Assembly (NCBI RefSeq): GCF_000027125.1
Contig: NC_017626.1
Source of the DNA: Escherichia coli 042
GTDB taxonomy: Bacteria > Pseudomonadota > Gammaproteobacteria > Enterobacterales > Enterobacteriaceae
Strand: one strand, 5' to 3'
DNA: 64,000 nt
Shown: positions 1 through 64,000 of the stretch, in pieces
Layout of the letters: every line of letters starts with the position of its first letter
How positions within the stretch are numbered: position 1 is the first letter of the stretch
Made by a program: the position numbers and the translations under genes
The notes under the pieces: generated by a model
What the model was told of the DNA's origin: nothing
Database searches by the model: none
Seen by the model: the letters and a program-made list of their open reading frames with translations, nothing else

Positions 1-1247
1 CCGAGCACCAAAAATTCCTGCTTGATGGCTATGCCAATGAAACCTCTCTACTCCAGGAAATGACCGCACGTTATCAGTTGTGGCATCAAAGCTGCCGTGA
101 CCTCGCGCATCATCAACAGTTAAGTCAGGAACGCGCCGCCCGTGCAGAACTGCTGCAATACCAATTAAAAGAACTTAACGAATTTAATCCGCAGCCCGGA
201 GAGTTTGAGCAAATCGACGAAGAGTACAAACGTCTGGCGAACAGCGGTCAATTGCTGACTACCAGCCAGAATGCATTGGCAGTAATGGCCGACGGTGAAG
301 ACGCAAACCTGCAAAGTCAGCTTTACACGGCTAAACAACTGGTGAGCGAATTGATTGGCATGGACAGCAAACTGTCCGGCGTACTTGATATGCTGGAAGA
401 AGCTACCATCCAGATTGCTGAAGCCAGCGATGAACTGCGCCACTACTGCGATCGTCTGGATCTCGATCCCAACCGACTGTTTGAACTTGAACAGCGCATC
501 TCAAAACAGATTTCGCTGGCACGTAAACATCACGTCAGCCCTGAGGCATTGCCACAGTATTACCAGTCGCTACTGGAAGAACAGCAGCAACTGGACGATC
601 AGGCCGACTCACAAGAAACGCTCGCGCTGGCGGTAACGAAACATCATCAGCAGGCACTGGAAACGGCGCGCGCGTTACACCAGCAACGCCAGCACTATGC
701 AGAAGAACTTGCACAGCTGATCACCGACAGTATGCATGCACTCTCTATGCCACATGGGCAGTTTACGATTGATGTTAAATTTGACGAGCATCACCTGGGC
801 GCTGACGGTGCCGATCGTATTGAGTTTCGGGTAACCACCAACCCAGGTCAGCCAATGCAGCCTATTGCCAAAGTCGCATCCGGTGGTGAATTGTCACGCA
901 TCGCATTGGCAATTCAGGTCATCACGGCGCGTAAAATGGAAACCCCGGCACTGATTTTTGATGAAGTGGATGTAGGGATTAGCGGTCCAACAGCGGCAGT
1001 TGTCGGCAAACTGCTGCGTCAACTCGGCGAATCAACTCAAGTGATGTGTGTTACCCACCTGCCACAAGTCGCGGGATGTGGTCATCAACACTATTTTGTC
1101 AGCAAAGAAACCGATGGTGCGATGACAGAAACGCATATGCAATCCCTGGATAAAAAATCGCGGTTACAAGAGCTGGCGCGCCTGCTTGGTGGCAGTGAAG
1201 TCACACGTAACACACTGGCGAATGCGAAAGAACTACTTGCGGCGTAA
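1..1247 (+). CDS. recN: DNA repair protein RecN, C-terminal part (5' end outside window)
   Basis: Frame 3 is open from base 3 ([27 protein letters not shown]...) and runs into track ORF 60..1247. SMC-type signature [17 protein letters not shown] and Walker-B-like [13 protein letters not shown] are present. Synteny recN-bamE-ratBA-smpB-ssrA is typical of E. coli. Confidence 0.95.
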
Positions 1248-1395
1248 ACTTTTTTCCTGCTTCACGGTCAGAGTAAACAGCAAAACGCCGTAAGACCGGA
1301 AAGCAAAAGGTTTTAAAGTGATGAAAGGTCTATTATCATCGGCATATTACAGATGAGCCACGTACTGCTCGGGCCCGAAAAGGAATCAAATCACT

Positions 1396-1737
1396 ATGCG
1401 CTGTAAAACGCTGACTGCTGCAGCAGCAGTACTATTGATGTTGACCGCAGGCTGTTCCACTCTGGAGCGAGTGGTTTACCGTCCTGACATCAACCAGGGG
1501 AACTATCTGACCGCTAACGACGTATCCAAAATACGTGTTGGCATGACGCAACAACAAGTTGCGTACGCATTGGGTACACCGCTGATGTCCGATCCATTTG
1601 GTACGAATACCTGGTTCTATGTCTTCCGCCAGCAACCAGGTCATGAAGGTGTAACGCAGCAAACGCTGACGCTGACCTTTAACAGTAGCGGAGTGTTGAC
1701 CAACATTGATAACAAACCCGCGCTGAGTGGTAACTAA
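1396..1737 (+). CDS. bamE: outer membrane assembly lipoprotein BamE (SmpA)
   Basis: 113-aa ORF with signal peptide plus lipobox ([20 protein letters not shown]|S). Sequence and position match my recollection of E. coli BamE. Confidence 0.93.
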
Positions 1738-1763
1738 TCATAAAGTTGCCCTCAAAGACGTTA

Positions 1764-1791
1764 AAAAAGGTGCTCAATGAGCACCTTTTTT
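1764..1791. terminator. bidirectional intrinsic terminator between convergent bamE and ratB
   Basis: aaaaaaGGTGCTCaatGAGCACCtttttt: a 7-bp GC stem flanked by an A-run and a T-run. Confidence 0.8.
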
Positions 1792-1798
1792 CTGTCTG

Positions 1799-2089
1799 TT
1801 ATTTATTCGCTGATTTTTCTGCTCGTTGCCTGCGCAGCTCTTTCGGATCGGCAATGAGAGGACGATAAATCTCCACCCGATCGCCATCATGCACGGTATC
1901 GCTCAGTTTGGCCGGACGGCTGTAAATGCCGACTTTGTTTTTAGTTAAATCGATATCGGTACGCAATTCCAGCAAGCCACTGGCACGAATAGCTTCTTCA
2001 ACCGTCGCACCCTCCTGCAGCGTCACGCGCTGCAGGTACTGCTTCTCAGGTAGCGCATAAGCCACCTCAACGGCAATTTTACCTGGCAC
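1799..2089 (-). CDS. ratB: RnfH/UPF0125 family protein RatB (YfjF)
   Basis: The conserved sequence starts at (V)[39 protein letters not shown]... with a GTG at 2089-2087. This overlaps the ratA stop, the usual ratA-ratB arrangement. The longer track ORF (to 2173) is probably an artefact. Confidence 0.85.
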
Positions 2090-2555
2090 TGTAAACCTCT
2101 TTCGCACGAACCGTAAAAGCCTGGACCATATTAGCCGCCAGCTCTTTAAACACGCGACCAAAGGCGAGTTCAATCAACTTATTGGTAAACTCAAAGTCGA
2201 GATGAAACTCGATACGACACGCCTCCTGGCTCAGCGGCGTAAACTTCCATCCACCGATCAATTTCTTGAACGGCCCATCCACCAGATTCATAAGAATACT
2301 TTGGTTACTGGTCAACTGGTTGCGGGTAGTAAACGTTTTGCTGATCCCAGCCTTAGAGACATCTACCGCCGCAGTCATCTGCCCAGGAGTGGACTCCAGA
2401 ATCCGACTTCCGGTACAACCCGGCAAAAACTGAGGATAAGACTGAACGTCATTCACTAACTGATACATTTGCTCCGCGCTGTAGGGTACCAGTGCGGTCC
2501 GGCTAATCTGAGGCATAACAATTTCCATCAACAAAAATCCAACAAATAATATCAT
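2079..2555 (-). CDS. ratA: ribosome association toxin RatA (YfjG), SRPBCC/START-like
   Basis: 158-aa ORF ([47 protein letters not shown]...) matching remembered E. coli RatA. It is divergent from smpB. Confidence 0.9.
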
Positions 2556-2686
2556 TTATCCTGCTGTAAAAAAAACGCTATCCCGGCGCTGGGTAACATC
2601 GGGTTCATGCTAAGATAGAGCCTTGTCCCCCGCAGGATTGATATGGGGTGTTTTCGATTTCAGATTACCGATGATTCACGACGCTT

Positions 2687-3169
2687 ATGACGAAGAAAAA
2701 AGCACATAAACCTGGTTCAGCGACCATCGCGCTTAACAAGCGCGCCCGTCACGAATACTTTATCGAAGAAGAGTTCGAAGCGGGACTTGCCCTGCAAGGC
2801 TGGGAGGTTAAATCCCTGCGCGCAGGAAAAGCCAATATCAGCGACAGCTACGTCCTTCTGCGTGACGGAGAGGCATTTCTGTTTGGCGCTAACATCACGC
2901 CAATGGCCGTGGCCTCCACGCATGTGGTGTGCGATCCTACCCGTACCCGCAAGTTACTTCTCAACCAGCGCGAACTGGACTCATTGTACGGTCGCGTCAA
3001 TCGAGAAGGCTATACCGTAGTGGCGCTCTCCCTGTACTGGAAAAATGCCTGGTGCAAAGTGAAAATCGGCGTCGCCAAAGGTAAAAAACAGCACGATAAA
3101 CGTTCAGATATCAAAGAACGCGAATGGCAGGTGGATAAAGCACGTATCATGAAAAACGCCCACCGTTAA
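2687..3169 (+). CDS. smpB: SsrA-binding protein SmpB
   Basis: 160-aa ORF ([48 protein letters not shown]...) lying directly upstream of tmRNA. Confidence 0.97.
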
Positions 3170-3383
3170 ACCTGCACTCCAATTATTGACCAATTCCTCA
3201 CCGCGCCTCCCTCTCCGGCGGCGCGAATGAACATCTTATTGGCTATCACATCCGACGAAAATGTTGCCATCCCATTGCTTAATCGAATAAAAATCAGGCT
3301 ACATGGTCGCTAAATCTTTAACGATAACGCCATTGAGGCTGGTCATGGCGCTCATAAATCTGGTATACTTACCGTTACACATT

Positions 3384-3746
3384 GGGGCTGATTCTGGATT
3401 CGACGGGATTTGCGAAACCCAAGGTGCATGCCGAGGGGCGGTTGGCCTCGTAAAAAGCCGCAAAAAATAGTCGCAAACGACGAAAACTACGCTTTAGCAG
3501 CTTAATAACCTGCTTAGAGCCCTCTCTCCCTAGCCTCCGCTCTTAGGACGGGGATCAAGAGAGGTCAAACCCAAAAGAGATCGCGTGGAAGCCCTGCCTG
3601 GGGTTGAAGCGTTAAAACTTAATCAGGCTAGTTTGTTAGTGGCGTGTCCGTCCGCAGCTGGCAAGCGAATGTAAAGACTGACTAAGCATGTAGTACCGAG
3701 GACGTAGGAATTTCGGACGCGGGTTCAACTCCCGCCAGCTCCACCA
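3384..3746 (+). ncRNA. ssrA: tmRNA (SsrA), 363 nt
   Basis: Starts GGGGCTGATTCTGGATTCGACGGGATTTGCG. It contains the tag reading frame gcaaacgacgaaaactacgctttagcagcttaa (ANDENYALAA*). It ends in the tRNA-like T-arm cgcgggttcaactcccgccagctccacca. Confidence 0.98.
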
Positions 3747-3780
3747 CTTTTTAGTAAAACAAAGTCTACTAAAGACTATC

Positions 3781-3813
3781 AAGGCCGCACCTCACAAGGG
3801 TTGCGGCCTTTTT
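3781..3813 (+). terminator. intrinsic terminator downstream of ssrA
   Basis: aaGGCCGCAcctcacaagggtTGCGGCCttttt: a GC stem followed by a T-run about 35 nt after the tmRNA 3' end. Confidence 0.7.
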
Positions 3814-3858
3814 CATGTCTAGCAGAGTCTACTGAGAATTGCTAGAAGCTACGCATTA

Positions 3859-3911
3859 TGGGACCCTTATATGGACCCACCGACTGGGTCCAATAATTTG
3901 AGGGTCCAATA
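3859..3911. promoter_or_regulatory. cluster of GGACCC/GGGTCC motifs immediately upstream of int (possible Int/Xis or autoregulatory sites)
   Basis: tGGGACCC (3859-3866). Inverted pair TGGACCCAccgacTGGGTCCA (3872-3892). Direct repeat GGGTCCAAT at 3886-3894 and 3902-3910, ending 3 nt before the int ATG. Confidence 0.3.
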
Positions 3912-3912
3912 C

Positions 3913-5142
3913 ATGGCAAGGCAGACTAAAAAACTCACAGACACTGAAATCAAAAACACCAAACCAGCAGACAAAGAGATCAATCTCTTCGATGGTGATG
4001 GGCTACTGCTACGAATCGCTCCTTCATCAAAAGGAGGGAAGAAGAACTGGTATCTCAGATATCCAGTGCCAGTAACCAAGAAGCGCACCAAGATGAGCTT
4101 GGGTACCTACCCTCACCTCTCATTAGCAAAGGCAAGAGCTTTGCGTGATGAATACCTGTCGTTACTTGCTAATGGTGTTGACCCTCAAGTCCACATCACT
4201 GAAAAAACTAATGCTCTGAAAGATGCCACGGAGCACACGCTACAAGCAGTTTCTCGAAAGTGGTTAGATGAGAAAATTAAGACTTCTGGCATCTCTCTAG
4301 ACCATGCAGAAGATATCTGGCGCAGCCTCGAAAAAAACATCTTTTCAACTCTGGGTGATGTTCCTATCAAAGAGATCCGCCCCAAAATGCTCAAGCAGCA
4401 TCTTGACCCAATTGAGCAGCGCGGTGTTCTCGAAACTCTACGTCGTATAATTTCCAGACTGAATGAAATCTTTCGCTATGCTGCCACGGAAGAGCTTATA
4501 GAGTTCAATCCTGCCGACAATCTCGCTCAGCGTTTCAGTAAACCTAAGAAGCAAAACATGCCTGCCCTTCCACCTGATGAGCTACCACGCTTCATGGTTG
4601 CTTTATCTAACGCATCTATACGGTTAGAAACCCGTATGCTGATCGAGTGGCAATTGTTGACGTGGGTAAGGCCCGGTGAAGCCGTTCGGGCAAGATGGTG
4701 TGATATTGATGAAGAGAGCAGATTTTGGAATATCCCTTCAGAATTCATGAAAATGAAACGCCCACATAAGGTTCCATTGAGTAAAGAAGCTCTCCGCATT
4801 TTAGAAAACATGCGCCCTATCAGTGGTCATAGAGAATGGGTTTTCCCCAGCATCAAAGCTCCCCTCAGTCATATGCATGAACAAACAGCTAATGCAGCCA
4901 TAATTCGTATGGGGTTTGGCGGAGAGCTTGTTGCTCATGGTATGAGATCTATTGCAAGGACAGCAGCCGAAGAATACGGTAAGTTTAGAACGGAGGTGCT
5001 TGAATCCGCTCTGGCTCATACTAAAAAAGATGAAATAATAGCCGCGTATAACCGTTCGGAATACCTAGTTGAAAGAGAAGAACTAATGAAATGGTGGGGG
5101 GATTATGTCAGCAGCAAAAAATATAAGATGATGGCAGCATAA
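3913..5142 (+). CDS. P4-type tyrosine recombinase/integrase
   Basis: The N-terminus MARQTKKLTDTEIKNTKPADKEINLFDGDGLLLRIAPSSKGGKKNWYLRY is the typical P4/IntA-family arm-binding domain. The C-terminal catalytic region has ...VAHGMRSIARTAAEE... and ...ALAHTKKDEIIAAYNRSEY (R..HxxR..Y pattern). ATG 3913 is preferred over the track start 3871. Confidence 0.9.
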   Translation: MARQTKKLTDTEIKNTKPADKEINLFDGDGLLLRIAPSSKGGKKNWYLRYPVPVTKKRTKMSLGTYPHLSLAKARALRDEYLSLLANGVDPQVHITEKTNALKDATEHTLQAVSRKWLDEKIKTSGISLDHAEDIWRSLEKNIFSTLGDVPIKEIRPKMLKQHLDPIEQRGVLETLRRIISRLNEIFRYAATEELIEFNPADNLAQRFSKPKKQNMPALPPDELPRFMVALSNASIRLETRMLIEWQLLTWVRPGEAVRARWCDIDEESRFWNIPSEFMKMKRPHKVPLSKEALRILENMRPISGHREWVFPSIKAPLSHMHEQTANAAIIRMGFGGELVAHGMRSIARTAAEEYGKFRTEVLESALAHTKKDEIIAAYNRSEYLVEREELMKWWGDYVSSKKYKMMAA

Positions 5143-5163
5143 ATAAATTTTAATCATATAATT

Positions 5164-6501
5164 ATGACACAGCATAAGGTGAAAGTAATGAGAATATCAA
5201 AAACATTAGAATCATTATTTACATTTCTAAAGGAAAAAGAGCAGAAAGGTCAACTATTCAATAAAGAGGCTATACTCACAGCCACCGGTTGGAAAGCGGC
5301 TACATTTAGAACTTATTGGGTTAAAGGGCAGTTATCTGACTTTATTAGCGCAATTGATGAAGATACATTTGAGGCATCAAACTGTCAAAACATCTCAGTT
5401 ATAGAGTTTTCGAAACTATTATCTCAAAGTAAGCATAGAAGAGGGTTAGGTCATAATTGCCAGTCGAAACTAGCAAAAGCATTATTAACAAAATCTAGAG
5501 ATAATATGATGCTTGCTCTTGAATTATATAATAGACCTTCAATTGAGAATAGAATGGATGCATTTGTAATGTGTTTTTGCACTTCATGGGAACAATTATT
5601 AAAAGCTATTTTGATTGAAAAAAATGGTGAAGAGTCAATTTTCAAAAAAGAAAACAAGCGAGGATTCAGAGAAACTATTTCACTAAGAGACTGCTTAGAA
5701 AAAACATTCCCATCGAATTCAAAGGTAAGAAATAATATAGAACAAATAACAGTTTTCAGAGATCAGGCTGTACACCTTTTAATGCCAGAAATACAAGGGA
5801 TAGCCTCAAGGATATTTCAGTCTGGCGTTCTTAATTATTCATCATATTTTGAAAAATTCACAGAGGTTTCTTTTCTCAATAACAATAGCACAGGAATGAT
5901 ATCCTTGGTAGGTGAGTTTAGAACACCGCCAATATCCGTACTGAAATCCATTTATGGAGAAGTAGCGACTGATATATTAGACTTAGCAACAACTCTTCAG
6001 CAAGAAGTTGATGATAAAAATGACATAGAGTATGCAATTCCCTTAAATGTAAAACTTGTTTTTGCGACATCAGATGATGATGGGAATACCATAACCTTAG
6101 CTAAAGCTGATGAGGGAATCGAGGGGCTTAAGAAGGCTCTAATTATAGAAAAACCAGTAGATAGATCAAGAACACATCCGTATTTGCAGAAGGATGCCAT
6201 TGAGCATATAAATGAAAAAATCTACGAACTTTATAGTATAGAAAAGATAGAAAAGCATTTAGTATTCAAAGATAACAAAACAGGAAAGAAAGCGATAAAT
6301 AAAAATTGCTTTGATGCTGTTATTTGTAAGAACGGATGGAAAAAATCAAATAATAAATATCATCACAAAAACAATAATCCAGAATACCACTATTATTCAC
6401 CAGCATTAGTAGATGAATTTGTCAAGAAAGCTATGACAAACGAAGATTATCTAATGAATACAAAAAAATGGTATAATGCCAGAAGAAGTAAGAAAAAGTG
6501 A
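5164..6501 (+). CDS. DUF3644-like protein (hypothetical; candidate defence/abortive-infection-associated)
   Basis: 445-aa ORF, very AT-rich. The central segment MMLALELYNRPSIENRMDAFVMCFCTSWEQLLKAILIEKNG...ISLRDCLEKTF...VRNNIEQITVFRDQAVH resembles the DUF3644 pattern as I remember it. ATG 5188 (SD aaggtg) is an alternative start. Confidence 0.6.
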   Translation: MTQHKVKVMRISKTLESLFTFLKEKEQKGQLFNKEAILTATGWKAATFRTYWVKGQLSDFISAIDEDTFEASNCQNISVIEFSKLLSQSKHRRGLGHNCQSKLAKALLTKSRDNMMLALELYNRPSIENRMDAFVMCFCTSWEQLLKAILIEKNGEESIFKKENKRGFRETISLRDCLEKTFPSNSKVRNNIEQITVFRDQAVHLLMPEIQGIASRIFQSGVLNYSSYFEKFTEVSFLNNNSTGMISLVGEFRTPPISVLKSIYGEVATDILDLATTLQQEVDDKNDIEYAIPLNVKLVFATSDDDGNTITLAKADEGIEGLKKALIIEKPVDRSRTHPYLQKDAIEHINEKIYELYSIEKIEKHLVFKDNKTGKKAINKNCFDAVICKNGWKKSNNKYHHKNNNPEYHYYSPALVDEFVKKAMTNEDYLMNTKKWYNARRSKKK

Positions 6502-6835
6502 TGAATAGTGAAACTATGAACAGTACATATCATTTATAAGTGTGCTGTTCATAGTAATTCACAGAACATACTGATTAATTTTATTTTTTCCTAAAACCGG
6601 AAGAAAATAAACCAGTGAAATATTCTTTACATTTAAAATTCGGAGGCCACGGAAATATAAAATCTAATATTAATTACTAATTATATTTATAAAAGGTCTG
6701 CCTCTGACCATTTGAAATGAAAAACAAATCCCAATAATATAGAAAAAAATATCTGATATAATAATTTTGTAGATAAAATAGGCCTATATAAAAACATATC
6801 TTTAATTCCCCCCTTAAAAAGAGGGGCAAATACTG

Positions 6836-7882
6836 TCATTCCTCAAATCTATATAACGCGCCATCAAGATATTCTTCAACAGTATCTATACCGATCCATC
6901 TTCGGTTCAAACTCTCAGCTACAGCACCGGCAGTCATCGACCCACCAAATGGATCAAGAACTAAATCCCCTTCATCTGTAAGCATTTTAATGAAGAATTC
7001 AGGAAGCTGCATAGGGAAACGCGCAGGATGAATTTTGATACCATTAGCTTTACATTTTTTTGTATAAACGTCATTAGCTGCATTATTACCCATTTTCAAT
7101 ACATCAGACGGTGTTTCATCATCAATAAAATTAGGTGGGATAGACCCTCCATTATGGGTTTTATCAAAAGATTCATTAATATTATGTCCTGATGGTCGAA
7201 CAGTAGTTTTAACACCTTTTGCTGCAAGCCGAAGCATGTCCTTGCTATAAGGACGAAGCACTTTTTTATTACTTGCTTTTGGGTGTGGCCCTTTACTAAA
7301 CCAGAAAACATACTCTACAGAATCCTTCACTCGGACTCGTTTGACTGTAACCCATTGAGCAGGTACAGGCATCTTTGCAGGGTTGTACCAGAAAGTCTCT
7401 TGCGCTAGTCTGAATCCTACTTCCTCAACTAAAGCAATAACTAACTTAAAATGATAGATAGATCTAGTTGGCTCACCGGGATTCCAAGAGCCCCCGATGT
7501 TCAAAACGAAACTGCCATCTTCTGTCAGTATCCTTTTGATTTCTTTCGCAAAATCAACAAACCACTCAACGTAGTCCTTCTGACAGACATTACCATATTC
7601 TTTCTTAAAATGAAGTGCATATGGTGGAGATGTGAAGACTAAGTTAACCGAGTTATCAGGTATTGACTTCATCACGTCTAACGAATCGGCGTGGAAGATC
7701 GAACCCAAGTTAGATTCGTAAAACGGTTCAAACCCGTTGACTAACTTTGTAGTTGAATTTTTCTCTTTTGATGAAAAGTCAAGCGTTTTTTGAATAGTCA
7801 CAACAATAAATCTCGAAATGGGCAATCGGATTGCATTGTTGCGTACATAACACAAGGGATCAAGTACAGATGAACCAACCAC
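6836..7882 (-). CDS. beta-class DNA methyltransferase (N4-cytosine or N6-adenine), type II RM
   Basis: Motif IV VFTSPPY lies near the N-terminus. The AdoMet motif [17 protein letters not shown] lies near the C-terminus, which is the beta-class order. The first codon of the maximal ORF is GTG and the true start is unresolved (no ATG before residue 71). Confidence 0.85.
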
Positions 7883-8559
7883 AGGACTTTACAGCTCTTC
7901 TTAACAGCTTAACTCCTCAAGAGCAGCAAATGCTTTTCACGCAACTTCGCGGAAGAATTCCCATCCATCCTCTTGAACAGCAATGGAATATTACAGCAGA
8001 ATTCATTTTAGAAGCCATTGCGCGAAGCCAAGATATCACGAAACGAGGCGTAAGAGGAATCATTGCAGAGCTATGTTTCGATACATATATCATAGGTGCA
8101 ATGAAACATAAGGGCTGGATACAACATCAACTTTTTGGAGATTTACCCTATGATGCACTGATTTCTCATCCTCATGTCGGGGAAATAAAAATACAAACTA
8201 AAAACCAACGACTTGAACGTGGAGTCCCAAAATACGCAAATGGACCAATGATAAAATTCAATCCATATGTCGAAGGTTGGTATGTTTGCGAAACACAGAA
8301 AACGAGGACAGGAAAAAATGCGGAAGGGTTAGATACGAGGCCATATAGATTTGGTGAGTTTGATATACTATCAGTTTGCCTCCATCCGTCATCGGGTGAT
8401 TGGACACGATTCATGTTTTGCCCTGCATATACACTAATGCCAAGAGCGACAAATCCTGAACTAATTGCTGTTTTACAACCAGTACCACCTACACGACAAG
8501 GAAATTGGACTGATAATCTTGAGGAAGCGATTGAATGGCATTTGAACCGTAATCGTTAA
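7870..8559 (+). CDS. putative type II restriction endonuclease (PD-(D/E)xK-like)
   Basis: Divergent from, and abutting, the methyltransferase. The candidate catalytic motif is LPYD(106)[10 protein letters not shown](117)IK(119)IQTK. No recognisable family beyond this. ATG 7870 is the first ATG (the track ORF starts at TTG 7831). Confidence 0.55.
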
Positions 8560-8595
8560 AAACGGGGAATATAGCCAACTATATCTATAATATTA

Positions 8596-8615
8596 AAAGG
8601 GCCTTACGGCCCTTT
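8596..8615 (+). terminator. intrinsic terminator after the nuclease gene
   Basis: aaaGGGCCttacGGCCCtttcgtttt, 37 nt after the stop at 8559. Confidence 0.7.
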
Positions 8616-8619
8616 CGTT

Positions 8620-8720
8620 TTCCCTTAAAGGGAACTCTCCCTTGGAGAGAATACATATCCCCACACTTGGGGCAAATCAATCAGCCCATTGGGCTGTACA
8701 CCACTCCCCATACATGGGGC
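8620..8720. repeat. array of five further mini-hairpins (5-6 bp stems, 3-4 nt loops)
   Basis: TTCCCTtaaAGGGAA (8620-8634). CTCTCCcttGGAGAG (8635-8649). CCCCAcactTGGGG (8659-8672). CAGCCCattGGGCTG (8682-8696). CCCCAtacaTGGGG (8706-8719). The two CCCCA hairpins share the 3' flank GCAA(A)TCA. Confidence 0.6.
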
Positions 8721-9204
8721 AATCAGACACTTCCTGAAGTGAATATCCTCAAGGAACCATTATTAAATATAATATTAAATGTAGATTGTCAAATATATTT
8801 GAATATTTATTAAAAATATATTCACAACGACCAATCACAAATAAATTTAATCCCCCATAAATAATTAGAGGATCAAACCAAGTTCCTGATGCCTTATCTC
8901 TTTTATATCTCATGGTATATGTCTGAATGTCAAAACATGGTATATAACAACCAGAGAGCATTTTTATAGGCTGCTATTATCTGACACTCCTTTCCCCGTT
9001 GCTGTTTCCTATAAAAGAGCCAGAGATAGATAATAGCATTTTTATTTCTATCTTATTCACTCTGGATCGCTCGGCTCACAGCTTATTGGGGCGCTCGGAA
9101 CATCAACATAGGATAAAATACCTACCATTTAAATAAATCATAAGATTATACATGTCAAGATAAAGCATGAAATTATATATAGGTTTATCACGGCTATAGA
9201 TACT

Positions 9205-9516
9205 TCACTCCTGCCTCCCAATCATATCCCCAAGAAACCTTTTTCCTCGTAATTTTAATCTTGCTTTATCTTCAATGCTAATATTCGATAATTGTAATAT
9301 CAGTCCTAATATTAACTCCTTATCTACCTCTTCTACTTTACAGCCCATAGCTTTAGCTACCTCAGCACCAAGGATGATCTTCAAGCGTGTCTCTGCGCTC
9401 TTGGATAGAGATTTTTCTTTACTCTTAAGGCGATTCAGACGCATTTGAGCTGATGCTATTTTTTGCTTAATGGTTTTTTCTGATCTCGGCTTTCTACCTT
9501 TATCATCCGTATTCAT
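9205..9516 (-). CDS. TraD-like conjugal transfer / relaxosome accessory protein
   Basis: 103-aa basic protein. ...ETRLKIILGAEVAKAMGCKVEEVDKELILGLILQLSNISIEDKARLKLRGKRFL resembles the small Ti-type TraD family pattern (K-I-x-LG..V.KA.G ... LlG.LL.L). It is divergent from the relaxase gene across an 835-bp hairpin-rich spacer. Confidence 0.5.
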   Translation of the reverse strand: MNTDDKGRKPRSEKTIKQKIASAQMRLNRLKSKEKSLSKSAETRLKIILGAEVAKAMGCKVEEVDKELILGLILQLSNISIEDKARLKLRGKRFLGDMIGRQE

Positions 9517-9621
9517 AATTACTTTTCCTTCTAGTTGTCAAAAACATGGAATACAATTAAAAAAGGAAAAGGTCAAACCATAGGCAGAAGGTTGAATACT
9601 TTTTATTCCAGATTAAATAAC

Positions 9622-9695
9622 GCAGCGCGAGATGATTGTTCAAAACAATCACATTGCTGGAACAGGGTTCATCCCTGTTAATGATAGGATTCATC
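9622..9695 (+). repeat. twin-hairpin element copy R1 (candidate oriT/recombination site)
   Basis: gcagcgcgagaTGATTGTTcaaAACAATCAcattgctggAACAGGGttcatCCCTGTTaatgataggattcatc. It is repeated at 24950-25023, with 3 substitutions plus 1 indel over the 62-63 nt core. Confidence 0.85.
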
Positions 9696-9937
9696 TCAAA
9701 AAATGATGTTTTGGTTTTAAAAATATGATATTAGTAAGCTCAAAATAAAAACATGCAACACATACGAATGCAGTCACTAACATTAATTACCTGATACTCT
9801 CCGCGTTACTTATTTTATTGAATCAATGAAAACAATTTTACCTCTTGCTTTTTGACTCTGATTTCTGGTCTTAACCTGTGAATTGTGCAACACATAAAAG
9901 TATTTATAATTTTCACTATTTATTTTAAATTCTGCTT

Positions 9938-10276
9938 TCCCGCCTTACGGCGAGAGACTAATTTAACTACTTTTGCCCTTACGGGCGTTTTCTAAACACC
10001 AGAATCCAATATTATTATCCTACCTCAACCGTTTATCCGATTCCTACCTTTTTAATTTCACAGTCTGTAAAACTAGAGCTATTATTTAACTATAGAAAAA
10101 CATAAAACATTGTCGTTATTTTTAGCTCCTTTAGGAGATATAAAAATAAAGCAATGCCCACCTATACACTGCTACGCAGTGTGTGGGGTCTACCGACGGT
10201 TGCCTGCCGCAGGCTAACACCGTTTCCTTCGGAAACAAGGTCAACGTCAACACCAGAGTTTTTCTTACGAAAAACT
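9938..10276. other. hairpin-rich region upstream of the relaxase gene (candidate oriT / ssDNA-structure region)
   Basis: CGCCttacGGCG (9941-9952). GCCCttacGGGC (9975-9986). ACACTGCtacGCAGTGT (10166-10182). Nested ACGGT-tGCCTGccgCAGGCtaac-ACCGT (10196-10223). GTTTCCttcGGAAAC (10222-10236). AGTTTTTCttacGAAAAACT (10257-10276). The TTAC loop recurs. Confidence 0.45.
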
Positions 10277-10351
10277 AAAACCAGCTGAGTCGTATTGGAG
10301 ATTTATATTTTGGTTTGATATTTAAATTTATTTTGAGGTTGTTTTTATTAT

Positions 10352-11860
10352 ATGGCTATTTTTCATCTGGATTTTAAAATTGTGAAACGTTCTGAAGGCA
10401 GATCTTCCGTTGCGAAAGCTGCCTATCATGCTCGTACACGTATAACAGATGAAAGAACAGGTGATACCTATGATTATAGTCGCCGTACCGATTTATACGG
10501 ACATTTCATATTAGCACCAATTAATGCTCCAGAACATATCGTGAAAGACTCTACAGCATTGTGGAATGAAGTTGAAAGAGTTGAGCGCCAGAGCAATGGT
10601 CAAACATCCCGTTATTTCGATGTTGCCATACCTGCCGAGTTAAACAATGACGACAAGAAAAGACTTGTCCTTGAGTATTGTCAGAAAAATTTCGTTGATA
10701 AAGGCATGATTGCCGATATCGCTTTCCACGATCTTGATAGCGATAATCCTCATGCTCACGTTATGTTGACATTAAAAACCATAGGCCCTGAAGGTTTTGG
10801 TAAAAAAGAAAGAAGCTGGAACGACAGAAAAATGTCTGTTATATGGCGTGAATCATGGGCATCTATGGCTAACAGCTACCTTGCTGCCGCTGGCTCGTCA
10901 GAACGTATTGACCATCGTTCTCTTCAGGCCCAGCATGAAGAGGCATTAGAAAAAGCGGCGGTAGCTTTAGATAATGAAGAAAAAGCGCTATGGCTTGCTA
11001 AAGCCGCTGAAACAAACCGTCCTCCAATGAAGCGTATCCATAGTGCCAAATGGCGTAGTAAAGCAGCACAAGAGCAAAGAGCAGCAGAACAGGCTGTTCG
11101 TGATGCTGCCAAGCAGGAAGCGGTTGAAGTCTACAAGACTTTCAGCGAACTTGATCTTGAAATCGTCGTTGATGTCAGAAGCTTCACCGTGGCTGCTCTT
11201 GCTGAACCAGAAGAGATTGTATTACCAGAAACGCGCTCCGGCTCTTCTTCTCATGAAGCACAAAGTCCTGTATTGGTAGCGCCTATTCCTCATACTCATG
11301 TGCGTGGAGTTAAATCTTACCGCGATAAAGAAAAAGTGAGTAAAGTTGTCATTAATAATATATCAGAACCAAATGTTGCTGATGCTGACATAAACACTCT
11401 TTGGAAAACATCTCCATCTAAAACCAAAAATATGGCATCCAAAAGTACCGCTGAAAGTGTTAAAAGGAAACAGGCTAATCCGCGTCAGGATAATATCTTT
11501 AAACGCTTTACAACGCTTTTGATCGGTTTCTTCAAAGAGAAATTTATATGGGCTAAGAAGAAACCTGATCCTACCGAGATTGAACATGACAGGCATGTAG
11601 CAGAAAATTACGTCTTTGATGAAGTGCTGGGTGTCTATGTATCACGCGCTGACCATGAACAACGAGCCAGATTCAACGGTGATGATAAAGAGTTCTCTGG
11701 TTACAAGCCAACACCTGATGAGATTAAGCGTTTTCCAAGCCGTCTAGCTAATACAGCACAAACTGATAGAGAGCTCGACTACATGCCTTCGCTCGTGGCT
11801 GATAAGAAATCGTTAGCACCTAAATTGAAACCAAATGCTCCCTATAAAAATAGATTATAA
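10352..11860 (+). CDS. MobA/MobL-family (MOBQ-type) relaxase
   Basis: The N-terminus MAIFHLDFKIVKRSEGRSSVAKAAYHARTRITDERTGDTYDYS carries the catalytic Tyr region. The histidine triad HDLDSDNPHAHVMLT is present. The C-terminal half is low-complexity and no primase or helicase motifs are seen. Confidence 0.88.
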   Translation: MAIFHLDFKIVKRSEGRSSVAKAAYHARTRITDERTGDTYDYSRRTDLYGHFILAPINAPEHIVKDSTALWNEVERVERQSNGQTSRYFDVAIPAELNNDDKKRLVLEYCQKNFVDKGMIADIAFHDLDSDNPHAHVMLTLKTIGPEGFGKKERSWNDRKMSVIWRESWASMANSYLAAAGSSERIDHRSLQAQHEEALEKAAVALDNEEKALWLAKAAETNRPPMKRIHSAKWRSKAAQEQRAAEQAVRDAAKQEAVEVYKTFSELDLEIVVDVRSFTVAALAEPEEIVLPETRSGSSSHEAQSPVLVAPIPHTHVRGVKSYRDKEKVSKVVINNISEPNVADADINTLWKTSPSKTKNMASKSTAESVKRKQANPRQDNIFKRFTTLLIGFFKEKFIWAKKKPDPTEIEHDRHVAENYVFDEVLGVYVSRADHEQRARFNGDDKEFSGYKPTPDEIKRFPSRLANTAQTDRELDYMPSLVADKKSLAPKLKPNAPYKNRL

Positions 11861-12097
11861 ATGATAATATAATTCCCAAAAATATATCTTTCCCCTAAAG
11901 ATTGACCATATCATATACTAAATAACATCATGACTATATTCCTAAGTACTCAAAACCTTGAATTCTATCAACTAAAATGGTATATTATTTTGTTTTTTTG
12001 ATTTTCAATTGCATTGTGATAAGATATTTCATACATTGATTGAGAATATTAAAGAAACGATAATGTATCTTACTTTCATCAATTAGTCGAGGTTATC

Positions 12098-12628
12098 ATG
12101 TCAACTCCTGAGGATGCTTTCAAAAAAAAATTACTAGCTGCTCAACAAGAAAAAGATGAACTTGTTAGGAAAAATCAAATTGATGCAGAGCGTAAAAAAC
12201 AAATCATTGCTGAAAAAATTAGTTTTTATCAAAAACACCAAAATGATTTCATACAACAAGTTATTGAATGGGCCAGTAGTGCAGATTTAAATATCTCATC
12301 ACTTAACATTAGTTATTACGATTATGGTCATTTATTTCAAACAACAGGCATAAGCATTGAATATGATGGTAAAAAAGTTCAGTTTATTCCGCAAGGAGTA
12401 GAACGTGGAACTTTTCTAGGTATCATAAAATTAGATTTTACTAACGCAAATTCATTCATTCAATACTATTTCGGTTTGTCTGCCAATAAAAATGAAGCCG
12501 AACCATATTGGACTTTTGTTCAATATGATACTCAAAACCCTAGTGCTTGGCAGGAAAACTCAAAGCGCATGTCAAAAGAGCTATTCTTTGAAATAATTGA
12601 AAGTATATTACTTCCACCAAAATCATGA
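12098..12628 (+). CDS. hypothetical protein (N-terminal coiled coil)
   Basis: 176-aa ORF with an SD-like gaggt upstream, followed by a 10-bp-stem hairpin. No family recognised. Confidence 0.6.
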   Translation: MSTPEDAFKKKLLAAQQEKDELVRKNQIDAERKKQIIAEKISFYQKHQNDFIQQVIEWASSADLNISSLNISYYDYGHLFQTTGISIEYDGKKVQFIPQGVERGTFLGIIKLDFTNANSFIQYYFGLSANKNEAEPYWTFVQYDTQNPSAWQENSKRMSKELFFEIIESILLPPKS

Positions 12629-12640
12629 ATATTGAATATT

Positions 12641-12667
12641 AGAAAAGCACTCAAGCAGTGCTTTTCT
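12641..12667. terminator. hairpin terminator after 12098..12628
   Basis: AGAAAAGCACtcaagcaGTGCTTTTCT: a perfect 10-bp stem whose arms supply the A and T runs. Confidence 0.6.
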
Positions 12668-12947
12668 AAATACCATACTCATTTCATTATAAATGAACCT
12701 CGATTTTAATAATTTATACCCTGCCCCCATAATCTTTAATTGCCATATTTATTAATACTGAGATTTAAGCTGTGAGATATATATTTAATATAAAACCACG
12801 ATCGTGTGATAAGACGTTTTCTATATTTACTGGAAATATTAAAATCAAACTCTCCGCTTAAACATAACATTATCATTTATGCCTTGCTATTGGTAAGTAT
12901 TAATTTTTTATCTATACAAGAATCTATTATTCAGATAAAGATTCATC

Positions 12948-13208
12948 TTATTCCGCCCTGTCATAAAAATAAAATGACCAAGCATCACAGAACCATTTAA
13001 TATTTTTATCATCAGATGGATATTCATATCCTTTAAGATTCTCTTTGAGAAAAGATATTTGTGATGGCATCAGCATCCCAACAAGTATCTTTATTAGATC
13101 TTCTGAAGGATATTTATCAAACTCATCTCTGTTAATACCTGTTTTTTCTTCAATGATCACTGAAGCTTTAACTATCTCACATAAAACATCATCTTTTTTA
13201 TTTCTCAT
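12948..13208 (-). CDS. hypothetical small protein (86 aa)
   Basis: ATG 13208 is preceded by a strong SD (ataAAGGAGataata). MRNKKDDVLCEIVKASVIIEEKTGINRDEFDKYPSEDL... The track ORF extends to 13292 without an SD. Confidence 0.55.
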   Translation of the reverse strand: MRNKKDDVLCEIVKASVIIEEKTGINRDEFDKYPSEDLIKILVGMLMPSQISFLKENLKGYEYPSDDKNIKWFCDAWSFYFYDRAE

Positions 13209-13327
13209 TATTATCTCCTTTATTGTTTTATATTTAATACCATATAAACAATAAATGTCAAAAATATTTAAAGACAATTTAAGAACAATCAACCCTGAAT
13301 GTATTTGATATGTTGTTCAATACAATA

Positions 13328-13348
13328 AGCCCTGTATCAAACAGGGCT
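13328..13348 (-). terminator. hairpin downstream of the lipoprotein/membrane operon
   Basis: AGCCCTGTatcaaACAGGGCT, 32 nt after the stop at 13380. Confidence 0.5.
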
Positions 13349-13379
13349 ATATGAATTAAAGGTTACAGATTAAAAAAAC

Positions 13380-14030
13380 TTACCAGCTATCATTATTTCG
13401 CTTTTCAATTGCATCACGATAACGCTGTTGTTCCACAACATCCAGATTTGGATCAAATAACACACTTGATCCTTTCACAGCAATATCGGCATCAATCTCT
13501 GATTGGGGAGCATAGGCCTTATAACCATTAGGCTGTGAAGTGGCTGTGCGGATATATGTCCCATAGTGTTTCCCATTCATAGAACAACCGATGTAAGCCA
13601 ACAGGCAGGCAAACAGGAAAAAGAATGTCCATACTGTATTATAGCCGTTAATCGTATATCCACTTCCATTCACATCTGAAAACACGCCATTAAACCTGAC
13701 CGCATAGACAATCAGGAACGATGAAAGGATAACGGTTCTGCTTTTACCAACAGTTAAATGTTTACGCACAAATTTCACTGTTGGTAGTAGAGTGACCATA
13801 AAAAGAGCGATAGCAACACATACCAGCCATATAGGAAACAGTCCATATTTTTGTGTAATGTTCTGCGATACCGTCACCAAGGACAGCACCAAGAAGGCGT
13901 TGAGCAGAAAAAGTCTGACCGCCATCCATACCTTCACGTTCTTTTGCGTCTTACGGAGAAACAGCATCGGAGTCAGTGATGGTATGTTCATCAGCAGACC
14001 GATGATAAGCACCCAATAGATAGAGTTCAT
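13380..14030 (-). CDS. polytopic inner-membrane protein (about 5-6 TM), unknown function
   Basis: 216-aa ORF with several hydrophobic segments (e.g. VLIIGLLMNIPSLTPMLFL, LFLLNAFLVLSLVTV, IWLVCVAIALFMVTLL, VWTFFFLFACLLAYIGC) and a polar C-terminal tail. It starts 17 nt after the preceding gene's stop, so it is the last gene of a 3-gene operon. Confidence 0.7.
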   Translation of the reverse strand: MNSIYWVLIIGLLMNIPSLTPMLFLRKTQKNVKVWMAVRLFLLNAFLVLSLVTVSQNITQKYGLFPIWLVCVAIALFMVTLLPTVKFVRKHLTVGKSRTVILSSFLIVYAVRFNGVFSDVNGSGYTINGYNTVWTFFFLFACLLAYIGCSMNGKHYGTYIRTATSQPNGYKAYAPQSEIDADIAVKGSSVLFDPNLDVVEQQRYRDAIEKRNNDSW

Positions 14031-14046
14031 AGCGTTCTTCCTGTAA

Positions 14047-14601
14047 TTACCGGGCTTGCCAACCGTTATTGATTTTCACCAGAACAATTTTGGCTTCTTC
14101 TGGTTCAGACATCCCTTTCACGCCAGAGAAGGCATTTTTATCAACCCAGCCCGGCACGCCATCCAGTTTCCACGTATAGGTCACTTGCGTCATTTTAACG
14201 CCATTACCCTCACTCGGTTCAGTCCAGCTTTTAACCTCAGCTACGGCACGGTGACCAACACAGGCACCATCTTTACGATCCCAAAACTCAACCTCTTGGC
14301 CTTTGTCTGTTACTTCCAGAACATCTACGCTGCTAAAGCCGTTAGGTTGCTGCGAAACATCAAGCAGTCCCTGATTAGCCAGACCTTTCAAGATTTCATC
14401 ACTGGCACTGTATCCAGCAGAACGATAGCCATGGTTGACCTTAACCGGAAAACCTTTATTGAACGTAAAGTCATTGTCCTGAAGGGAGTAGCAGACCTTA
14501 GATTTTGATATATGCTCGTTTATCGCTTTCTCAAAGTCGCCTTTTTCACCGCAGCCTGATAACAACACGGCAAGTCCTGCAATGACTAAAAATTTACTCA
14601 T
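14047..14601 (-). CDS. lipoprotein, unknown function
   Basis: Signal peptide plus lipobox MSKFLVIAGLAVLLSGC|G. 184 aa. There is a 15-nt gap to the upstream lipoprotein gene. Confidence 0.75.
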   Translation of the reverse strand: MSKFLVIAGLAVLLSGCGEKGDFEKAINEHISKSKVCYSLQDNDFTFNKGFPVKVNHGYRSAGYSASDEILKGLANQGLLDVSQQPNGFSSVDVLEVTDKGQEVEFWDRKDGACVGHRAVAEVKSWTEPSEGNGVKMTQVTYTWKLDGVPGWVDKNAFSGVKGMSEPEEAKIVLVKINNGWQAR

Positions 14602-14615
14602 GGTTCTTATTCCTT

Positions 14616-15194
14616 TTAATGATTGATAGTGCCGTTTCTCAGAACAACCAGACGAACTGGCATATCGGCATTGTTTACTGTGGCGAAGCCACGAACTTCG
14701 AAGTTGTTGACTGTTCCAGTGACACTGACTTTCTGGCCTTTCTTGTAAGTAAGAACCGCATCATCAATACCAGAGTAGTAATCCAGCCAGACCATCCCGC
14801 CGCAGTAGCTTGTATCGGCTGTTTTAAAGAGCAGATAATAATTAGGGGCTGATTTGGGCATTCCCGTCATCATATCGCTGGCACTTCTGCCCTTCGTAAC
14901 CTCAAGAACAGTGGCATTGGTGATAGCGATCCTTTTGCCAGTCCATTTTTTTTCTGCTGCCATCGCATTTTCTTCATAGTCTTTGCAGACAGCACCAAGG
15001 CCAGTAATGGACGTCGCTGGACCACTATCCTGACCGGAAGCTGAAACCCGCAGCGCTTTATCAACGGTGCTGTTCAATGATGCCAGTGAAGAGTTAATTG
15101 CCCCATTAACGCTATTCACGCCTTCGTTGAGTTGCTGGCAGCCAGAAAGAAACACCAGAGAGATCGCCAGTGGTAAGAAGTTATGTCCTTTCAT
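14616..15194 (-). CDS. lipoprotein with C-terminal OB-fold (tRNA_anti-like lipoprotein family) domain
   Basis: Lipobox MKGHNFLPLAISLVFLSGC|Q. The C-terminal region ...WTGKRIAITNATVLEVTK...YYLLFKTADTSYCGGMVWLDYYSGIDDAVLTYKKGQKVSVTGTVNNF resembles the OB-fold putative-lipoprotein pattern as I remember it. Confidence 0.7.
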   Translation of the reverse strand: MKGHNFLPLAISLVFLSGCQQLNEGVNSVNGAINSSLASLNSTVDKALRVSASGQDSGPATSITGLGAVCKDYEENAMAAEKKWTGKRIAITNATVLEVTKGRSASDMMTGMPKSAPNYYLLFKTADTSYCGGMVWLDYYSGIDDAVLTYKKGQKVSVTGTVNNFEVRGFATVNNADMPVRLVVLRNGTINH

Positions 15195-15319
15195 TTATTC
15201 CTCAAGGATTTAGTCAGATTCGTATACCCCAATCCCGGCGCACTGACCTATAGATCAGGAGTTATCGTCTAATCAATTGATAGAATTGAATTATTTTTAG
15301 TGTTCGTCACATCGTTTAA

Positions 15320-15452
15320 ATCGATCGATATAAAACAAATGATAGACTCAGGCTATCATAGATAATATATCGATCGATAATATCAATTAAAAAACCGATC
15401 GATAAATCACTTTCAATCGTTAATGCCTATCAATATAAATTTATCGATCGAT
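15320..15452. promoter_or_regulatory. four ATCGATCGAT-type palindromes in the divergent promoter region (operator array; each contains a Dam GATC site)
   Basis: aATCGATCGATa (15320-15329). TATCGATCGATA (15368-15379). cCGATCGATA (15395-15404). TATCGATCGATt (15442-15452). Centre-to-centre spacing is 49/25/49 bp. An extra IR ATGATAGactcaggCTATCAT lies at 15339-15359. Confidence 0.6.
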
Positions 15453-15529
15453 TTTACAGATCATTTTGCTTGAGTATGTTGGCACTGGCGGCTATGCTGG
15501 GCTGAGATAAAGCAGTAAAACAGAGAGGG

Positions 15530-15985
15530 ATGAGCATGGAAAACAACAACGAGCGAAGCTCTATGGAAATCTTCGAAAAAGATCAAAAAATCGCTTTTGT
15601 TGACTCGTTCAGCGATGCTGCTTTGTCTTACGAATACGAACAGGCGGGCTTCACCATTAATTTAATGCAACGCTCGGTTCTTCTCTTTAACCATAATATA
15701 AAGAAAAACGTAACTGCCAAGCAGTTGCGTAAAAATAATATAAAGAATAACGTAATGTCTTCGACATTGCGTAAAAATATGAACAGCACATTTATATATT
15801 CATATAACAACATCAGGGAAATCAACTACTCGCTGCCTGATTGCAGATCCGATGATGCCGAGAACTGTATTATGATTGATGATGTATTAAATCCAGTCTG
15901 GACGTTCAGGGTTCCATCTCACGCACATTATATTTGCGAGCAATGGGTGGAAGTATTTAATAACCATATTTTCTTTGACCCATAA
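15530..15985 (+). CDS. hypothetical protein
   Basis: 151-aa ORF with SD gagaggg upstream. No family recognised. Confidence 0.55.
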   Translation: MSMENNNERSSMEIFEKDQKIAFVDSFSDAALSYEYEQAGFTINLMQRSVLLFNHNIKKNVTAKQLRKNNIKNNVMSSTLRKNMNSTFIYSYNNIREINYSLPDCRSDDAENCIMIDDVLNPVWTFRVPSHAHYICEQWVEVFNNHIFFDP

Positions 15986-16110
15986 ACAAAGTATTAAGCA
16001 AAAGGAAAATAAATATCTGACTAATGATATTAATTAATAGAATTATTTGCTTTTTAGCAAATTAATGTTTAATTATATACACATAGAATAATTGATATCG
16101 AGGTATATTT

Positions 16111-16581
16111 ATGTCTGGGAAAAATCCTTTTTGGAATTATGATTATAATGCGGCGCAACGTAATAGAGAAATTGTAGACTCTTACCAACAGGCAAATGAG
16201 GCAAGGCTGGATTCTCAACAGGCGCAGTTTGAAGCGTCTATGGCTAATGACAGGGTTAGCAGAATACAGATGCAGTTGAATAACACAATCAATAGCCATA
16301 AGAAGGTTGTGGCTGATTATGAGCAACGTCTTGAAGAATATAAACAAAATTTCTTTCGTGTAGCTTTACATAAAAACATTCTCTTCAGAACGGTTCGCAG
16401 ACTTCAGGAGGAATGGCCGGATAAAAATGAATTCATCCTTGATGAAATGCAAAGACAAAGAATTTTGTGTAATCAGCAGGACTATAGAGAAAGATGGTGG
16501 AATGCCATAAAAGATAATAATCTTGCTGACGATTATCTTGAGTTTCCATTTCCTAATAGAGAGATAAAAAACAAACCATAA
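16111..16581 (+). CDS. hypothetical protein (coiled-coil rich)
   Basis: 156-aa ORF (MSGKNPFWNYDYNAAQRNREIVDSYQQANEARLDSQQAQFEASM...). No family recognised. Confidence 0.55.
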   Translation: MSGKNPFWNYDYNAAQRNREIVDSYQQANEARLDSQQAQFEASMANDRVSRIQMQLNNTINSHKKVVADYEQRLEEYKQNFFRVALHKNILFRTVRRLQEEWPDKNEFILDEMQRQRILCNQQDYRERWWNAIKDNNLADDYLEFPFPNREIKNKP

Positions 16582-16695
16582 TAAGTAATTAACTATTCGT
16601 TCATAACATTATATTTATTTTAATAAGACACTAACCTGCTGTGTCTCCTAAAAACACGCCTATACATCAACCATCCATTTTATGGAATACTCATC

Positions 16696-16974
16696 ATGAC
16701 AACTACTTTGCATCCAAATTACGTTGTTGTATCAAAGCTAATATCTAAGTTTGACATTACACATGATAGTAGAGATGAGAATATTAATATCTTGATTTCT
16801 GTCATTTATGACTTGGATAACGGCAATACAATCGAATACTACATTAATAATCAGGAAGAGGCCGAGAAAAAATGCATTGAGAAAAACAGATTTTCAAGGA
16901 AATTTAAAAACCGCATTGATAATATATCACCTGAAGAAATCCGCTCGGCTAAAGATAATCACAAACCCAAATAA
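16696..16974 (+). CDS. hypothetical small protein
   Basis: 92-aa ORF. No family recognised. Confidence 0.45.
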   Translation: MTTTLHPNYVVVSKLISKFDITHDSRDENINILISVIYDLDNGNTIEYYINNQEEAEKKCIEKNRFSRKFKNRIDNISPEEIRSAKDNHKPK

Positions 16975-17097
16975 TAAATTTGAACTCAGGATGGAACTAA
17001 TGTCTATACCGTATAATGTATTGATTTTGTGCACAGGAACGATTAAAACTATGATGTTATTGCTTGTATTCTTTACCACAAACATTAGGGAAATCGC

Positions 17098-17505
17098 ATG
17101 TCTGATGCTTTAAAGATCATCAACAATATTCGTACTCTCCGTGCTCAGGCTCGTGAACTGACACTCGAAACCTTGGAAGAGATGTTAGAAAAACTCACTA
17201 TCGTTGTAGAAGAACGTCGTGAAGAAGAGGCCTCATTTCTAAAACAGCAGGAAGAGAAACAGGCCAAGCTGGAAGCATTCCGTCAGAAGTTGTTGGAAGA
17301 TGGCATAGACCCGGCAGAGTTGCTTTCAACTGTTAGCCCATCTTCTTCCAAGACAGGAGCGAAACGCGCCCCACGTCCAGCTAAGTATAAATATGTTGAT
17401 ACCGATGGTTCGGAAAAGACGTGGACAGGTCAGGGCCGAACTCCTCGTGCTATCGCTGCTGCGCTCGAAGCCGGTAAGACACTGGAAGATTTCGAGATCA
17501 AGTAA
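17098..17505 (+). CDS. H-NS family nucleoid-associated protein (island-encoded full-length paralogue)
   Basis: [44 protein letters not shown]... is the N-terminal oligomerisation domain. The C-terminal DNA-binding motif is [17 protein letters not shown]. 135 aa. It is distinct from the core stpA at 50350-50754. Confidence 0.92.
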
Positions 17506-17580
17506 TCTTCATACCATATGTCTACCAAATCCGCTCATTTTTCTTGGGCGGGTTTGTTGAACCAACCTACAGGGATTAAC

Positions 17581-18066
17581 ATGCCAATAAAAGAGTTCTT
17601 AATTATGAAATCAAAAGCCTTTATTAACTTCATGCGCACTGAACTAAAAAACACATTTACAACTTCTCCTTGCGAAAATAAATTAAGAAAGGCTATTTTT
17701 ATTTTTTCTTTATTAAATGCCTTAAATATCATAGGTTATTACATCCTCACATATAGTATGCAAATCCTGTTCCTGTTGCCTATTATTTGGGGAGGGTTAT
17801 TAGCACACGGGACTTACAAACGCTATGGAGATTTGCTTAGATCTGGTTCTGATTGTGCTCTTTTTCTGGTGGCTACTATTACATCAGCATATCTCGTCAT
17901 TAACACAGCAAGTGATGATGTCGATTTTTTTGAAAAGCATATGATAAATGGATTAGGTTTTTTGATTACATATGTTTTTGCTGTAGCTGCATCCGTTCGT
18001 TTTTATATCAGTGCAATAGATTTATATAATAGCTTTATTTCTTTTAAAAAATCAAAAGAAAAATGA
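17581..18066 (+). CDS. small membrane protein, unknown function
   Basis: ATG 17581 is preceded by cagggattaac. About 4 hydrophobic segments (e.g. IFIFSLLNALNIIGYYILTY, ILFLLPIIWGGLLAHG, LFLVATITSAYLVI, FLITYVFAVAASV). Confidence 0.5.
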   Translation: MPIKEFLIMKSKAFINFMRTELKNTFTTSPCENKLRKAIFIFSLLNALNIIGYYILTYSMQILFLLPIIWGGLLAHGTYKRYGDLLRSGSDCALFLVATITSAYLVINTASDDVDFFEKHMINGLGFLITYVFAVAASVRFYISAIDLYNSFISFKKSKEK

Positions 18067-18068
18067 AA

Positions 18069-18251
18069 TCACTCATCCTTAGAGTCCATATCTGCCCTGA
18101 GGATGATATACCAAAATACATGTATAAAGATAAACAATAAATTAAATGCATAAACCTTTTGATTCATTGCTATTAAGTTCACAAAAACACTCACAATAAG
18201 AAATAAATAGTTCTTTTTTCTATGTTCTTTTAGATACCTGATGAATAACAT
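18069..18251 (-). CDS. possible 60-aa two-TM membrane peptide
   Basis: ATG 18251 is preceded by a strong SD (atatGGAGGttatt). MLFIRYLKEHRKKNYLFLIVSVFVNLIAMNQKVYAFNLLFIFIHVFWYIIL... It is convergent with the previous gene. Confidence 0.4.
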   Translation of the reverse strand: MLFIRYLKEHRKKNYLFLIVSVFVNLIAMNQKVYAFNLLFIFIHVFWYIILRADMDSKDE

Positions 18252-18324
18252 AATAACCTCCATATTGAAAATATGGAAATTATTTAACATCTATCATTAA
18301 TAAGTCAAGGCAGTCTACAGGAAT

Positions 18325-19578
18325 TTATTCACTTGCCTGAGTCGCTCTTGTCGCATTTGTTTTTAAATTATTCAGCATTTGCTTATCAACCGGTTGCAGT
18401 TGTTGTCCTAACAGAGCCGCAAGCAAAATATTTGTGTCTTCTGTTCTTTCGATTTGAAGCATTTGTAATCTTAAATCAAGTGCCTGCATTCTTGCCTGCT
18501 CATGCGCAGTTTCTTTTTCATCAGCACTACTGATTTTTACCTGCCAAGCGTCAGCACCTGTTGTATCTGCATAGCGTGAATAGATCTCATATCTTAACAT
18601 TTCCCACTCTGAAGGATTATCCGGGAATGTTGTGCCGGGAAATAAGGTCGCATACTTGTTTTTTACGGAAGCATCTGACCAAGCAAGGTTTGCTCCCTGC
18701 GTAGAGCCCAATGTGGATCCTATTTTGGCCCCTCTGGAGTTCACTGATATATTACTTGCTTTTTTCATTGCCAGTACGGAATCAATGGCGTTTGTTCCAG
18801 CAGTGCTTCTGGAGACAAAGCTCGAAAAGGCCGATAAATATTCTCGACCTTCATTTGTGTCTTCTAATCCTTTGTTCTTCAATGGTTCAACGGGCAAGTT
18901 CCCTATAAGATTTCTTTTTGCCGCTTCAGCAACCTCAATCTGCTCAACAGAATAGGACTGATTCGAAACCTTATTAGACAATGCATCGGATTTAGATAAT
19001 GGTGGTGTAATCAGGCTTGATGCCGACTTATCTTTATCAGGATACTGACCTATAGTATTACACCCACCTCTGTTATATTTCACATCATCTTCGGAGCAAA
19101 CATTTATTGATACTCTGCCCATGATGTTTTTCTTGGCCTCATTTATTCTGGTATTTGCTTGTGTAAACATCTTAACGCTGTTTTCAGATAAAGCCTCTTT
19201 AGCTGAGCTTGTATTCGATCCTGCTGCACCACGACCACCTGCGCTCGTGACTTCTTCACAGGCGTTGGCATCAGGTATTCTGTTTAAGATATTTTTCATG
19301 CGCTGTTCTTGGATTGCCTGACTGGCATTACTGACAACCGCATTCTTCTGATTCTCACTGGCTGTTATGGTTGCTTGTGCCAGCTTGTCGTTCATTGAGA
19401 CTAATGTTTCAATTATTCCATTGCCCATAGATTGGGGTGAAGCCCCCATAAGATACGGTGTCAAAACCTCTTCTGTGACGGGCCAGACAGCGAAAGCTGT
19501 ATTTGTATATAATACAGAAAAACACAAAGCTGAAACCACTGTTATTCTCTTTACTTTAAATTTATTATTACTCATCAC
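18325..19578 (-). CDS. secreted/periplasmic protein, unknown (possibly IcmX/TraW-like partner of the TraY-like protein)
   Basis: 417 aa with signal peptide MMSNNKFKVKRITVVSALCFSVLYTNTAFA|V. It is Cys-containing, Ser/Asn/Ala-rich and has a C-terminal coiled coil. The functional guess rests only on neighbourhood and general features. Confidence 0.6.
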   Translation of the reverse strand: MMSNNKFKVKRITVVSALCFSVLYTNTAFAVWPVTEEVLTPYLMGASPQSMGNGIIETLVSMNDKLAQATITASENQKNAVVSNASQAIQEQRMKNILNRIPDANACEEVTSAGGRGAAGSNTSSAKEALSENSVKMFTQANTRINEAKKNIMGRVSINVCSEDDVKYNRGGCNTIGQYPDKDKSASSLITPPLSKSDALSNKVSNQSYSVEQIEVAEAAKRNLIGNLPVEPLKNKGLEDTNEGREYLSAFSSFVSRSTAGTNAIDSVLAMKKASNISVNSRGAKIGSTLGSTQGANLAWSDASVKNKYATLFPGTTFPDNPSEWEMLRYEIYSRYADTTGADAWQVKISSADEKETAHEQARMQALDLRLQMLQIERTEDTNILLAALLGQQLQPVDKQMLNNLKTNATRATQASE

Positions 19579-19924
19579 AACACTCCTGTTAACTTATTAC
19601 CTTCTTTATTATTTAACCAATTAAATATGAACTGTCAATTTTAACAAAAATATTCATCTGGCATCCAACTTTAAAATTATTATAAAAGAAGCGTATAAAT
19701 CCAACGAAGTAGATTCCATGAACTAGCGTGGTGCTTTTATAGCTTTATCGATGAAGATAGATAGCATGAAATAACTTTACTTTTACGGGAGCATAAAACT
19801 TTATAAAAGTAATGTTTCCATTCAAAAAAGCCGTAGCAATATTTTATTTTAGATGCAGCCATTTCAACTTTGTTTATAAGAAAAAATATAAAGTGAGTTT
19901 CATTGCAGATAATAATCAGTTAGA

Positions 19925-19944
19925 AAGAGGACCGAAGCCCTCTT
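19925..19944 (-). terminator. UUCG-loop hairpin after the TraY-like gene
   Basis: The minus strand reads AGAGGGCttcgGTCCTCTttct, starting about 5 nt after the stop at 19949. Confidence 0.6.
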
Positions 19945-19948
19945 AATA

Positions 19949-22609
19949 TCACATTCCATCATTACCTTCTTTTGATGATGAACTACCACCGGAAGATCCA
20001 CTACCGCTCCCTTTCTCTGGAGCCTTAAAGCTTTCAATTGGTGAAGCTTGGGCCTGTAAACTTACAGGCAGCAACGGTCTGTTATGTTCACCAAACGATA
20101 CCGCTCTGTTAGCAGCCTTTTGAGCTACATTCATATAACCTGCTGCGCCTGCTGTATCACCAATAGCATCTGCTGCCTCAGCTGCATGGTAAGCCGAGTT
20201 AGCACTTTCAAGAGACTGATATTCATCCTGCTGATCAAGTGGGCCAGCATTACTCATATGAGTTCTGAATGCAGATCCCGTATCATTGGCTTTATTAGCC
20301 GCCAGTGCTTTCCCCTGTTGAGCCTGTTGCTGTTGTTGAAGCTCACGTTGCTGTTCACGGTCTTTGTTAATTTGCGCATTCCTGATCTGATTACCCATCG
20401 CATTTGAGGTATGGGAAACCTGATCCAACACGGTTTTGGTAAACATAGCACCTTCAACACCTTTTGATGCCGACTGTGCGTAACCCGACATGCTCTGACC
20501 ACCATGAACACCAAGCCACTTCATAATTTCATCAGGGATGATGTGAATCAGTGAAAGTGATTTCTTCACTACCGTGAACATCATTGCAATATAAACAGCA
20601 ATGAGAGCCAGTGACTCGATGATACCTATCCCGGCATTGGCTGACATCATGCCAAAAGCGCCGGAGAATGTTTCGTTGACGATCCCACCAAGGATAGGGA
20701 GCATCGTATAGGCTGCTATTAATCCTGTTATCATTAGCGCTGGTCGCATGGTTAACGATAAAACCAGACCATAACCAGCGCCACCACGACCCACTACGCC
20801 ATCACCATCTGGATGTAAATGTGTTATTACCCATAATGGTGCTGCGACCATTGCTTCAAGGCACAGGATCATCCAGCCTACGCAAACACCAAACCACATG
20901 ACGTAAGGCAGCATAGGAATGACGACGGCTAAAGTATCGCCAGCTATCCATAAAGGGATAACCAGTGGCATAACAATCCCCATAGCGCCAAATGCACCCG
21001 ATACCCAGCTTGCAGTCGCTGATGTCCATGCGCCAAGACCTGCCCCAACAACAGCAGAACTCCCTAATAACGTCCAGCCAGCGGCACTGATCGTATCCCC
21101 AAGCCCTTTAACAGCTAATAACGGGTTTATTGCCTGTAAATTGGCAGCGGTTGTGTCCGTCGAGAACGAGACGATTTTCCCTTGTTTTCTTCCATTGATA
21201 ACGCTGGAACTGAGAAAACCCGCCATTGCACCAGAAATGCTCTTATTGGCTTCACTTTGAAGAGAAGAAACTATTTTTCCAGCATCATCTGTTTTAGGGC
21301 CTACACCACTTTTACCACTGGTATTGGCTTCCGTTCGGTTTTGCGCATCAATACCATTCGCATATCTTGAAGCTGTCGTTGATTTCGCCATATCTTGAGC
21401 CACTTTTGCCATAATCGCGTTCAGGCTGTTATCGAATATATCTCCGTATTCCATTGTCGCTTGCCCGGCTACAGGAAGATTATGAGCTGCTCCATTAATC
21501 GCATCCTGCACACGGATCAGTTTCATACTCCATGCGCCAGCCATAAACCATCCGTCTTTCTGGACATTCTCTTTGAAATCATCCCACTGGTCGCCAGTGG
21601 AGAAAACTGTTCGTACTGCAGTATCAATAATGGATACATATGAGGCCGTTGCGCTGTTTATTCCGGTCTGAATATCAATATTATTATCGGCCACATACTG
21701 TTCAGCCAGCGTTTTCATACTATTATCAAGGCCGATAAATGCGGCATTGTGTGCCTCAATAACATCTGAAATATTCGTCTTTATATCCTGTGGCATATAA
21801 GCCATATACATGCCGCCAGCAGCAATGGTAGCCTGAGCTTTAGCCTGTTCGTCATAAGAAGCTTTGGCCTTCGGGTCTGTAAGCGTGATGCTTCCACATG
21901 CAGCCTTGGATACCAGTAAATTTTTATTCATATCATTACCGGCATTGCTGGCTCCATAACTGTATGTGTATAAATAGGCACCTTTCTCCGGTGTCATTTC
22001 AAACGCAGGCGTGACGTGCGGGAAGGGATCGGCTGCTGCTGATTTCTTCCATAATTCTCCCGCCTTTAACATACAGACGTTATTGATAAAGGCGGTTTTC
22101 GCTATGCGATCAAGCTCCTGATAAGATGCAGATGTGGTAATAACAGCCCCATCTGAGGGGTTGGATGCATAGGTATTCCAGACGGTATCTGCCAGACCGA
22201 CTCCCTGATTAATCATCCACAGCACCATAACCTGAGCGGCACAGAAACCACCTGCTGCCGGGAGTATCATTGCCGTGCCTAATGCAGTTCTTACGGGCAA
22301 CCACATGGAAGACCATTTCTTACCCAGCATTTCTCCGTCATGTGCCGTTGACATGGTTCCGGCAATCAGTGTGTAGGCAGCTAAAATGCCACCAACCAGT
22401 AAAACAGCGCTGTTAAGGATTGTCATTGTGCTGGCTAAGGGACTTTCCGCTAAATTGTCCGGGAATAAGATATCCAGAAACCACAGCTTTGATTTGTCTG
22501 TCTCCGGGACGGTAAATAAATCTGCGGCATAAGCTGACTGAGTTAATAACAGGCAAGCTAATATTACTAATAATATCGATACTTCTTTTTTCTTTATATT
22601 TATCATCAT
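19949..22609 (-). CDS. DotA/TraY-family type IVB secretion integral membrane protein (orphan)
   Basis: 886 aa with an N-terminal signal/TM. The conserved-looking block is ...TAHDGEMLGKKWSSMWLPVRTALGTAMILPAAGGFCAAQVMVLWMINQGVGLADTVW..., followed by a long periplasmic-like region, then about 6 C-terminal TM segments and a Q-rich/Gly-Ser tail. The pattern matches what I remember of IncI TraY and Legionella DotA. Confidence 0.7.
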   Translation of the reverse strand: MMINIKKKEVSILLVILACLLLTQSAYAADLFTVPETDKSKLWFLDILFPDNLAESPLASTMTILNSAVLLVGGILAAYTLIAGTMSTAHDGEMLGKKWSSMWLPVRTALGTAMILPAAGGFCAAQVMVLWMINQGVGLADTVWNTYASNPSDGAVITTSASYQELDRIAKTAFINNVCMLKAGELWKKSAAADPFPHVTPAFEMTPEKGAYLYTYSYGASNAGNDMNKNLLVSKAACGSITLTDPKAKASYDEQAKAQATIAAGGMYMAYMPQDIKTNISDVIEAHNAAFIGLDNSMKTLAEQYVADNNIDIQTGINSATASYVSIIDTAVRTVFSTGDQWDDFKENVQKDGWFMAGAWSMKLIRVQDAINGAAHNLPVAGQATMEYGDIFDNSLNAIMAKVAQDMAKSTTASRYANGIDAQNRTEANTSGKSGVGPKTDDAGKIVSSLQSEANKSISGAMAGFLSSSVINGRKQGKIVSFSTDTTAANLQAINPLLAVKGLGDTISAAGWTLLGSSAVVGAGLGAWTSATASWVSGAFGAMGIVMPLVIPLWIAGDTLAVVIPMLPYVMWFGVCVGWMILCLEAMVAAPLWVITHLHPDGDGVVGRGGAGYGLVLSLTMRPALMITGLIAAYTMLPILGGIVNETFSGAFGMMSANAGIGIIESLALIAVYIAMMFTVVKKSLSLIHIIPDEIMKWLGVHGGQSMSGYAQSASKGVEGAMFTKTVLDQVSHTSNAMGNQIRNAQINKDREQQRELQQQQQAQQGKALAANKANDTGSAFRTHMSNAGPLDQQDEYQSLESANSAYHAAEAADAIGDTAGAAGYMNVAQKAANRAVSFGEHNRPLLPVSLQAQASPIESFKAPEKGSGSGSSGGSSSSKEGNDGM

Positions 22610-22625
22610 TACATTCCTTTGCCTC

Positions 22626-23150
22626 TTACTTCATTGAATTACTGATGCTGCTCCAGACATCGTTTCCGTTGACTGTTGCTCCCGATCCTGATGAAGAGCC
22701 AGTTCCTGTAGAAACACTTCCATTTGCGATATTCCCAATCACGGGCATATCAATAGAAATGCTTTCGGATATACTTCCGGTCAGTTGACTTACTTTTTCC
22801 CTCGCAATCGAACAGGCTTTACTTATTGCTGCTTCCTTCGTTTTTTTAATTATTGAATCCACAGATGGCAGGCTGATGCCGAGGTTACCCACAGGCCAAG
22901 CGTCCGTACAACCAATCGTCTCAAGTGACTGATTGATGTTATCCATGAAATTCTTCGCTACCGGCTCTAACTGAGCCGCATCCTGCTTCATTGCGTTATA
23001 TTGCGCTTGTTTTAATGATGAGCTGACATCCGGGCTACAGACTGCTGCATTAGCTGTGGTTGCTGAAATTAATATTGTTGCGGGAAGGATTATTTTGAAA
23101 ATGCGGACACAGACATTTGTTCGCCATTTATTTTTATTAAGTTTATTCAT
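22626..23150 (-). CDS. small secreted protein co-transcribed with the TraY-like gene
   Basis: 174 aa with a signal peptide (...ILPATILISATTANA|A), 4 Cys and a Gly/Ser-rich C-terminus. Its stop is 16 nt upstream of the TraY-like start. Confidence 0.6.
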   Translation of the reverse strand: MNKLNKNKWRTNVCVRIFKIILPATILISATTANAAVCSPDVSSSLKQAQYNAMKQDAAQLEPVAKNFMDNINQSLETIGCTDAWPVGNLGISLPSVDSIIKKTKEAAISKACSIAREKVSQLTGSISESISIDMPVIGNIANGSVSTGTGSSSGSGATVNGNDVWSSISNSMK

Positions 23151-23470
23151 TTGATACTCCTTTAATTTATTACATTTTATTCACCATATTTTCTTCTTGT
23201 GATTAAATAAAAATACAATGCCTTATTAATATATATTAAATAAAATAGAATTAATCAAGAGAACGATCATTTAATTTGACAATGACTTTATTTTTGATTA
23301 CTGTTTAAAAGTAAATAAATGATTACTCCAAAAAATTTATTACAATACTCTGAAGAGGCCAGTTTATCTGGCTTCTTTTAATTTAATAAGGATTTCACCT
23401 TCCACATTCCAACGTTTAAAATATGAATATATGTGTATAAAAAGTTCAGAGAAGTCGCGTTAATGGATCA

Positions 23471-24235
23471 CTAAATATTATCCCAATCTAACGGTTCTTC
23501 TGGTGGCACAAGACTTGTGTTCTCTACAGAAGGGATTTCATTTATACTTTCACTCTTCACTAACCCTTGAGACTTTTTAGCCTGCAATCTTGCGATTAAC
23601 AAATCTATCTCATCTTGGTTATTAACTTCTTGTATAACTGCTTCAATTGACCTGTTTTTATCTTTAAGTATGCTATTGCCACCGCCATTGACGACTATGC
23701 TTTCGGGTTGTTCTTCCATTGCTTCTTTCTTTTTTATAATCTCTGATACAAAGCGAGCACGATCACCATTGAAGACAATAGCAGGGTTTATGAAATACCA
23801 GTTTTTCTCATTGGTTTTAGCAATAATACGTTTTTCGATGAGTTCTTTGATACCTCTGTAAAAGATAGATTCAGACAAAACAAAGTGATCTATCTTTTCC
23901 GCAAGAGACATTGCCTTTTTACAGCTCAGGTAGAAATGATCTTTGCCTATCGCATCCTGATATATTCGTAAAAATATGAAAAACACTTTGTATGCTGTTT
24001 TCGTGAGATCAAAATATGCTTTTATCTGAGAGGTATAGAGTTTAATGAACTCTTCTTTATCGACCTCTTGTGTATGCACGATATTGGCGAAGTAGCTTTT
24101 ACCTGTATCTTTCTTTTCGATAAGTTCTGTGCCTCTTGAAACGGTCAGATTTTTCTTTCGTGTTTCAATCTTTAGCTCTGTCTCAAAGCAAAAAGGATTT
24201 AACCCTAAATCTAAGTCAACGTCTATTTCATTCAT
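23471..24235 (-). CDS. RepL-like winged-helix protein (candidate replication initiator/regulator) 1
   Basis: 254 aa. ...FVLSESIFYRGIKELIEKRIIAKTNEKNWYFINPAIVFNGDRARF... resembles the RepL-family pattern (wHTH followed by 'y.iNP...f.G'). A 4-unit iteron array lies 170-250 bp upstream. Confidence 0.55.
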   Translation of the reverse strand: MNEIDVDLDLGLNPFCFETELKIETRKKNLTVSRGTELIEKKDTGKSYFANIVHTQEVDKEEFIKLYTSQIKAYFDLTKTAYKVFFIFLRIYQDAIGKDHFYLSCKKAMSLAEKIDHFVLSESIFYRGIKELIEKRIIAKTNEKNWYFINPAIVFNGDRARFVSEIIKKKEAMEEQPESIVVNGGGNSILKDKNRSIEAVIQEVNNQDEIDLLIARLQAKKSQGLVKSESINEIPSVENTSLVPPEEPLDWDNI

Positions 24236-24401
24236 TTCATTATTACCTCTTGTTGTTTTATTTATAATAAATTAAATACCATGCACAAAAAAGATATCAA
24301 GTTTTTTGCATATTTTTTTGCGAAAATATTTTCAAAATCGCAACTATTCCAGTGACGATACTTTAAAGCACTGTCGTTTTTAAGCTAAAAATGACATAGA
24401 A

Positions 24402-24483
24402 ACTGACTGCAAAGTCAGGAAAGCTCACCGTGCAGTCAGGAATACTGACTATAGAGTCAGGAACACTGACTGTACGGTCAGTC
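24402..24483. repeat. iteron array 1: four tandem 20-21 bp units, each an inverted repeat ACTGAC-N5-AGTCAGGA
   Basis: ACTGACtgcaaAGTCAGGAa / gctcaccgtgcAGTCAGGAat / ACTGACtatagAGTCAGGAac / ACTGACtgtacGGTCAGTCgt. Unit starts are at 24402, 24423, 24443 and 24463. Confidence 0.85.
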
Positions 24484-24949
24484 GTATATTTTCGTTCTAA
24501 GCCTTATGCCGTAAGGGCTACAGGCCGGTTTTTTCTTAATTTAATTTTGCAAGAAGTAAGAGATAATACTTAATAGGATTAAAAGAAACCGGGCGATTTT
24601 TATAATCGCCATACAGGGTTTCAATATTTTAAATGATTAGTTTTTTTGAGTGCAATATTTATTTTTATTGCGAAGCATTTCTTTCTATTTCACTAACATC
24701 TTTTTTTTGAAAATCACCACCATCTATGAGCTGAAGCTCATGTGCTGACGCACGGCTACGCCCTAACTCTGAAATATGTATTTTTATCTTGATGAGGTGT
24801 CTTATTAATATTGATAGTAAAAAGAGGAAAGATCTTTTCCAGATCATTTCATCATAAAAAACAAAATTGATCCTATGTTTGAACATAGCATTACCGCAAT
24901 AACATATAGCATTTTCCCTTAAACGAATAGGAAAATTATATTTTCAGTA

Positions 24950-25023
24950 GCAGCACTTAGTGATTGTTCAAGACAATCACATTGCTGGAACAGGGTTCAT
25001 CCCTGTCAATGATGGATTTATCC
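24950..25023 (+). repeat. twin-hairpin element copy R2
   Basis: gcagcacttagTGATTGTTcaagACAATCAcattgctggAACAGGGttcatCCCTGTcaatgatggatttatcc. It has the same orientation as R1 (9622-9695). Confidence 0.85.
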
Positions 25024-25090
25024 ATAAAGAATTGCGGCGATAGCCGCTATGAAATAAAGGAGAAACAATTTCATCTGTACTCATATATAA

Positions 25091-25128
25091 GCAGTGCTAA
25101 GTGATTGTTTAAAACAATCACTTCGCTG
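25091..25128 (+). repeat. partial copy R3 (first hairpin only)
   Basis: gcagtgctaaGTGATTGTTtaaAACAATCACttcgctg. It shares the gcag-N7 leader, the 9-bp-stem hairpin and the CA(c/t)T(t/c)GCTG tail. It lacks the AACAGGG/CCCTGTT hairpin. Confidence 0.7.
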
Positions 25129-25166
25129 TAATAACATTATAGTAAAAATAAAATAGGTAGCACAAG

Positions 25167-25311
25167 GTGCCATTTTCATAAGGCACAAATGAGTTTCATA
25201 GCAAAACGTTTCTGGATAGATCAATTAAGAAATATTTCAATACAATTCATCCTTCATTGCTGAAAACCTCCAACGCCATTCATAAAACAGCAGGTGCCAT
25301 TCAACAGGCAC
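25167..25311. repeat. two copies of a GGTGCC-N8-10-GGCAC inverted repeat
   Basis: aaGGTGCCattttcataaGGCACaaa (about 25165-25190) and caGGTGCCattcaacaGGCACaca (about 25291-25314). Confidence 0.6.
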
Positions 25312-25391
25312 ACATTCCCTTTTACTATATTAAACTTATTACTATATTACAGCTGTTATTTCTCATATAAAACAACATATTACAGAAAAAA

Positions 25392-25485
25392 GGTTATAGG
25401 TTCCTATAACTATGGTTATCGATATCTATAACTCGGATTATAGTTTACTATAACCATAATTAGCAAAAACTATAACTATAGTTCC
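25392..25485. repeat. iteron array 2: about 8 copies of CTATAAC/GTTATAG with roughly 21-23 bp periodicity
   Basis: aGGTTATAGgttcCTATAACtatGGTTATcgatatCTATAACtcggATTATAGtttaCTATAACcataattagcaaaaaCTATAACTATAGtt. Direct copies start at 25404, 25425, 25448 and 25470. The array lies 200-300 bp upstream of the second RepL-like gene. Confidence 0.8.
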
Positions 25486-25692
25486 GCACTGAAACTAATC
25501 TTTAAAACTGGCGAGCATTCCACTCTCAATAAACTTATTCCAGTCACGAATCAATAACGGCTTCAATTTATCCTGTTCTGTGGATGGTTTTCCACTATAT
25601 TAAAACTTTTTCCACTTATTTTTGACTTTGTTATTGACCATAGTGTTTAATCTGTTATGTATTAATAAAAACAATAACAAAAGGAAAATACA

Positions 25693-26391
25693 ATGACACA
25701 AATAGATTTTCAATCTCTTAGCAGTTTATCCCCCTTTCAGCTAACACAGTATATTGATGATCATCTTTTCACTAATGAACAGAAAGTGCAGATATTCGAA
25801 CATTATCACAGCACACATAAAGACACTACCAATATCTATTCGAGAAAAGAAAACATTAAATCTATTAAAAAAGATGTTGATTATGTCCATATGTTCACAA
25901 AAAACTTCCAGCAACTCGCAGAACTTGATATTTCCAAGAATGAGTTGAAGGTTATCGCAAGGATTTTAAACATCATGGAGTTTGGAAACTGCTTTCATAT
26001 ATCGCAAGCAAAGCTATGCCGCGACTTAGATATTAAAAAATCAAATATGTCTCTTGTCTTTAAAAAGCTCAAAAAGAAAGGGATCATTATTGATAAAGAT
26101 GGAGATCTCTTTATGAACTCCAACATATTTCTTAAGGGACAAGCGCATTCTATCAATGCCAAACAACGCCCTAATGTTAAAAAGGCACAGGGATTTAACG
26201 CTAATAATGAACCAGTATTTGATAATGTTTATACATTTAATCAAACAAATGATTCTGACAATCAACCTACAGAAGGAATGACTACATCTGAGCCACCAAA
26301 AACATCTGATAGCTGTTCTAACAAAGAAACAGATCCAGCACTGACGCTGCAGTATCCTAAAACAGAAGAGCCAGCTTATGATGATGTTTAA
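25693..26391 (+). CDS. RepL-like winged-helix protein (candidate replication initiator/regulator) 2
   Basis: 232 aa. ...ISKNELKVIARILNIMEFGNCFHISQAKLCRDLDIKKSNMSLVFKKLKKKGIIIDKDGDLFMNSNIFLKGQA... shows the same wHTH plus 'mNsNif.kG' pattern. It is divergent from RepL-like 1 across 1.46 kb of repeats. Confidence 0.5.
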   Translation: MTQIDFQSLSSLSPFQLTQYIDDHLFTNEQKVQIFEHYHSTHKDTTNIYSRKENIKSIKKDVDYVHMFTKNFQQLAELDISKNELKVIARILNIMEFGNCFHISQAKLCRDLDIKKSNMSLVFKKLKKKGIIIDKDGDLFMNSNIFLKGQAHSINAKQRPNVKKAQGFNANNEPVFDNVYTFNQTNDSDNQPTEGMTTSEPPKTSDSCSNKETDPALTLQYPKTEEPAYDDV

Positions 26392-26422
26392 TATATAAGC
26401 GAAGAAGCAACATAGTGACTGG

Positions 26423-26689
26423 CTACTGCCAGTCAATGAGATCCTCTGGTGATATCCTATCCTTCTCCATCAATTTGAGGATCTTTTTCATTTTTAACTT
26501 ACGTGCCTTTTTCTCACCAATCTCCTGATAGTATTCTTCCCGCCGTTCCGCTACTACCTTGCGGAACTTCTTCAAGAGTTTGTTCAATGTCTTTATATCA
26601 GTGGTAGCCGCTTCAGCTTGGATTTTTCTATACATATACATAACGTGGAATTCATCAATCATATTAAACCTCTTAGTTTTATCATTCAT
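26423..26689 (-). CDS. truncated H-NS family protein (H-NST-like; oligomerisation domain only)
   Basis: 88 aa from ATG 26689 (SD gaGGGAaatcac). ...IKTLNKLLKKFRKVVAERREEYYQEIGEKKARKLKMKKILKLMEKDRISPEDLI parallels H-NS ...[19 protein letters not shown]...LIADGIDPNELL. There is no [12 protein letters not shown]-binding domain. Confidence 0.65.
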   Translation of the reverse strand: MNDKTKRFNMIDEFHVMYMYRKIQAEAATTDIKTLNKLLKKFRKVVAERREEYYQEIGEKKARKLKMKKILKLMEKDRISPEDLIDWQ

Positions 26690-26731
26690 GTGATTTCCCT
26701 CTTTCGAGGGAATACTCATTACATCTAAATA

Positions 26732-27082
26732 TCAAATAACTGTCATTTTTAGCTTCCAGTAAATCGGATCTTCATTTTCATCCTGATTTATATTTTTTGA
26801 AACAAGTTCAATGATGTGTTCTTGATGCCAATACAAGATTGTGGCTTTTAAATCTCTTCTATTGATATCAGATACATCATTTTTGACAGAGTATTTCTTC
26901 ATCTCACGAGCAATCAAAACGTCATATGTGATGCCTGAAAGGAAACCATCATTCAAAATATCTATTGCTGTTTCAGGATGTTTTTCATAAATACCATATA
27001 TCTCATCACAGTATCCTTGTAAGATGTTAGCAACAAGTTCGTTTTTTGTTTCCTCATAACTATTCAATATAATCTCTTTCAT
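26732..27082 (-). CDS. hypothetical small acidic protein
   Basis: 116-aa ORF in a co-directional array. No family recognised. Confidence 0.5.
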   Translation of the reverse strand: MKEIILNSYEETKNELVANILQGYCDEIYGIYEKHPETAIDILNDGFLSGITYDVLIAREMKKYSVKNDVSDINRRDLKATILYWHQEHIIELVSKNINQDENEDPIYWKLKMTVI

Positions 27083-27121
27083 CTTTAATCCTTTTATTTT
27101 GTTAATGGTTAGTAAAAATAA

Positions 27122-27358
27122 TTAGTTGTTATAACCGATATTGATGATAACGGAGCCATATTCCAAATCTAACTCATCAACTAAATCGTTATTGACATGT
27201 CTATTTAAAGCATCAATCAAGTTCTTATCCCCTATCATTTCTTCTACTGAATACCCACTTAGAGCAACAAATACATCAAAGCTTTCTTGAATAGTATTCA
27301 TTACGTTAGGAGTTCCTTCGCACAGCATACTTACTACTACAGATATTTTATTTGTCAT
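27122..27358 (-). CDS. hypothetical small acidic protein
   Basis: 78-aa ORF with SD aaggaaa upstream. No family recognised. Confidence 0.5.
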   Translation of the reverse strand: MTNKISVVVSMLCEGTPNVMNTIQESFDVFVALSGYSVEEMIGDKNLIDALNRHVNNDLVDELDLEYGSVIINIGYNN

Positions 27359-27385
27359 TTATATTTTCCTTTATTACTAATCTTA

Positions 27386-27399
27386 GCCCCTTGCGGGGC
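27386..27399 (-). other. intercistronic GNRA-loop hairpin
   Basis: The minus strand reads GCCCCgcaaGGGGC followed by UAA. It lies 12 nt after the stop of 27411..27707. The motif TTAGCCCCTT(G/C)CGGGGC is shared with 27755-27772. Confidence 0.6.
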
Positions 27400-27410
27400 A
27401 AAATGGATTC

Positions 27411-27707
27411 TTATTTTCTGAAGCTGTCTGAATATCTAACCAACATAGCAGCAACCATTTCAAAGTTAACCTGATTAATATCACCGTTATTACCCTCTTG
27501 GGCAGTGAATATTTCAAAGTTGTTCTGAATGTGGTCAATCGCATGGATAATAAATGGACTCATAAAATCCGGGTCATCTAGATAATCATTAGCATCCCCA
27601 TCGCCATTAACTTCCATGAACATATTCCAGCTTGTGGCAAATGATCTACATGCAAGGTCATAGAACAGTTCAGTTGATTTATTAATACCTATCTTCTCTT
27701 TAAACAT
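27411..27707 (-). CDS. hypothetical small acidic protein
   Basis: 98-aa ORF, Asp/Asn-rich (…EVNGDGDANDYLDDPDFMSPF…). No family recognised. Confidence 0.5.
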   Translation of the reverse strand: MFKEKIGINKSTELFYDLACRSFATSWNMFMEVNGDGDANDYLDDPDFMSPFIIHAIDHIQNNFEIFTAQEGNNGDINQVNFEMVAAMLVRYSDSFRK

Positions 27708-27758
27708 ATTTATATCCTCATAGTTAAATGCTTATTTAATTCATTGTGTTTTTTATTA

Positions 27759-27772
27759 GCCCCTTCCGGGGC
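27759..27772 (-). other. intercistronic GNRA-loop hairpin
   Basis: The minus strand reads GCCCCggaaGGGGC followed by UAA. It lies 15 nt after the stop of 27787..28146. Confidence 0.6.
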
Positions 27773-27786
27773 CGAATACGCGGTTA

Positions 27787-28146
27787 TTAGCTCATACTAA
27801 AAAGTAATGCTTGAGTATGTACATATCTCATTTCATGCATAACTTTATCCATATCAACATAAATCAGTCTTTCTCTTTTACCTGCCTCTTCCATATGTTT
27901 ATCAAAGCGCTTTTCCAGATATTCTTTAACATGCAAAAGATATGATTCAGTTCTATTACTATCTAACATTATGGCTTCCAATACCTCATACTCTTCCTGC
28001 TCTTTATATATACGTATTCCTGTGATATAAAGATTCTTCGCCATAGCAGTAAAAACTTTAGTTGATGAGTCCTTAATGTTATTTAGTTCTTCAGTATTCA
28101 TATAGTTACTCCATATTTTTTGATATATAGCCCCCTGCATTTTCAT
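27787..28146 (-). CDS. hypothetical protein
   Basis: 119-aa maximal ORF. The internal ATG 28101 has a better SD (tatGGAGtaactat). No family recognised. Confidence 0.5.
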   Translation of the reverse strand: MKMQGAIYQKIWSNYMNTEELNNIKDSSTKVFTAMAKNLYITGIRIYKEQEEYEVLEAIMLDSNRTESYLLHVKEYLEKRFDKHMEEAGKRERLIYVDMDKVMHEMRYVHTQALLFSMS

Positions 28147-28280
28147 GCATTATTTTGAGAGCAGCTTATTTTTTCGTTTTATTATGATGATAAGTTCGAT
28201 TGTGTTTACATATGACCTCCCACGTTTATATTTTTAGTTAATAGACTAACCAGCTACCGAAACCATTATTATTTTGATTT

Positions 28281-28499
28281 TTATGCTACTTTATTACGTG
28301 ATAAAGTAATCTTTTCATCAATCCACTTATCTATATCACTCTCTAAGAATGCTATTGCTCTTTCACCAAGTTTTATTGGCGATGGGAATTCATTACGACT
28401 AATCAAACGATAAATCCACGCTTTACATAAACCAGTACGATTTAATACTTCTGGTAAACGAATAAGTCTTTTACTGTTTGATACTACATTAGTATTCAT
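28281..28499 (-). CDS. AlpA-family (MerR-superfamily) phage/island transcriptional regulator or excisionase
   Basis: 72 aa from ATG 28499 (SD gtgAAGGAGataaag). ...KRLIRLPEVLNRTGLCKAWIYRLISRNEFPSPIKLGERAIAFLESDIDKWI is the classic AlpA/Xis HTH pattern. Confidence 0.85.
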   Translation of the reverse strand: MNTNVVSNSKRLIRLPEVLNRTGLCKAWIYRLISRNEFPSPIKLGERAIAFLESDIDKWIDEKITLSRNKVA

Positions 28500-28654
28500 C
28501 TTTATCTCCTTCACGTTGTTCTCGATAGAGATAATTATCGTATTTTTTCTAGGAGCTAACTAGGGGTGTTCAGGCGAGAGATTTTAACGCTAAAGTGAGT
28601 TTTGATGAGTTTCGGGGAAGTTCAACCGGAGTGAAGTTCCCCATTTTTTGCTTT

Positions 28655-29521
28655 TTACTTTTCTTGTTCTTCTTGCTCGTCTTCGGGTAAGTAGTAGTTG
28701 ATGAAACTCCACACTTTCCAATCCCTGTCAGAGTCGTATTTAACTATAAAATCGCCTAACGATTTGATGTAGCTCTGGTTGGTCATAAAACCTACAGCCA
28801 AAGGATAATCAGTATCTTTTACCATGCCTTCACTGCGGTTATTTTCACTAATCAGATGAGGGTAAAGCAACCTCGTCAGCAGCGCTATACCAATTTTGGT
28901 GTTGTTCTTTTTCTCCCAGAACATGAGATCAAACATCGGTATAAGATTATATTTCATAACTTTTTTGATCGTACCGACCCCAAAACGATAACCTCTTTCT
29001 TCATGGGGCCTCACCTTAAGCTCCTTCTTCCATCGCGGTATCATCGTTTTCAGATGCTCAATGATGTCTTCTGTAGAAGCCTCTGAGAGATGAATTTCAA
29101 CAAACATGACATCTTTACTGATGCCCGCTTGATTAAGGTATTGCGAAAGCTGCCTTGACCTCTTAGCCTCTTCTTGCGGGCCAATAAGTCTATTCACCAT
29201 ATCAACAGCCCCAATAACATCTTTCGCACCAGCAATAGTCAGTGGATTTGCTATGTAGCTTGATGAAAGGATTTCTTCTGGCTTGTCAATTTTAGCGTCC
29301 TCATTAAAGAGGACTTGCCCGGACTGTATCTTCTGCTCATGATCATCAACAAGAGCTTTAAGTTGGGGTTTAAGCGAATCGTATTGGGTGAGCAGATTGT
29401 AAGCAAGAACACGTCTTTCTACTTCTATGTATATCTGTTCAACCGTCAGCTCGTTCAGCACATTATACTTGTCAACGTCGAACCATTTAGTCACTACCTT
29501 TACTATTTCTGTTCTCGTCAT
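28655..29521 (-). CDS. hypothetical protein (288 aa)
   Basis: Long ORF translationally coupled to the upstream gene by an ATGA overlap at 29518-29521. No family recognised. Confidence 0.65.
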   Translation of the reverse strand: MTRTEIVKVVTKWFDVDKYNVLNELTVEQIYIEVERRVLAYNLLTQYDSLKPQLKALVDDHEQKIQSGQVLFNEDAKIDKPEEILSSSYIANPLTIAGAKDVIGAVDMVNRLIGPQEEAKRSRQLSQYLNQAGISKDVMFVEIHLSEASTEDIIEHLKTMIPRWKKELKVRPHEERGYRFGVGTIKKVMKYNLIPMFDLMFWEKKNNTKIGIALLTRLLYPHLISENNRSEGMVKDTDYPLAVGFMTNQSYIKSLGDFIVKYDSDRDWKVWSFINYYLPEDEQEEQEK

Positions 29522-29889
29522 TTTTTCCTCAACTCATTCACAGCAATTTGCGGAAGCGTCAATACTGACTTAAGACTTACTTCAATTCGACTGATGATTG
29601 CTTCTCGTGGGCCACTACGCCAACCCGCACTTGCGTAGAAATCATCAAGAATGCTTTTCATCTGTTCTTCACTTTCAAAAGCCCGTATGAGGTAGTAGCT
29701 GTCAGCATCGTGCAGAGAGTTTCCATACGCAACCACATCTATACCGTTCCGGGTATGAAGTGGAACACTGACTTCATACATGATCTGATGGAACTCCTCA
29801 CCAGAATCTTTTTTCAGGGTGTATTGTAGTATTTCGACGATCCTATCCTTCATACCTTCTCCATCAATGACCATGAGAAACTGTTTCAA
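29518..29889 (-). CDS. NIPSNAP-like / dimeric alpha-beta barrel protein
   Basis: ...DRIVEILQYTLKKDSGEEFHQIMYEVSVPLHTRNGIDVVAYGNSLHDADSYYLIRAFESEEQMKSILDDFYASAGWRSG... fits the NIPSNAP-type pattern as I remember it. The start may be an internal Met. Confidence 0.5.
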   Translation of the reverse strand: MKQFLMVIDGEGMKDRIVEILQYTLKKDSGEEFHQIMYEVSVPLHTRNGIDVVAYGNSLHDADSYYLIRAFESEEQMKSILDDFYASAGWRSGPREAIISRIEVSLKSVLTLPQIAVNELRKK

Positions 29890-30248
29890 TGACGCTAACG
29901 CATTCGGTAGGTTAAATGAAGAAAAGCTGACGCAGAGGATGTGAGTTCAACTTCGAGTAGGTAGCTGAACTGTTGAATGTGTTATCTTTCAGCATTGTTT
30001 GACGTCAAACGTTCAGCAGTTTCGCTAAATGGTTCCACAATTGAACCCTTAATTAAAAATTAAATCAAAATTCCAATATAAATCAATTTATTAAAGCACT
30101 AATTACAGGGACGCCAGCCAATCATGATTGGACGGTGCAAGGACAACACCAACAAAAACAGGAAGTTAGAAGTCTCAGCAAGACACCGACCAGACGGTGA
30201 GGAGACATAAAAGGATACGCAAAGGAGCCGCGGCTCCTGGTGATATGA

Positions 30249-30272
30249 AAGCCCACAGATGTGGGCTTTTTC
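30249..30272 (+). terminator. intrinsic terminator (plus-strand orientation), abutting the ypjA stop
   Basis: aAGCCCACagatGTGGGCTttttcg. The T-run is on the plus strand only. Confidence 0.7.
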
Positions 30273-30280
30273 GTTGATGG

Positions 30281-33200
30281 TTAGAACGACCAGTTCACAC
30301 CAGCTACCGCGTTCCACGGGGATTCCACACCGGCACCATGGCTATACCCCACCCCGAGATGCCCGCTTAATGAACTGCTGAATGAGGCTTTAATACCTGC
30401 CTGGTATATTCCACGTCTGCCCGACAAATCATTGACAAAATTACCGTCATTATTCACTTTCACCCGGTTATCATCGACAAATTCTTTGCGCACAGCCGCC
30501 TTCAGCCACGGCTCAACTTCCATACCGTTCCCCAGACGCATGTTGTAACTCAGCGTTGCGCCCAGTTCACGATATATACTGCGGGTATCGACTGATTTCG
30601 ATTCCATGCCATTGGATAAATGATATTCGGGGTTATCAGCGGTGAACCCCGTTAACGATGCATACGGCGTCAGGTTCCAGTTACCATCGGTAAATCGCAT
30701 CCCGGTTTCAATGTGACCGCCCAGCCCGTTGCTGCGATAACTGCCGTTGGCGGCTCCACCGCTGCTCATTTTACCGGCTACGTTACTTTCAAAACGGTTC
30801 AGCTTCACGATACCGTCCAGATAGAAACCACTTTCATGTTCCCAACTGGCATAGCCGCCCAGAGAATAACTGCCCACACTGCCATGTCCTCCGCGATCAA
30901 AACCGATATGTGAATGGGAATAACCCATAAAAGCGCCCAGCGTGGCAATTCCTTCAGGAATATCATTACGGCTGTCGATCCCCACGGTCATTCCGGTCAG
31001 CGTCTGCTCAAACCCGGCACCCGCATCGGTGGTGACATTATTACGGGTGTTATACGTCGCCCCCCAGACATTATTGTTGTGTGGACTCGCTTTCATTATG
31101 TTCAACCGCTCGCGAATACTGTTTAGCTCAGCATCAAATACCAACGGTAATGTTGCTGCCATATTGAGTACGGCTGCCGTAGAAGGCGTGATGCGTTTCT
31201 CCGGGACGGGTGTCGGCGTTGGATCGGGAGTCGGGTCTGGTTTCGGATCCGGTTTTGGGTCTGGTTTTGGATCCGGTTTCGGATTTGGGTTGGGGTCCGG
31301 GTTGGGTTTGACATCATTGGTCAGGTTCCAGTTGCTGTTGCCGTCGCTTTTCAGGACATACTCATAGGTCCCAAGATCAACGAAACCGCCGGTATTACCC
31401 AGCGTAAACGAAGCATCCCCTCCCCCTGTTTTCACCAGCGTCATCGCGTCGTCAGACTGAGGGCTGACGCCGGTATCCTGAACAAAGATTTTAAAATTAC
31501 CAGTGGCGTTGTTGTTGACGACCAGTTGATCGCCCCGGGAGCCTGCAACGTTGGTATGCAGGTAGAAATTACCGCTGCCGGAAAGTTCACTGGTGGTCAG
31601 CGTATTGTAGATACCGTTAGTTGTGGCAGGCGCTGCTGTTTGTGCTGATAAATAAACATCACCGTCGTTGAGAAGCAAACTGTTTACTCTATATTCGCAG
31701 TTGCTGGTGCCTGCACAGGAATTATTGCTGTTAAGCCAGACACTGCCCCGGCTGGCAGCCGTCAGGTCGGCAAGCGTCGTATCGACGCCATTTCCGATAG
31801 TTAATGTCGCGCTATCGGTAATCCGGACCACCCCTTCAAGTTTAACTGGCGTAACATTATCCCGTGGCGTCATTAACGACAGGCTTCCTGTCGCGCCACT
31901 GACCGATGCATCCGCCAGCGTACCTGCGTAGACGATTGCCGTCCCGCCAGCGATCAGTAGATCTTCTGCCCGGGCCAGAGCCTGAAACTCATCTTTTGAC
32001 CGACCGAGGGTATATTGCCCACCGGAATTAACCTTTGTGGCGAAGTCCTGACCCAGGTTTTGCATTGCCCCACCGTTGCCAACCGTGGAATCGCGAGCTT
32101 CGGTACCTGCTAATACCAATAAATTACCGCCATTTTCCAGCAGCACATTGGTCGCTAAATTTCCGGCAATGGAAAAGGTGCCGTACTGGTGAGTACCGCT
32201 GATTTCAATACCGTTAGCCGTGCTCGTCTGGAGAGCGGCACCGCTGTTCTGGATGATATCTGTCGCTTTGCCATTATCGTTGACTGTCAGCGTACCGCCT
32301 TCATTAATCGTTGTTTTTACTGCCTCACCGTTAGCCGAAACTGTTTGTATTCCGCCGTCGTTAATCGTTGTCTCATTCGCCACCCCCTCGACGATTTGTT
32401 CGCCGCCGGTGAGCGTCGTGCCTGTCGCAGTGGCTTTTGTTTTGACGATCTCCCGCCCGCCCGCATTGACCTGTGTTTTGGCGGAAGTGGTGTCTGACTC
32501 CACGGTTAACACGCCGCCATTTGCCAGCAGGATATTGTTCGCCGCATCCTGCTCAATGCTGAACGCGACGCCATCAGCGCGTGTCCCTGTGACCCGCGTC
32601 GCTCTGGTGGTTGCAACCAACGCGCCCTGGCTACTTTGCTGTATCCCCGTTGCGCTGCCTTTCTCCCGCACATCGAGAGTGCCGCCTTCATTAAGCACCG
32701 AGTTTTCAGCCAGACCGCCCTCATTAACTACCTGTGAACCGCCATTAATAATGGAACCTTCCGCTGTCCCGTTTACCATAATTTGTTGTAGGCCAGAGAC
32801 GATATCGGTATTGATCGCCTTACCATAATTCTGAACGGTTTGCGTACCGCCATTGATGTGCGTTTTGTCTGTTGACCCACCATCAACAATTTGTTCACCA
32901 CTTTCAATATTTGCATCAGTGGCTAAACCATATACCGTTTGCTTGCCACCTTTGATATTTGCTTTTTCAGAAGTGGCACTGGCATATATTGTTTGGGTAC
33001 CAGCACTATTAAGTACAGTACCAACATCTTTTCCATAAACATCCATTTTGCCGTTGGCATTAATAATCGTGTCAACTGCCCGGGAACCAGTGACGACTGT
33101 TAATGAGCCAGCGTTTTCCAGCACTACATTTTTAGCTTCTGAATTCCTGATGTAGAAAACATCACCATAACTGTTGGTTCCTTCGATAAGTGTTCCGGAA

Positions 33201-34855
33201 GTCGTGGAAGCAATTAATGCGCCGCCGGATTGTTGCTCAACATGCTTAGCCTCACCACCGTCCTGAACCTCCAGAACGCCACCATTATTAAGTCTGATGG
33301 TATCTGTTTTAGCCTCCTTCTGGACAATCAGCTTACCGCCAGCATCAACGGTAGTATTTTTCGCCGAGGTTTTAGCCATTACCGTCAGTTCGCCGGTATT
33401 TTCCAGCACAACATAATTAGCCTCTCCTCCGGTAATAGTGAAGTGAGAGAGCTTGTTGTATCCTTCGATATCAGTCCCTGCGCCCGTGTTGGCAACTAAA
33501 GCACTGCCCGTCTCCTGGTTAACCCCATGTGCAATACCGCCGGTATAGACAATCAGCGAGCCTCCGGCGCTAATATTGCTGCCAGTTGCCGTACCATCTT
33601 TCTCAACAACCTGCCGGCTCCCAGAGGATATATTTGTCGTGTCAGCTTTCCCGCCGCTCTTGATATTTTGTGTTCCGCTGTTGATATTGGTGCCCGTGGC
33701 AATACCATAATTATTAATATTCTGTGTGCCACCATTAATTATGGTATTTGTCGCTTTTCCGGCAACATCCATAACGCCGCCATTATCTATTCGGGTCGCA
33801 TCAGCTTTAGCATTCGTTAAAACTGACATTGTTCCTTTATCTTTAATAATCGTCTTATTTGCCGAACCATATGCGTTTATGTCTAAATGACCACCGTTTT
33901 CCAGCAACACATTCTCTGCCACGGTATTGTGGATGGAGAATGCCCCTTCACTATTCGTACCGCTCACCGTCGTACCGTTAGTGTTTGTTTTTAAAATTGC
34001 ACCATCGTGCTGGGTAACATTTGTTGCCGTACCACCACTAACATCAAGCACGCCACCGGAATAAACTTCAATAACATCCGAGGTGCTGGTGTAATCAACA
34101 ATTTGCGTACCACCAGAATAGATCTGAGTATTTTTTGCCGTTGACTTACTATTCAGAGACTGAGTTCCGCCTTCAATCGTCGTGTCCAGCGCACGGCTCT
34201 CATATACTCTTTGCTCACCGCCATTTTTAATGGTGGTTGTTTCTACTGTGCTCTGTTCAACATACTGTCGACCACCATTTATGGTTGTGTTCGTCGCCAG
34301 ACTTCCTTGCGTGATGTCCTGATAACCGGACTTATTTATCGTTGTACCATCAACATGCCCCTGAGTTGATACTGACTGGCCTCCACCATCAATGATTGTT
34401 CCATTTGCAGTCCCCCCCTCTATGCGTGAAGTACCGCCCTTAATTGTCGTGTCATTGCTGGTACCACCTTTATAAACATATTGATTACCACTTTCGATTA
34501 TCGTGCCAGTAGAAATTCCTCCGTACTCAATTGACTGTCTGCCTCCATTAATGGTTGTATTATTAGCTTGCCCGTTAATATCGGCATGGATTGATACTAG
34601 TTGCTCGCCACCAGTTTCAATAATACTACTATTAGATATCCCACCATAGACCTCCTGCCGGCCATGGTTGATAATATGTGTGTTATTTGTTGTACCTCGT
34701 TCATCTACTCGTTGGTTGCCATCTACAGTCTCATCGTTTACCACACCAATAACATTAGTAGTGAAGGCCGCCATCCCGGGCTGGGCATATATTAAGGCAG
34801 ATATCAATAAGGAAAGTACTGAGCGGCGAAAATAATAGGGACTGGTCCTGTTCAT
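30281..34855 (-). CDS. ypjA: AIDA-I/Ag43-type autotransporter adhesin (YpjA-position orthologue)
   Basis: From ATG 34855: MNRTSPYYFRRSVLSLLISALIYAQPGMAA signal peptide. About 1000 aa of imperfect roughly 19-aa beta-helix repeats (…GG.Q.V..GG.A..T.I..GG…). A Pro-rich linker PNPDPNPNPKPDPKPDPKPDPKPDPTPDPTPTPVP. A C-terminal beta-barrel ending ...GVESPWNAVAGVNWSF. It occupies the same chromosomal position as K-12 ypjA. Confidence 0.85.
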   Translation of the reverse strand: MNRTSPYYFRRSVLSLLISALIYAQPGMAAFTTNVIGVVNDETVDGNQRVDERGTTNNTHIINHGRQEVYGGISNSSIIETGGEQLVSIHADINGQANNTTINGGRQSIEYGGISTGTIIESGNQYVYKGGTSNDTTIKGGTSRIEGGTANGTIIDGGGQSVSTQGHVDGTTINKSGYQDITQGSLATNTTINGGRQYVEQSTVETTTIKNGGEQRVYESRALDTTIEGGTQSLNSKSTAKNTQIYSGGTQIVDYTSTSDVIEVYSGGVLDVSGGTATNVTQHDGAILKTNTNGTTVSGTNSEGAFSIHNTVAENVLLENGGHLDINAYGSANKTIIKDKGTMSVLTNAKADATRIDNGGVMDVAGKATNTIINGGTQNINNYGIATGTNINSGTQNIKSGGKADTTNISSGSRQVVEKDGTATGSNISAGGSLIVYTGGIAHGVNQETGSALVANTGAGTDIEGYNKLSHFTITGGEANYVVLENTGELTVMAKTSAKNTTVDAGGKLIVQKEAKTDTIRLNNGGVLEVQDGGEAKHVEQQSGGALIASTTSGTLIEGTNSYGDVFYIRNSEAKNVVLENAGSLTVVTGSRAVDTIINANGKMDVYGKDVGTVLNSAGTQTIYASATSEKANIKGGKQTVYGLATDANIESGEQIVDGGSTDKTHINGGTQTVQNYGKAINTDIVSGLQQIMVNGTAEGSIINGGSQVVNEGGLAENSVLNEGGTLDVREKGSATGIQQSSQGALVATTRATRVTGTRADGVAFSIEQDAANNILLANGGVLTVESDTTSAKTQVNAGGREIVKTKATATGTTLTGGEQIVEGVANETTINDGGIQTVSANGEAVKTTINEGGTLTVNDNGKATDIIQNSGAALQTSTANGIEISGTHQYGTFSIAGNLATNVLLENGGNLLVLAGTEARDSTVGNGGAMQNLGQDFATKVNSGGQYTLGRSKDEFQALARAEDLLIAGGTAIVYAGTLADASVSGATGSLSLMTPRDNVTPVKLEGVVRITDSATLTIGNGVDTTLADLTAASRGSVWLNSNNSCAGTSNCEYRVNSLLLNDGDVYLSAQTAAPATTNGIYNTLTTSELSGSGNFYLHTNVAGSRGDQLVVNNNATGNFKIFVQDTGVSPQSDDAMTLVKTGGGDASFTLGNTGGFVDLGTYEYVLKSDGNSNWNLTNDVKPNPDPNPNPKPDPKPDPKPDPKPDPTPDPTPTPVPEKRITPSTAAVLNMAATLPLVFDAELNSIRERLNIMKASPHNNNVWGATYNTRNNVTTDAGAGFEQTLTGMTVGIDSRNDIPEGIATLGAFMGYSHSHIGFDRGGHGSVGSYSLGGYASWEHESGFYLDGIVKLNRFESNVAGKMSSGGAANGSYRSNGLGGHIETGMRFTDGNWNLTPYASLTGFTADNPEYHLSNGMESKSVDTRSIYRELGATLSYNMRLGNGMEVEPWLKAAVRKEFVDDNRVKVNNDGNFVNDLSGRRGIYQAGIKASFSSSLSGHLGVGYSHGAGVESPWNAVAGVNWSF
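31200..31315 (-). repeat. short tandem repeats encoding the (K/T)PDP proline-rich linker
   Basis: ggatccggttttgggtctggttttggatccggtttcggatttgggttggggtccgggttgggt: 6- and 12-nt periodic units within the autotransporter gene. Confidence 0.7.
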
Positions 34856-35252
34856 AAATTTCATCCTCTGAAAAGTGAATACTGAGTAGCGTTTAAGCGA
34901 CCTTAGCTTTGCTGCAACATCAGCCCACAGGCACCAGACCAGGGGATTCATCCTGAAGAGACAGCGCAAGTGTATTGTGTTCACCGCTCATCAAAGACAT
35001 CATGATGAAATGATGATATTCCGCATAAGAATGAGGCATTTTTTTAAGACATTGTGCTGAAGGATGATTGGATAAAAAAGTCAATCTTTTCAGGAAATAC
35101 GGCGTATTCTTTTCTTTCGACATTGAAGCCGTCGGAAAAATAAAATGATTTACATAATCGTTTCTGATGAATATCTTCTGCTCACATAAAAATCACACAA
35201 TAACATTGAGATTGCAGATTGTTTTACTTTTACAGCTTTCGTCCCCTCATTG

Positions 35253-35381
35253 TTGGGCAAATATTGGTAGAGTCAGAGCACGAAAGTTAATACCACGTTC
35301 GCACAGCTCCTCCAACAGCACGGCAAGATGCCGCATACTGCGCCCCAGTAGGTTCAGTTTGCAGACAACCAGTGTGTCACC
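35253..35381 (-). pseudogene. pinH: serine recombinase/invertase fragment (pinH-like remnant)
   Basis: The minus strand translates to [43 protein letters not shown]. This is the central segment of Pin/Hin/resolvase-type recombinases (…GDTLVV.KLDRLGRS..HL…L..RGI.F.SL). The N- and C-termini are missing. Confidence 0.75.
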
Positions 35382-35384
35382 TAC

Positions 35385-35515
35385 CGATAATGTCCTGAGC
35401 CGTTTGTTCAGTCCGGCCCTGCTGCCACGGTTTTACGTTGAAGTGGTAACCCTGAGCACGCAGTTCATCAGTCAGGCATGGTGCACCATAACGCTGTTGT
35501 TGCTGGGTAAGATCA
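35385..35515 (-). mobile_element. IS3-family transposase (OrfB N-terminal) fragment fused to the pin remnant
   Basis: The minus strand translates to ...[25 protein letters not shown]..., the characteristic YGxxR(L/I)t.eLr..G...n.k segment of IS3-family OrfB. It is frameshifted thereafter and no IS ends are visible. Confidence 0.6.
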
Positions 35516-35618
35516 AAAAACTTTCAGGCAGCTAAGGAAAGTTGAATCAGACATTAGATGAAATATTTCAACCAATTACAGCACCAATTTAAACTCAGTA
35601 AATCACAGCGCAGATCAA

Positions 35619-35650
35619 GGGGTTACGTGAAAGCGTAGCCCCTTTTTCTT
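35619..35650 (+). terminator. orphan intrinsic terminator (plus strand)
   Basis: GGGGTTACGtgaaagCGTAGCCCCtttttcttt: a 9-bp stem including one G-T pair, then a T-run. No intact plus-strand gene lies upstream. Confidence 0.55.
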
Positions 35651-35788
35651 TGGTAGTAGCAGCAAAATGGTTGTAGTGTAAAAAATAATCCCGTTTAATC
35701 AATCAATAATACATATTGTTTCAATCTACGTTATTATCTCTTTGTAAAACCTGCAGTTTATTTATCATTGAAAACTGCTTTTAGAACT

Positions 35789-37243
35789 TTATACAAGGGG
35801 ACGATTCTCAATGGGACTATCCTCAGGGGAATTTTCCTCAGAGGAACTATCATCAAAGTCATCATCCATAGATGAAATACCATCGAATGGTGCCACGCCC
35901 GTGATTAGTTTTATTTTATTATTACGATCAGTCAAGACTCCATTTAAACCATTTTCGCTGACGGATTTTAATAATTTATCATAACTCTTATTGTCATCAG
36001 GCACATTAAAAACACACGGAGTATCAACATCAAACAATGACGTTCCCCAGTTCACATATTGAATATCATAGTTACTGAAGTTCTGTCCAGAAAAGAAGCA
36101 TCCCTTAAAATCCAATCCACGTAAATTATATAAACCACCCTCTTCTTTTGGGAGAGCAATTTTAATTCTGGCTATCTCCCAGACAAAATTGCCATTTTTG
36201 TATTTGAATACCGTTTCAAGCTCTCCTCCAGACAACTTGACTTCTGGAAATAATTTGAAATTAAACCCTACATTATTATGTGTCAACGTAGATGAACAAA
36301 AGATGGAAAAAGCTTGCAGTGCTGAATTATAGCTATCGATTTTATCTTGAGGCTGCGCTCTTGGTAAAAACTTATAGCAACACTCATAAAAATTAAGTAG
36401 AAACTCTGATGACCTTCCATTTTTATCAAATAATACCCGCTGAAAATGCTGCACAAACTTATTCGTTTTTTCTTGAATATCTATGGTGTGTTCCTTTGAC
36501 TCTAACAAAGATGAATCCTGTTGAAGTGCATTGCTCATCTGGTTGAGGAACAACTGCATTTCTTTCAACTTATCTCCATAGTGACCTTTAACTTGCTGAG
36601 AATTTTTAGTTACAGTTGAAACCTTATCTGTGTGGTTTTCATATAAATTATGTGATTCCATACAGTCATTTGGCGGCGTTTCTGAAATAACACTACGCGT
36701 TCTACCTGGCTGAAGTGAAGCAACATGAAAATCACTTTTTCTTATATTGCCGAATAGGGTCTGTTCATTTCTCTTAGCGCATTCAATAAACTGATCAACA
36801 TTATTTTTATTAGATGACAGGTTAATTTCAGAAACCGCATTTTCTTTGTTCTCCAGCTTTAGTTTAACGAGAAGGTCTTCCCACACCGTTTTTTTTTAAA
36901 ATACTACGTCAGGCTCACCATCAGCAACTAACTCTTGATTATTATCAAAGTGTACGTTGTGTACTTTTAATTTATTTTCATTAGCATCATATTTAATACG
37001 TTTTAATTGTTCTCCGGCTCCCATAATGACAAAAGCATTGCCTTCATGATATTTACATTCAGACATCATTTTTTGTAAAATTTCAAGAGCACCGTTATAC
37101 GTCCCTGAGGCAGCTTCTTTACAAATTAATTTTATAATACCATAAGCTAGTAACTCCATGGATTTAGAAGATTTTCTTTCATTACAATTTCCACTATTTA
37201 TAAATGTGCTAGTGTTAATTTCGTTGCTTTTACTAACTAACAT
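35789..37243 (-). pseudogene. large hypothetical gene (ypjB/ypjC position) split by a single in-frame TAA into 115-aa and 365-aa ORFs
   Basis: ORF 36896..37243 ends ...GAC GTA GTA TTT TAA. The same frame continues AAA AAA ACG GTG TGG GAA... into ORF 35789..36886, whose first codon is GTG. The stop is created at a T4A9 tract (36889-36901). The C-terminal part has a pentapeptide-repeat-like stretch (LRGLDFKGCFFSGQNFSNYDIQYVNW) and an acidic tail. Confidence 0.6.
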
Positions 37244-37781
37244 TGTCTTTTCCTCAGTTAATGTCTACATGGCTATTTTTAATGTTATTATTGTTTGTCA
37301 CTATAAAAAATCGCTCATTTGAGACAATTGCTGGCATTAACAGCTTCATATGCTATACATGGTACTTTTAATTAATTTAGCACAAGAATGTTAAATTTAA
37401 TAAGCAAAAGGTTATTTCACTGTATGATAAAAACCACCCGTTATAATTTATTCGTGAGAATCGTTTTTTGAGTGTTAGAAATTTATATCTAAATAGCGTT
37501 GATTAATGACCAAAGCCAGACTCCTGTAATGCTCACAAGACTCTTCTGCATTCGACGGCGGTTCTAGTCAGTAGTAGATGTTTAAGGCGTGGCAGAGACA
37601 TTTCATCCTTACTCTAAGGCATTGTTCTACATACATTGGTCGTGGTACTCACTCAGCATAAGTGAGCGAAAAGAGAATAGTTCAGTGATTTGAGTAATTA
37701 ACCTGATTAAATGAAGGGGTATAATAAATGATAATACTCTGTCTTTATCGTTAATTACTTAATTCCACATGTAAGCAATTT

Positions 37782-37808
37782 GCCCGCTTGGCATAGCGGG
37801 CATTTTTT
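37782..37808 (+). terminator. orphan intrinsic terminator (plus strand) in the ypjC-side/ileY spacer
   Basis: GCCCGCttggcataGCGGGCatttttt. Confidence 0.65.
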
Positions 37809-37994
37809 CCAGGTACTTTTGAATGAGTACTGATGGATAAATACATTGCAGTGGCGTGCCACGTACCAAAACACCAGCCCTCATTCGAAACCACCCACCA
37901 CACTTCTTCCTTGAAATGGCGTTAGTCGTGAAATATAGACCGCCATCGAGTACCCCTTGTACCCTTAACTCTTCCTGATACGTGAATGATGATT

Positions 37995-38070
37995 TGGTGG
38001 CCCCTGCTGGACTTGAACCAGCGACCAAGCGATTATGAGTCGCCTGCTCTAACCACTGAGCTAAAGGGCC
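37995..38070 (-). tRNA. ileY: tRNA-Ile2 (anticodon CAU, lysidine-modified class), 76 nt with encoded CCA
   Basis: The reverse complement is ggccctttagctcagtggttagagcaggcgactCATaatcgcttggtcgctggttcaagtccagcaggggccacca. The cloverleaf is intact (U6-G67 wobble). It matches my recollection of E. coli ileX/ileY, and the position next to ygaQ-csiD identifies ileY. From the anticodon alone it would be read as Met. Confidence 0.9.
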
Positions 38071-38629
38071 TTGAGTATGCAATAACAATACTTATAAACC
38101 ACGCAATAAACATGATGATCTTATGATGTAAATAACAGATTTTTATGCGTTCTCATTCATCCTGGGTCGTCATTACCTGCGACATAAAACCCGACACCGC
38201 CTCCATTCGCAAAGTCGATACTCGCAGTCAACAAGCAAATGTTAATAATTAGCAATATCTATAGTTATCATCGATTCAATGATACTTTGTAATGATTTTG
38301 TATCTAATAATATAACTTTATTACATTAGCTGAAGAGTTTTCGCATCATTATGATATCTGTTACTTTTCACTCCATAAAAATAAACTTCATATAGCAATA
38401 TATTCTTTCATAGATCTTATTCTGCTAATCATTAGTTTCGTATGAGCGATTTTTGACAGTTGCCTCTCCAGACCACATCGATAATTAAAAAAACAGATTT
38501 AAGCATTATCCTTTTCCATATAAATATTGGATAAAAGTAGGACATCTGTTTGCAATTACTTTCACAACAATTAAACATTTTTATGTTTCCGTATACACCA
38601 TATTACTCTACCATTAGAGGAACTTTATT

Positions 38630-40882
38630 ATGTTTTCTATAAAACCAGGACCAAGAAATTTACCTATCGGCAACCCCACATTGTTATCATGGAACATTAC
38701 TGACGGGGATCTAAATTCCAAATTAAATACATTAGAATATCTAAACTGTATAACAAATATTATTAATTCTTGTGGAGTTTATCCTCAGGATTTAAAACAC
38801 AGAGAGATTATATCAACTTTTCATGCAGAAAAAGTCATTAATGATCTGTTAAAAAACGATTATAAAATTTCCCTTTTTCCAGATACAACTTACCGAGAGT
38901 TGAATAAAGCAGCACAGCGTAGCATTACAGCGCCAGACAGGATAGGAGAAGGAAAAACATGGGTTTATCAACGAGATACAATGGTTGAAAGAGGTGATAA
39001 CAGCGGTGTTCATCAGTATGGTCCAGCTGAACATTTCACTCACATTATATCTGACAAACCGTCCCCAAAAGATAAGTATGTTGCATATGCTATTAACATT
39101 CCTGACTATGAACTGGCAGCTGATGTATATAATATTAACGTAACGTCACCTACCGGCCAGCAAGAAACATTTAAAATATTAATCAATCCAGAACATCTAC
39201 GGCAAACACTTGAGCGTAAATCTCTTACTGCTGTTCAGAAATCACAATGTGAAATCATCACCCCCAAAAAACCTGGCGAAGCGATTCTTCATGCTTTTAA
39301 TGCCACCTATCAGCAAATCAGGAAAAATATATCTGAGTTTGCACGTTGTCATTATGGGTATATACAAATCCCTCCCGTAACCACTTTCCGCGCCGACGGA
39401 CCTGAAACTCCCGAAGAAGAAAAAGGTTACTGGTTTCACGCTTATCAACCCGAAGATCTTTGTACTATCCATAATCCAATGGGAGATTTGCAGGATTTTA
39501 TCGCATTGGTTAAAGATGCCAAAAAATTTGGTATCGATATCATCCCTGATTATACATTTAACTTTATGGGAATCGGGGGTAGTGGTAAAAATGATCTGGA
39601 TTATCCCTCTGCCGATATACGAGCGAAGATCAGTAAAGATATAGAAAGTGGTATCCCTGGCTATTGGCAAGGTCAGGTCTTGATTCCCTTTATTATAGAT
39701 CCATTAACAAAAGAACGTGACCAAATCCATCCAGAAGATATACATCTCACTGCAAAAGACTTCGAAGCAAGTAAAGATAATATTTCTAAGGATGAATGGG
39801 AAAACCTCCATGCATTAAAAGAAAAGCGTTTAAATGGAATGCCTAAAACAACACCCAAAAGTGACCAGGTTATTATGTTGCAAAATCAATACGTTCGTGA
39901 AATGCGAAAATATGGCGTACGAGGTTTACGTTATGATGCAGCAAAACACTCAAAACATGAACAAATAGAGAGGTCGATAACCCCACCGCTTAAAAATTAT
40001 AATGAGCGGTTGCACAATACAAATTTATTTAATCCAAAATATCAAAAAAAAGCTGTTATGAATTACATGGAATACCTGGTAACTTGTCCGTTAGATGAAC
40101 AACAAATGTCATCGCTGCTTTATGAAAGAGATGATTTAAGCGCCATTGATTTTTCATTGCTCATGAAGACGATAAAAGCCTTTTCATTCGGTGGAGATCT
40201 CCAAACCCTTGCATCAAAACCGGGCTCCACAATCTCAAGCATTCCATCAGAAAGACGGATATTGATTAACATCAACCACGATTTCCCTAACAATGGTAAT
40301 CTTTTCAATGACTTTTTATTTAACCATCAGCAAGATGAACAATTAGCAATGGCATATATGGCCGCTCTCCCGTTCAGCAGGCCTTTAGTTTACTGGGATG
40401 GTCAGGTATTAAAATCAACGACTGAGATTAAAAATGATGATGGGTCCACTCGTGTCGGCGGTGAGGCGTGGCTTAATAAAGGTTGCTCTACCTATCAGCA
40501 GCTCTACAATGAATTCCACGCATTATATATAGATAAAGCAGGAATATGGAGCGCATTTGAGGGTGTATTTGCAACTAAAAATGTTCTGGCCTTTAGTCGT
40601 GGGGATTCTGTGAACATTAATCACTCTCCTCATGATGGACTAGTTATAATAAATAAAGGAAACGAAGAAGTTGAAGGTACCTGGCCTAACAAATTGCAAC
40701 CTGGAATATATAAAAACATGGGGAGTAATAGCGCTAACATTATTATTAATAATACCCGCAAAAGTATCCCCCCAGGTAAAGCATTTATGCTTAGAGGCGG
40801 AACTCTAAATATCAATATTCCTGGGCGTAGCGCTCTTCTTTTAGGGAAAACTGGAGAACCGCCGAACTATCTCTATTTGTAA
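38630..40882 (+). CDS. ygaQ: GH13 alpha-amylase-family protein, intact 750-aa form of YgaQ
   Basis: GH13 region II-like GVRGLRYDAAKH and region I-like GIDIIPDYTFNFMG are present. There is no signal peptide. It sits between ileY and csiD as ygaQ does in K-12, where it is annotated as a pseudogene. Confidence 0.75.
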   Translation: MFSIKPGPRNLPIGNPTLLSWNITDGDLNSKLNTLEYLNCITNIINSCGVYPQDLKHREIISTFHAEKVINDLLKNDYKISLFPDTTYRELNKAAQRSITAPDRIGEGKTWVYQRDTMVERGDNSGVHQYGPAEHFTHIISDKPSPKDKYVAYAINIPDYELAADVYNINVTSPTGQQETFKILINPEHLRQTLERKSLTAVQKSQCEIITPKKPGEAILHAFNATYQQIRKNISEFARCHYGYIQIPPVTTFRADGPETPEEEKGYWFHAYQPEDLCTIHNPMGDLQDFIALVKDAKKFGIDIIPDYTFNFMGIGGSGKNDLDYPSADIRAKISKDIESGIPGYWQGQVLIPFIIDPLTKERDQIHPEDIHLTAKDFEASKDNISKDEWENLHALKEKRLNGMPKTTPKSDQVIMLQNQYVREMRKYGVRGLRYDAAKHSKHEQIERSITPPLKNYNERLHNTNLFNPKYQKKAVMNYMEYLVTCPLDEQQMSSLLYERDDLSAIDFSLLMKTIKAFSFGGDLQTLASKPGSTISSIPSERRILININHDFPNNGNLFNDFLFNHQQDEQLAMAYMAALPFSRPLVYWDGQVLKSTTEIKNDDGSTRVGGEAWLNKGCSTYQQLYNEFHALYIDKAGIWSAFEGVFATKNVLAFSRGDSVNINHSPHDGLVIINKGNEEVEGTWPNKLQPGIYKNMGSNSANIIINNTRKSIPPGKAFMLRGGTLNINIPGRSALLLGKTGEPPNYLYL

Positions 40883-40892
40883 TTTAATGTTA

Positions 40893-40920
40893 TATCTGCC
40901 CCGCTAAAACGGGGCAGATA
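40893..40920 (+). terminator. hairpin terminator after ygaQ
   Basis: TATCTGCCCCGctaaaaCGGGGCAGATA: a perfect 11-bp stem with a weak T-tract. Confidence 0.6.
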
Positions 40921-41104
40921 ATATGTTTAGTTTACTAACGGTCATTTTGCAGTGAAGCCATTTACCGTTTTTTATCGACCAGATAATCTGTTCTCTGATG
41001 GTAATCCACCCCTAACCTGTTGCTTTAGTTATTCATTTCCTGTCTCACTTTGCCCTAATACCCTACGTTAAATGTTACCAATTTGTTGCTTTTGATCACA
41101 ATAA

Positions 41105-42196
<1,092 letters not shown>

Positions 42197-42214
42197 AGCA
42201 AAGGAATTGAGCGG

Positions 42215-43483
42215 ATGTATGATTTTGTGATTATTGGCGGTGGCATCATCGGCATGTCGACCGCCATGCAACTGATTGATGTCTACCCGGACGCCCGCAT
42301 TGCGTTGCTGGAAAAAGAGTCCGGCCCGGCCTGTCACCAGACGGGCCACAACAGCGGCGTGATCCATGCCGGGGTTTATTACACGCCCGGTAGCCTGAAG
42401 GCACAGTTTTGCCTGGCGGGAAACCGCGCCACCAAAGCCTTTTGCGATCAAAACGGCATTCGCTATGACAACTGCGGCAAGATGCTGGTCGCCACCTCTG
42501 AACTCGAAATGGAACGGATGTGCGCGTTGTGGGAACGTACGGCGGCGAATGGTATCGAGCGCGAGTGGCTAAACGCCGAGGAACTGCGCGAGCGCGAACC
42601 GAATATCACCGGGCTCGGCGGCATTTTTGTGCCGTCCAGCGGCATTGTCAGCTATCGCGAAGTGACGGCGGCGATGGCAAAAATCTTCCAGGCCAGAGGC
42701 GGCGAGATTATTTATAACGCCGAAGTCAGCGCCCTCAGTGAGCATAAAAACGGCGTGGTGATACGTACCCGTCAGGGCGGTGAATATGAAGCATCGACGC
42801 TGATTAGCTGTTCCGGGCTGATGGCTGACCGGCTGGTGAAAATGCTCGGCCTCGAACCGGGCTTTATTATCTGCCCGTTCCGTGGCGAGTATTTCCGCCT
42901 TGCGCCGGAGCATAACCAGATTGTTAACCACCTGATTTACCCCATTCCCGACCCCGCGATGCCATTTTTGGGCGTGCATCTCACCCGCATGATCGATGGC
43001 AGCGTGACCGTCGGGCCAAACGCGGTGCTGGCTTTTAAACGCGAAGGCTATCGCAAGCGCGATTTCTCGTTTAGTGACACGCTGGAGATTTTAGGCTCGT
43101 CGGGGATTCGCCGGGTGCTGCAAAACCATCTACGCTCAGGATTGGGCGAGATGAAAAACTCGCTGTGCAAAAGCGGCTATCTGCGGCTGGTGCAAAAATA
43201 TTGTCCCCGGCTTTCGTTAAGCGATCTCCAGCCCTGGCCCGCCGGTGTGCGGGCGCAGGCGGTATCGCCGGACGGCAAGCTGATTGACGATTTTCTGTTT
43301 GTCACCACCCCGCGCACGATCCACACCTGCAATGCGCCCTCCCCGGCAGCGACATCAGCAATTCCTATTGGTGCGCATATTGTCAGCAAGGTACAAACGC
43401 TGTTGGCAAGCCAGAGTAACCCCGGACGCACGCTGCGAGCGGCACGTAGTGTGGATGCCTTACACGCCGCATTTAATCAATAA
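42215..43483 (+). CDS. lhgO: L-2-hydroxyglutarate oxidase/dehydrogenase LhgO (YgaF)
   Basis: 422 aa with the FAD motif MYDFVIIGGGIIGMSTA. Synteny supports the call. Confidence 0.93.
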   Translation: MYDFVIIGGGIIGMSTAMQLIDVYPDARIALLEKESGPACHQTGHNSGVIHAGVYYTPGSLKAQFCLAGNRATKAFCDQNGIRYDNCGKMLVATSELEMERMCALWERTAANGIEREWLNAEELREREPNITGLGGIFVPSSGIVSYREVTAAMAKIFQARGGEIIYNAEVSALSEHKNGVVIRTRQGGEYEASTLISCSGLMADRLVKMLGLEPGFIICPFRGEYFRLAPEHNQIVNHLIYPIPDPAMPFLGVHLTRMIDGSVTVGPNAVLAFKREGYRKRDFSFSDTLEILGSSGIRRVLQNHLRSGLGEMKNSLCKSGYLRLVQKYCPRLSLSDLQPWPAGVRAQAVSPDGKLIDDFLFVTTPRTIHTCNAPSPAATSAIPIGAHIVSKVQTLLASQSNPGRTLRAARSVDALHAAFNQ

Positions 43484-43505
43484 CCTTTGAAAACAGGACG
43501 TAACA

Positions 43506-44954
43506 ATGAAACTTAACGACAGTAACTTATTCCGCCAGCAGGCGTTGATTAACGGGGAATGGCTGGACGCCAACAATGGCGAGGTCATCGACGTCACCAA
43601 TCCGGCGAACGGCGACAAGCTGGGTAGCGTACCCAAAATGGGCGCTGATGAAACCCGCGCCGCTATCGACGCCGCCAACCGCGCTCTGCCCGCCTGGCGT
43701 GCGCTCACCGCCAAAGAACGCGCCAACATTCTGCGCAACTGGTTCAATTTGATGATGGAGCATCAGGACGATTTAGCGCGCCTGATGACCCTCGAACAGG
43801 GTAAACCGCTGGCTGAAGCGAAAGGTGAAATCAGCTACGCCGCCTCCTTTATTGAGTGGTTTGCTGAAGAAGGCAAACGCATTTATGGCGACACCATTCC
43901 TGGTCATCAGGCCGATAAACGCCTGATTGTTATCAAGCAGCCGATTGGCGTCACCGCGGCTATCACGCCGTGGAACTTCCCGGCGGCGATGATTACCCGC
44001 AAAGCCGGTCCGGCGCTGGCGGCAGGCTGCACGATGGTGCTGAAACCTGCCAGTCAGACGCCGTTCTCTGCGCTGGCGCTGGCGGAACTGGCGATTCGCG
44101 CAGGCGTTCCGGCTGGCGTATTTAACGTGGTCACCGGTTCGGCGGGCGCGGTCGGTAACGAACTGACCAGCAATCCGCTGGTGCGCAAGCTGTCGTTTAC
44201 CGGCTCGACCGAAATTGGCCGCCAGTTAATGGAACAGTGCGCGAAAGACATCAAGAAAGTGTCGCTGGAGCTGGGCGGCAACGCGCCGTTTATCGTCTTT
44301 GACGATGCCGACCTCGACAAAGCCGTGGAAGGCGCACTGGCCTCGAAATTCCGCAACGCCGGGCAAACCTGCGTCTGCGCCAACCGTTTATATGTGCAGG
44401 ACGGCGTGTATGACCGCTTTGCCGAAAAATTACAGCAGGCGGTGAGCAAACTGCACATCGGCGACGGGCTGGAGAAAGGCGTCACCATCGGGCCGCTGAT
44501 TGATGAAAAAGCGGTAGCAAAAGTGGAAGAGCATATTGCCGATGCGCTGGAGAAAGGTGCGCGTGTGGTTTGCGGCGGTAAAGCACACGAACGCGGCGGC
44601 AACTTCTTCCAGCCGACCATTCTGGTGGACGTTCCGGCCAACGCCAAAGTGTCGAAAGAAGAGACATTCGGCCCCCTCGCCCCGCTGTTCCGTTTTAAAG
44701 ATGAAGCCGATGTGATCGCGCAAGCCAATGACACCGAATTTGGTCTTGCCGCCTATTTCTACGCCCGTGATTTAAGCCGCGTCTTCCGCGTGGGCGAGGC
44801 GCTGGAGTACGGCATCGTCGGCATTAATACTGGCATTATTTCCAATGAAGTGGCCCCGTTCGGTGGCATTAAAGCCTCGGGTCTGGGTCGTGAAGGTTCG
44901 AAGTATGGCATCGAAGATTACTTAGAAATCAAATATATGTGCATCGGTCTTTAA
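43506..44954 (+). CDS. gabD: succinate-semialdehyde dehydrogenase (NADP+) GabD
   Basis: 482 aa with aldehyde dehydrogenase motifs (…VSLELGGNAPFIV…, …FRNAGQTCVCANR…). Synteny supports the call. Confidence 0.96.
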   Translation: MKLNDSNLFRQQALINGEWLDANNGEVIDVTNPANGDKLGSVPKMGADETRAAIDAANRALPAWRALTAKERANILRNWFNLMMEHQDDLARLMTLEQGKPLAEAKGEISYAASFIEWFAEEGKRIYGDTIPGHQADKRLIVIKQPIGVTAAITPWNFPAAMITRKAGPALAAGCTMVLKPASQTPFSALALAELAIRAGVPAGVFNVVTGSAGAVGNELTSNPLVRKLSFTGSTEIGRQLMEQCAKDIKKVSLELGGNAPFIVFDDADLDKAVEGALASKFRNAGQTCVCANRLYVQDGVYDRFAEKLQQAVSKLHIGDGLEKGVTIGPLIDEKAVAKVEEHIADALEKGARVVCGGKAHERGGNFFQPTILVDVPANAKVSKEETFGPLAPLFRFKDEADVIAQANDTEFGLAAYFYARDLSRVFRVGEALEYGIVGINTGIISNEVAPFGGIKASGLGREGSKYGIEDYLEIKYMCIGL

Positions 44955-44967
44955 CTGGAGAACGCGA

Positions 44968-46248
44968 ATGAGCAGCAATAAAGAGTTAATGCAGCGCCGC
45001 AGTCAGGCGATTCCCCGTGGCGTTGGGCAAATTCACCCCATTTTCGCTGACCGCGCGGAAAACTGCCGGGTGTGGGACGTTGAAGGCCGTGAGTATCTTG
45101 ATTTCGCGGGCGGCATTGCGGTGCTCAATACCGGGCACCTGCATCCGAAAGTGGTTGCGGCGGTGGAAGCGCAGTTGAAAAAGCTGTCGCACACCTGCTT
45201 CCAGGTGCTGGCTTACGAACCGTATCTGGAGCTGTGCGAGATTATGAATCAGAAGGTGCCGGGAGATTTCGCCAAAAAAACGCTGCTGGTTACGACCGGT
45301 TCCGAAGCGGTGGAAAACGCGGTGAAAATCGCCCGCGCCGCCACCAAACGCAGCGGGACCATCGCCTTTAGCGGTGCATATCACGGGCGCACGCATTACA
45401 CGCTGGCGCTGACCGGCAAGGTGAATCCGTACTCTGCGGGCATGGGACTGATGCCTGGGCACGTTTATCGCGCGCTTTATCCTTGCCCGCTGCACGGCAT
45501 CAGTGAAGATGACGCTATCGCCAGCATCCACCGGATCTTTAAAAATGACGCCGCGCCGGAAGATATCGCAGCCATCGTGATTGAGCCCGTTCAGGGCGAA
45601 GGCGGTTTCTACGCCGCGACGCCAGCCTTTATGCAGCGTTTACGCGCTCTGTGTGACGAGCACGGGATCATGCTGATTGCCGATGAAGTGCAGAGCGGCG
45701 CGGGGCGTACCGGCACGCTGTTTGCGATGGAGCAGATGGGCGTTGCGCCGGATCTTACCACCTTTGCGAAATCGATCGCAGGCGGCTTCCCGCTGGCGGG
45801 CGTCACCGGGCGCGCGGAAGTGATGGATGCCGTCGCTCCAGGCGGTCTGGGCGGCACCTATGCCGGTAACCCGATTGCCTGCGTGGCTGCGCTGGAAGTG
45901 TTGAAGGTGTTTGAGCAGGAAAATCTGCTGCAAAAAGCCAACGATCTGGGGCAGAAGTTGAAAGACGGATTGCTGGCGATAGCCGAAAAACACCCGGAGA
46001 TCGGCGATGTACGCGGGCTGGGAGCGATGATTGCCATCGAGCTGTTTGAAGATGGCGATCACAGCAAACCGGACGCCAAACTCACCGCCGAGATCGTGGC
46101 GCGTGCTCGCGATAAAGGCCTGATTCTTCTCTCCTGCGGCCCGTATTACAACGTGCTGCGCATCCTTGTACCGCTCACCATTGAAGACGCTCAGATCCGT
46201 CAGGGTCTGGAGATCATCAGCCAGTGTTTTGATGAGGCGAAGCAGTAG
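44968..46248 (+). CDS. gabT: 4-aminobutyrate aminotransferase GabT
   Basis: 426 aa, class III PLP aminotransferase (…LIADEVQSGAGRTGTLFAMEQMGVAPDLTTFAKSIAGG…). Synteny supports the call. Confidence 0.96.
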   Translation: MSSNKELMQRRSQAIPRGVGQIHPIFADRAENCRVWDVEGREYLDFAGGIAVLNTGHLHPKVVAAVEAQLKKLSHTCFQVLAYEPYLELCEIMNQKVPGDFAKKTLLVTTGSEAVENAVKIARAATKRSGTIAFSGAYHGRTHYTLALTGKVNPYSAGMGLMPGHVYRALYPCPLHGISEDDAIASIHRIFKNDAAPEDIAAIVIEPVQGEGGFYAATPAFMQRLRALCDEHGIMLIADEVQSGAGRTGTLFAMEQMGVAPDLTTFAKSIAGGFPLAGVTGRAEVMDAVAPGGLGGTYAGNPIACVAALEVLKVFEQENLLQKANDLGQKLKDGLLAIAEKHPEIGDVRGLGAMIAIELFEDGDHSKPDAKLTAEIVARARDKGLILLSCGPYYNVLRILVPLTIEDAQIRQGLEIISQCFDEAKQ

Positions 46249-46257
46249 CACCGCACC

Positions 46258-46422
46258 CATGCCGGAGGCGACGCTGCGCGTCTTGTCCGGCCCACGAAAA
46301 TGTAGGTCGGATAAGGCGTTTACGCCGCATCCGACATTCGGCGCACCATGCCGGAGGCGACGCTTTGCGTCTTGTCCGGCCTACGAGAATCCAGGTCGGG
46401 TAAGGCGGAGCCGCTCTCCGGC
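46258..46422. repeat. REP/BIME cluster between gabT and gabP
   Basis: Canonical REP tgtaggtcggataaggcgtttacgccgcatccgaca (46301-46336). Three GC-rich REP-like palindromic units flank it (gccggaggcgacgct(g/tt)gcgtcttgtccggcc twice, and ccaggtcgggtaaggcggagccgctctccggc). Confidence 0.85.
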
Positions 46423-46511
46423 AAAAAGAATCAATAACAATTAAACGCGTGACCCGACGCGGGAAATGTCGGGGCGCTCTCCCAAGTGACACACTTTCGA
46501 GAGGATTCAGG

Positions 46512-47912
46512 ATGGGGCAATCATCGCAACCACATGAGTTAGGCGGCGGGCTGAAGTCACGCCACGTCACCATGTTGTCTATTGCCGGTGTTATCGGCGC
46601 AAGTCTGTTTGTCGGTTCCAGCGTCGCCATCGCCGAAGCGGGCCCGGCGGTATTACTGGCCTATTTGTTCGCCGGATTACTGGTGGTTATGATCATGCGG
46701 ATGCTGGCGGAAATGGCGGTTGCCACGCCCGACACGGGTTCGTTTTCCACCTATGCCGATAAAGCTATTGGCCGTTGGGCGGGTTATACCATCGGCTGGC
46801 TGTACTGGTGGTTTTGGGTACTGGTTATCCCGCTGGAAGCCAACATCGCCGCCATGATCCTGCACTCGTGGGTTCCAGGCATTCCCATCTGGTTATTTTC
46901 CCTCGTCATTACCCTCGCCTTAACTGGCAGTAATTTATTAAGCGTTAAAAACTACGGCGAATTTGAATTCTGGCTGGCGCTGTGCAAAGTCATCGCTATC
47001 CTGGCCTTTATTTTCCTTGGTGCAGTCGCAATTAGCGGTTTTTACCCTTATGCCGAAGTGAGCGGGATCTCAAGATTGTGGGATAGCGGCGGCTTTATGC
47101 CCAACGGCTTCGGTGCGGTATTAAGCGCGATGTTGATCACCATGTTCTCGTTTATGGGCGCAGAAATTGTCACCATTGCCGCCGCGGAATCCGACACGCC
47201 GGAAAAACATATTGTCCGCGCCACCAACTCGGTTATCTGGCGTATCTCTATTTTCTATTTGTGTTCTATTTTTGTCGTTGTGGCATTAATACCGTGGAAT
47301 ATGCCGGGGCTGAAAGCCGTTGGATCTTATCGCTCGGTTCTGGAATTGCTCAATATTCCCCATGCGAAATTAATCATGGACTGCGTGATATTACTTTCCG
47401 TAACCAGTTGCCTGAACTCGGCGCTGTATACCGCTTCCAGAATGCTCTACTCCTTAAGCCGTCGCGGTGATGCTCCCGCGGTAATGGGTAAAATCAACCG
47501 CAGTAAAACCCCGTATGTGGCGGTATTACTCTCCACCGGCGCGGCATTTTTAACGGTGGTGGTGAACTATTACGCGCCTGCGAAAGTGTTTAAATTTCTT
47601 ATCGACAGCTCCGGCGCTATCGCCCTGCTGGTTTATTTAGTCATCGCCGTTTCACAATTGCGGATGCGTAAAATTCTGCGAGCAGAAGGAAGCGAAATTC
47701 GCCTGCGGATGTGGCTTTATCCGTGGCTCACCTGGCTGGTCATCGGTTTTATAACCTTTGTGTTGGTAGTGATGCTATTCCGCCCGGCGCAACAGTTAGA
47801 AGTGATCTCCACCGGTTTATTAGCGATAGGGATAATCTGTACCGTGCCAATTATGGCTCGCTGGAAAAAGCTGGTATTGTGGCAAAAAACACCCGTTCAT
47901 AATACGCGCTAA
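46512..47912 (+). CDS. gabP: GABA permease GabP (APC family)
   Basis: 466 aa from ATG 46512 (MGQSSQPHELGGGLKSRHVTMLSIAGVIGASLFVGSS...). 12-TM amino-acid permease. Confidence 0.95.
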   Translation: MGQSSQPHELGGGLKSRHVTMLSIAGVIGASLFVGSSVAIAEAGPAVLLAYLFAGLLVVMIMRMLAEMAVATPDTGSFSTYADKAIGRWAGYTIGWLYWWFWVLVIPLEANIAAMILHSWVPGIPIWLFSLVITLALTGSNLLSVKNYGEFEFWLALCKVIAILAFIFLGAVAISGFYPYAEVSGISRLWDSGGFMPNGFGAVLSAMLITMFSFMGAEIVTIAAAESDTPEKHIVRATNSVIWRISIFYLCSIFVVVALIPWNMPGLKAVGSYRSVLELLNIPHAKLIMDCVILLSVTSCLNSALYTASRMLYSLSRRGDAPAVMGKINRSKTPYVAVLLSTGAAFLTVVVNYYAPAKVFKFLIDSSGAIALLVYLVIAVSQLRMRKILRAEGSEIRLRMWLYPWLTWLVIGFITFVLVVMLFRPAQQLEVISTGLLAIGIICTVPIMARWKKLVLWQKTPVHNTR

Positions 47913-47932
47913 TAATGATCAGGAGTCACACC

Positions 47933-48595
47933 ATGACCATTACGTCTCTGGATGGCTATCGCTGGCTGAAGAACGATATTATTCGCGGAAACTTTCAACC
48001 GGATGAAAAATTACGGATGAGTTTGCTGACATCGCGTTATGCACTTGGCGTTGGGCCGTTGCGGGAAGCGCTTTCGCAACTGGTAGCAGAACGACTGGTC
48101 ACGGTGGTGAATCAAAAAGGGTATCGGGTGGCGTCTATGTCAGAGCAGGAACTGCTCGATATTTTCGACGCCCGCGCCAATATGGAAGCGATGCTGGTCA
48201 GTCTGGCGATTGCCCGCGGTGGGGATGAGTGGGAGGCAGACGTTCTCGCAAAAGCGCATCTGCTCAGTAAGCTGGAAGCCTGTGACGCCAGCGAGAAAAT
48301 GCTTGATGAGTGGGATCTGCGTCATCAGGCGTTTCATACTGCAATTGTGGCGGGCTGTGGTTCTCACTATTTGCTGCAAATGCGTGAACGGTTGTTTGAT
48401 CTGGCGGCGCGCTATCGATTTATCTGGCTGCGGCGAACAGTGCTTTCGGTGGAAATGCTGGAAGATAAACACGATCAGCACCAGACCCTGACTGCGGCGG
48501 TACTGGCGCGAGATACCGCGCGCGCCAGTGAGTTAATGCGCCAGCATTTACTGACGCCAATTCCCATTATCCAGCAGGCAATGGCTGGCAATTAA
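47933..48595 (+). CDS. csiR: GntR-family repressor CsiR (YgaE/GabC)
   Basis: 220 aa from ATG 47933 (SD aggag). It has an N-terminal GntR wHTH and an FCD domain. Synteny supports the call. Confidence 0.9.
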   Translation: MTITSLDGYRWLKNDIIRGNFQPDEKLRMSLLTSRYALGVGPLREALSQLVAERLVTVVNQKGYRVASMSEQELLDIFDARANMEAMLVSLAIARGGDEWEADVLAKAHLLSKLEACDASEKMLDEWDLRHQAFHTAIVAGCGSHYLLQMRERLFDLAARYRFIWLRRTVLSVEMLEDKHDQHQTLTAAVLARDTARASELMRQHLLTPIPIIQQAMAGN

Positions 48596-49045
48596 CTACT
48601 CTTCAGGAATACGCAACACTTGCCCCGGGTAAATTTTATCCGGGCTTTTTAGCATCGGTTTATTCGCTTCGAAGATTTTATTGTACAGATTGGCGTTACC
48701 GTAGACCTGTTTGGAAATGGCACTCAGAGTGTCGCCAGACTTAACGGTATAAAACTGGCTGGCAGTGGCTGGTGTCGCCGTTTTCACCTGATCATCGACA
48801 CTGGCAATACCGGAAATATTCCCCACCGCAACAAGGATTTTCTCCTTTGCCTCCTGACTCAGGCCATCACCCGTGACCGTCGCTTTGCCGTCGGCGATTT
48901 GAATGTTCACTTTATCGGCATCAGGTATACCGGTTTTGTTCAGATGCTCCTGCACCTTCTTCGCCTGATCGTCTTTATCGTGCTGACCTGTAACCGCGTC
49001 CCAGAGTTTTTCTCCGGCATCTTTCACAAAATTGAACAGACCCAT
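48596..49045 (-). CDS. kbp: potassium-binding protein Kbp (YgaU), BON + LysM domains
   Basis: 149 aa from ATG 49045 ([18 protein letters not shown]...). The C-terminal LysM is [49 protein letters not shown]. Confidence 0.93.
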
Positions 49046-49128
49046 AGCTACCTCATTCGTTAACGGAAACACTCAGAAAGTGTAGCAGAGGAACGCGGCG
49101 CGTTAACGCCGCGGGGGTGAGGACAGGT

Positions 49129-49287
49129 TTAATCGCGGGTTTGCACCCAGAAAGCGTGAATCAAACCGGGGATATACCCAAGCAGTGTCAGCAGAATATT
49201 AATAATGAACGCCCAACCGAACCCTTTACCGAGCAGCACGCCGAGCGGCGGCAGAATGATGGTGATGACGATTCTCCAGAAACCCAT
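49129..49287 (-). CDS. yqaE: Pmp3/YqaE-family small membrane proteolipid (52 aa)
   Basis: It is not in the ORF track (<60 aa). The minus strand reads ATG GGT TTC TGG AGA ATC GTC ATC ACC..., giving MGFWRIVITIILPPLGVLLGKGFGWAFIINILLTLLGYIPGLIHAFWVQTRD*. A GC hairpin (49094-49116) follows. The track ORF 49117..49302(+) is its antisense shadow. Confidence 0.88.
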   Translation of the reverse strand: MGFWRIVITIILPPLGVLLGKGFGWAFIINILLTLLGYIPGLIHAFWVQTRD

Positions 49288-49469
49288 ATGTACTCCCTAT
49301 AAGAAAATTACTCATTGTTTAAAAAGAGATTTTATCTCTTAAGCGTAGTAATTTTAGCGGAGCCTGCCAGTTTCAGCTTACGCTTTTACTCTCATTTACG
49401 CTGCTGATGCTGGCATATGTTATATTTTTAGTTTAGAGTTTACTTAATTTAGAAAATGCTTAAATAACT

Positions 49470-49769
49470 ATGACTGAACTCGCGCAATTACAGGCTAGTG
49501 CCGAACAGGCAGCGGCCTTATTGAAAGCAATGAGCCACCCTAAACGGTTGCTGATTCTGTGCATGCTTAGCGGTTCCCCCGGCACCAGTGCGGGAGAGCT
49601 GACGCGCATTACCGGACTGAGTGCCTCTGCGACATCACAGCATCTCGCTCGTATGCGGGACGAAGGGCTTATCGACAGCCAACGGGATGCCCAACGCATT
49701 CTATATTCCATTAAAAATGAGGCGGTAAATGCCATTATCGCCACCCTGAAAAATGTCTATTGTCCGTAA
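49470..49769 (+). CDS. ygaV: ArsR/SmtB-family transcriptional regulator YgaV
   Basis: 99 aa with HTH ...AGELTRITGLSASATSQHLARMRDEGLI... Operon with ygaP. Confidence 0.92.
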   Translation: MTELAQLQASAEQAAALLKAMSHPKRLLILCMLSGSPGTSAGELTRITGLSASATSQHLARMRDEGLIDSQRDAQRILYSIKNEAVNAIIATLKNVYCP

Positions 49770-49778
49770 GGAGTCACT

Positions 49779-50303
49779 ATGGCTTTGACAACCATTTCGC
49801 CGCATGATGCACAAGAATTAATCGCACGCGGCGCAAAGTTAATCGATATTCGTGACGCTGATGAATATCTTCGTGAACATATTCCTGAAGCAGATCTGGC
49901 TCCATTATCCGTGCTGGAACAGTCAGGTCTTCCGGCTAAATTACGTCGCGAGCAAATTATATTCCACTGCCAGGCAGGTAAACGCACCAGTAATAACGCT
50001 GATAAATTAGCAGCGATTGCCGCACCCGCAGAAATCTTTTTACTCGAAGATGGGATTGATGGCTGGAAAAAAGCAGGATTGCCCGTTGCGGTAAATAAGT
50101 CTCAACCCTTGCCGTTAATGCGCCAGGTGCAGATCGCCGCGGGTGGTTTAATATTAATCGGCGTTGTACTGGGTTATACCGTAAATAGTGGTTTCTTCTT
50201 ATTAAGCGGCTTTGTTGGTGCCGGGTTACTGTTTGCAGGAATTAGCGGTTTTTGTGGGATGGCAAGGTTGTTAGATAAGATGCCGTGGAACCAACGAGCT
50301 TGA
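49779..50303 (+). CDS. ygaP: membrane-anchored rhodanese YgaP
   Basis: 174 aa with a rhodanese domain, active-site loop HCQAGKRTS and two C-terminal TM helices. Confidence 0.92.
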
Positions 50304-50349
50304 GAAGCGACGCCGGACGCGCCATAGCAGCGACATCCGGCCTCAGTAA

Positions 50350-50754
50350 TTAGATCAGGAAATCGTCGAGAGATTTACCTTCTGCCAGCGCCTGAGCGAT
50401 TGGCTTCGGTGTACGGCCCTGACCGGTCCAGGTTTTAGTTTCACCGTTAACATCGGTGAATTTATATTTTGCCGGACGCGGCTGGCGTTTTTTACCAGCG
50501 CGTGGTGCAGCAGCAGAGCTATTACCCAATAACTCTTCCGGGTTAATTCCGTCAGCTTTCATCAGCTCCAGCCAGGTGCTAATTTTTTCCTGGCGCTCTG
50601 CCAGTTCACGCTGCTGCTGTTCTTCTTCTTCACGTCTTTCTTTAGTGACAACCCTGAATTTTTCGAGCATTTCTTCAAGAACGTCAATGGAGAATTCGCG
50701 AGCCATCGCACGGAGAGTGCGAATGTTATTTAAACTTTGTAACATTACGGACAT
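50350..50754 (-). CDS. stpA: H-NS paralogue StpA
   Basis: 134 aa: [46 protein letters not shown]...[17 protein letters not shown]. Core-genome position. Confidence 0.96.
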
Positions 50755-51421
50755 AATAAAGAAAACCTTTTAACGCCAAAACAAAAAAGTATTTCGTCGC
50801 GTAGTGTAAGCGATCACTTATTATATTTCCACAAAATTTAATCTATTTACAGTCCTGCGCGAGATTATTTCAGCTGTTATTTTCTGAAACTCTCAGAATA
50901 ATTTCAAGATTATATATTAGCCATTTTGATGAGTAATTTAGATTATTGGTGAACAGAGCGGCGCTCTCTGCTCGCTAATTCCGCAAGCCTGACAAAACCG
51001 AAGTGAATAAAAATGCAATATAACAGAATAAAAGAAAACACCCCTCACTGGTGCTTTCTGCTGTTAATGTACATTTTCTGGCATAAAAAATGCTGTAAAT
51101 GACCCGGTCACGACATACACCGAATTCTCTACGCTTATAGCGTTACCTCACCCCCAAACTTTCATTAGTTAAATTAAAGGTAATCTCATATCTAATTGAT
51201 TTAATTGAAAATAAATCATATCGGCATGTAAAAATCCACAATGTACAAAAAACGCGCCGTTACGGAATATTTTATCTACAAAAACTGACTAAATAAAAAT
51301 TTTTCACTAATTGATTAGTCATAGCTAGCGATATACGCTATGCGAAAATGCAGATGGCAATGAGATCCACTGTTTTCATCTCCATTAACATCCCATTACG
51401 CTTTTATTAAGGAGCATTAGC

Positions 51422-51871
51422 ATGTTCTCACCGCAGTCACGCTTGCGTCATGCAGTTGCAGATACGTTCGCGATGGTTGTTTACTGTTCTGTCGTGAACA
51501 TGTGTATTGAAGTTTTCCTCTCCGGAATGAGCTTCGAACAGTCTCTTTATTCCAGATTGGTAGCGATTCCGGTGAACATCTTAATTGCATGGCCATACGG
51601 TATGTACCGCGATCTGTTTATGCGCGCAGCACGCAAAGTTAGCCCGTCGGGCTGGATAAAAAATCTGGCGGATATCATGGCTTATGTGACGTTCCAGTCA
51701 CCGGTGTATGTGGCGATCTTGTTAGTGGTGGGCGCAGACTGGCATCAGATTATGGCGGCGGTCAGTTCAAACATCGTTGTTTCGATGTTGATGGGGGCGG
51801 TTTATGGCTACTTCCTCGATTATTGCCGCCGACTGTTTAAAGTCAGCCGTTACCAGCAGGTAAAAGCCTGA
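51422..51871 (+). CDS. alaE: L-alanine exporter AlaE (YgaW)
   Basis: 149-aa 4-TM protein ([41 protein letters not shown]...). Synteny supports the call. Confidence 0.92.
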
Positions 51872-51907
51872 GCCTTCTTTTCGCGACTGGCATCGCCAGT
51901 CGCGTCT

Positions 51908-52252
51908 TTAACTGGCTTCGCCAAATAAACCATTCAAATAACGTTCAAGCGCAACACGCGAACTAAAGCCATGGGGGATACCGTAATGCTCATGACGTTC
52001 ACCCGCTAAATAGAGCGGAAATTGCTGGTAATGATCGCAAGTTTTAATATCGGAAGCGGGTTCAGCCAGTGTCGAACTACGTTCTTTTAATGTTGGATGA
52101 ATTACCAGGGCGGTACGTCCCATTCGTGCTTCACGATTAACATAGACATAATTTTCCCCACGGCGGTAACCATACGCTTTCTGGGTTACCACATCGACAG
52201 TAAAACCGACTTTTTCAAGTACGCGCGCCACCTCGTCTGGTCGTAAATACAT
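51908..52252 (-). CDS. ygaC: DUF2002 protein YgaC
   Basis: 114 aa: [53 protein letters not shown]... Synteny supports the call. Confidence 0.9.
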
Positions 52253-52403
52253 ATTTGATCCTCGTTATTATCAACCGCGGGCCTACCTTACCTGATTGCG
52301 CATTCACAACGCTTTCAGAAAAGTCCATAAAGCCGCGATGAACCTCAGTTAAGAAAATTATGGTCTACACTGAAAATTACATCGAATTCTAATGGGGGAT
52401 CAT

Positions 52404-52733
52404 ATGTTTAACCGACCGAACCGCAACGACGTCGATGATGGCGTGCAGGATATCCAGAATGATGTCAATCAATTAGCTGACAGCCTCGAATCTGTATTGA
52501 AGTCCTGGGGCAGCGACGCCAAAGGGGAAGCCGAAGCCGCTCGTAGTAAAGCGCAGGCTCTACTGAAAGAAACCAGAGCGCGAATGCATGGTCGTACTCG
52601 CGTCCAGCAAGCCGCGCGCGATGCCGTTGGCTGCGCGGATTCTTTTGTTCGTGAAAGACCCTGGTGTAGCGTGGGTACAGCAGCTGCGGTTGGTATTTTT
52701 ATCGGCGCACTGTTAAGCATGCGCAAATCGTAG
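52404..52733 (+). CDS. ygaM: ElaB/YqjD/YgaM-family tail-anchored stress protein
   Basis: 109 aa from ATG 52404 (MFNRPNRNDVDDGVQDIQNDVNQLADSLESVLKSWGSD...) with a C-terminal TM WCSVGTAAAVGIFIGALL. Confidence 0.9.
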   Translation: MFNRPNRNDVDDGVQDIQNDVNQLADSLESVLKSWGSDAKGEAEAARSKAQALLKETRARMHGRTRVQQAARDAVGCADSFVRERPWCSVGTAAAVGIFIGALLSMRKS

Positions 52734-52789
52734 TGCAATAATGATATTAAATACGCGTCTTTGACCCCGAAGCCTGGCTTCGGGGTTTT

Positions 52790-54124
52790 TTAGCTTAAGG
52801 CTTTACGTAATTGTTGTGCTACCTGTCGCGCCATACCTTCGTTAACGATATTAGTAAACGAGAGCAGTAATCCACCTTCCCCACTTGAACGGATACGCCA
52901 GTCGCTAAGTGCCTGCACCGCAAGGCCTGCAGCATTGGCTTTACGCGCATGGGCAATATCATCGCCTATCATTCTGATCACCATCTGGATACCACCTTTC
53001 TGCGGCACAACCTGAAATCCTTGCTGCGTCAACGCTTGCTCAATCCATTGCCGACGTTGAGCATAATGCTGACGCATTTTCTTCAGATGCCGCCAGAAAT
53101 GCCCCTCGCGAAGAAAGTCTGCCAGTGTGTTCTGCCATAGAACAGGTACCGCACATGGAGCCAGTGACGCCTGGTGGCGGAATTGTGCAATTTGCTTCAC
53201 CGGCAACACCAGCCACGCACAGCGCAATGCAGGAAATAGCGCTTTGCTGAATGTTCCGGCATAAATTACCCGCTGCGGTGCGTCGAGACTTTTTAACGCC
53301 GGTAACGGCTTACCGTGATAGCGAAACTCACTGTCATAATCATCTTCAATAATCCATGCCTGACTACGATCTGCCCATTCCAGTATCTGATGCCTGCGCG
53401 CTAAAGAGAGCGCCACACCCAGCGGACTTTGGTGTGCTGGTGTTATCAGGGCAAAACGCGCATCAGGATAATTTTGTATTCCGCTTGTGATATCCAGTCC
53501 ATTGTCATCAACCGGCACAGGCAAAATTTCCACATCATGGCGAGTGACAATCGGGCGAATCAGTGGAAAGCCGGGATCTTCTATCCACATCCCGTTTCCC
53601 GGTTTCGCCAGCGCGTGCAGAATTAAAGCTATTGAGGCCGCATAACCGTGAGTGATAAAGACCTGCTCTGGCTGACAATCAATCCCACGTGAAACGCGTA
53701 AGTAATCAACTATTGCCTCGCGCAACGCCACCTCACCGCAGACATCGCCTAACGCCAAATCAAAGCGCGTCTGGGTACGAAGGCGACGCCCCATCACCCG
53801 CGCCCACAGCTCTCGCGGAAAGAGATCGAGTGCGGGTAATCCCATTTGAAATGGCAACGGTTGCTGACTTTCACCGGCAAAAGCTAAAACTTGTACAGTA
53901 GATTGTTGCGGATATATCCGCTCACTGACAAATGTGCCAGCCTGTCCCCGCCTGATCAGCCATCCTTGCGCCACCAGCTCAGCATACGCATTTTCGACAG
54001 TGGATCGAGACACCCCCAGCTCCTGCGACCAGGTACGACTTGAAGGCAGCCTTGCGCCGGGTTTCAGTTCCCCTTGCTCAATAGCCGTTTTTAACTGACG
54101 GGCGATATCCTGATAGCGCGGCAT
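52790..54124 (-). CDS. MocR/GabR-type regulator (GntR HTH fused to a PLP aminotransferase-like domain)
   Basis: 444 aa. The N-terminal wHTH is MPRYQDIARQLKTAIEQGELKPGARLPSSRTWSQELGVSRSTVENAYAELVAQGW. A fold-type I aminotransferase-like domain follows, with the PLP-lysine context YAGTFSKALFPALR. Confidence 0.88.
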   Translation of the reverse strand: MPRYQDIARQLKTAIEQGELKPGARLPSSRTWSQELGVSRSTVENAYAELVAQGWLIRRGQAGTFVSERIYPQQSTVQVLAFAGESQQPLPFQMGLPALDLFPRELWARVMGRRLRTQTRFDLALGDVCGEVALREAIVDYLRVSRGIDCQPEQVFITHGYAASIALILHALAKPGNGMWIEDPGFPLIRPIVTRHDVEILPVPVDDNGLDITSGIQNYPDARFALITPAHQSPLGVALSLARRHQILEWADRSQAWIIEDDYDSEFRYHGKPLPALKSLDAPQRVIYAGTFSKALFPALRCAWLVLPVKQIAQFRHQASLAPCAVPVLWQNTLADFLREGHFWRHLKKMRQHYAQRRQWIEQALTQQGFQVVPQKGGIQMVIRMIGDDIAHARKANAAGLAVQALSDWRIRSSGEGGLLLSFTNIVNEGMARQVAQQLRKALS

Positions 54125-54211
54125 ATGGTCTGCTTTTTTAGGTAATTTATGGCTCTCTTTAGCAGTCCATTATAGTGCTACATTGCGGGCGTTAATAAGA
54201 GGAGAAACTGT

Positions 54212-54643
54212 ATGACTACATTACGTCAGCCTTACTACGAACTTAGCCCGGCAGTGTATAACGCACTAGTGCAGGCCAAAACGGCACTGGAAAATAGCAC
54301 GCTGGATACCACGTTGATGGAGTTAGTTTATTTGCGCGTCTCGCAAATCAACGGCTGCGCATTTTGTCTGGAGATGCACAGCAAAGCATTGCGCAAATCC
54401 GGCGTGCCACAGCACAAACTGGACGCCCTGGCAGGTTGGCGCGTAAGCCATCATTTTGATGAACGCGAGCGGGCGGCGCTGGCATGGGCGGAATCGGTAA
54501 CCGAAATTGCCAGAACCCATGCGGAAGACGAGGTTTATCAGCCTTTGCTTGAGCATTTCAGCGCAGCAGAGATCAGCGACTTAACGTTTGCCATCGGGCT
54601 GATGAATTGTTTTAACCGTCTGGCCGTTTCCATGCGGATGTAA
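54212..54643 (+). CDS. carboxymuconolactone decarboxylase / AhpD-like family protein
   Basis: 143 aa with the family CxxC motif (QINGCAFCLEMH). It is divergent from the MocR-type regulator. Confidence 0.85.
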   Translation: MTTLRQPYYELSPAVYNALVQAKTALENSTLDTTLMELVYLRVSQINGCAFCLEMHSKALRKSGVPQHKLDALAGWRVSHHFDERERAALAWAESVTEIARTHAEDEVYQPLLEHFSAAEISDLTFAIGLMNCFNRLAVSMRM

Positions 54644-54733
54644 CTTCTTGATGCCGGGTATTCGCCCGGCAAAAAAACACAAAATCCCCTACCCCGTTGA
54701 GCCATTCATCGGTGGCGTAATCAATCTAAAATT

Positions 54734-54781
54734 CCCATATCTTGTATGGTTGAATCTTTTTTCAACTACATCTAGTATCTC
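54734..54781. promoter_or_regulatory. probable pair of NrdR boxes in the nrdHIEF promoter
   Basis: cccATATcttgTATgg (54734-54749) and ctacATcTAgTATctc (54766-54781). These are two 16-bp AT-centred imperfect palindromes 32 bp apart, about 3 helical turns, as expected for NrdR operators. About 70-120 bp upstream of nrdH. Confidence 0.45.
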
Positions 54782-54851
54782 TGTATCAACAGAGATACAA
54801 CCCGACGCGTATCATCGCGCCGTATCTTCATTTTAAACGGAAATACGAATC

Positions 54852-55097
54852 ATGCGCATTACTATTTACACTCGTAACGATTGCGTTCAGTGCCACGCCA
54901 CCAAACGGGCGATGGAAAACCGGGGCTTTGATTTTGAAATGATTAATGTCGATCGCGTTCCTGAAGCGGCAGAAGCGCTGCGTGCTCAGGGCTTTCGTCA
55001 GTTGCCGGTTGTGATTGCAGGCGATCTTAGCTGGTCTGGTTTCCGTCCGGACATGATTAACCGTCTGCATCCAGCGCCACACGCGGCCAGTGCATGA
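54852..55097 (+). CDS. nrdH: glutaredoxin-like protein NrdH
   Basis: 81 aa: [34 protein letters not shown]... (CVQC redox motif). Confidence 0.96.
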
Positions 55098-55495
55098 GCC
55101 AGCTCGTCTACTTCTCCAGTAGCTCCGAAAATACGCAGCGTTTTATCGAACGTTTAGGACTGCCCGCGGTGCGCATCCCGCTCAATGAGCGGGAACGGAT
55201 TCAGGTAGACGAGCCTTACATCCTGATCGTGCCCTCTTACGGCGGCGGCGGTACGGCTGGCGCAGTGCCACGACAGGTCATTCGCTTTTTAAACGACGAG
55301 CACAACCGGGTGTTGCTGCGCGGCGTTATTGCTTCGGGTAATCGCAACTTTGGTGAGGCGTATGGCCGCGCCGGAGATGTGATAGCCCGGAAATGCGGCG
55401 TGCCGTGGCTGTACCGCTTTGAACTCATGGGTACGCAAAGCGATATCGAAAACGTTCGTAAAGGAGTAACCGAATTTTGGCAACGACAACCGTAG
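55094..55495 (+). CDS. nrdI: flavodoxin-like NrdI
   Basis: 133 aa: [30 protein letters not shown]... It overlaps the nrdH stop (ATGA) and the nrdE start. Confidence 0.95.
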
Positions 55496-57621
55496 AACGC
55501 CTGACGCAGGAAACGATGGATTATCACGCTCTGAATGCGATGCTTAACCTTTACGATAGTGCAGGTCGCATTCAGTTCGATAAAGACCGCCAGGCCGTTG
55601 ACGCCTTTATTGCGACGCATGTGCGTCCGAACAGTGTGACCTTCAGTAGCCAACAGCAGCGCCTGAACTGGCTGGTCAACGAAGGTTACTATGATGAAAG
55701 CGTTCTTAATCGGTACTCTCGCGACTTTGTCATTACGCTGTTTGCCCACGCACACACCAGCGGTTTTCGTTTCCAGACATTCCTCGGGGCATGGAAGTTT
55801 TACACCAGCTATACGCTGAAAACATTCGACGGTAAGCGTTATCTGGAAGATTTTGCCGATCGCGTCACGATGGTGGCGCTGACGCTGGCACAAGGCGATG
55901 AAACACTGGCGACGCAGCTCACTGATGAGATGCTGTCAGGACGCTTTCAGCCAGCCACGCCGACATTCCTCAACTGCGGTAAGCAGCAGCGCGGCGAACT
56001 GGTTTCCTGTTTTCTACTGCGTATTGAAGACAATATGGAGTCGATTGGCCGGGCGGTAAATTCCGCACTGCAACTGTCGAAACGCGGCGGCGGCGTAGCA
56101 TTTTTGCTGTCGAATCTGCGAGAAGCGGGCGCGCCAATTAAACGTATTGAAAATCAATCTTCTGGCGTGATTCCGGTGATGAAAATGCTGGAAGACGCAT
56201 TTTCCTATGCCAACCAGCTCGGCGCGCGTCAGGGTGCTGGCGCAGTCTATTTACATGCCCATCATCCCGATATTCTGCGTTTTCTCGATACAAAGCGGGA
56301 AAATGCCGACGAGAAAATCCGCATTAAAACACTGTCGCTGGGCGTGGTGATCCCGGATATCACTTTCCATCTGGCAAAAGAGAATGCGCAGATGGCACTG
56401 TTTTCGCCTTATGACGTTGAGCGGGTTTATGGCAAGCCGTTTGCTGATATCGCCATCAGTGAACACTATGCCGAACTGGTTGCCAATGAACGCATCCGCA
56501 AAAAATACATCAACGCCCGTGATTTCTTCCAGCGACTGGCAGAAATCCAGTTTGAGTCCGGCTATCCCTACATCATGTATGAAGACACGGTTAACCGTGC
56601 TAACCCTATCGCCGGGCGCATAAATATGAGCAATCTCTGCTCAGAAATTTTGCAGGTTAACAGCGCCTCAGAGTATGACGAGAATCTCGACTATGCCCGC
56701 ACAGGCCATGATATTTCCTGCAATTTAGGTTCGTTGAATATTGCCCACACCATGGATTCCCCCGACTTTGCCCGCACGGTAGAGACTGCCATGCGCGGTT
56801 TAACGGCAGTATCAGATATGAGTCATATCCGCAGCGTGCCGTCCATCGAAGCCGGAAATGCCGCCTCGCACGCCATCGGCCTGGGGCAGATGAATTTACA
56901 CGGTTATCTGGCGCGAGAAGGCATCGCTTATGGATCGCCGGAAGCACTGGATTTCACTAATCTCTATTTCTATACCATCACCTGGCACGCACTGCGTACC
57001 TCGATGTTGCTGGCGCGCGAACGCAGTGAAACCTTCGCCGGGTTCAAACAGTCACGCTATGCCAATGGTGAATATTTTAGCCAATATCTGCAAGGGAACT
57101 GGCAGCCGAAAACGGCGAAAGTTGGCGAACTGTTTACCCGTAGCGGTATTACGTTACCTACCCGTGAGATGTGGGCGCGGCTGCGCGACGACGTGATGCG
57201 CTACGGCATTTACAACCAGAATCTTCAGGCGGTGCCGCCAACCGGTTCTATCTCTTATATCAACCATGCTACGTCGAGTATTCATCCGATTGTGGCGAAA
57301 GTAGAGATACGCAAAGAGGGCAAAACAGGACGCGTTTACTACCCTGCCCCGTTTATGACTAACGAGAATCTGGCGCTGTATCAGGACGCTTACGAAATTG
57401 GCGCAGAAAAGATCATCGACACTTACGCGGAAGCGACTCGCCATGTCGATCAGGGGCTGTCGCTGACGCTGTTTTTCCCCGATACCGCCACCACTCGCGA
57501 TATCAACAAAGCGCAGATTTACGCCTGGCGCAAAGGTATCAAAACGCTCTATTACATCCGCCTGCGTCAGATGGCGCTGGAAGGCACTGAAATTGAAGGC
57601 TGCGTCTCGTGTGCACTTTAA
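55477..57621 (+). CDS. nrdE: class Ib ribonucleotide reductase alpha subunit NrdE
   Basis: 714 aa. TTG start at 55477 with SD aaggag 10 nt upstream. (M)[26 protein letters not shown]... The C-terminus is ...EGCVSCAL. Confidence 0.96.
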
Positions 57622-58590
<969 letters not shown>

Positions 58591-58946
58591 GGGTGTTATT
58601 TTTCAAAAATATCACTACCCGCAGCAGGGAAATAATTCCCACCAAATAGCTTTTTATCACGCAAATATTTTGTGGTGATCTACACTGACACTCTGTTGCA
58701 TTATTCGCCTGAAACCACAATATTCAGGCGTTTTTTCGCTATCTTTGACAAAAAATATCAACTTTTCTCGATTTGCTCTCAGCCCTTATATCATGGGAAA
58801 TTCCGGCGATTTGCTCACATCAATATTCATGCCACATTTGCCATCAGGGGTTGCCTCAGATTCTCAGTATGTTAGGGTAGAAAAAAGTGACTATTTCCAT
58901 TGGGTAATGTATCGACATAAACAAATAACAGGAATCTTTCTATTGC

Positions 58947-60149
58947 ATGGCAATTAAATTAGAAATTAAAAATCTTTATAAAATATTTGGTGAGCATCCA
59001 CAGCGAGCTTTCAAATATATCGAACAAGGACTTTCAAAAGAACAAATTCTGGAAAAAACTGGGCTATCGCTTGGCGTAAAAGACGCCAGTCTGGCCATTG
59101 AAGAAGGCGAGATATTTGTCATCATGGGATTATCCGGTTCGGGTAAATCCACAATGGTACGCCTTCTCAATCGCCTGATTGAACCCACCCGCGGGCAAGT
59201 GCTGATTGATGGTGTGGATATTGCCAAAATATCCGACGCCGAACTCCGTGAGGTGCGCAGAAAAAAGATTGCGATGGTCTTTCAGTCCTTTGCCTTAATG
59301 CCGCATATGACCGTGCTGGACAATACTGCATTCGGTATGGAATTGGCCGGAATTAATGCCGAAGAACGCCGGGAAAAAGCCCTTGATGCACTGCGTCAGG
59401 TCGGGCTGGAAAATTATGCCCACAGCTACCCGGATGAACTCTCTGGCGGGATGCGTCAACGTGTGGGATTAGCCCGCGCGTTAGCGATTAATCCGGATAT
59501 ATTATTAATGGACGAAGCCTTCTCAGCACTCGATCCATTAATTCGCACCGAGATGCAGGATGAGCTGGTAAAATTACAGGCGAAACATCAGCGCACCATT
59601 GTCTTTATTTCCCACGATCTCGATGAAGCTATGCGTATTGGCGACCGAATTGCCATTATGCAAAATGGTGAAGTGGTACAGGTCGGCACACCGGATGAAA
59701 TTCTCAATAATCCGGCGAATGATTATGTCCGTACCTTCTTCCGTGGCGTCGATATTAGTCAGGTATTCAGTGCGAAAGATATTGCTCGCCGGACACCGAA
59801 CGGCTTAATCCGTAAAACCCCCGGCTTCGGCCCGCGTTCGGCACTGAAATTATTGCAGGATGAAGATCGCGAATATGGCTACGTCATCGAACGCGGTAAT
59901 AAGTTTGTCGGCGCAGTGTCTATCGATTCGCTTAAAACCGCGTTAACGCAGCAGCAAGGTCTTGATGCGGCGCTGATTGATGCGCCGTTAGCGGTCGATG
60001 CACAAACGCCTCTTAGCGAGTTGCTCTCTCATGTCGGACAGGCCCCCTGTGCGGTGCCCGTGGTCGACGAGGACCAACAGTATGTCGGCATCATTTCGAA
60101 AGGAATGCTGCTGCGCGCTTTAGATCGTGAGGGGGTAAATAATGGCTGA
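58947..60149 (+). CDS. proV: glycine betaine/proline ABC transporter ATPase ProV
   Basis: 400 aa with Walker [10 protein letters not shown], signature [15 protein letters not shown] and C-terminal tandem CBS region. Confidence 0.97.
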
Positions 60150-61206
60150 TCAAAATAATCCGTGGGATACCACGCCAGCGGCGGACAGTGCCGCACAGTC
60201 CGCAGACGCCTGGGGTACACCGGCTGCTGCACCGACTGACGGCGGTGGTGCTGACTGGCTGACCAGTACGCCTGCGCCAAACGTCGAGCATTTTAATATT
60301 CTCGATCCGTTCCATAAAACGCTGATCCCGCTCGACAGTTGGGTCACTGAAGGGATCGACTGGGTCGTTACCCATTTCCGTCCCGTCTTCCAGGGCGTGC
60401 GCGTTCCGGTTGATTATATCCTCAACGGTTTCCAGCAATTGCTGCTGGGTATGCCAGCGCCAGTGGCGATTATCGTTTTCGCTCTCATCGCCTGGCAGAT
60501 TTCCGGGGTCGGAATGGGCGTGGCGACGCTGGTTTCGCTGATTGCCATCGGCGCAATCGGTGCCTGGTCACAGGCAATGGTTACTCTGGCGCTGGTGCTA
60601 ACCGCCCTGCTGTTCTGTATCGTCATCGGTTTGCCGTTGGGGATCTGGCTGGCGAGAAGTCCACGAGCGGCGAAAATTATTCGTCCACTGCTTGATGCCA
60701 TGCAGACCACGCCAGCGTTTGTTTATCTGGTACCAATCGTCATGCTGTTTGGTATCGGTAACGTGCCGGGCGTAGTGGTGACGATCATCTTTGCTCTGCC
60801 GCCGATTATCCGTCTGACAATTCTGGGGATTAACCAGGTTCCGGCGGATCTGATTGAAGCCTCGCGCTCATTCGGTGCCAGCCCGCGCCAGATGCTGTTC
60901 AAAGTTCAGTTACCGCTGGCGATGCCGACCATTATGGCGGGCGTTAACCAGACGCTGATGCTGGCCCTTTCTATGGTGGTCATCGCCTCGATGATTGCAG
61001 TCGGCGGGCTGGGTCAGATGGTACTTCGCGGTATCGGTCGTCTGGATATGGGGCTTGCCACCGTTGGCGGCGTCGGGATTGTGATCCTCGCCATTATCCT
61101 CGACCGCCTGACGCAGGCCGTTGGGCGCGACTCACGCAGTCGCGGCAACCGTCGCTGGTACACCACTGGCCCTGTTGGTTTGCTGACCCGCCCATTCATT
61201 AAGTAA
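60142..61206 (+). CDS. proW: glycine betaine/proline ABC transporter permease ProW
   Basis: 354 aa polytopic permease. It overlaps the proV stop by 8 nt. Confidence 0.96.
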
Positions 61207-61263
61207 CTCTGCACTTGCCCGGTGACGCCGGGCATTATCACCCTGCCAAAAAAAGGAATAACA

Positions 61264-62256
61264 ATGCGACATAGCGTACTTTTTGCGACAGCGTTTGCCA
61301 CGCTTATCTCTACACAAACTTTTGCTGCCGATCTGCCGGGCAAAGGCATTACTGTTAATCCAGTTCAGAGCACCATCACTGAAGAAACCTTCCAGACGCT
61401 GCTGGTCAGTCGTGCACTGGAGAAATTAGGTTATACCGTCAATAAACCCAGCGAAGTGGATTACAACGTTGGCTACACCTCGCTTGCTTCCGGCGATGCA
61501 ACCTTCACCGCCGTGAACTGGACGCCGCTGCATGACAACATGTACGAAGCTGCCGGTGGCGATAAGAAATTTTATCGTGAAGGAGTATTTGTTAACGGCG
61601 CGGCACAGGGTTACCTGATCGATAAGAAAACTGCCGACCAGTACAAAATCACCAACATCGCGCAACTGAAAGATCCGAAGATCGCCAAACTGTTCGATAC
61701 CAACGGCGACGGTAAAGCGGATTTGACTGGCTGTAACCCTGGCTGGGGCTGCGAAGGTGCGATCAACCACCAGCTTGCCGCGTATGGACTGACCAATACC
61801 GTGACGCATAATCAGGGGAACTACGCAGCGATGATGGCTGACACCATCAGTCGTTACAAAGAGGGTAAGCCGGTGTTTTACTACACCTGGACGCCGTACT
61901 GGGTGAGTAACGAACTGAAACCGGGGAAAGATGTGGTCTGGTTGCAGGTGCCGTTCTCCGCACTGCCGGGCGATAAAAATGCCGATACCAAACTGCCGAA
62001 TGGCGCGAATTACGGCTTCCCGGTCAGTACCATGCATATCGTTGCCAACAAAGCCTGGGCCGAGAAAAACCCGGCAGCAGCGAAACTGTTTGCCATTATG
62101 CAGTTACCAGTGGCAGATATTAACGCCCAGAACGCCATTATGCATGACGGCAAAGCCTCAGAAGGCGATATTCAGGGCCACGTTGATGGCTGGATCAAAG
62201 CCCACCAGCAGCAGTTCGATGGCTGGGTGAATGAGGCGCTGGCAGCGCAGAAGTAA
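61264..62256 (+). CDS. proX: periplasmic glycine betaine-binding protein ProX
   Basis: 330 aa from ATG 61264 ([21 protein letters not shown]|ADLPGKG...). The track start 61222 lies upstream of the signal peptide. Confidence 0.96.
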
Positions 62257-62708
62257 ATATTGATAACCGCGCAGATAATGCTCATGTGAGTAAAACAATT
62301 GCAGCGATGGTTTTAATCCGGCTGAAAATCGATGAGACGTTTTCTGAAGGCCGGGGCGACGCGCAGGGATGCGCGGCGAGGGCGCGTCTTACAGGGATGT
62401 TACCTCGCGCCCGTACCCGATAGCCGTAAGAAATAAGTCGAATGTACCGCGTAGCGGCGATTTTGTGCCAAAAGCCTGGGTCGCCAGGGCGGTGGCGACT
62501 GAGCCACCCTGGCACGTTCACCAGCAAAATAGTGACAAAGTAGCTATAATCTGGAAGTGAACGTAACATTTGCCTTAGTGGCATATTTCACCTTCAAATA
62601 CCCTCTCCCCATTACCCGCACATTTTAACAATCTATCTTTCGCCCCATATTCATAAACATCCGCTATTATTGATTCCCAGCTTAATCATCACCTGATGAA
62701 CAAAAATA

Positions 62709-63893
62709 ATGACTAAAACAAACCATGAGCTTAGCCCGGCGCTGATCGTGCTGATGTCTATCGCCACCGGTCTGGCGGTAGCCAGTAACTATTACGCCCA
62801 GCCATTACTCGACACCATCGCGCGTAACTTTTCCCTTTCCGCCAGTTCGGCGGGCTTTATTGTTACCGCCGCGCAGTTGGGCTATGCCGCAGGTCTGCTG
62901 TTTCTTGTTCCCCTCGGTGATATGTTTGAACGCCGCCGCCTGATTGTCTCGATGACCTTACTGGCAGCGGGCGGTATGTTAATCACTGCCAGCAGTCAGT
63001 CACTGGCGATGATGATCCTCGGTACGGCATTGACCGGTTTATTCTCGGTCGTGGCACAAATTCTGGTTCCGCTGGCAGCGACGCTGGCTTCACCAGACAA
63101 ACGCGGCAAAGTGGTCGGCACCATTATGAGCGGGCTGCTGTTGGGGATCTTGCTGGCACGAACCGTTGCCGGGTTGCTGGCAAACCTCGGCGGCTGGCGC
63201 ACCGTCTTTTGGGTTGCCTCGGTGTTAATGGCACTGATGGCGCTGGCATTATGGCGTGGTCTGCCACAAATGAAATCAGAAACCCACCTCAACTACCCAC
63301 AGTTGCTTGGTTCCGTTTTCAGCATGTTTATCAGCGATAAAATTCTGCGCACCCGCGCGTTGCTGGGCTGCCTGACCTTTGCCAACTTCAGCATTCTCTG
63401 GACCTCAATGGCCTTTTTGCTTGCCGCTCCACCTTTTAACTACAGCGATGGTGTAATTGGTCTGTTTGGACTTGCGGGAGCTGCCGGAGCGTTGGGTGCT
63501 CGTCCGGCGGGCGGTTTTGCCGATAAGGGTAAATCGCACCACACCACTACTTTCGGTCTGCTGCTGCTATTACTTTCATGGCTGGCGATCTGGTTTGGCC
63601 ACACTTCCGTACTGGCGTTGATTATCGGCATCCTGGTGCTGGATCTCACCGTGCAGGGCGTGCATATCACTAACCAGACGGTAATTTATCGAATACACCC
63701 TGATGCGCGTAATCGCCTGACCGCAGGTTACATGACCAGCTACTTTATTGGCGGTGCCGCCGGTTCGCTAATTTCAGCCTCAGCCTGGCAACATGGCGGT
63801 TGGGCTGGCGTTTGTCTGGCTGGCGCGACGATTGCCCTGGTTAACTTACTGGTCTGGTGGCGAGGTTTTCATCGTCAGGAAGCTGCAAATTAA
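62709..63893 (+). CDS. ygaY: MFS transporter, intact YgaY
   Basis: 394 aa, 12-TM MFS (…LGDMFERRRLI… motif A-like). It occupies the position after proX where K-12 has the ygaX/ygaY pseudogene. Confidence 0.8.
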   Translation: MTKTNHELSPALIVLMSIATGLAVASNYYAQPLLDTIARNFSLSASSAGFIVTAAQLGYAAGLLFLVPLGDMFERRRLIVSMTLLAAGGMLITASSQSLAMMILGTALTGLFSVVAQILVPLAATLASPDKRGKVVGTIMSGLLLGILLARTVAGLLANLGGWRTVFWVASVLMALMALALWRGLPQMKSETHLNYPQLLGSVFSMFISDKILRTRALLGCLTFANFSILWTSMAFLLAAPPFNYSDGVIGLFGLAGAAGALGARPAGGFADKGKSHHTTTFGLLLLLLSWLAIWFGHTSVLALIIGILVLDLTVQGVHITNQTVIYRIHPDARNRLTAGYMTSYFIGGAAGSLISASAWQHGGWAGVCLAGATIALVNLLVWWRGFHRQEAAN

Positions 63894-64000
63894 GCAATCA
63901 GCAACCGTTTTCGTGGCTTTACACTTATAAGGGTGTTAAGAAGCCCATCAGTCTGATAAGGTTAAGATATTCATTCAGTCTATTTATAATATTAACAATC

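Follow-up and report, generated by a model that had tools for sequence, protein, structure and literature searches.

The window analysed here, a 64-kb stretch of Escherichia coli 042 DNA, carries the hallmarks of the ROD21-like (EARL) island family (PMC6035254). A P4-type integrase gene (3871–5142) adjoins ssrA, and genes for an AlpA-type RDF (28281–28514), a MobQ relaxase (10352–11860), TraD (9205–9516) and two H-NS homologues (17098–17505 and 26423–26719) are present, together with an N6/N4 DNA methylase gene (6836–7882). In the ORF list, a 335-bp spacer (15195–15529) separates a minus-strand lipoprotein ORF, with its ATG at 15194, from a plus-strand ORF that begins at 15530. The leftward operon (13380–15194, minus strand) encodes a 192-aa lipoprotein, a 184-aa SEN1982-family lipoprotein and a 216-aa polytopic membrane protein; the translations show lipoboxes (LSGC) and membrane spans, and the RefSeq name is 'SEN1982 family lipoprotein'. 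According to one report, a lipoprotein of this family is encoded by one of the ROD21 genes that S. Enteritidis requires to colonise organs (PMC6968874). The rightward ORF (15530–15985, plus strand) encodes a 151-aa remote homologue of DUF4755. Pfam and NCBIfam scans of the neighbouring ORFs detected no DNA-binding regulator in the 151-aa ORF or its neighbours.

The spacer contains a series of palindromes and a dense GATC cluster in DNA of 34% G+C. Sequence reading and pattern search located exact copies of ATCGATCGAT at 15320–15329, 15369–15378 and 15443–15452, and ACCGATCGAT, a 9/10 match to ATCGATCGAT, at 15394–15403. The start-to-start distances are 49, 25 and 49 bp, as an earlier note on this DNA had described, and its first palindrome position (15320) is correct; the other three (15368, 15395 and 15442) were each off by one. 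No further copy with at most one mismatch occurs elsewhere in the 64 kb, and base composition predicts approximately 0.07 exact copies by chance. Four GATC sites lie inside the palindromes, in order GATC1 (15323–15326), GATC2 (15372–15375), GATC3 (15397–15400) and GATC4 (15446–15449). Two more, at 15253–15256 and 15459–15462 (GATC5), complete a 210-bp span. Nowhere else in the window are six GATC sites packed so closely, the next non-overlapping spans measuring at least 273 bp. The six sites in approximately 210 bp, the length of the divergent spacer and two further inverted repeats, ATGATAG-N7-CTATCAT (15339–15359) and TCAATT-N5-AATTGA (15273–15289), are all present as earlier described. Literature searches for the palindrome and for CGATCTTTT returned primers and oligonucleotides only.

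Comparison with related loci separates a conserved core from its lineage-specific surroundings. In an alignment of nine lineages, conservation starts at approximately 15270, at the block TAATCAATTGATAG, and stops at 15462 with the fifth GATC, which delimits a regulatory module of approximately 200 bp; the flanks are lineage-specific. A further 563 E. coli genomes gave blastn matches, chiefly over positions 76–262 of the 280-nt query (window positions ~15270–15474). Of 5426 complete E. coli genomes, 640 (~12%) carry the module, among them EPEC E2348/69 and the probiotic strain Nissle 1917, whose five GATC sites lie at approximately 2182060–2182198 of NZ_CP007799.1. Its loci span six genera (E. 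coli, Salmonella, Klebsiella, Enterobacter, Kluyvera and Yersinia). A contig scan with the 151-aa family recovered only four loci, and the diverse loci came from blastn in 'distant' mode. Judged from these sequences, the module is a property of the island family and not of strain 042 alone.

Across 18 loci, the spacing of the five GATC sites is constant at 49–50/23–25/49–50/13 bp, and 89 of 90 GATC instances are kept, although the sequence around them is only approximately 75% identical. GATC1, GATC3, GATC4 and GATC5 occur in 18/18 loci, the last always 13 bp past GATC4; GATC2 occurs in 17/18 and is lost in L016 alone (CGATTG). The sixth GATC, at 15253, lies outside the module and is missing in L009 and L012–L016. 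In distant relatives the full palindromes have decayed, for example to AACGATCAAA, ACCGATCAAT and ATCGATCTTT, whereas the five GATC sites and their spacing persist. The 10-bp palindrome, on which the earlier note centred, is therefore a lineage-specific elaboration, produced in the window lineage by extension of the ATCG/CGAT arms around GATC; the conserved units are the GATC sites and the 15-bp OxyR-type half-sites described below.

The same comparison bears on a possible link to the island restriction-modification system, raised earlier, in which the palindromes would serve as its targets or control sites. Each palindrome does embed CGATCG and ATCGAT, which are PvuI- and ClaI-like sites, and the island encodes the N6/N4 methylase. 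However, strain 4/1-1 keeps a 99.4% identical region in an island where an ABC-three-component system replaces the restriction-modification genes, and the Nissle, E2348/69, Yersinia and Klebsiella islands bear other cargo. Moreover, distant lineages retain GATC at sites 1, 3 and 4 but no longer have CGATCG or ATCGAT there. These observations contradict the link and leave it a practically negligible probability.

The module is likewise independent of the gene to its right. SEN1982 is the sole gene family that adjoins it in 10/10 compared loci, whereas the 151-aa family is present beside it in 6/10 and missing in 4/10, so that this ORF, once named as a candidate regulator, is unlikely in that role and was rejected. 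The positions of the island HTH proteins (AlpA and a RepL-like protein with a weak wHTH match) are not linked to the module. Independence from cargo and distribution over six genera fit a ubiquitous host regulator.

A periodic array of OxyR-type half-sites occupies the module. Sites were scored against the ten-position consensus ATAGnTnnnAnCTAT, which is not a calibrated matrix and under which AT-rich DNA inflates the scores; on this scale the half-sites of the window reach 7–8/10 and those of relatives as much as 10/10, and the known agn43 operator reaches 7–8/10. Six 15-mers that resemble ATAGnTnnnAnCTAT start at 15280, 15311, 15342, 15373, 15416 and 15447 (H0 to H5), in steps of 31/31/31/43/31 bp. 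Five of the 42 sites with at least 8/10 in the 64 kb lie here (15280, 15311, 15342, 15373 and 15416), and none of 5000 dinucleotide shuffles of the spacer contained five such sites. Across 314 kb, chains of at least three half-sites 30–33 bp apart were found once in each related locus and at no other place; when the 26-kb island was shuffled, 0.01 chains of at least four were obtained. The step within H0-H1-H2-H3 and within H4-H5 is 31 bp in the window and 31–32 bp in relatives. This phasing in two blocks is close to the OxyR-tetramer spacing, since half-sites 32 bp apart fit the reduced OxyR tetramer in gtr and opvAB (PMC2909390, PMC4856963).

The half-sites alternate in their relation to GATC. 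H0, H2 and H4 are GATC-free and nearest to the consensus. The arms of H1, H3 and H5 hold GATC1, GATC2, GATC4 and GATC5, and the distance from GATC3 to the H4 centre is 24.5 bp. H0 (15280–15294, ATAGAATTGAATTAT, 8/10) has an ATAG left arm in 8/9 lineages and a weaker right arm (TTAT, TTCT or TTTA). H1 (15311–15325, ATCGTTTAAATCGAT, 8/10) carries GATC1 in its right arm CGAT|C, and its arms are kept in 9/9 lineages. H2 (15342–15356, ATAGACTCAGGCTAT, 8/10), the counterpart of OBSA in opvAB, has perfect arms, which are unchanged in 9/9 lineages, around a 7-nt spacer with a majority fraction of only 0.54; it reaches 10/10 in L004, L006, L009, L013, L014, L016, L017, L019–L021 and L023. H3 (15373–15387, ATCGATAATATCAAT, 8/10), the counterpart of OBSB, carries GATC2 in its left arm G|ATCG. 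H4 (15416–15430, ATCGTTAATGCCTAT, 8/10, and 9–10/10 in relatives) corresponds to OBSC, and its left arm is ATAG in L015, L022 and L023, a shift towards the OxyR consensus. H5 (15447–15461, ATCGATTTTACAGAT, 7/10), which corresponds to OBSD, carries GATC4 and GATC5, one per arm; it scores 7–8/10 in all lineages, and its good arm swaps side (ATCG..AGAT versus ATCT..CGAT) while both GATC sites are always kept. The arms of H1–H4 are conserved at 0.97–1.00 in nine lineages compared with 0.54–0.79 for the spacers, and T6 and A10 are kept in 9/9 lineages in H1, H3 and H5. A further, putative half-site, H3' (15385–15399), would lie 31 bp before H4 and carry GATC3 in its right arm CGAT|C. It is the weakest part of the model, and the placement of GATC3 inside a half-site is a conjecture because H3' scores only 5/10.

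The GATC-bearing arms are sub-optimal in all lineages, with ATCG/CGAT in place of ATAG/CTAT. This resembles opvAB, in which a perfect OBSB or OBSD could be had only at the expense of its GATC, and in which a partly improved site leaves the switch locked ON (PMC4856963). ATCG arms are also seen where there is no GATC, in the left arms of H1 and H4, and these could reflect another LysR-type protein that prefers ATCG-N7-CGAT. The sites might then be operators of a different regulator (HdfR, LeuO or an unrecognised island dimer that binds ATCG-N7-CGAT or ATCGATCGAT), with the GATC sites incidental and no heritable methylation. The T-N11-A dyad is common to LysR-type regulators, the perfect 10-bp palindromes of the window lineage would suit a small dimeric repressor, and many island ORFs belong to no known family. 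However, what is conserved is the GATC and the 15-bp half-sites, not the 10-bp palindrome; H2 and H4 reach the full 10/10 OxyR consensus, including T6 and A10, in many lineages; and H1 and H5 differ very little from the OxyR operator of agn43. In addition, the GATC-to-site offsets reproduce those of opvAB to the base pair, no island gene except the lipoprotein is linked to the module in all lineages, and no LysR-family gene was found among the scanned island ORFs. We therefore regard a different regulator as unlikely.

H-NS, encoded both by the host and by the island, offers another reading, in which the region is a cluster of high-affinity nucleation sites that silences the divergent promoters. 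The exact high-affinity consensus (PMC2094087), TCGATAAATT, occurs at 15438–15447 and the proV-type site TCGATATATT at 15364–15373 (both on the minus strand), with TCGATAAATC at 15399 and TCGTTTAAAT at 15312, so that four of the 33 matches with at most one mismatch in the 64-kb window fall within 136 bp of 34% G+C DNA. The island encodes a full-length H-NS approximately 1.6 kb downstream, with its gene on the same strand, and a truncated H-NS at another position. The consensus and proV-type 10-mers, which recall the H-NS sites of the proU NRE, are present in the window lineage but are not conserved across the module lineages: no match to the motif (consensus tCGATAAATT) occurs in L012, L013, L014 or L017, and L015 and L016 have a single match each, although the module, its GATC sites and its half-sites are kept in these lineages. 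Nucleation by H-NS is rejected as the primary function on this ground; it would also leave the invariant GATC sites, the 31-bp phasing and the arm/spacer conservation unexplained. The reading is quite improbable, and the island H-NS proteins, previously put forward as candidates, are unlikely to be the regulator. H-NS binding would nevertheless be compatible with an OxyR/Dam switch as an accessory layer.

The region could instead act in cis as a DNA site, such as a GATC/SeqA-controlled origin for the excised island, an oriT or a hairpin formed by the single strand after transfer. The GATC sites are clustered in AT-rich DNA, a RepL/SEN1990-like gene lies approximately 1.1–1.5 kb to the right in compact relatives, and, as single-stranded DNA, the copy in the window is predicted to fold well (z = −4.7 to −5.7). 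However, the hairpins vary by lineage and are no better than those of shuffled sequences in L013 (z = −0.7) and L015 (z = −1.7). A single-strand hairpin or cruciform was rejected because the folds are inconsistent between lineages, and an Rfam search of the region returned no family, only two chance-level miRNA matches. As for an oriT, the module is kept beside MobQ and, in L017, beside a different relaxase and mobilization protein, and by analogy the divergent TraD/MobQ spacer is a likelier oriT. As for an origin, the distance to the RepL-like gene varies from 1 to 10 kb, and deletion of SEN1990 affected neither the replication nor the maintenance of excised ROD21 (PMC10655114). A cis-acting site is thus very unlikely.

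Candidate promoters flank or overlap the array. On the plus strand, a consensus scan gave a weak candidate sigma-70 promoter, TTTACA-16-TATGTT (15453–15480), which overlaps H5; the assignment is uncertain because its −10 hexamer is lost in the Salmonella lineage L009. A putative alternative on the same strand, TTGAGT-17-TATGCT (15470–15498), has 8/12 matches, and L009 retains both of its hexamers. In the leftward direction the consensus scan gave no promoter, and promoter scans of three lineages revealed no conserved promoter in either direction.

Taken together, the spacer is probably an OxyR/Dam-type epigenetic (phase-variation) switch of the opvAB, gtr and agn43 kind, and the host LysR-type protein OxyR is most likely its regulator. 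In the proposed mechanism, the ATAGnTnnnAnCTAT-like 15-mers H0–H5 would be OxyR dimer sites, with Dam sites in the alternate ones (H1, H3, H3' and both arms of H5). An OxyR tetramer would occupy H1+H2 or H2+H3 and, likewise, H3'+H4 or H4+H5. The geometry permits these alternative pairings: H2 is common to H1 and H3, and H4 is common to H3' (at only 5/10) and H5. An occupied pair would shield its own GATC from Dam, and the exposed GATC in the alternative half-site would become methylated, which would block OxyR there. The pattern would tend to re-form after replication and give two inherited states, one with GATC1 and GATC3 unmethylated and GATC2, GATC4 and GATC5 methylated, and the other reversed. 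The state would set expression because H5 abuts or overlaps the rightward candidate promoter and H0/H1 adjoin the presumed leftward promoter. The switch is predicted to act on the envelope lipoprotein operon, the one gene set linked to the module throughout, and also on the rightward DUF4755-like gene in loci that have it. H-NS probably binds the same AT-rich DNA as an ancillary factor. In the literature collection searched, no methylome, ChIP or OxyR data on this locus were found.

The module could further be read as a bidirectional toggle, in which the mirror-symmetric H1-H2-H3 triplet is common to two divergent promoters and produces two reciprocal lineages; we consider this rather unlikely. 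OxyR on H1+H2 and H3'+H4 (GATC1 and GATC3 unmethylated) would drive the lipoprotein operon and the rightward gene in opposite ways, and OxyR on H2+H3 and H4+H5 would reverse both directions. The cells that carry the island would then form two lineages, reciprocal in their surface or island-function programmes. A weak upstream half-site would make opvAB a pair of gtr-like triplets.

The control region is probably a so far unreported switch of the already known OxyR/Dam kind. If so, it would be the fourth such switch and the first on a family of excisable, mobilisable pathogenicity islands. Since the SEN1982 lipoprotein is reportedly needed for organ colonisation, heritable mixed expression could affect virulence studies, as well as bulk qPCR or RNA-seq of island genes, and it may influence interactions with phages or conjugation. 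The natural variants, which differ in half-site scores (8 to 10), in the linker (23–25 bp) and in the good arm of H5, would provide a ready mutational series that relates site strength to switching bias.

To our knowledge, the only well-characterised OxyR/Dam switches are those of agn43, gtr and opvAB, all of which govern surface structures on horizontally acquired DNA. The idea of an agn43-type Dam switch, which the earlier note had raised, is strongly supported by the geometry shared with opvAB and by the agn43 operator match; the palindrome and the regulators named at the time did not hold. The pap switch, the other model invoked, has two GATC sites approximately 102 bp apart inside Lrp sites, together with the local regulators PapI and PapB. 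The likeness lies in heritable states set by Dam against a DNA-binding protein at GATC in a divergent region. No pap/Lrp-type layout is present here: the conserved GATC distances are 49, 25, 49, 13, 74, 74, 123 bp and so on, none near 102 bp, and a Pfam scan of the neighbouring ORFs revealed no PapB- or PapI-like family.

Compared with agn43, the likeness extends to the primary sequence. The best match of the K-12 agn43 operator in the window is 15311–15330 (19/20 identical), and the agn43 half-site ATCGTTTATATCGAT is identical to H1 at 14/15 positions. Among the relatives, L013 agrees with agn43 TTATCGATCGTTTATATCGATCG at 22/23 positions, and L015 has 27/29 matching positions. The agn43 half-sites are 32 bp apart, and its GATC-II/III pair is 13 bp apart, as are GATC4 and GATC5. 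By contrast with the module, agn43 relies on one OxyR site bearing three GATC sites, downstream of the promoter, and it lacks an alternative binding configuration of the kind proposed here. The agn43 switch works by repression only (PMC3764049).

The gtr switch of phage P22 and Salmonella provides the triplet arrangement. Its half-sites are approximately 32 bp apart, with 13-bp GATC pairs inside them (PMC2909390), and its A-B-C triplet with a central GATC-free site resembles both H1-H2-H3 and H3'-H4-H5. In gtr a 13-bp GATC pair lies within the half-site next to the promoter, H5 likewise holds such a pair, and the inner GATC-to-GATC distance is 51 bp compared with 49–50 bp in the module. The gtr system has one triplet with two GATC sites per outer half-site, whereas the module would have two overlapping triplets with one GATC in each of H1, H3 and H3' and two in H5. 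A search of a phage collection for a homologous cassette, for example the gtr region of P22, yielded chance-level matches only.

The closest geometric agreement was observed with opvAB, in which the GATC centres lie at −172.5, −122.5, −99.5 and −49.5 (spacing 50/23/50) and the OxyR half-site centres at −148, −116, −75 and −43 (spacing 32/41/32) (PMC4856963). In the module, the corresponding GATC centres lie at 15324.5, 15373.5, 15398.5 and 15447.5, and those of H2–H5 at 15349, 15380, 15423 and 15454. The GATC-to-half-site offsets are the same in both systems (+24.5, +6.5, +24.5 and +6.5). The GATC spacing is 49/25/49 in the window and exactly 50/23/50 in the L017 lineage, and the half-site spacing is 31/43/31, so that the outer steps are 1 bp shorter and the middle step 2 bp longer than in opvAB. 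Against ATAGnTnnnAnCTAT the opvAB half-sites score 10, 8, 10 and 7, identical to the scores of locus L023. BLAST against opvAB fragments rebuilt from mutagenic oligonucleotides aligned 28/42 and 33/41 positions at homologous places, a moderate similarity that is not significant against the whole window. In both systems, strong GATC-free sites alternate with weaker GATC-bearing ones, the DNA is AT-rich and horizontally acquired, and the target, a predicted one for the module, concerns the cell envelope. In turn, opvAB lacks the extra half-sites H0 and H1 and the fifth GATC, and the extra half-site may clarify the opvAB model. The module, unlike opvAB, lies between divergent genes, and its universally linked operon is opposite the opvAB-equivalent promoter; opvAB controls O-antigen chain-length proteins, whereas the module adjoins lipoprotein genes. 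Finally, opvAB (STM2209-STM2208) is one Salmonella locus, whereas the module is carried by mobilisable islands in many genera.

The 335-bp spacer (15195–15529) separates two divergent ORFs, one on the minus strand starting at 15194 and one on the plus strand at 15530. It contains the palindrome ATCGATCGAT as exact matches at 15320, 15369 and 15443, and a variant, ACCGATCGAT, at 15394, giving a spacing of 49/25/49. Base composition predicts about 0.07 exact copies in 64 kb, and a pattern search of the whole 64 kb found no further copy with at most one mismatch. GATC occurs at 15253, 15323, 15372, 15397, 15446 and 15459; nowhere else in the window are six GATC packed as tightly as in these 210 bp, and the tightest cluster of six outside the spacer region lies in the core chromosome (45943–46215, 273 bp). 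The palindromes and GATC cluster described in the earlier note are borne out by the sequence, with three coordinates shifted by one base, and both of the other inverted repeats that it named were found in the spacer.

The spacer is present in 79 E. coli genomes (Megablast), and blastn in distant mode detects its core in 640 of the 5426 genomes searched. The 563 distant copies are 72–78% identical, mostly over query positions 76–262 of 280 (window ~15270–15474); their carriers include Nissle 1917, EPEC E2348/69 and O111:H8. Enterobacter, Kluyvera and Salmonella have nearly identical copies, and the core is also found in Yersinia and Klebsiella plasmid records, within island-like segments. A nine-lineage alignment delimits a discrete conserved block at ~15270–15462 (the module), the flanks of which are unrelated. 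The 10-bp palindromes have decayed in distant lineages (15320 to AACGATCAAA, 15394 to ACCGATCAAT and 15443 to ATCGATCTTT). Five Dam sites (GATC1–GATC5; 15323, 15372, 15397, 15446 and 15459) keep a spacing of 49–50/23–25/49–50/13 across 18 loci with one single loss; the sixth GATC, at 15253, does not belong to this conserved set. The palindrome decay, together with strain 4/1-1, in which the spacer is 99.4% identical and an ABC-three-component system replaces the restriction–modification (RM) genes, contradicts the suggested link between the palindromes and the island RM system.

Within the block, the arms of TGATAG-N7-CTATCA are invariant and its spacer varies freely, which led us to score for the consensus half-site of the OxyR dimer, ATAGnTnnnAnCTAT, as cited in PMC2909390 and PMC4856963. 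Five of the 42 window sites matching at least 8 of 10 positions fall in the spacer, at 15280, 15311, 15342, 15373 and 15416 (H0–H4), and a 7/10 site follows at 15447 (H5). These six half-sites form a phased array with a spacing of 31/31/31/43/31. None of 5000 dinucleotide-preserving spacer shuffles reached five such sites (mean 0.52). Each related locus has a single phased chain of at least three sites, the rest of the 314 kb scanned has none, and shuffled 26-kb sequence gave 0.01 chains of at least four. All six half-sites hold their relative positions in every lineage. Conservation of H1–H4 is 0.97–1.00 in the arms versus 0.54–0.79 in the spacers, T6 and A10 of H1, H3 and H5 are kept in 9/9 lineages, and H2 and H4 score 10/10 in many relatives. 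The conserved GATC sites occupy alternate half-sites: H1 carries GATC1 in its right arm, H3 has GATC2 in its left arm, and H5 has one GATC in each arm (GATC4 and GATC5), while H0, H2 and H4 carry none. The remaining one, GATC3, falls within the right arm of H3', a weak match (15385, 5/10) exactly 31 bp before H4. H5 scores 7–8/10 in all lineages; its better arm swaps sides, and both GATC are always kept.

The window is E. coli chromosome carrying an island integrated beside ssrA/smpB. The island encodes an integrase (3871–5142), a DNA methylase (6836–7882), TraD (9205–9516), a MobQ relaxase (10352–11860), TraW-like and DotA/TraY proteins, an AlpA-type protein (28281–28514) and a RepL/SEN1990-like ORF with a weak wHTH (25693–26391). 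The leftward operon codes for a polytopic membrane protein and two lipoproteins, both of which have an LSGC lipobox. RefSeq names a 184-aa product (14047–14601) SEN1982 family lipoprotein, which marks the island as a member of the excisable ROD21-like (EARL) family (PMC6035254, PMC10655114). In the ten loci compared, this lipoprotein gene is the sole one that always adjoins the module. The 151-aa ORF (15530–15985, plus strand), previously proposed as a regulator, is remotely homologous to DUF4755 (pairwise E = 2e-14); many homologues begin at its Met12, and they vary by indels in a Lys/Asn-rich repeat, NIKKNVTAKQLRKNNIK. Its family adjoins the module in 6/10 loci and is missing from the other four, which speaks against that role; elsewhere the module is followed on the right by a different gene, or by ~1 kb of gene-free DNA and then a RepL-like gene. 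These varied neighbours and cargo indicate that the module is independent of the 151-aa ORF, the RM genes and any other cargo. For a 156-aa ORF (16111–16581, plus strand), the match to the nucleotide-modification-associated domain Nmad5 stays below threshold (E = 4e-4, 21 bits versus a cutoff of 27).

A replication origin, oriT or hairpin is an unlikely reading of the region: single-strand folds are not conserved, the module is retained beside a different relaxase type, and SEN1990 is reported to have no effect on island replication (PMC10655114). In E. coli KFu023, where the island sits at tRNA-Thr with a different relaxase and, in addition, a mobilization protein, the module (region 4663–4950) is fully retained and the SEN1982-family gene is just 95 aa. 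The 835-bp divergent spacer between TraD and the MobQ relaxase (9517–10351) is a likelier oriT, by analogy with other MobQ/TraD systems. Upstream of the RepL/SEN1990-like ORF, 1.46 kb (24236–25692) has no ORF of at least 60 aa save one of 73 aa, fitting the 'long intergenic non-coding region' reported with homologues of SEN1990. An AIDA/pertactin autotransporter adhesin gene (30281–34984, minus strand, 1567 aa) lies just outside the island; in the closest E. coli record, NZ_OZ547150.1, the island is followed directly by glaH without the adhesin gene, so the two sequences diverge past ~30 kb.

The earlier note also named the island H-NS-like proteins as candidate regulators. These are a full-length paralogue (17098–17505, plus strand) and a protein with only the N-terminal oligomerisation domain (26423–26719, minus strand), resembling the truncated H-NST antagonists. 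Nucleation motifs in the window lineage agree with this proposal: within 136 bp lie one exact TCGATAAATT, one proV-type TCGATATATT and two sites with a single mismatch. In distant lineages these motifs are absent or nearly so, and H-NS is thus accessory at most. A second exact TCGATAAATT and a second proV-type TCGATATATT occur at 63683–63692 and 59014–59023, in the core chromosome near the right end of the window.

The arrangement suggests an OxyR/Dam switch in which host OxyR tetramers would bind H1+H2 and H3'+H4, or alternatively H2+H3 and H4+H5. Occupied sites would be protected from Dam, and methylation of the exposed GATC would block the alternative OxyR sites, yielding two heritable states that set transcription. 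A candidate rightward promoter from a consensus scan, TTTACA-16-TATGTT (15453–15480), overlaps H5; its -10 is missing from the Salmonella lineage, in which TTGAGT-17-TATGCT (15470–15498) can be read as retained. No leftward promoter passes the scan.

The geometry of the array and its GATC sites matches that of opvAB and gtr. In opvAB, four 'symmetrical' GATC are centred at -172.5, -122.5, -99.5 and -49.5 (50/23/50), and four half-sites (OBSA–OBSD), matching 10, 8, 10 and 7 of 10 positions, at -148, -116, -75 and -43 (32/41/32), with OBSD immediately upstream of the -35 (PMC4856963). In the module, the GATC centres are 15324.5, 15373.5, 15398.5 and 15447.5 (49/25/49) and the H2–H5 centres 15349, 15380, 15423 and 15454 (31/43/31). 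The GATC-to-half-site offsets are equal in both (+24.5, +6.5, +24.5, +6.5), the KFu023 locus has the exact opvAB spacing (50/23/50), and one related locus, L023, repeats the scores 10, 8, 10 and 7. On the minus strand, H1 is directly flanked by GTGACG, as OBSD is by GTGAAT in opvAB. Fragments of opvAB reconstructed from mutagenic oligonucleotides (Table S1 of PMC3350482) have CGTCACAT...CGATC-N12-ATGATAG in common with the window, and their alignments fall on the homologous positions (28/42 and 33/41, not significant against the whole window); from these sequences, common ancestry is plausible. The opvAB 15-mer TAAAACAAAAACGAT, ending in the CGAT of its GATC1, scores 5/10, like H3' (15385–15399). 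A weak extra half-site carrying GATC1/GATC3 could be the reason for their protection 'outside' OBSA/OBSC in the published opvAB model. In gtr, GATC pairs lie 13 bp apart within half-sites, three half-sites stand at reduced-OxyR spacing (~32 bp, judged by GATC positions), and the inner GATC distance is 51 bp (PMC2909390). The agn43 operator (MG1655 sequence), scoring 7–8/10 under the same scheme, is near-identical to H1 and H5: within the whole window it matches best at 15311–15330 (19/20), and it is 22/23 and 27/29 identical to two related loci (L013 and L015). A different LysR-type or palindrome-binding protein is a less fitting candidate: the 10/10 consensus sites and the parallels with opvAB and agn43 favour OxyR. 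Searches of the literature, covering part of the journals, found neither a paper tying OxyR or Dam to ROD21/EARL islands or SEN1982-family genes nor any methylome data on the locus. We classify the module as a probable member of the known OxyR/Dam switches, its binding, methylation states and bistability being predicted; compared with them, it has a further two half-sites and a fifth GATC and lies between divergent genes.

Follow-up and report, generated by a model that had tools for sequence, protein, structure and literature searches.

Hfp, also called H-NSB or H-NS2, is the third H-NS paralogue of UPEC 536 and CFT073, EAEC 042 and S. Enteritidis ROD21. The classical 'stealth' H-NS homologue is Sfh (HppH), carried by the IncHI1 plasmids R27 and pSf-R27. 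A truncated form, H-NST, has been described from EPEC and UPEC, and its gene in EPEC, hnsT, is reportedly transcribed as a monocistronic message.

Hfp/H-NSB assembles into heteromers with H-NS and complements hns phenotypes, and H-NS represses it (PMC2814080; PMC7544231). The authors of the latter paper describe the clade as extensively diverse, and in a 2020 survey the E. coli hfp genes were found at asnW and serU only (PMC7544231). EPEC H-NST is an H-NS antagonist (Williamson & Free 2005, cited in PMC3897749 and PMC7074111), and truncated N-terminal fragments of H-NS block DNA bridging (PMC5647153). Ala16 and Leu30 are required for H-NST antagonism and oligomerisation (PMC3897749, PMC7074111), while Arg60 and Arg63 contribute to DNA binding by the EPEC protein, position 63 being often K or Q in other H-NSTs (PMC7074111). 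The H-NST of UPEC is nearly inactive through a single A16V change (PMC3897749) despite being, in our BLASTP alignment of 78 residues, 92% identical to that of EPEC, so overall identity cannot predict H-NST activity.

Full-length and truncated genes are paired in opposite orientation in 14 of 33 EARL (ROD21-like) islands, and the two forms fall into separate, distantly related clades (PMC6035254). Going by the papers that cite Williamson & Free (2005), the same gene pair has been known on related islands since that year. The pairing and the idea of a silencer plus an anti-silencer are thus already published (Williamson & Free 2005, as cited; PMC6035254; PMC7074111; PMC7544231). Here we analyse a stretch of 64,000 nucleotides (the window) in which a first-pass annotation had described such a pair.

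The island at ssrA and its relatives

The island and the genes that define its borders and backbone are as follows.

3747–30113, no strand: AT-rich mobilisable genomic island, 26.4 kb, at the 3' end of ssrA (the CP4-57 site of K-12)
3384–3746, plus strand: ssrA (tmRNA), the integration target (ARAGORN; Rfam RF00023, 292.8 bits)
3871–5142, plus strand: tyrosine integrase (Pfam Arm-DNA-bind_3, Phage_int_M, Phage_integrase)
9205–9516, minus strand: TraD-family small conjugal transfer protein of the mobilisation module (Pfam TraD, E 7e-13)
10352–11860, plus strand: MobA/MobL (MobQ) relaxase (Pfam MobA_MobL, E 2e-57)
28281–28514, minus strand: AlpA-family helix-turn-helix protein, putative excision protein/RDF (Pfam Phage_AlpA, E 1e-17)
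28655–29521, minus strand: DUF6387 gene beside AlpA, 867 bp (Pfam DUF6387, E 1e-48)

Homology to K-12 ends at position 3746 of the window and restarts at 30114. Between these points the GC content is 37.6%, compared with ~50–52% in the flanks, which bears out the annotation of an AT-rich island. The integrase is 49% identical to CP4-57 IntA of K-12 but shares only 31–34% identity with its counterparts on the serU, asnW (IE3), pheV and leuX islands. When the right border was searched for a repeat of the ssrA 3' end (attR), no k-mer of 11 nt or longer was found. The sole 10-mer match to the ssrA end, at 31942, falls beyond the island and is apparently a chance hit. At the right end itself there is only a degenerate 7-nt remnant of the ssrA end, CGCCAGC, where K-12 has a 14-bp psaA remnant.

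The backbone genes are shared with known islands to varying degrees. TraD is 55% identical to its counterpart on the serU island of 536, the relaxase is 59% identical to that of the serU island and 77–79% to its pheV- and leuX-island counterparts, and AlpA is 51% identical to its IE3 homologue. The DUF6387 protein is 39–41% identical to its IE3 and serU-island homologues. An 843-bp gene of unknown function lies next to the RDF gene in ROD21-like islands (PMC6035254), and we propose, from position and size, that the DUF6387 gene corresponds to it.

The same island is present in E. coli AHB1 at 99.9% identity, and the version at ssrA occurs in dozens of E. coli genomes. The serU island of 536 has the same gene order (TraD, MobQ, lipoprotein, H-NS on the plus strand, H-NST on the minus strand, AlpA, DUF6387), as has IE3 of EPEC, minus the full-length H-NS gene. 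The pheV island of O111:H2 encodes an identical full-length H-NS protein, and the leuX island of AST198 an identical H-NST. In all copies examined, the full-length gene lies between mobilisation and transfer genes (TraD, MobQ, TraW, DotA/TraY). The window thus contains a mobilisable island of the serU-island, IE3 and ROD21-like group, with an Hfp/H-NSB-type and an H-NST-type gene that point in opposite directions, as in many islands of the group. Neither WP_001278198 nor WP_014639269 appears in the supplements of PMC7544231 and PMC7074111. What we add to the published picture is modest: one backbone, with identical H-NS or H-NST alleles, is found at ssrA, pheV and leuX despite integrases that are only 31–34% identical from site to site.

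A third H-NS-family gene lies in the right flank.

50350–50754, minus strand: stpA, the core-genome H-NS paralogue (protein 100% identical to StpA of K-12)

The identity of its product to K-12 StpA and a ygaP-stpA context that is the same as in K-12 agree with its annotation as the core paralogue. A tblastn search of the window with H-NS, StpA, Hfp, H-NST and Hha as queries returned no further H-NS or Hha-like locus. The count of three H-NS-family genes in 64 kb is therefore true. It is also incidental, as ssrA, the integration site, and stpA are ~43 kb apart in K-12 too, which brings stpA into the window.

The full-length H-NS paralogue

17098–17505, plus strand: full-length Hfp/H-NSB-clade paralogue of H-NS (135 aa, RefSeq WP_001278198.1)

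The product is a two-domain H-NS homologue, as the first-pass annotation had it. Pfam Histone_HNS_N (PF22470) matches residues 1–77 (E 4e-25, 87.8 bits) and the Histone_HNS C-terminal domain (PF00816) matches residues 96–134 (E 2e-16, 59.9 bits). Both scores exceed the gathering scores, which places the protein in the H-NS family. The TWTGQGRTP motif is intact, with the Q/G/R hook present (Q112, G113 and R114), and R12, R15, L26, L30 and L33 are also retained. With a dN/dS of 0.06–0.11, the gene is under purifying selection.

In alignments the protein is 76% identical to Hfp (H-NSB) of UPEC 536, 64% to H-NS, 53% to StpA and ~64% to IncHI-type plasmid H-NS. In neighbour-joining (NJ) trees built from Kimura distances, with 200 bootstraps, StpA as outgroup and the reference HlpC and Hpp sequences left out, it clustered with Hfp of 536 to the exclusion of K-12 H-NS in 97.5% of the bootstraps. 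Together with proteins from Enterobacter, Salmonella and Klebsiella it forms a sub-lineage of its own (70% NJ bootstrap support). It has the Hfp-type residues F61, K64 and a basic residue at position 117 (R, where Hfp of 536 has K). Fitzgerald et al. collected Hfp proteins at >90% identity, and the 76% observed here falls below that. A further mark of Hfp/H-NSB, a place on a chromosomal AT-rich island of the serU or EARL type, is found here, the backbone being common to the serU island of 536 and IE3.

Other assignments could be rejected. The equivalog model for H-NS proper (NCBIfam NF008193) gave 180.9 bits against a cut-off of 211, and position 21 is Leu and not Cys21. That for StpA (NCBIfam NF007656) gave 168.5 bits, below its cut-off of 202, and the protein has L33 and not F33. 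No member of the HlpC clade has the Leu that H-NS carries at position 33 (Fitzgerald et al. 2020), so the retained L33 rules out membership of that clade. A plasmid origin, or assignment to Sfh/HppH or the other plasmid-borne (Hpp) clades, is contradicted by the chromosomal location of the gene and by the ~64% identity to the IncHI-type proteins. All 77 E. coli matches to the gene are chromosomal, and a tblastn search of the 72,556 plasmids in PLSDB found no copy more than 76% identical, the best plasmid match being 75%.

If the protein behaves like its characterised homologues, it would bind AT-rich DNA through the intact Q/G/R minor-groove hook and oligomerise through dimerisation sites 1 and 2 with itself, H-NS and StpA, and in this way would enlarge the pool of silencer covering the island with its 37.6% GC. 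Like hfp, the gene is probably under repression by H-NS, with its product probably a minor component in hns+ cells. Hfp of S. Enteritidis has about 1/30 of the abundance of H-NS, and when hfp was deleted, no detectable change was seen in H-NS or StpA levels or in the expression of SPI genes (PMC7544231), so 'buffering' may be marginal in hns+ cells.

The same data speak for an alternative in which the paralogue mainly regulates the life cycle of the island (excision, mobilisation and cargo) and any 'stealth' effect on the core genome is negligible. Blocked excision of ROD21 alters expression of that island's hns homologue (PMC6035254), and the gene sits within the conserved mobilisation and transfer backbone of every copy examined. 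Against this, Hfp of UPEC 536 affects bgl, capsule and fimbriae, all off the island, when hns is also mutated (PMC2814080), DNA binding by the H-NS family has low sequence specificity, and the sequence offers nothing that separates an island-specific from a global regulator. We regard a role confined mainly to the island as possible, though rather unlikely.

The truncated H-NST-type gene

26423–26662, minus strand: truncated H-NS homologue of the H-NST type (79 aa, counted from the conserved start, MIDEF)

The reading frame is open across 26423–26719 on the minus strand (98 aa) and contains three in-frame ATGs. It had been annotated as a truncated H-NS-like gene at 26423–26689; the truncation stands, and the start at 26689 (88 aa) gives way to one at 26662 (79 aa), where RefSeq starts the identical gene in other genomes and where the family-wide MIDEF lies. 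The protein matches Pfam Histone_HNS_N alone (E 3e-17) and has no C-terminal domain. Its residues 5–77 align to chain residues 8–80 of PDB 3NR7, the H-NS oligomerisation domain. A protein of ~80 aa with the oligomerisation domain only and no DNA-binding domain is what characterises the H-NST family.

Identity is 80% to H-NST of EPEC E2348/69 and 78% to H-NST of UPEC 536. The gene has a dN/dS of 0.05–0.08, and values for the two hns-like genes together span 0.05–0.2. Counted from the MIDEF start, A16 and L30 are retained, and R60 and R63 of the EPEC protein are both replaced by K. With both oligomerisation sites and no DNA-binding domain, the protein would be expected to join H-NS-family filaments and to poison DNA bridging and silencing.

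The best explanation overall, which we hold to be likely, is that the two genes are a known island pair with silencer and anti-silencer roles, as judged by homology at 76–80% identity. Homology supports placing both in families whose proposed roles were shown experimentally. The first-pass annotation's suggestion that the paralogue buffers silencing and the truncated form relieves it may thus stand as far as family membership and homology carry it (76% and 80% identity, key residues kept); its separate inference from a shared ribosome-binding context is not supported, as described below. With the proteins this close to their prototypes and the key residues kept, that suggestion restates published biology.

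A more elaborate arrangement can be imagined from the gene order. DUF6387, AlpA, four small ORFs and hnsT form a string on the minus strand, ending with hnsT, with gaps of 39–140 nt and an order that is conserved in the compared islands. The truncated gene could be the last cistron of an excision-module transcription unit and could, together with the island silencer, form a silencing/anti-silencing toggle for transfer. Were this so, switching on excision would co-produce the anti-silencer, H-NS and Hfp would be stripped from the island, and the mobilisation genes would be licensed. We consider such a toggle improbable. Promoter and terminator scans around both hns-like genes returned no more hits than expected from shuffled sequence and so say nothing on expression, and an Rfam scan of the window returned the tmRNA, one tRNA and naRNA4 only, with nothing at either hns-like gene.

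The start context of the two genes

The first-pass annotation noted that both island genes share a ribosome-binding context, from which it suggested a common origin or co-regulation. The string itself is present at two places.

17088–17100, plus strand: GGGAAATCGCATG, the start context of the full-length gene
26687–26699, minus strand: GGGAAATCACATG, this string again, in the truncated gene's leader, at an upstream ATG that is not conserved

The pattern GGGAAATC(G/A)CATG, with up to one mismatch allowed, matches the window only at these two sites, although a uniqueness test of this kind is circular because the pattern was taken from them. The second site is not at the conserved start of the truncated gene. 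There the motif precedes Met11 of the long ORF, whereas Met1 of the full-length protein aligns with Met20, the Met of MIDEF. The MIDEF start lies 27 nt 3' of the motif-associated ATG and has its own ribosome-binding site, AGAGG, 7 nt upstream.

We judge it very improbable that the GGGAAATC(G/A)CATG context points to a shared origin of the two genes or to coupling of their translational control. The occurrence of a 13-mer at only two places in the window speaks for it, as do a likeness that runs slightly into the coding sequence (ATGnnTGAT) and the conservation of a leader with GAGGGAAAT in one hnsT sub-lineage. In hnsT, however, the motif is offset by 27 nt from the homologous N-terminus, and Met11 is Ile in several homologues, whereas MIDEF and the AGAGG site are universal, bar one homologue with V at the start position. 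The hnsT genes of EPEC, UPEC and O111 and hfp of 536 lack the motif, and their upstream sequences are unrelated. Even the hnsT relatives with the long leader have Asn at the window's His, which implies GGGAAAT-AAC-ATG and thus less likeness to the full-length gene's context. With the motif off the conserved start and without a counterpart in those four genes, the suggested common origin or co-regulation is not supported. A smaller possibility is that the conserved leader 5' of MIDEF in this hnsT sub-lineage acts as a regulatory or alternative-start element.

A recent duplication as the origin of the pair is rejected on separate grounds, since the truncated and full-length island proteins are only ~37% identical over 43 residues and the short and full-length forms belong to separate clades (PMC6035254). 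For these same reasons the idea that the truncated gene is a decaying, functionless remnant of a duplicated full-length hns, for which the missing DNA-binding domain and the ambiguous start codon, with three in-frame ATGs, might speak, is strongly disfavoured and almost certainly wrong, as the gene is under purifying selection (dN/dS 0.05–0.2 against the EPEC, UPEC and O111 homologues), the 76–105-aa truncated form, whose core is nearly invariant, accounts for 800 or more protein clusters in Enterobacterales, two findings on which pseudogene status is rejected, and the EPEC homologue is active (PMC3897749).

Comparison with known systems

The pair is the standard Hfp-type and H-NST-type set of well-described mobilisable islands and is not unusual. 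Strains that carry the island probably possess four or more H-NS-family proteins (H-NS, StpA, Hfp-like and H-NST-like), on the assumption of a chromosomal hns outside the window. This matters when the phenotypes of hns or stpA mutants are read in clinical E. coli isolates.

The full-length protein most resembles Hfp. Both are two-domain proteins of 134–135 aa encoded on an AT-rich chromosomal island with a TraD/MobQ/AlpA/DUF6387 backbone, both have F61, K64, a basic residue at 117 (R in the window, K in Hfp), L33 and a residue other than Cys at 21, and the two cluster together with H-NS and StpA excluded. The differences are the 76% identity, which is below the >90% of Fitzgerald et al., the separate sub-lineage, the location at ssrA where reported E. 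coli hfp genes are at serU or asnW (PMC7544231), and a 182-aa ORF that starts 12 nt 3' of the window gene. Sfh is, like the window protein, a full-length H-NS homologue that was acquired horizontally and is encoded by AT-rich mobile DNA, and the same buffering logic is proposed for both. Sfh differs in belonging to a plasmid-restricted clade, and IncHI-type plasmid H-NS is only ~64% identical to the window protein.

The truncated protein resembles H-NST of EPEC IE3 and of the UPEC serU island. It is likewise N-terminal-only and ~80 aa long, begins with the same MIDEFHVMYMY, keeps A16 and L30, and shows the identities given above (80% EPEC, 78% UPEC); its gene is likewise the last in a same-strand string of DUF6387, AlpA, small ORFs and hnsT, opposite to the full-length gene. 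It differs in its C-terminal tail, KKILKLMEKDRISPEDLIDWQ in the window protein and KRAQRLLEKMACDRVSPEDLID in that of EPEC, in having K for R60 and R63, and in a longer conserved in-frame leader with extra ATGs upstream.

The island as a whole has much in common with EARL islands: low GC, a TraD and MobA/MobL relaxase module, a SEN1982-family lipoprotein, and full-length and truncated hns homologues in opposite orientation (PMC6035254). The EARL combination of an AlpA-like RDF and a gene of ~843 bp is also found, as the AlpA-like helix-turn-helix gene at 28281–28514 adjoins the 867-bp DUF6387 gene, which, by position and size, plausibly is the ~843-bp gene. The island differs in its additional TraW and DotA/TraY genes and in its integration system. 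A ROD21-type integrase, an Asn-tRNA site and direct repeats, which mark EARL islands, do not describe it, as judged by comparing its integrase with those of IE3, the serU island and CP4-57. The integrase is CP4-57 IntA-like (49% identity; the IE3 Asn-tRNA integrase reaches 32% and the serU-island one 31%), and the target is ssrA and not an Asn-tRNA gene. Defined by integrase and att site, EARL islands therefore do not include this one, and the serU island was left out of the group by the authors of PMC7074111 for the same reason.

Island site and gene content

In an alignment with K-12, homology ends exactly at 3746 and restarts at 30114, where K-12 CP4-57 ends (psaA/ypjA). The GC content of the intervening 26.4 kb is 37.6%, vs. 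about 50-52% in the flanks, and the segment is thus an island occupying the CP4-57 site. Of the right-end repeat, only a CGCCAGC remnant is left. The right junction (30095-30125) holds a degenerate ssrA 3'-end remnant, GACGCCAGCCAATCATG vs. CTCCGCCAGCCCACCAATCATG in K-12, suggesting that a functional attR has possibly been lost and that the island may be fixed in place. The following features were located.

3384-3746, ssrA (tmRNA)
3871-5142 (+), tyrosine integrase
5164-6501 (+), DUF3644 / PDC-S19 candidate defence gene
6836-7882 (-), type II methyltransferase
9205-9516 (-), TraD
10352-11860 (+), MobA/MobL relaxase
14047-14601 (-), SEN1982-family lipoprotein
17098-17505 (+), H-NS paralogue
18325-19578 (-), TraW-family protein
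19949-22609 (-), DotA/TraY
25693-26391 (+), RepL-like ORF, 232 aa
26423-26662 (-), truncated hns gene (hnsT)
26732-28146 (-), four small ORFs
28281-28514 (-), AlpA-family HTH
28655-29521 (-), DUF6387

The integrase-proximal cargo (5164-8559) looks defence-related: the DUF3644 protein matches the PADLOC candidate system PDC-S19 (E 3e-68), and a 242-aa ORF overlapping the type II DNA methyltransferase gene could be its cognate endonuclease. Comparable positions in other island copies hold ApeA, a reverse transcriptase with TIR, GmrSD, AvaI restriction-modification, or Dcm with DUF262.

The first-pass annotation had counted three H-NS-family genes in the window, two on the island plus the core paralogue stpA, and this count is confirmed. 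The stpA product (50350-50754, minus strand) is 100% identical to K-12 StpA, and tblastn with H-NS, StpA, Hfp, H-NST and Hha queries returned no further family member in the window. The presence of stpA in the window simply reflects its distance of ~43 kb from ssrA in E. coli.

The full-length paralogue is closest to Hfp

As proposed from the sequence, the ORF at 17098-17505 encodes a full-length H-NS homologue with both domains intact. Its 135 residues match Pfam Histone_HNS_N (residues 1-77, E 4e-25) and the H-NS C-terminal domain (residues 96-134, E 2e-16), and include the TWTGQGRTP motif. Among H-NS, StpA, Hfp and Sfh-type proteins, the nearest relative is Hfp (H-NSB) of UPEC 536 at 76% identity, vs. 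64% for K-12 H-NS, ~64% for the IncHI-type plasmid H-NS proteins to which Sfh belongs, and 53% for StpA. A plasmid search found no copy more than 76% identical. The protein reaches neither NCBIfam equivalog cut-off: it scores 180.9 vs. 211 bits for H-NS and 168.5 vs. 202 bits for StpA.

Neighbor-joining trees grouped the 135-aa protein with Hfp to the exclusion of H-NS in 97.5% of bootstraps. Together with Enterobacter, Salmonella and Klebsiella proteins 82-96% identical to it, it makes up a sub-lineage (70% bootstrap). Membership in the HlpC clade (Fitzgerald et al., PMC7544231) is argued against by L33. The dimerisation site 1 residues R12, R15, L26, L30 and L33 and the DNA hook (Q112, G113, R114) are present. 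The site-2 positions equal those of Hfp of 536 (F61, K64), position 117 is basic in both (R here, K in Hfp), and position 21 is Leu, vs. Cys in H-NS. A dN/dS of 0.11 was obtained with a 97%-identical allele of the gene, and one of 0.06 with hfp.

Twelve nucleotides past the paralogue begins a 182-aa ORF (17518-18066, plus strand) with hydrophobic stretches and no family match in Pfam, NCBIfam or PADLOC. The stretch containing it is rare (6 of 5,426 complete E. coli genomes); in other island copies, a TraW-like gene directly follows the paralogue without this ORF.

The truncated gene encodes an H-NST-type protein

The second island gene lies in a frame open over 26423-26719 (minus strand, 98 aa), and its sole match is Histone_HNS_N (E 3e-17). 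The truncated H-NS-like gene reported at 26423-26689 therefore exists, with a different start: from the conserved MIDEF start, the product has 79 residues and shares 80% identity with H-NST of EPEC E2348/69 and 78% with that of UPEC 536. It aligns with residues 8-80 of the PDB 3NR7 chain, a crystal structure of the H-NS oligomerisation domain, and therefore spans both oligomerisation sites. Ala16 and Leu30 are present; A16V accounts for the inactivity of UPEC H-NST, and EPEC A16V/L mutants lose activity (PMC3897749). Arg60 and Arg63, which contribute to DNA binding in EPEC H-NST, are Lys here.

Could hnsT be a remnant? Its dN/dS is 0.05-0.2 against EPEC, UPEC and O111 homologues, and similar proteins of 76-105 aa form at least 800 clusters in Enterobacterales, which argues strongly against this and marks hnsT as a maintained gene. 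Its product shares only ~37% identity over 43 residues with its full-length neighbour, in agreement with the short and long forms being separate, distantly related clades (PMC6035254).

A shared ribosome-binding context had been taken as a hint of common origin or co-regulation of the two island genes. The string GGGAAATC(G/A)CATG does occur at both (17088-17100, plus strand; 26687-26699, minus strand), and these are its only two occurrences in the window. Its position in the short gene, however, is just before Met11 of the 98-aa ORF. The counterpart of the H-NS-family Met1 is Met20 (MIDEF); a separate AGAGG site lies 7 nt upstream of this start, from which the characterised 80-aa H-NST proteins also begin. 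Across 120 homologues, MIDEF is kept with a single exception, which has V in place of the initial Met; several have Ile instead of Met11, and the nine residues between Met11 and Met20 are far more variable than the core. The upstream sequences of hfp of 536 and of hnsT from EPEC, UPEC and O111 are unrelated. On these comparisons, the string is a curiosity that lends no support to either proposal. One sub-lineage of hnsT genes has a conserved in-frame leader, ...SKEGNN(M/I)NDKTKR(F/Y)N, ahead of the universal MIDEF start (26663-26731, minus strand), with a strongly conserved GAGGGAAAT core and a non-conserved ATG at Met11; the leader may act as an N-terminal extension, provide an alternative start or belong to the UTR.

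From 29521 to 26423, every gene is on the minus strand, in one string (DUF6387, AlpA-family HTH, four small ORFs, hnsT) whose members are 39-140 nt apart. Terminator-like sites occur only at 29125-29108, inside the DUF6387 gene, and after hnsT. Transcription of hnsT together with the AlpA excision module would tie anti-silencing to excision, but we consider it improbable; EPEC hnsT is reportedly monocistronic, which would argue against it.

Related islands and distribution

One backbone is found at five sites, ssrA, pheV, leuX, serU and asnW (comparison loci L005, L006, L007 and L008), with some H-NS/H-NST alleles identical. The pheV island of O111:H2 strain 12A encodes an identical 135-aa protein, and the leuX island of strain AST198 carries an identical 79-aa protein and a 97%-identical full-length gene. 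Despite the common backbone, the integrases of the pheV, leuX, serU and asnW copies are only 31-34% identical to that at ssrA, which is closest to CP4-57 IntA (49%), suggesting that integrase modules have been swapped.

In the set of 5,426 complete E. coli genomes, the paralogue region is matched at ≥90% nucleotide identity in 77 and the hnsT region in 474, and 3 genomes contain 80% or more of the island. Roughly two dozen others hold 64-72% of the island (91-97% identity); in many of them this covers the ssrA end and the integrase, and the defence-type cargo varies. Strain AHB1 carries the island at 99.5% identity over an aligned 30 kb (99.9% over 3700-28600) and has a deletion of ypjA-ygaQ (30272-41019), a stretch present in the window and K-12 that includes the tRNA gene ileY (CAT anticodon, 37995-38070). 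A related island, L010 (GCA_001473095.1), has two full-length paralogues of 135 and 134 aa, 2.4 kb apart (10001-10408 and 12806-13210), adjoined by a PAAR-motif gene cluster; no truncated form is annotated on it.

The island family also has a conserved ~75-nt cis element of three hairpins (GATTGT..ACAATC, ACAGGG..CCCTGT and a GC-rich third stem), located as follows.

Window: 9622-9704 and 24950-25032
L007: 18510-18592 and 18657-18733
L010: 10847-10929
L012 (comparison locus): 11260-11342 and 11590-11668
L006: 28646-28696
L008: 2627-2700

One window copy is intergenic between traD and mobQ, and the other lies ~660 nt upstream of the RepL-like ORF. Conservation of the element is 90-100% across islands that share only 40-80% protein identity; in IE3 of EPEC the stems are kept, the loops changed, and the third stem has compensatory changes. 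DNA folds gave z = -3.1 and -4.8, and Rfam returned no match. It is a candidate oriT or replication origin.

Proposed function and comparison with known islands

What is seen here is which domains and key residues the proteins have, that their genes are under purifying selection, and that the loci are syntenic with characterised ones. By analogy with its homologues, the 135-aa protein would bind AT-rich DNA, co-oligomerise with H-NS and StpA, and contribute to silencing on the island and across part of the H-NS regulon. Its gene is probably H-NS-repressed, and the protein is probably present in small amounts in hns+ cells (PMC2814080, PMC7544231); deleting hfp has only a weak effect in hns+ Salmonella (PMC7544231). 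The 79-aa protein would join H-NS-family oligomers without contributing a DNA-binding domain, interfering with DNA bridging and silencing (PMC3897749, PMC5647153), with the caution that single residues can decide activity in this family.

H-NST and H-NSB were described on the serU island and IE3 by Williamson & Free 2005 (as cited in PMC7074111, PMC3897749), and Hfp was characterised by Müller et al. (PMC2814080). ROD21-like islands were defined by Piña-Iturbe et al.; of their 54 islands, 33 encode a full-length homologue, and in 14 of these 33 a truncated homologue is encoded as well, in opposite orientation (PMC6035254). The interplay of silencer and antagonist is treated in another paper from these authors (PMC7074111). 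Fitzgerald et al. assigned every full-length EARL homologue to the Hfp clade and gave asnW or serU as the location of hfp in E. coli (PMC7544231). The reading of the pair as buffering and anti-silencing factors is thus reasonable and already published for this island family. New here are the allele and the ssrA site; the pair and the island themselves were known. IE3 of EPEC has the hnsT end of the TraD...DUF6387 arrangement, and the stretches of E2348/69 that were covered hold no full-length copy. The serU island of UPEC 536 matches the window in gene order: TraD(-), MobQ(+), lipoprotein, Hfp(+), H-NST(-), small ORFs, HTH and DUF6387.

Follow-up and report, generated by a model that had tools for sequence, protein, structure and literature searches.

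Plasmids with I-type conjugation systems (IncI1, IncI2, IncK and IncL/M) rank among the main vehicles of ESBL, carbapenemase and mcr genes. At the centre of type IVB secretion systems (T4BSS), translocation is gated by a pentameric protochannel in which DotA and IcmX interlock; this structure was resolved only in 2025 and, in Legionella, is housed in the DotG cage and the outer-membrane core, on which it depends (bioRxiv 10.1101/2025.06.23.660953). In MPF_I elements, the donor-side component of entry exclusion is TraY (PMC12282955). In a different type of conjugation system, the island SGI1 has been shown experimentally to swap the TraN, TraH and TraG subunits of IncC plasmids and to evade IncC entry exclusion; the identity between the SGI1 and IncC versions of these subunits is 37-78% (PMC5389848). 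The ROD21-related islands of the EARL family have been described as encoding no T4SS, and DotA or TraY are not mentioned in these publications (PMC6035254). ROD21 carries PilS and PilV genes (PMC10655114). Its transfer, the only one measured experimentally for a related island, occurs at 1e-8, depends on the F-like plasmid pSLT and is independent of the island relaxase (PMC3976249).

The stretch of DNA analyzed here (64,000 nucleotides of Escherichia coli 042, contig NC_017626.1; hereinafter, the window) contains an island of approximately 26 kb at ssrA, within which three genes, hereinafter the trio, encode a DotA/TraY-like protein of 886 amino acids, a TraW/IcmX-like protein of 417 amino acids and a secreted protein of 174 amino acids, p174 (Table 1). 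As originally proposed, the host element is a mobilisable island: it encodes an integrase at ssrA, a MobQ relaxase and a TraD protein but no mating-pore machine, which is the gene content of an IME. The identity to the island of strain AHB1 stops at position 30271, and no duplicate of the ssrA 3' end that would mark attR was detected. A repeat search detected an 83-nt element with two hairpins at positions 9622-9704, within the probable oriT region, and a second copy at 24950-25032. No oriT of a conjugative plasmid matched this region, the matched records being those that hold the island itself. The N-terminal domain of the relaxase is 53-57% identical to the relaxases of MOBQ plasmids of about 4 kb, and the protein resembles those of small MOBQ plasmids that are mobilised promiscuously by many systems, so that neither the oriT region nor the relaxase identifies a helper.

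Table 1. Features of the ssrA island and of the trio that it carries (window coordinates)
Feature	Position	Strand	Evidence or remark
ssrA (tmRNA), integration site, left end of the island	3384..3746	+	ARAGORN; PGAP annotation of a 99.5%-identical locus
Tyrosine integrase, P4-like, with Arm-DNA-binding domain	3871..5142	+	PF13356, PF22022, PF00589
TraD-like relaxosome accessory protein, 103 aa	9205..9516	-	PF06412, 48.6 bits; PGAP
Divergent TraD-MobQ intergenic region, probable oriT	9517..10351	.	Inferred from position; kept in sibling islands
MobQ (MobA/MobL) relaxase	10352..11860	+	PF03389, 192 bits
Three small envelope-protein backbone genes: 216-aa protein, SEN1982-family lipoprotein, 192-aa lipoprotein	13380..15194	-	Conserved in sibling islands
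H-NS family protein, island-encoded	17098..17505	+	PGAP; 74-98% identity in sibling islands
TraW/IcmX-family secreted protein, 417 aa; periplasmic partner of DotA/TraY	18325..19578	-	Read as separately transcribed
DotA/TraY-to-TraW-like spacer	19579..19948	-	Terminator-like hairpin past the DotA stop, then AT-rich putative promoter
DotA/TraY family inner-membrane protein, 886 aa; T4BSS protochannel subunit, VirB6-like role	19949..22609	-	TIGR04346, PDB 9ngy
p174, secreted protein, 174 aa	22626..23150	-	ORF; 16 nt upstream of the DotA/TraY gene
RepL-like backbone protein, 254 aa, beside the trio	23471..24235	-	30-46% identity to RepL-annotated genes of L002, L005 and L046
HTH regulator (possible excisionase-type) and DUF6387 protein, right end of the island	28281..29521	-	

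The backbone of the island is shared with the ROD21/EARL islands (PMC6035254) and includes TraD, MobQ, the SEN1982 lipoprotein, H-NS, the RepL-like, HTH and DUF6387 proteins, and with them the combination of relaxase, TraD and H-NS by which the EARL family is recognized. In comparison with the island of E. coli IMT5155, identity is 55% for TraD, 60% for MobQ, 74% for H-NS and 48% for the SEN1982 lipoprotein. The E. coli islands IMT5155 and H22, located at the EARL site, also contain the same trio (59-85% protein identity), whereas ROD21 itself lacks it. The integration sites differ as well: EARL islands, with a P4-like integrase, reside at an Asn-tRNA gene with a conserved direct repeat, whereas the present island occupies ssrA and shares only 31% integrase identity with L002, an island at the Asn-tRNA site.

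The lengths and positions of the three open reading frames hold as first described, and so does the 16-nt gap between the p174 stop and the start of the 886-aa gene, which includes an AAGGA ribosome-binding site. The start codon of the 417-aa frame is GTG, and PGAP places the start at an ATG one codon downstream. Judging from the translations, both partners of the DotA-like protein, p174 and the 417-aa protein, begin with Sec-type signal sequences. The view that the 417-aa gene is a transcription unit of its own is in line with its separate AGGAG site, with a hairpin and T-run directly 3' of the 886-aa stop and with the AT-rich spacer, about 370 nt in length, that comes next. A motif scan for promoters and terminators scored no better than on shuffled sequence. 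In sibling islands (L008, L009, L010, L013, L014 and L046), the corresponding spacer ranges from 0.3 to 4.1 kb, and the annotated H22 island contains extra genes in it.

On the strength of its sequence, the 886-aa protein is a member of the DotA/TraY family, in agreement with the original prediction. It matches the TIGR04346 DotA_TraY profile with 419.7 bits (cut-off 100), residues 43-700 covering positions 4-656 of 656, and the solved Legionella DotA (PDB 9ngy) with an E-value of 4.7e-42; the score with the T4SS_DotA equivalog profile NF033886, 280.5 bits, is below the cut-off of 500. A crude hydropathy scan, performed without a dedicated topology predictor, points to a signal-like N-terminus, two N-terminal transmembrane segments (peaks at 64-82 and 115-133), then some 370 amino acids of soluble domain and, between 538 and 685, a group of hydrophobic helices (seven overlapping windows, about five helices). 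This is the DotA/TraY arrangement, in which two N-terminal transmembrane segments are followed by a large periplasmic extended domain and then by a C-terminal helix cluster, and in the comparison with 9ngy the hydrophobic regions align to TM1, TM2 and the hydrophobic helices of DotA. The periplasmic extended domain is not significantly similar to that of Legionella. The tail is variable, Q-rich and G/S-rich. A close match to the IncI1-type TraY was not found: identity to plasmid TraY proteins of IncI1, IncK and IncL/M is 21-23%, and among 72,556 plasmid records the nearest true plasmid TraY, from Aeromonas, is 25.9% identical, the one exception being a 393-kb E. coli record, typed as non-mobilisable, that holds the island itself. 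The nearest enterobacterial homologue outside the islands (31%, Salmonella L042) has no neighbours with recognizable T4SS domains.

The 417-aa protein belongs to the TraW/IcmX family, the comparison with which had been proposed at the outset. The Pfam family PF28212.1 is precomputed both for 98%-identical homologues of this protein and for homologues of IncI1 TraW. The protein itself does not match the NF033888 conj_TraW profile at E<=1, but 31 of its 50 profile-retrieved relatives do (best E 4.5e-21), and an extended profile of the family matches IncI1 TraW with an E-value of 1.4e-30; direct hhalign comparison of shallow profiles for the 417-aa family and IncI TraW yields only E 0.054. Sequence identity to the TraW proteins of IncI1, IncK and IncL/M is about 21-23%. 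Neither the profiles of the 417-aa family (A1, A4) nor that of IncI TraW (A3) matched IcmX in the PDB; a match came from the fold comparison alone, in which the modelled 417-aa protein shows an IcmX-like fold. An initial AF2 model built from 15 close homologues (pLDDT 37.9) was discarded, and the modelling was repeated with a 50-sequence alignment.

The third protein, p174, consists of a Sec-type signal ending in TTANA|AV, a mature part with three cysteines and a Gly/Ser-rich C-terminus. Searches of Pfam, NCBIfam, PADLOC and PHROG with p174 gave no match, and its homologues are confined to the position directly upstream of island-type DotA genes. The suggested comparison with IncI TraX, or with a protein in the IcmV position, went against such an identity: the BLASTP E-value is 41, and p174 is soluble behind its cleavable signal, whereas the N-terminal part of TraX is long, hydrophilic and devoid of a signal sequence, with two hydrophobic segments at about residues 95-160 of the protein. 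A TraX profile does retrieve the open reading frame that precedes DotA in 14 distant loci, yet it fails to retrieve p174. For the trio as a whole, identity with defence-system or phage proteins was rejected.

The absence of the remainder of the secretion machine, noted originally from the open reading frames, is confirmed by two approaches. In a tblastn search of the 64-kb window with 27 IncI Tra, Trb, Pil and Nik proteins, the TraY-like gene alone was matched, and Pfam scans of the other open reading frames of the island detected no T4SS gene. The ATPases TraU/DotO and TraJ/DotB, the coupling protein TrbC/DotL and the core proteins TraN, TraO, TraI, TraH and TraM are missing from the window and from the sibling islands, and the island does not encode a complete MPF_I/T4BSS. 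The same holds for twelve further loci of the family, in which no ATPase, coupling-protein or core-complex gene was found, so that, in the survey proposed at the outset, no inspected locus combines the recurring trio with another T4BSS gene. The twelve comprise the annotated E. coli islands L002, L045 and L046 (at Asn-tRNA or leuX-tRNA sites), eight GTDB loci (flanks of at most 10 kb) and the ssrA island of AHB1 (L001); the latter is 99.5% identical to the window and is therefore not independent. The trio was found in 190 of 5426 complete E. coli genomes (about 3.5%), on the chromosome every time, and in at least eight other genera, and the island family is present in Klebsiella, Enterobacter, Salmonella, Citrobacter and plant pathogens. 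Proteins that are 97-98% identical are shared by E. coli, Enterobacter, Kluyvera, Serratia and Klebsiella, which indicates recent transfer. Literature searches for ROD21 with DotA, for a 'DotA TraY' genomic island and for ROD21 with IncI returned no description of such a module.

With every other T4BSS gene missing, the trio could be regarded as the eroding remains of a former integrative conjugative element, devoid of any present function, a view to which the IS-interrupted copies in some E. coli (H14, H17-H20) and the fact that ROD21 manages without the trio would conform. The selection data argue strongly against decay. For pairs with estimable dS, at protein divergence of up to 33-35%, dN/dS is 0.055-0.126 across the three genes (0.076-0.126 for p174 and 0.055-0.102 for the DotA/TraY gene), and since these pairs include ones with dS above 1, the low values are not an artefact of very recent spread. 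Moreover, the open reading frames are intact in many genera, with the family-wide conserved blocks kept, and an orphan DotA that is only 36% identical (L005/L006) again lies beside MobQ, TraD and RepL-like genes, so that the link with the mobilisation module is old. We therefore consider a remnant highly improbable, in line with the original view of three long, intact genes. The best reading of the trio is that of a working module of a predicted IME, related to ROD21/EARL, that is unable to build a conjugation machine.

The organization of the trio invites comparison with the two systems in which its protein families are known. Like the TraW-TraX-TraY-ExcA region of IncI1 (R64-type) plasmids, it combines a polytopic TraY/DotA protein with a secreted TraW partner, but the gene order is p174, TraY, TraW rather than traW-traX-traY, the TraW-like protein has a signal of the signal-peptidase-I type rather than a lipobox, and TraX, ExcA and the other approximately 20 tra/trb genes of IncI1 are lacking. 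In Legionella, DotA and IcmX serve the effector-translocating Dot/Icm machine, whereas here their relatives are encoded by a mobilisable island without such a machine. Legionella DotA is secreted into the culture medium. The pair might have been derived from an ancestral T4BSS element and now function without any helper, as an envelope channel or surface structure of which p174 would be a lineage-specific third part, affecting, for example, host fitness, colonisation or DNA entry. Purifying selection with no T4BSS gene nearby, the lack of a known helper with similar subunits and the distant orphan DotA loci without a TraW-like gene within 10 kb (L005, L007 and L016) are all compatible with such a role, as is the study of ROD21-type islands as virulence islands (PMC6968874). 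We nevertheless consider it rather unlikely, given that DotA-IcmX, in the solved system, relies on the DotG cage and on the outer-membrane core that surround it and that the repeated linkage to relaxase modules and orphan pilin or adhesin genes points to conjugation. To our knowledge, the DotA-IcmX pair has no autonomous role.

The explanation that we tentatively favour, with a probability of about 0.4, is by analogy with SGI1 and IncC: the island would bring its own channel subunits to a helper T4BSS. In a cell with a co-resident I-type element, the TraY and TraW proteins of the island would assemble into the helper core and replace the helper TraY and TraW. The swapped channel could then allow island DNA to enter cells that already hold the helper, because TraY is the donor-side target of ExcA in IncI plasmids, and might favour the transfer of the island over that of the helper. 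That both partners are supplied could be accounted for by the location of the DotA-IcmX interface in fast-evolving periplasmic domains. The likeness to SGI1 is that of an IME without a T4SS that encodes mating-pore subunits of its own, one of them in the family targeted by exclusion, and the parasite-helper interaction, put forward originally as undescribed, thus has a precedent (PMC5389848). SGI1, however, uses an MPF_F system, has a known helper and has been studied experimentally, whereas the present case would be an I-type one, at an identity of about 22%. An IncI-type helper in particular, as first proposed, is not indicated, because the TraY-like and TraW-like proteins are only 21-23% identical to those of IncI1, IncK and IncL/M.

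Several observations bear on subunit substitution in either direction. The DotA/TraY and TraW/IcmX pair, the lack of machine genes in the window and in the further loci, the low dN/dS and the recent transfer, the orphan PilS and PilV genes, the MobQ linkage and the SGI1/IncC precedent count for it. The identity of about 21-23%, compared to 37-78% for SGI1, and the lack of a plasmid TraY closer than about 26% count against it, as do the probable oriT without a conjugative match, the promiscuous type of relaxase and the data on ROD21 and pSLT.

These islands are also rich in defence cargo, namely, restriction-modification, retron-type RT, TIR, SIR2 and SMODS/SLATT genes, a context in which the island TraY and TraW could act as antagonists that poison I-type machines, co-resident or incoming, and so guard the host or the island. 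The divergent subunits retain the N-terminal and hydrophobic blocks and might form dead-end mixed assemblies, and SGI1-like islands are reported to inhibit their helper, too (PMC13635750). However, no homologue of ExcA or of known exclusion or fertility-inhibition proteins was found, known exclusion acts via a small inner-membrane protein of the recipient and not via a TraY copy (PMC12282955), and a matched, separately conserved TraW exceeds what a simple decoy needs; a decoy role therefore appears distinctly improbable.

Channel substitution could be one case of a broader pattern. PilV and type IV pilin genes are absent from the 64-kb window, but the sibling islands L002 and L046 encode PilS and PilV of the IncI-type thin pilus without pilus assembly genes and therefore could work only with the machinery of a helper. 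ROD21-like islands of Enterobacterales might carry portable cartridges of recipient-facing I-type parts to be installed in a helper machine, an extension that we regard as somewhat doubtful. One cartridge would be the matched TraY/TraW central channel together with the new 174-aa partner, and the other, in sibling islands, the thin-pilus pilin and the PilV adhesin; such cartridges would alter which cells are entered and allow escape from the entry exclusion of the helper.

Should the substitution reading hold, channel swapping would be seen for the first time in a type IVB system, and the docking of the DotA-IcmX gate into a foreign core complex would become open to study through a natural example; a natural pair at about 22% identity, if functional in foreign cores, would reveal the contacts that docking and gating require. 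A selected channel pair without a machine in about 3.5% of complete E. coli genomes would then point to an unrecognized layer of helper-hitchhiker relationships. The presence of the DotA/TraY and TraW/IcmX genes corrects the published claim that these islands contain no T4SS component (EARL, PMC6035254).

The 886-aa product of the central gene of the trio belongs to the DotA/TraY family, as originally predicted: it aligns along its full length with TIGR04346, the model of that family (419.7 bits; cut-off, 100 bits), and it matches the solved chain of Legionella DotA (entry 9ngy) with an E-value of 4.7e-42. Against the Legionella DotA equivalog model it scores 280.5, below the cut-off of 500, and it is just 21-23% identical to TraY of IncI1, IncK and IncL/M plasmids; the best true plasmid match among the 72,556 plasmid records searched reaches 25.9% identity. 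Hydropathy and conservation profiles delineate two N-terminal transmembrane segments, a weakly conserved soluble domain (approximately residues 160-530), hydrophobic helices clustered at 538-685, and a C-terminal tail that varies among relatives; blocks 41-160 and 561-720 are retained even in relatives with ~30% identity.

The 417-aa protein yielded no match in direct searches of Pfam, NCBIfam and PDB, and its collinear BLASTP alignment with IncI TraW (23% identity, E-value 0.19) is at most suggestive. We nevertheless assign it to the TraW/IcmX family, one of the comparisons proposed at the outset, on converging independent lines of evidence. The precomputed Pfam family PF28212 is common to its near-identical homologs and those of IncI1 TraW; when 1.84 billion representatives were searched with a profile, 108 relatives were retrieved, and of the 50 that were aligned, 31 match NCBIfam conj_TraW; and the profile of this alignment matches IncI1 TraW at 1.4e-30 as well as IcmX-positioned ORFs beside DotA in Legionellales-like loci. 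In contrast to IncI TraW, the 417-aa protein lacks a lipobox. The 174-aa protein (p174) has a soluble body preceded by a cleavable signal, matches nothing in Pfam, NCBIfam, PADLOC or PHROGs, and has homologs only immediately upstream of island-type DotA genes. We reject its identification as TraX: unlike p174, IncI TraX lacks a signal sequence and combines two hydrophobic segments with an extended hydrophilic N-terminal part, and the TraX profile, which in 14 distant loci picks out the ORF preceding DotA, misses p174. Of the three proteins, two keep their family assignment.

All three ORFs have exactly the coordinates and lengths originally reported. An AAGGA ribosome-binding site lies inside the 16-nt gap between the first two genes, the stop codon of the 886-aa gene is followed by a small GC hairpin plus T-run and then by an AT-rich spacer of ~370 nt, and the 417-aa gene has an AGGAG site of its own, so that it is reasonable to predict one transcript for the first two genes and another for the third. 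The spacer, 0.3-4.1 kb in sibling islands (L008, L009, L010, L013, L014, L046), carries a GNAT acetyltransferase and further genes in strain H22 (L046), and apparently serves as a site where cargo inserts within the module.

Features of the trio and its surroundings in the window
Feature	Coordinates	Strand	Description
174-aa ORF	22626-23150	minus	ORF read from window sequence
886-aa ORF	19949-22609	minus	ORF read from window sequence
DotA-to-TraW-like spacer	19579-19948		0.37 kb
417-aa ORF	18325-19578	minus	ORF read from window sequence
Cargo	5164-7882		DUF3644 protein with EC042_2821-like nuclease domain; DNA methylase
83-nt element, first copy	9622-9704		TraD-MobQ intergenic region
83-nt element, second copy	24950-25032		between RepL-like and 232-aa replication-initiator-like genes
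Stretch shared with strain AHB1	3-30271		99.5% identity
Segment missing from AHB1	30272-41019		~10.7 kb
Autotransporter gene	30281-34984		1567 aa, AIDA/pertactin-type
tRNA gene	37995-38070		CAT anticodon

The window is E. coli chromosomal sequence, and the trio sits in a ~26 kb island adjoining ssrA, with a P4-like integrase, DUF3644/methylase cargo, divergently oriented TraD-like and MobQ relaxase genes for mobilisation, and a remaining backbone that encodes three small proteins of the envelope and includes two genes of H-NS type together with RepL-like, HTH and DUF6387 genes. A tblastn search of the whole 64 kb with 27 IncI Tra/Trb/Pil/Nik proteins matched only the TraY-like gene, in accord with the original reading; the island is therefore mobilisable rather than conjugative. 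An attR copy was sought and not found. The TraD-MobQ intergenic region is the probable oriT; it contains a two-hairpin element (TGATTGTT..AACAATCA and AACAGGG..CCCTGTT), the second copy of which, 81% identical, is kept in sibling islands (three tandem copies ~325 nt apart in L008); the element may act as an additional oriT, as an origin iteron or as a regulator site. The segment missing from AHB1, which also includes DUF5507/DUF5508 genes and a 750-aa alpha-amylase-like ORF, is presumably similar to the region of the CP4-57 remnant in K-12.

The trio is present in 190 of the 5426 complete E. coli genomes, always chromosomally, at no fewer than three (at least) insertion sites: ssrA (the window, AHB1), leuX-tRNA (AST85) and the ROD21-like Asn-tRNA region (IMT5155, H22). 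It extends to Enterobacter (two copies in one genome), Kluyvera, Serratia, Pectobacterium and Brenneria and, by protein-database matches, to Klebsiella, Salmonella, Citrobacter and Dickeya. All inspected loci show the same backbone neighbors and variable defense cargo, and no other T4BSS gene; the observation of an orphan trio without a machine is real. The two Enterobacter adelaidei ECC3473 copies (L008, L009) occupy different sites and share 97-98% protein identity with the window. The sole 'plasmid' with the trio, the 393-kb E. coli record CP088875.1 (Asn-tRNA-type variant, MobQ gene, typed non-mobilisable), may be a misassigned chromosomal fragment. Variable cargo, in the window as in its siblings, is mostly defense-type; the sibling cargo (L045, 6289-14915; L046, 529-2470; L002, 29739-31622) comprises AvaI/BsoBI restriction enzyme, reverse transcriptase, TIR, SIR2 and SMODS/SLATT genes.

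Pairwise dN/dS is 0.055-0.126 for all three genes in every pair with estimable dS, over 2% to 35% protein divergence. These values exclude neutral decay, so the remnant considered in the original prediction, a trio without function, is highly improbable. Orphan DotA genes with 36% identity adjoin TraD, MobQ and RepL-like genes on metagenomic contigs; the association of DotA with mobilisation modules is therefore old.

The islands of IMT5155 (APEC; L002, 4910-6983) and H22 (L046, 2753-4826) encode a PilV tip adhesin of the IncI shufflon type and a major pilin resembling PilS/BfpA, and lack the pilus assembly genes (PilQ, PilR, secretin, prepilin peptidase): a second orphan set of I-type surface parts in the same island family. 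ROD21 itself is devoid of the trio, though its genes include PilV-like, pilin, TraD and MobQ (PMC10655114); according to the family-defining papers, which make no mention of DotA/TraY, a T4SS is not encoded by these islands (PMC6035254).

The simplest reading is that the channel pair, DotA/TraY and TraW/IcmX, would be supplied to the conjugation machine of a helper, because a relaxase is present, the machine is absent, and the pair is matched and selected; the orphan thin-pilus pilin and adhesin genes of relatives fit the same picture. In Legionella, extended domains of DotA and IcmX interlock in a pentameric protochannel inside the DotG cage that is rearranged upon activation (bioRxiv 10.1101/2025.06.23.660953), and TraY is the donor partner in entry exclusion of I-type plasmids (PMC12282955). 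The strategy is known in kind from SGI1, a mobilisable island that supplies its own TraN/H/G to the IncC machine, thereby evading exclusion (PMC5389848); here it would operate in a system for which it has not been described before. The SGI1 subunits are 37-78% identical to their IncC counterparts, whereas the island's channel pair shows ~22% identity to known I-type subunits; a helper with closer subunits was sought and none found; the oriT region and relaxase give no clue to the helper; and ROD21 transfer is reported to occur at 1e-8 and to depend on an F-like plasmid (PMC3976249). Given these observations, we assign supply of the pair to a helper a probability of about 40%. A helper-independent role appears less likely, and an antagonist or decoy role still less so; part of the probability is allotted to none of these readings. 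Supply to a helper, the general idea of the original prediction, is thus the best available, though tentative, explanation; it is not tied to IncI in particular.

Distant orphan DotA-family genes, 33-39% identical to that of the island, occur in metagenomic loci L005/L006 (with TraD, MobQ and RepL-like genes and a chaperone-usher fimbrial operon), in Gilliamella (L016; integrase alone nearby) and in L007, none with a TraW-like gene or p174 homolog within 10 kb. The closest enterobacterial non-island relative, from Salmonella Schwarzengrund (L042, 10001-12292; 763 aa, 31% identity, 214 member sequences), neighbors ParA, a DUF927 primase-helicase, LPD7, two PilS-type pilins and ~15 ORFs without Pfam match, with no recognizable T4SS domain within 10 kb; the ParA/DUF927 context is similar in a Pseudoxanthomonas locus (L044), and this may be another element class with orphan DotA or an unrecognized machine. 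DotA/TraY-like matches occur in 3928 plasmid records, 298 typed mobilisable and 386 non-mobilisable; Aeromonas pKAM376_3 (L004), for example, carries such a gene with no other annotated T4SS gene nearby, and non-conjugative plasmids may often harbor TraY as an orphan.

Follow-up and report, generated by a model that had tools for sequence, protein, structure and literature searches.

Genes, arrays and repeats at the locus

Within the 64,000-nt window (the whole stretch of Escherichia coli 042 DNA analyzed here), two intact genes, ORF-A and ORF-B, are arranged head-to-head around a 1,457-bp non-coding region of 31.9% G+C (Table 1). Profile comparisons place both genes in the RepL superfamily of winged-helix plasmid initiators, and a four-unit array lies upstream of each, in agreement with an earlier note on this DNA that described two divergent RepL-like genes, each with its own iteron array, around a region of 1.46 kb. 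In Pfam searches, RepL (PF05732, gathering threshold 20.3 bits) was matched at E ≤ 0.1 by neither ORF-A nor ORF-B, both of which thus fall outside the Pfam family as defined by that threshold; ORF-A had no direct Pfam match, ORF-B gave weak HTH_36, DnaD_N and O-like matches, and Rep_3 was matched by neither. Homology to Pfam RepL, the pSN2-type Firmicute plasmid Rep, is at the superfamily level, with relatives of both proteins passing the threshold: the profile was matched by 32 of 61 distant members of the ORF-A family (1110 representatives; best match 2.8e-11), while RepR, the Rep of plasmid L015 and a paralogue in locus L003 scored 22–24 bits. Direct BLASTP between ORF-A and ORF-B was not significant, and their relationship emerged only in profile–profile comparison, and only once plasmid Reps were added (ORF-A family against the ORF-B/pHW126 profile, hhalign probability 95%, E 3.7e-8); by this comparison, ORF-A is a remote homologue of ORF-B.

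ORF-A carries the motif YFINPAIVFNGDR, has an acidic tail at its C-terminus with PLDWDNI as the last residues, and keeps the conserved Asn-Pro (FINP) motif of RepL, whereas ORF-B has Asn-Ser at that position. The winged-helix core of ORF-B spans residues 63–151 and is followed by a variable acidic tail. Both proteins are under purifying selection, with dN/dS values of 0.01–0.05 for ORF-A and about 0.03 for ORF-B. PDB sequence and profile searches returned nothing significant, AlphaFold2 models built on alignments of close homologues were too poor for fold searches (pLDDT 41 and 47), and no ORF-A homologues were present in the phage collection searched.

Table 1 Features of the two-gene locus, with positions counted from the first nucleotide of the window.
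Feature	Position	Strand	Description
ORF-A	23471-24235	-	254 aa, WP_001002320.1; RepL-superfamily winged-helix protein by profile comparison
Array 1	24403-24481	.	Four 21-bp units CT(G/C)AC-N6-GTCAG(GA), partly palindromic
GC hairpin	24592-24610	-	GGCGATTATAAAAATCGCC; resembles a terminator on the - strand; lies between Array 1 and core
Most conserved core block	24726-24772	+	ATGAGCT-GA-AGCTCAT palindrome, then GTGC-TGAC-GCAC, then CTACGCCCTAAC
CR-like 12-mer	24756-24767		CTACGCCCTAAC
Hairpin cluster	24949-25131	+	Twin elements with HP1a and HP1b; HP2 and further palindromes between
Twin hairpin elements	24949-24990 and 25090-25131		81% identical, 141 bp apart
HP1a	24960-24980		GTGATTGT-N5-ACAATCAC
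HP2	24987-25006	+	GGAACAGGGTTCATCCCTGT; between HP1a and HP1b
Palindrome	25012-25025	+	ATGGATTTATCCAT; overlaps DnaA-like box
DnaA-like box	25018-25026	.	TTATCCATA
Hairpin	25034-25047	+	GCGGCGATAGCCGC; between HP1a and HP1b
HP1b	25101-25121		GTGATTGT-N5-ACAATCAC
Inverted repeats	25166-25186 and 25293-25311	.	Two GGTGCC-N-GGCAC repeats
AT-rich stretch	25322-25386	+	TTACTATA x3.5 (TRF), then A-run directly abutting Array 2
Array 2	25393-25476	+	Four 22-bp units GTTATnG-N4-CTATAAC, partly palindromic
Short repeats and putative ORF-B promoter	25602-25661	+	ACTTTTT-type direct repeats, then promoter
Putative ORF-B promoter	25634-25639 and 25656-25661	+	TTGACC, 16 nt, TATGTA; assigned by position only
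ORF-B	25693-26391	+	232 aa, WP_000192050.1; homologue of pHW126 Rep, pIGRK RepR and pIGMS31 RepM
Third HP1+HP2 copy	9632-9678	+	traD-mobQ intergenic region, expected place of the island oriT

Array 1 is spaced at exactly 21 bp (TRF period 21, 3.9 copies, score 87), and its pattern CT[G/C]AC-N6-GTCAG has four matches in the whole 64 kb, all within the array (24403, 24424, 24445 and 24466). These four tandem inverted-repeat units had been reported earlier, but with an N5 spacer, where six nucleotides separate the 5-bp half-sites. The array is kept wherever ORF-A is at least 83% identical, and its variable positions fall mostly in the spacers (9/24 vs 2/40 in the half-sites; Fisher p=0.0015), the two varying half-site positions forming a symmetric pair. 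No clear four-unit array was seen for a diverged ORF-A relative in locus L010 or for the RepL-type gene of locus L022, and arrays are therefore not universal.

On the other side, the phased CTATAAC/GTTATAG motifs described before the second gene are present as the four 22-bp units of Array 2, of which unit 4 has a degenerate left half. The CTATAAC half (at 25404, 25426, 25448 and 25470), for which 5/6 matches in the whole window fall in Array 2, is invariant across 7 loci, in which linkers and spacers differ. A different array, with about four units at 21–23 bp, accompanies each of four diverged ORF-B relatives (GTTTCC-N4-GGAAAC, GTTATG-N5-CATAAC and CTATGTTCGAACATAG being such four-unit arrays); by this comparison, iteron specificity co-varies with the Rep protein among ORF-B relatives. 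The arrangement of AT-rich stretch and array is the same in loci L006 and L023.

The most conserved block of the intergenic core is invariant relative to Klebsiella island L002, where the neighboring Reps share just 33% identity, and is also found in L003, L004 and L007-9. Further along, the twin-hairpin elements (R2/R3 of the earlier note) and the two GGTGCC...GGCAC inverted repeats were both recovered. The HP1 palindrome had 0 matches in 100 shuffles, and the single-stranded DNA fold of 24720-25140 gave z=-7.3; across loci, HP1 stems are invariant and loops variable, and L003 has one HP1 pair per ORF-B-type module. A DnaA-box-like site is likewise present, one base away from where it had been placed before, but it does not rise above chance: boxes with ≤1 mismatch occur 16 times in 64 kb, corresponding to about 0.4 expected in the intergenic region, and we rejected this single box as an argument for an origin. 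Rfam returned only a spurious snoRNA match (E 0.7) and no known RNA family. Intergenic divergence is about 0.16, below that at the synonymous sites of the flanking genes (0.23–0.57), and, on the evidence of these comparisons, origin-type cis elements are kept under constraint across genera.

Likeness to pHW126/pIGRK-type plasmid modules

ORF-B aligned with pHW126 Rep (36% identity over 168 aa, E 9e-27) and with pIGRK RepR (34% identity over 171 aa, E 1.5e-23), two experimentally shown initiators from plasmids whose origin consists of a conserved region (CR) and four 20-bp iterons with 2-nt spacers (PMC6854812; bioRxiv 10.1101/2022.12.05.519187; PMC2831885). ORF-A shares 56% identity over 213 aa with the CDS in the Rep position of the 2.87-kb Rep+MobV plasmid L012, and 56–63% identity with the sole Rep candidate of 2.8–2.9 kb Rep+MobV plasmids, in which the CR and ssi are those of pHW126. 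Overall, for both proteins there are 2.3–2.9 kb plasmids in which a close relative is the sole Rep candidate; this, along with the RepL-superfamily genes and the iteron-like arrays, supports the proposal in the earlier note of a dual replicon of small-plasmid origin. Like the pHW126-type Reps, ORF-A and ORF-B both have a homologous winged helix and lack HUH/Rep_trans motifs, and an acidic, aromatic C-terminal tail is a further shared trait.

The cis layout is also similar. In pIGRK, pHW126 and L015, four partly palindromic iterons of about 20 bp recur with a 22-bp period at -220 to -130 from the ATG; here, Array 2 (4 x 22 bp) lies at -300 to -217, i.e., 217–300 bp upstream of the ORF-B start codon, and Array 1 (4 x 21 bp) at -246 to -168 from that of ORF-A. 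Next to ORF-B, short direct repeats and a TATTGAC -35 region (AAACTTTTTCCACTT...TTATTGAC) align at the DNA level with DR1-3/-35 of pIGRK and pHW126 (AAACTTTTTCyACTT...TATTGAC); a counterpart is not evident for ORF-A. Array 2 lies about 155 bp upstream of this promoter region, and, unlike in the plasmids, about 85 extra bp separate the iterons from the promoter repeats. In position, the arrays correspond to the origin of pIGRK and not to its operator. The AT-rich stretch takes the position that short repeats and the CR have upstream of the iterons in pIGRK/pHW126, and AT-rich short repeats there are shared with the family, as is a G+C content of about 31–32%.

The CR is required for origin function in pHW126-like REP modules. 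No canonical CR adjoins either array, and the hairpin-dense block does not resemble in sequence the ssi palindrome that lies upstream of the CR in the plasmids. Instead of a CR and ssi next to the iterons, the locus has, 270–625 bp off, an unrelated hairpin cluster and a 12-mer resembling the CR. This 12-mer matches the CR of the pHW126 family (CTACTCTCTAAC) at 10/12 positions and lies about 270 bp from Array 1 and about 625 bp from Array 2; the pattern has a single match in the 64 kb, but both sequences had been seen when it was defined. Comparison of the small plasmids with the island by blastn-short found no non-coding similarity beyond short words. We counted the absence of a CR beside either array, and the failure of either protein to reach the Pfam RepL threshold, against a plasmid-module reading.

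The arrays had also been taken as the signature of iteron-type replicons, which holds insofar as their two-helical-turn phasing and their placement are about those of the pIGRK/pHW126 iterons; the modules are, however, of pHW126 type, and not of the classical theta type built on Rep_3/RepA and a DnaA box. The classical type would have DnaA boxes next to an AT-rich unwinding element; an AT-rich stretch is present here beside Array 2. A further parallel is lambda O, whose winged-helix N-terminal domain binds, as dimers, four dyad-symmetric iterons beside an AT-rich stretch in ori-lambda. Profile matches to Phage_rep_O and 'O-like' entries (Pfam, PHROG) were weak and all below threshold, and unlike lambda O, the genes here come with no O C-terminal domain and no P-like loader, and the putative origin is not inside a gene.

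The host island and other possible functions

The region sits in a ROD21-like (EARL) mobilisable island adjoining ssrA. Such islands are defined by a P4-type integrase, an AlpA-type RDF, a MobQ relaxase with TraD, H-NS homologues and insertion at a tRNA or tmRNA gene; membership here follows from the RefSeq annotation of the identical locus and from AlpA, H-NS N-terminal domain and DUF6387 matches. A search for an attR repeat matching the 3' end of ssrA gave nothing. The whole region is present in 163 E. coli genomes, chromosomal in all, and the hairpin core in 780/5426, always chromosomal and never annotated. In the collections searched, island DNA was only chromosomal or integrated in a megaplasmid, and PLSDB contained no free plasmid carrying it. 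These distributions, and the lack of a replication phenotype described next, leave the earlier idea of an active replicon in the island unsupported.

The only experimental paper on the gene concerns SEN1990 in ROD21 of Salmonella Enteritidis (Hoppe-Elsholz et al. 2023, PMC10655114), the apparent ORF-B counterpart by position, wHTH location and downstream gene order rather than by direct sequence comparison. SEN1990 has the same long upstream non-coding region and the RefSeq name 'RepL', and ROD21 appears to have the rep-DUF4756-H-NS arrangement of L002 and L018. Deletion of SEN1990 left both island copy number (about 1 per chromosome) and attP amount unchanged, and the gene was judged not involved in replication (PMC10655114). 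Origin capacity was unprobed by this deletion, because wild-type ROD21 had no replication to lose and only 3% excision (PMC10655114). Repeats, palindromes, iterons and pHW126/pIGRK have 0 mentions each in that paper, and the iteron arrays and the link to the pHW126/pIGRK Reps escaped notice there.

The same deletion altered oafB expression and slightly raised SEN1991 (PMC10655114). Coupled with the autorepressor activity of pIGRK RepR and RepR' themselves (PMC6854812) and with an island never seen as a plasmid, this would fit ORF-A and ORF-B being domesticated Rep-derived transcription factors that no longer initiate, with the arrays acting as cooperative operator or enhancer sites for their own genes, island genes and possibly chromosomal genes (oafB). 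We consider this rather unlikely: the arrays are well upstream of the promoter regions, at the place of the pIGRK origin iterons, the operator-like short repeats are separate from the arrays and also conserved, the full origin-type cis set is constrained across genera, and the oafB effect is that of a single gene in one study.

Within the conserved core block, ACG/CCCT resembles MOBQ nic regions. The intergenic region might accordingly be the island oriT or a transfer-associated site, at which MobQ would nick this block, ORF-A and ORF-B would act as relaxosome accessory proteins, and the hairpins would prime the complementary strand in the recipient. Core conservation independent of Rep type and the HP1+HP2 copy that also adjoins mobQ agree with this, and the ROD21 authors placed a possible oriT here, citing low transcription (PMC10655114). 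However, 14 kb away the island has the usual place for an oriT, flanked by the divergent genes traD and mobQ; this stretch has its own GC-rich inverted repeats and shows 98% identity in a comparison of islands with 76%-identical relaxases. Being both the canonical candidate for an oriT and the better conserved one, this traD-mobQ region led us to down-weight the nic-site reading. Both proteins are, moreover, homologous to Reps and not to known accessory proteins, and REP and MOB modules are separate in pHW126-type plasmids (bioRxiv 10.1101/2022.12.05.519187), which makes a transfer function for the region improbable.

Centromeres, too, are typically phased palindromic arrays to which dimers bind, and the pIGRK origin expresses incompatibility (PMC6854812), so that the arrays could be centromere-like or decoy sites which, with their binding proteins, segregate the circle or displace related small plasmids. 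Yet homology points to initiators for both proteins, at odds with the pairing of a Rep with a partition or incompatibility regulator entertained in the earlier note, and the RefSeq annotation of the island includes no ParA- or ParM-type NTPase; we judge such a role very improbable.

Probable replication modules in an integrated island

With moderate confidence, we favor reading the region as two head-to-head pHW126/pIGRK-type REP modules of the RepL superfamily, probably for conditional replication of the excised ROD21-like island, which would probably make this an island with plasmid-derived replication origins. The reading is based on the Rep homology of both proteins, the matching cis layout, the co-variation of array and protein, and purifying selection, from which we infer DNA binding, origin firing and its timing. 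Each winged-helix protein would bind, as a dimer, its own four iterons two helical turns apart, about 170–300 bp upstream of its gene. Iteron binding and a nearby conserved element, for which the CR-like 12-mer and the AT-rich stretch are candidates, may then lead to a start by nicking or melting, as in pIGRK; pHW126-type modules have been reported to use rolling-circle or mixed modes. The hairpin cluster would serve as a single-strand initiation signal, and the short repeats at the promoter may mediate autoregulation. The modules would be silent in the integrated island and fire only conditionally, once the island has excised or transferred or when a helper plasmid is present, which would keep the circular island form from being lost.

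Two modules face each other here and three occur in Pectobacterium L003, in contrast to the pHW126 family, and the setting is a roughly 26-kb chromosomal island rather than a 2–3 kb plasmid. Replication is proven for the plasmids and predicted for the island modules. Counted against activity were the consistently chromosomal location of island DNA in the 163 and 780 genomes and the SEN1990 deletion without copy-number or attP effect. The instability of pHW126 above about 5 kb (PMC2831885), which bodes ill for a 26-kb circle, was also counted against it.

A broader and rather doubtful extension is that ROD21-like islands carry a modular, swappable multi-replicon, i.e., a constant hairpin core with interchangeable Rep-iteron cassettes, of which there are two here and three in Pectobacterium, with a third RepL clade in UPEC. 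Its core may combine a CR-like nick or initiation site with twin ssi-like hairpins, one copy of which also lies at the oriT; co-resident islands would avoid incompatibility, and replication would be coupled to transfer or helper entry. If so, the published non-replication of this island family would reflect assay conditions only.

Integrated elements with their own initiator and an iteron-bearing origin, fired conditionally after excision or helper entry, include SGI1 (rep/oriV), SaPIs/PICIs (rep-ori) and PLEs (RepA). Their initiators (Rep_3, Pri-Rep and RepA_N) are unrelated to the ORF-A and ORF-B families, and their replication is proven and its trigger known, while for the island modules both are hypothetical. 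Escherichia, Salmonella, Klebsiella and plant pathogens commonly carry ROD21-like islands, and 14% of complete E. coli genomes contain the core; two plasmid-type REP modules in such an island may bear on how it survives between excision and re-integration. If the modules are active, this island family would be a further case, beside SGI1, PICIs and PLEs, of integrated elements that replicate conditionally, and a poorly understood Rep family would be extended to much larger replicons.

Affiliation of the two Rep-like proteins

The two divergent Rep-like genes, ORF-A and ORF-B, are separated by 1,457 bp with 31.9% G+C. No above-threshold match to Pfam or NCBIfam was obtained for either protein, and ORF-B showed weak matches to HTH_36, DnaD_N, and the phage 'O-like' family. 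By sequence comparison, ORF-B is clearly a member of the pHW126 Rep family, with 36% identity to the Rep of this small plasmid (168 aa, E 9e-27) and 34% to RepR of pIGRK (E 1.5e-23). For ORF-A, a full HMMER scan yielded a family of 1110 representatives, typically of ~200 aa, and 32 of 61 distant members matched Pfam RepL (best 2.8e-11). ORF-A is 56–63% identical to a protein of enterobacterial plasmids of 2.8–2.9 kb; in the plasmid L012, a MobV relaxase is the sole other ORF of at least 70 aa beside the ORF-A homologue. Profile–profile comparison connected the ORF-A family to ORF-B and the plasmid Reps through a winged-helix core (95% probability, E 3.7e-8), with (E/D)(F/Y)(I/V)K(L/M)(Y/F)T and F(I/M)N(P/S)..(F/I)(F/L).G common to both profiles, and the Pfam RepL gathering score was reached by RepR, the small plasmid L015, and a Pectobacterium paralogue. 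The RepL matches and the profile–profile link justify, at the superfamily level, the 'RepL-like' label that an earlier note had given both proteins; RefSeq already names SEN1990, the apparent ORF-B counterpart in ROD21 of Salmonella Enteritidis, 'RepL'. The cores of both proteins displayed dN/dS of 0.01–0.05.

All C-termini in this set (ORF-A, ORF-B, and plasmid Reps) have acidic tails, each containing one or two residues that are aromatic or hydrophobic (PLDWDNI, AYDDV, LFEEAE, NFEFGFESEI, NFDLIFDEQN). This ending looks like a common short motif, and might recruit a host replication factor.

Features of the putative replication region and its island (window coordinates)
Feature	Coordinates	Strand	Description
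ORF-A	23471-24235	-	254 aa
Array 1	24403-24481		four CT(G/C)AC-N6-GTCAG sites, spacing exactly 21 bp; -246 to -168 from ORF-A start
Core	24725-25156		conserved hairpin-rich block
CR-like CTACGCCCTAAC	24756-24767		10/12 match
DnaA-box-like TTATCCATA	25018-25026		
Array 2	25393-25476		four 22-bp units, GTTATnG-N4-CTATAAC; -300 to -217 from ORF-B start
ORF-B	25693-26391	+	232 aa
Truncated H-NS	26423-26719		98-aa ORF, N-terminal domain only
Full-length H-NS paralogue	17098-17505		
TraW, DotA/TraY	18325-22609		type IVB secretion genes
traD-mobQ intergenic region	9517-10351		
Third palindrome copy and hairpin	9632-9678		
GC-rich inverted repeats	about 10155-10262		likely oriT
ssrA	3384-3746		abutted by left island end

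Iteron arrays and plasmid origins

The anticipated layout of two divergent genes with two arrays was present, each array consisting of four phased units. The Array 1 pattern has no further match in the window. This array is kept wherever ORF-A identity is at least 83% (Pectobacterium, Kluyvera, Serratia, Enterobacter, Salmonella), and its variable positions lie in spacers (9/24) rather than half-sites (2/40; Fisher p=0.0015), the two varying half-site positions being a symmetric pair, CTTAC...GTAAG. Across seven loci, the CTATAAC of Array 2 is unchanged while linkers and spacers vary. Diverged ORF-B relatives each have their own four-unit array: GTTTCC-N4-GGAAAC (21 bp) in a Klebsiella island whose Rep is 33% identical to ORF-B, GTTATG-N5-CATAAC (22 bp) in Erwinia (61%), and CTATGTTCGAACATAG (23 bp) for an extra paralogue of Pectobacterium colocasium (44%). 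In the island of the latter species, three REP-type modules follow one another (L003, 1888-6696): ORF-A with Array 1, the extra paralogue accompanied by a hairpin pair and a CTATG array of its own, and ORF-B, whose array is of GTTATT type.

The small plasmids pHW126, pIGRK, and pIGMS31 (2.3–2.9 kb, low G+C) consist of REP and MOB modules. The pIGRK REP module combines an ssi-like palindrome (single-strand initiation signal), a ~20-bp conserved region (CR), four iterons of 20 bp separated by 2 nt, one inverted repeat, and three direct repeats of 9 bp with the repR gene; a two-plasmid assay mapped the origin to CR plus iterons, and RepR binds this origin as a dimer and is autoregulatory (PMC6854812). 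We found four 22-bp iterons between -220 and -130 relative to the ATG in pIGRK, pHW126, and L015, all partial palindromes (GTTGTC-N6-GTCAAC, GTTATG-N6-CATAAC). Array 2 is preceded by an A-run and by AT-rich sequence containing the short repeat TTACTATA x3.5, in the position taken by the CR and short repeats of CTTAG type in pIGRK and pHW126; downstream, AAACTTTTTCCACTT...TTATTGAC can be aligned to the DR1-3/-35 region in both plasmids. The canonical CR CTACTCTCTAAC is not adjacent to Array 1 or Array 2. The CR-like CTACGCCCTAAC occurs once in 64 kb, within the region's most conserved block, and is only suggestive as a CR counterpart because the pattern was set after seeing both sequences. ORF-A-type small plasmids share the CR and ssi of pHW126, and one kind of origin therefore serves both Rep clades.

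A shared hairpin core

The twin hairpin elements and two GGTGCC...GGCAC repeats described earlier are all present, as is the DnaA-box-like TTATCCATA, at 25018-25026 instead of the 25017-25025 first given. With 16 such boxes in 64 kb, this one is not above chance. Intergenic divergence is ~0.16, versus 0.23–0.57 at synonymous sites of the flanking genes. The core is 79% identical to that of the Klebsiella island, which has no ORF-A and an adjacent Rep only 33% identical, despite the shared core. Folded as single-stranded DNA, it forms a string of hairpins (z=-7.3), and in the palindrome GTGATTGT-N5-ACAATCAC the stems are conserved and the loops variable; P. colocasium has one palindrome pair per ORF-B-type module. 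The core (24720-25140) was detected in 780 of 5426 complete E. coli genomes, in at most six places per genome, all chromosomal, with no annotated feature under it across these matches. In the island of UPEC-455U (L022, 3001-4348), it is followed by a 185-aa RefSeq 'RepL' gene without BLASTP similarity to ORF-B or an obvious four-unit array at the locus; DUF4756 and H-NS come next, an arrangement also seen at the loci of Klebsiella and Salmonella Enteritidis. Since the core there precedes a different RepL gene, it looks like the constant part, and Rep-plus-array units like exchangeable cassettes.

A third palindrome copy and the adjoining hairpin GGAACAGGGTTCATCCCTGT lie between traD and mobQ, an intergenic region 98% identical to that of the Klebsiella plasmid-borne island (relaxases, 76%) and the usual place for oriT. 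The GC-rich inverted repeats observed there are likely the oriT; for the ORF-A/ORF-B region itself, an oriT or transfer role is improbable.

Island context and possible replication activity

A nearly identical locus (NZ_OZ547150.1) lies in a ~26-kb island adjoining ssrA and encoding an integrase, TraD, a MobQ relaxase, a SEN1982-family lipoprotein, two H-NS-type proteins, TraW, DotA/TraY, an AlpA-type regulator, and DUF6387, the gene set of ROD21-like (EARL) mobilisable islands (PMC6035254). At the right end in the window (29850-30900), no direct repeat of at least 12 nt of the ssrA 3' end was found. Of the type IVB secretion genes, the island annotation lists only TraW and DotA/TraY (886 aa, TIGR04346 match at 2e-125). 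In IncI plasmids, entry exclusion targets TraY, and the island may remodel the mating apparatus of an IncI-type helper. The truncated H-NS gene lies directly downstream of ORF-B and convergent to it; either H-NS protein could impose or relieve silencing of the AT-rich, putative replication region.

The evidence best fits a pair of REP modules of pHW126/RepL type that face each other, which corresponds to the 'dual replicon' option of the earlier note; a partition or incompatibility role is very improbable. By analogy with pIGRK, initiation would rely on Rep dimers at four phased iterons, assisted by a conserved element nearby, hairpins would prime the lagging strand, and promoter-proximal repeats would mediate autoregulation. 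That ORF-A and ORF-B are instead domesticated regulators is unlikely.

Megablast matches to the 3.2-kb region came from 163 complete E. coli genomes, all chromosomal and none on E. coli plasmids, and the single, partial PLSDB match was a related island inside a 310-kb Klebsiella plasmid. This island (CP110748.1, 123703-140133) is ROD21-like with its own integrase, in a conjugative IncFIB/IncHI1B plasmid instead of a chromosome. Rep relatives occur on plasmids of 2.3–2.9 kb, but the island DNA never appears as a free plasmid, which counts against activity. pHW126 shows rolling-circle behaviour and is unstable above about 5 kb (PMC2831885), and pIGMS31 yields both theta and rolling-circle intermediates, with RepM nicking DNA in vitro; the poor tolerance of pHW126-type replicons for size increases also argues against activity. 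ROD21 is present at ~1 copy per chromosome, and SEN1990 deletion changed neither copy number nor attP; excision was only 3%, the wild type had no replication to lose, no origin assay was included, and the text mentions no repeats, palindromes, iterons, pHW126, or pIGRK (PMC10655114). Given the missing free plasmid, the deletion result, and the size intolerance, we only slightly favor the view that the modules can drive conditional replication.

Neither the protein family nor the iteron-type origin is new, nor is the idea that an island can carry its own replicon; new are the recognition of both arrays, array–protein co-variation, and the specific homology to pHW126-family origins that have been dissected by experiment. 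Taken together, these three elements reopen the published negative conclusion on SEN1990.
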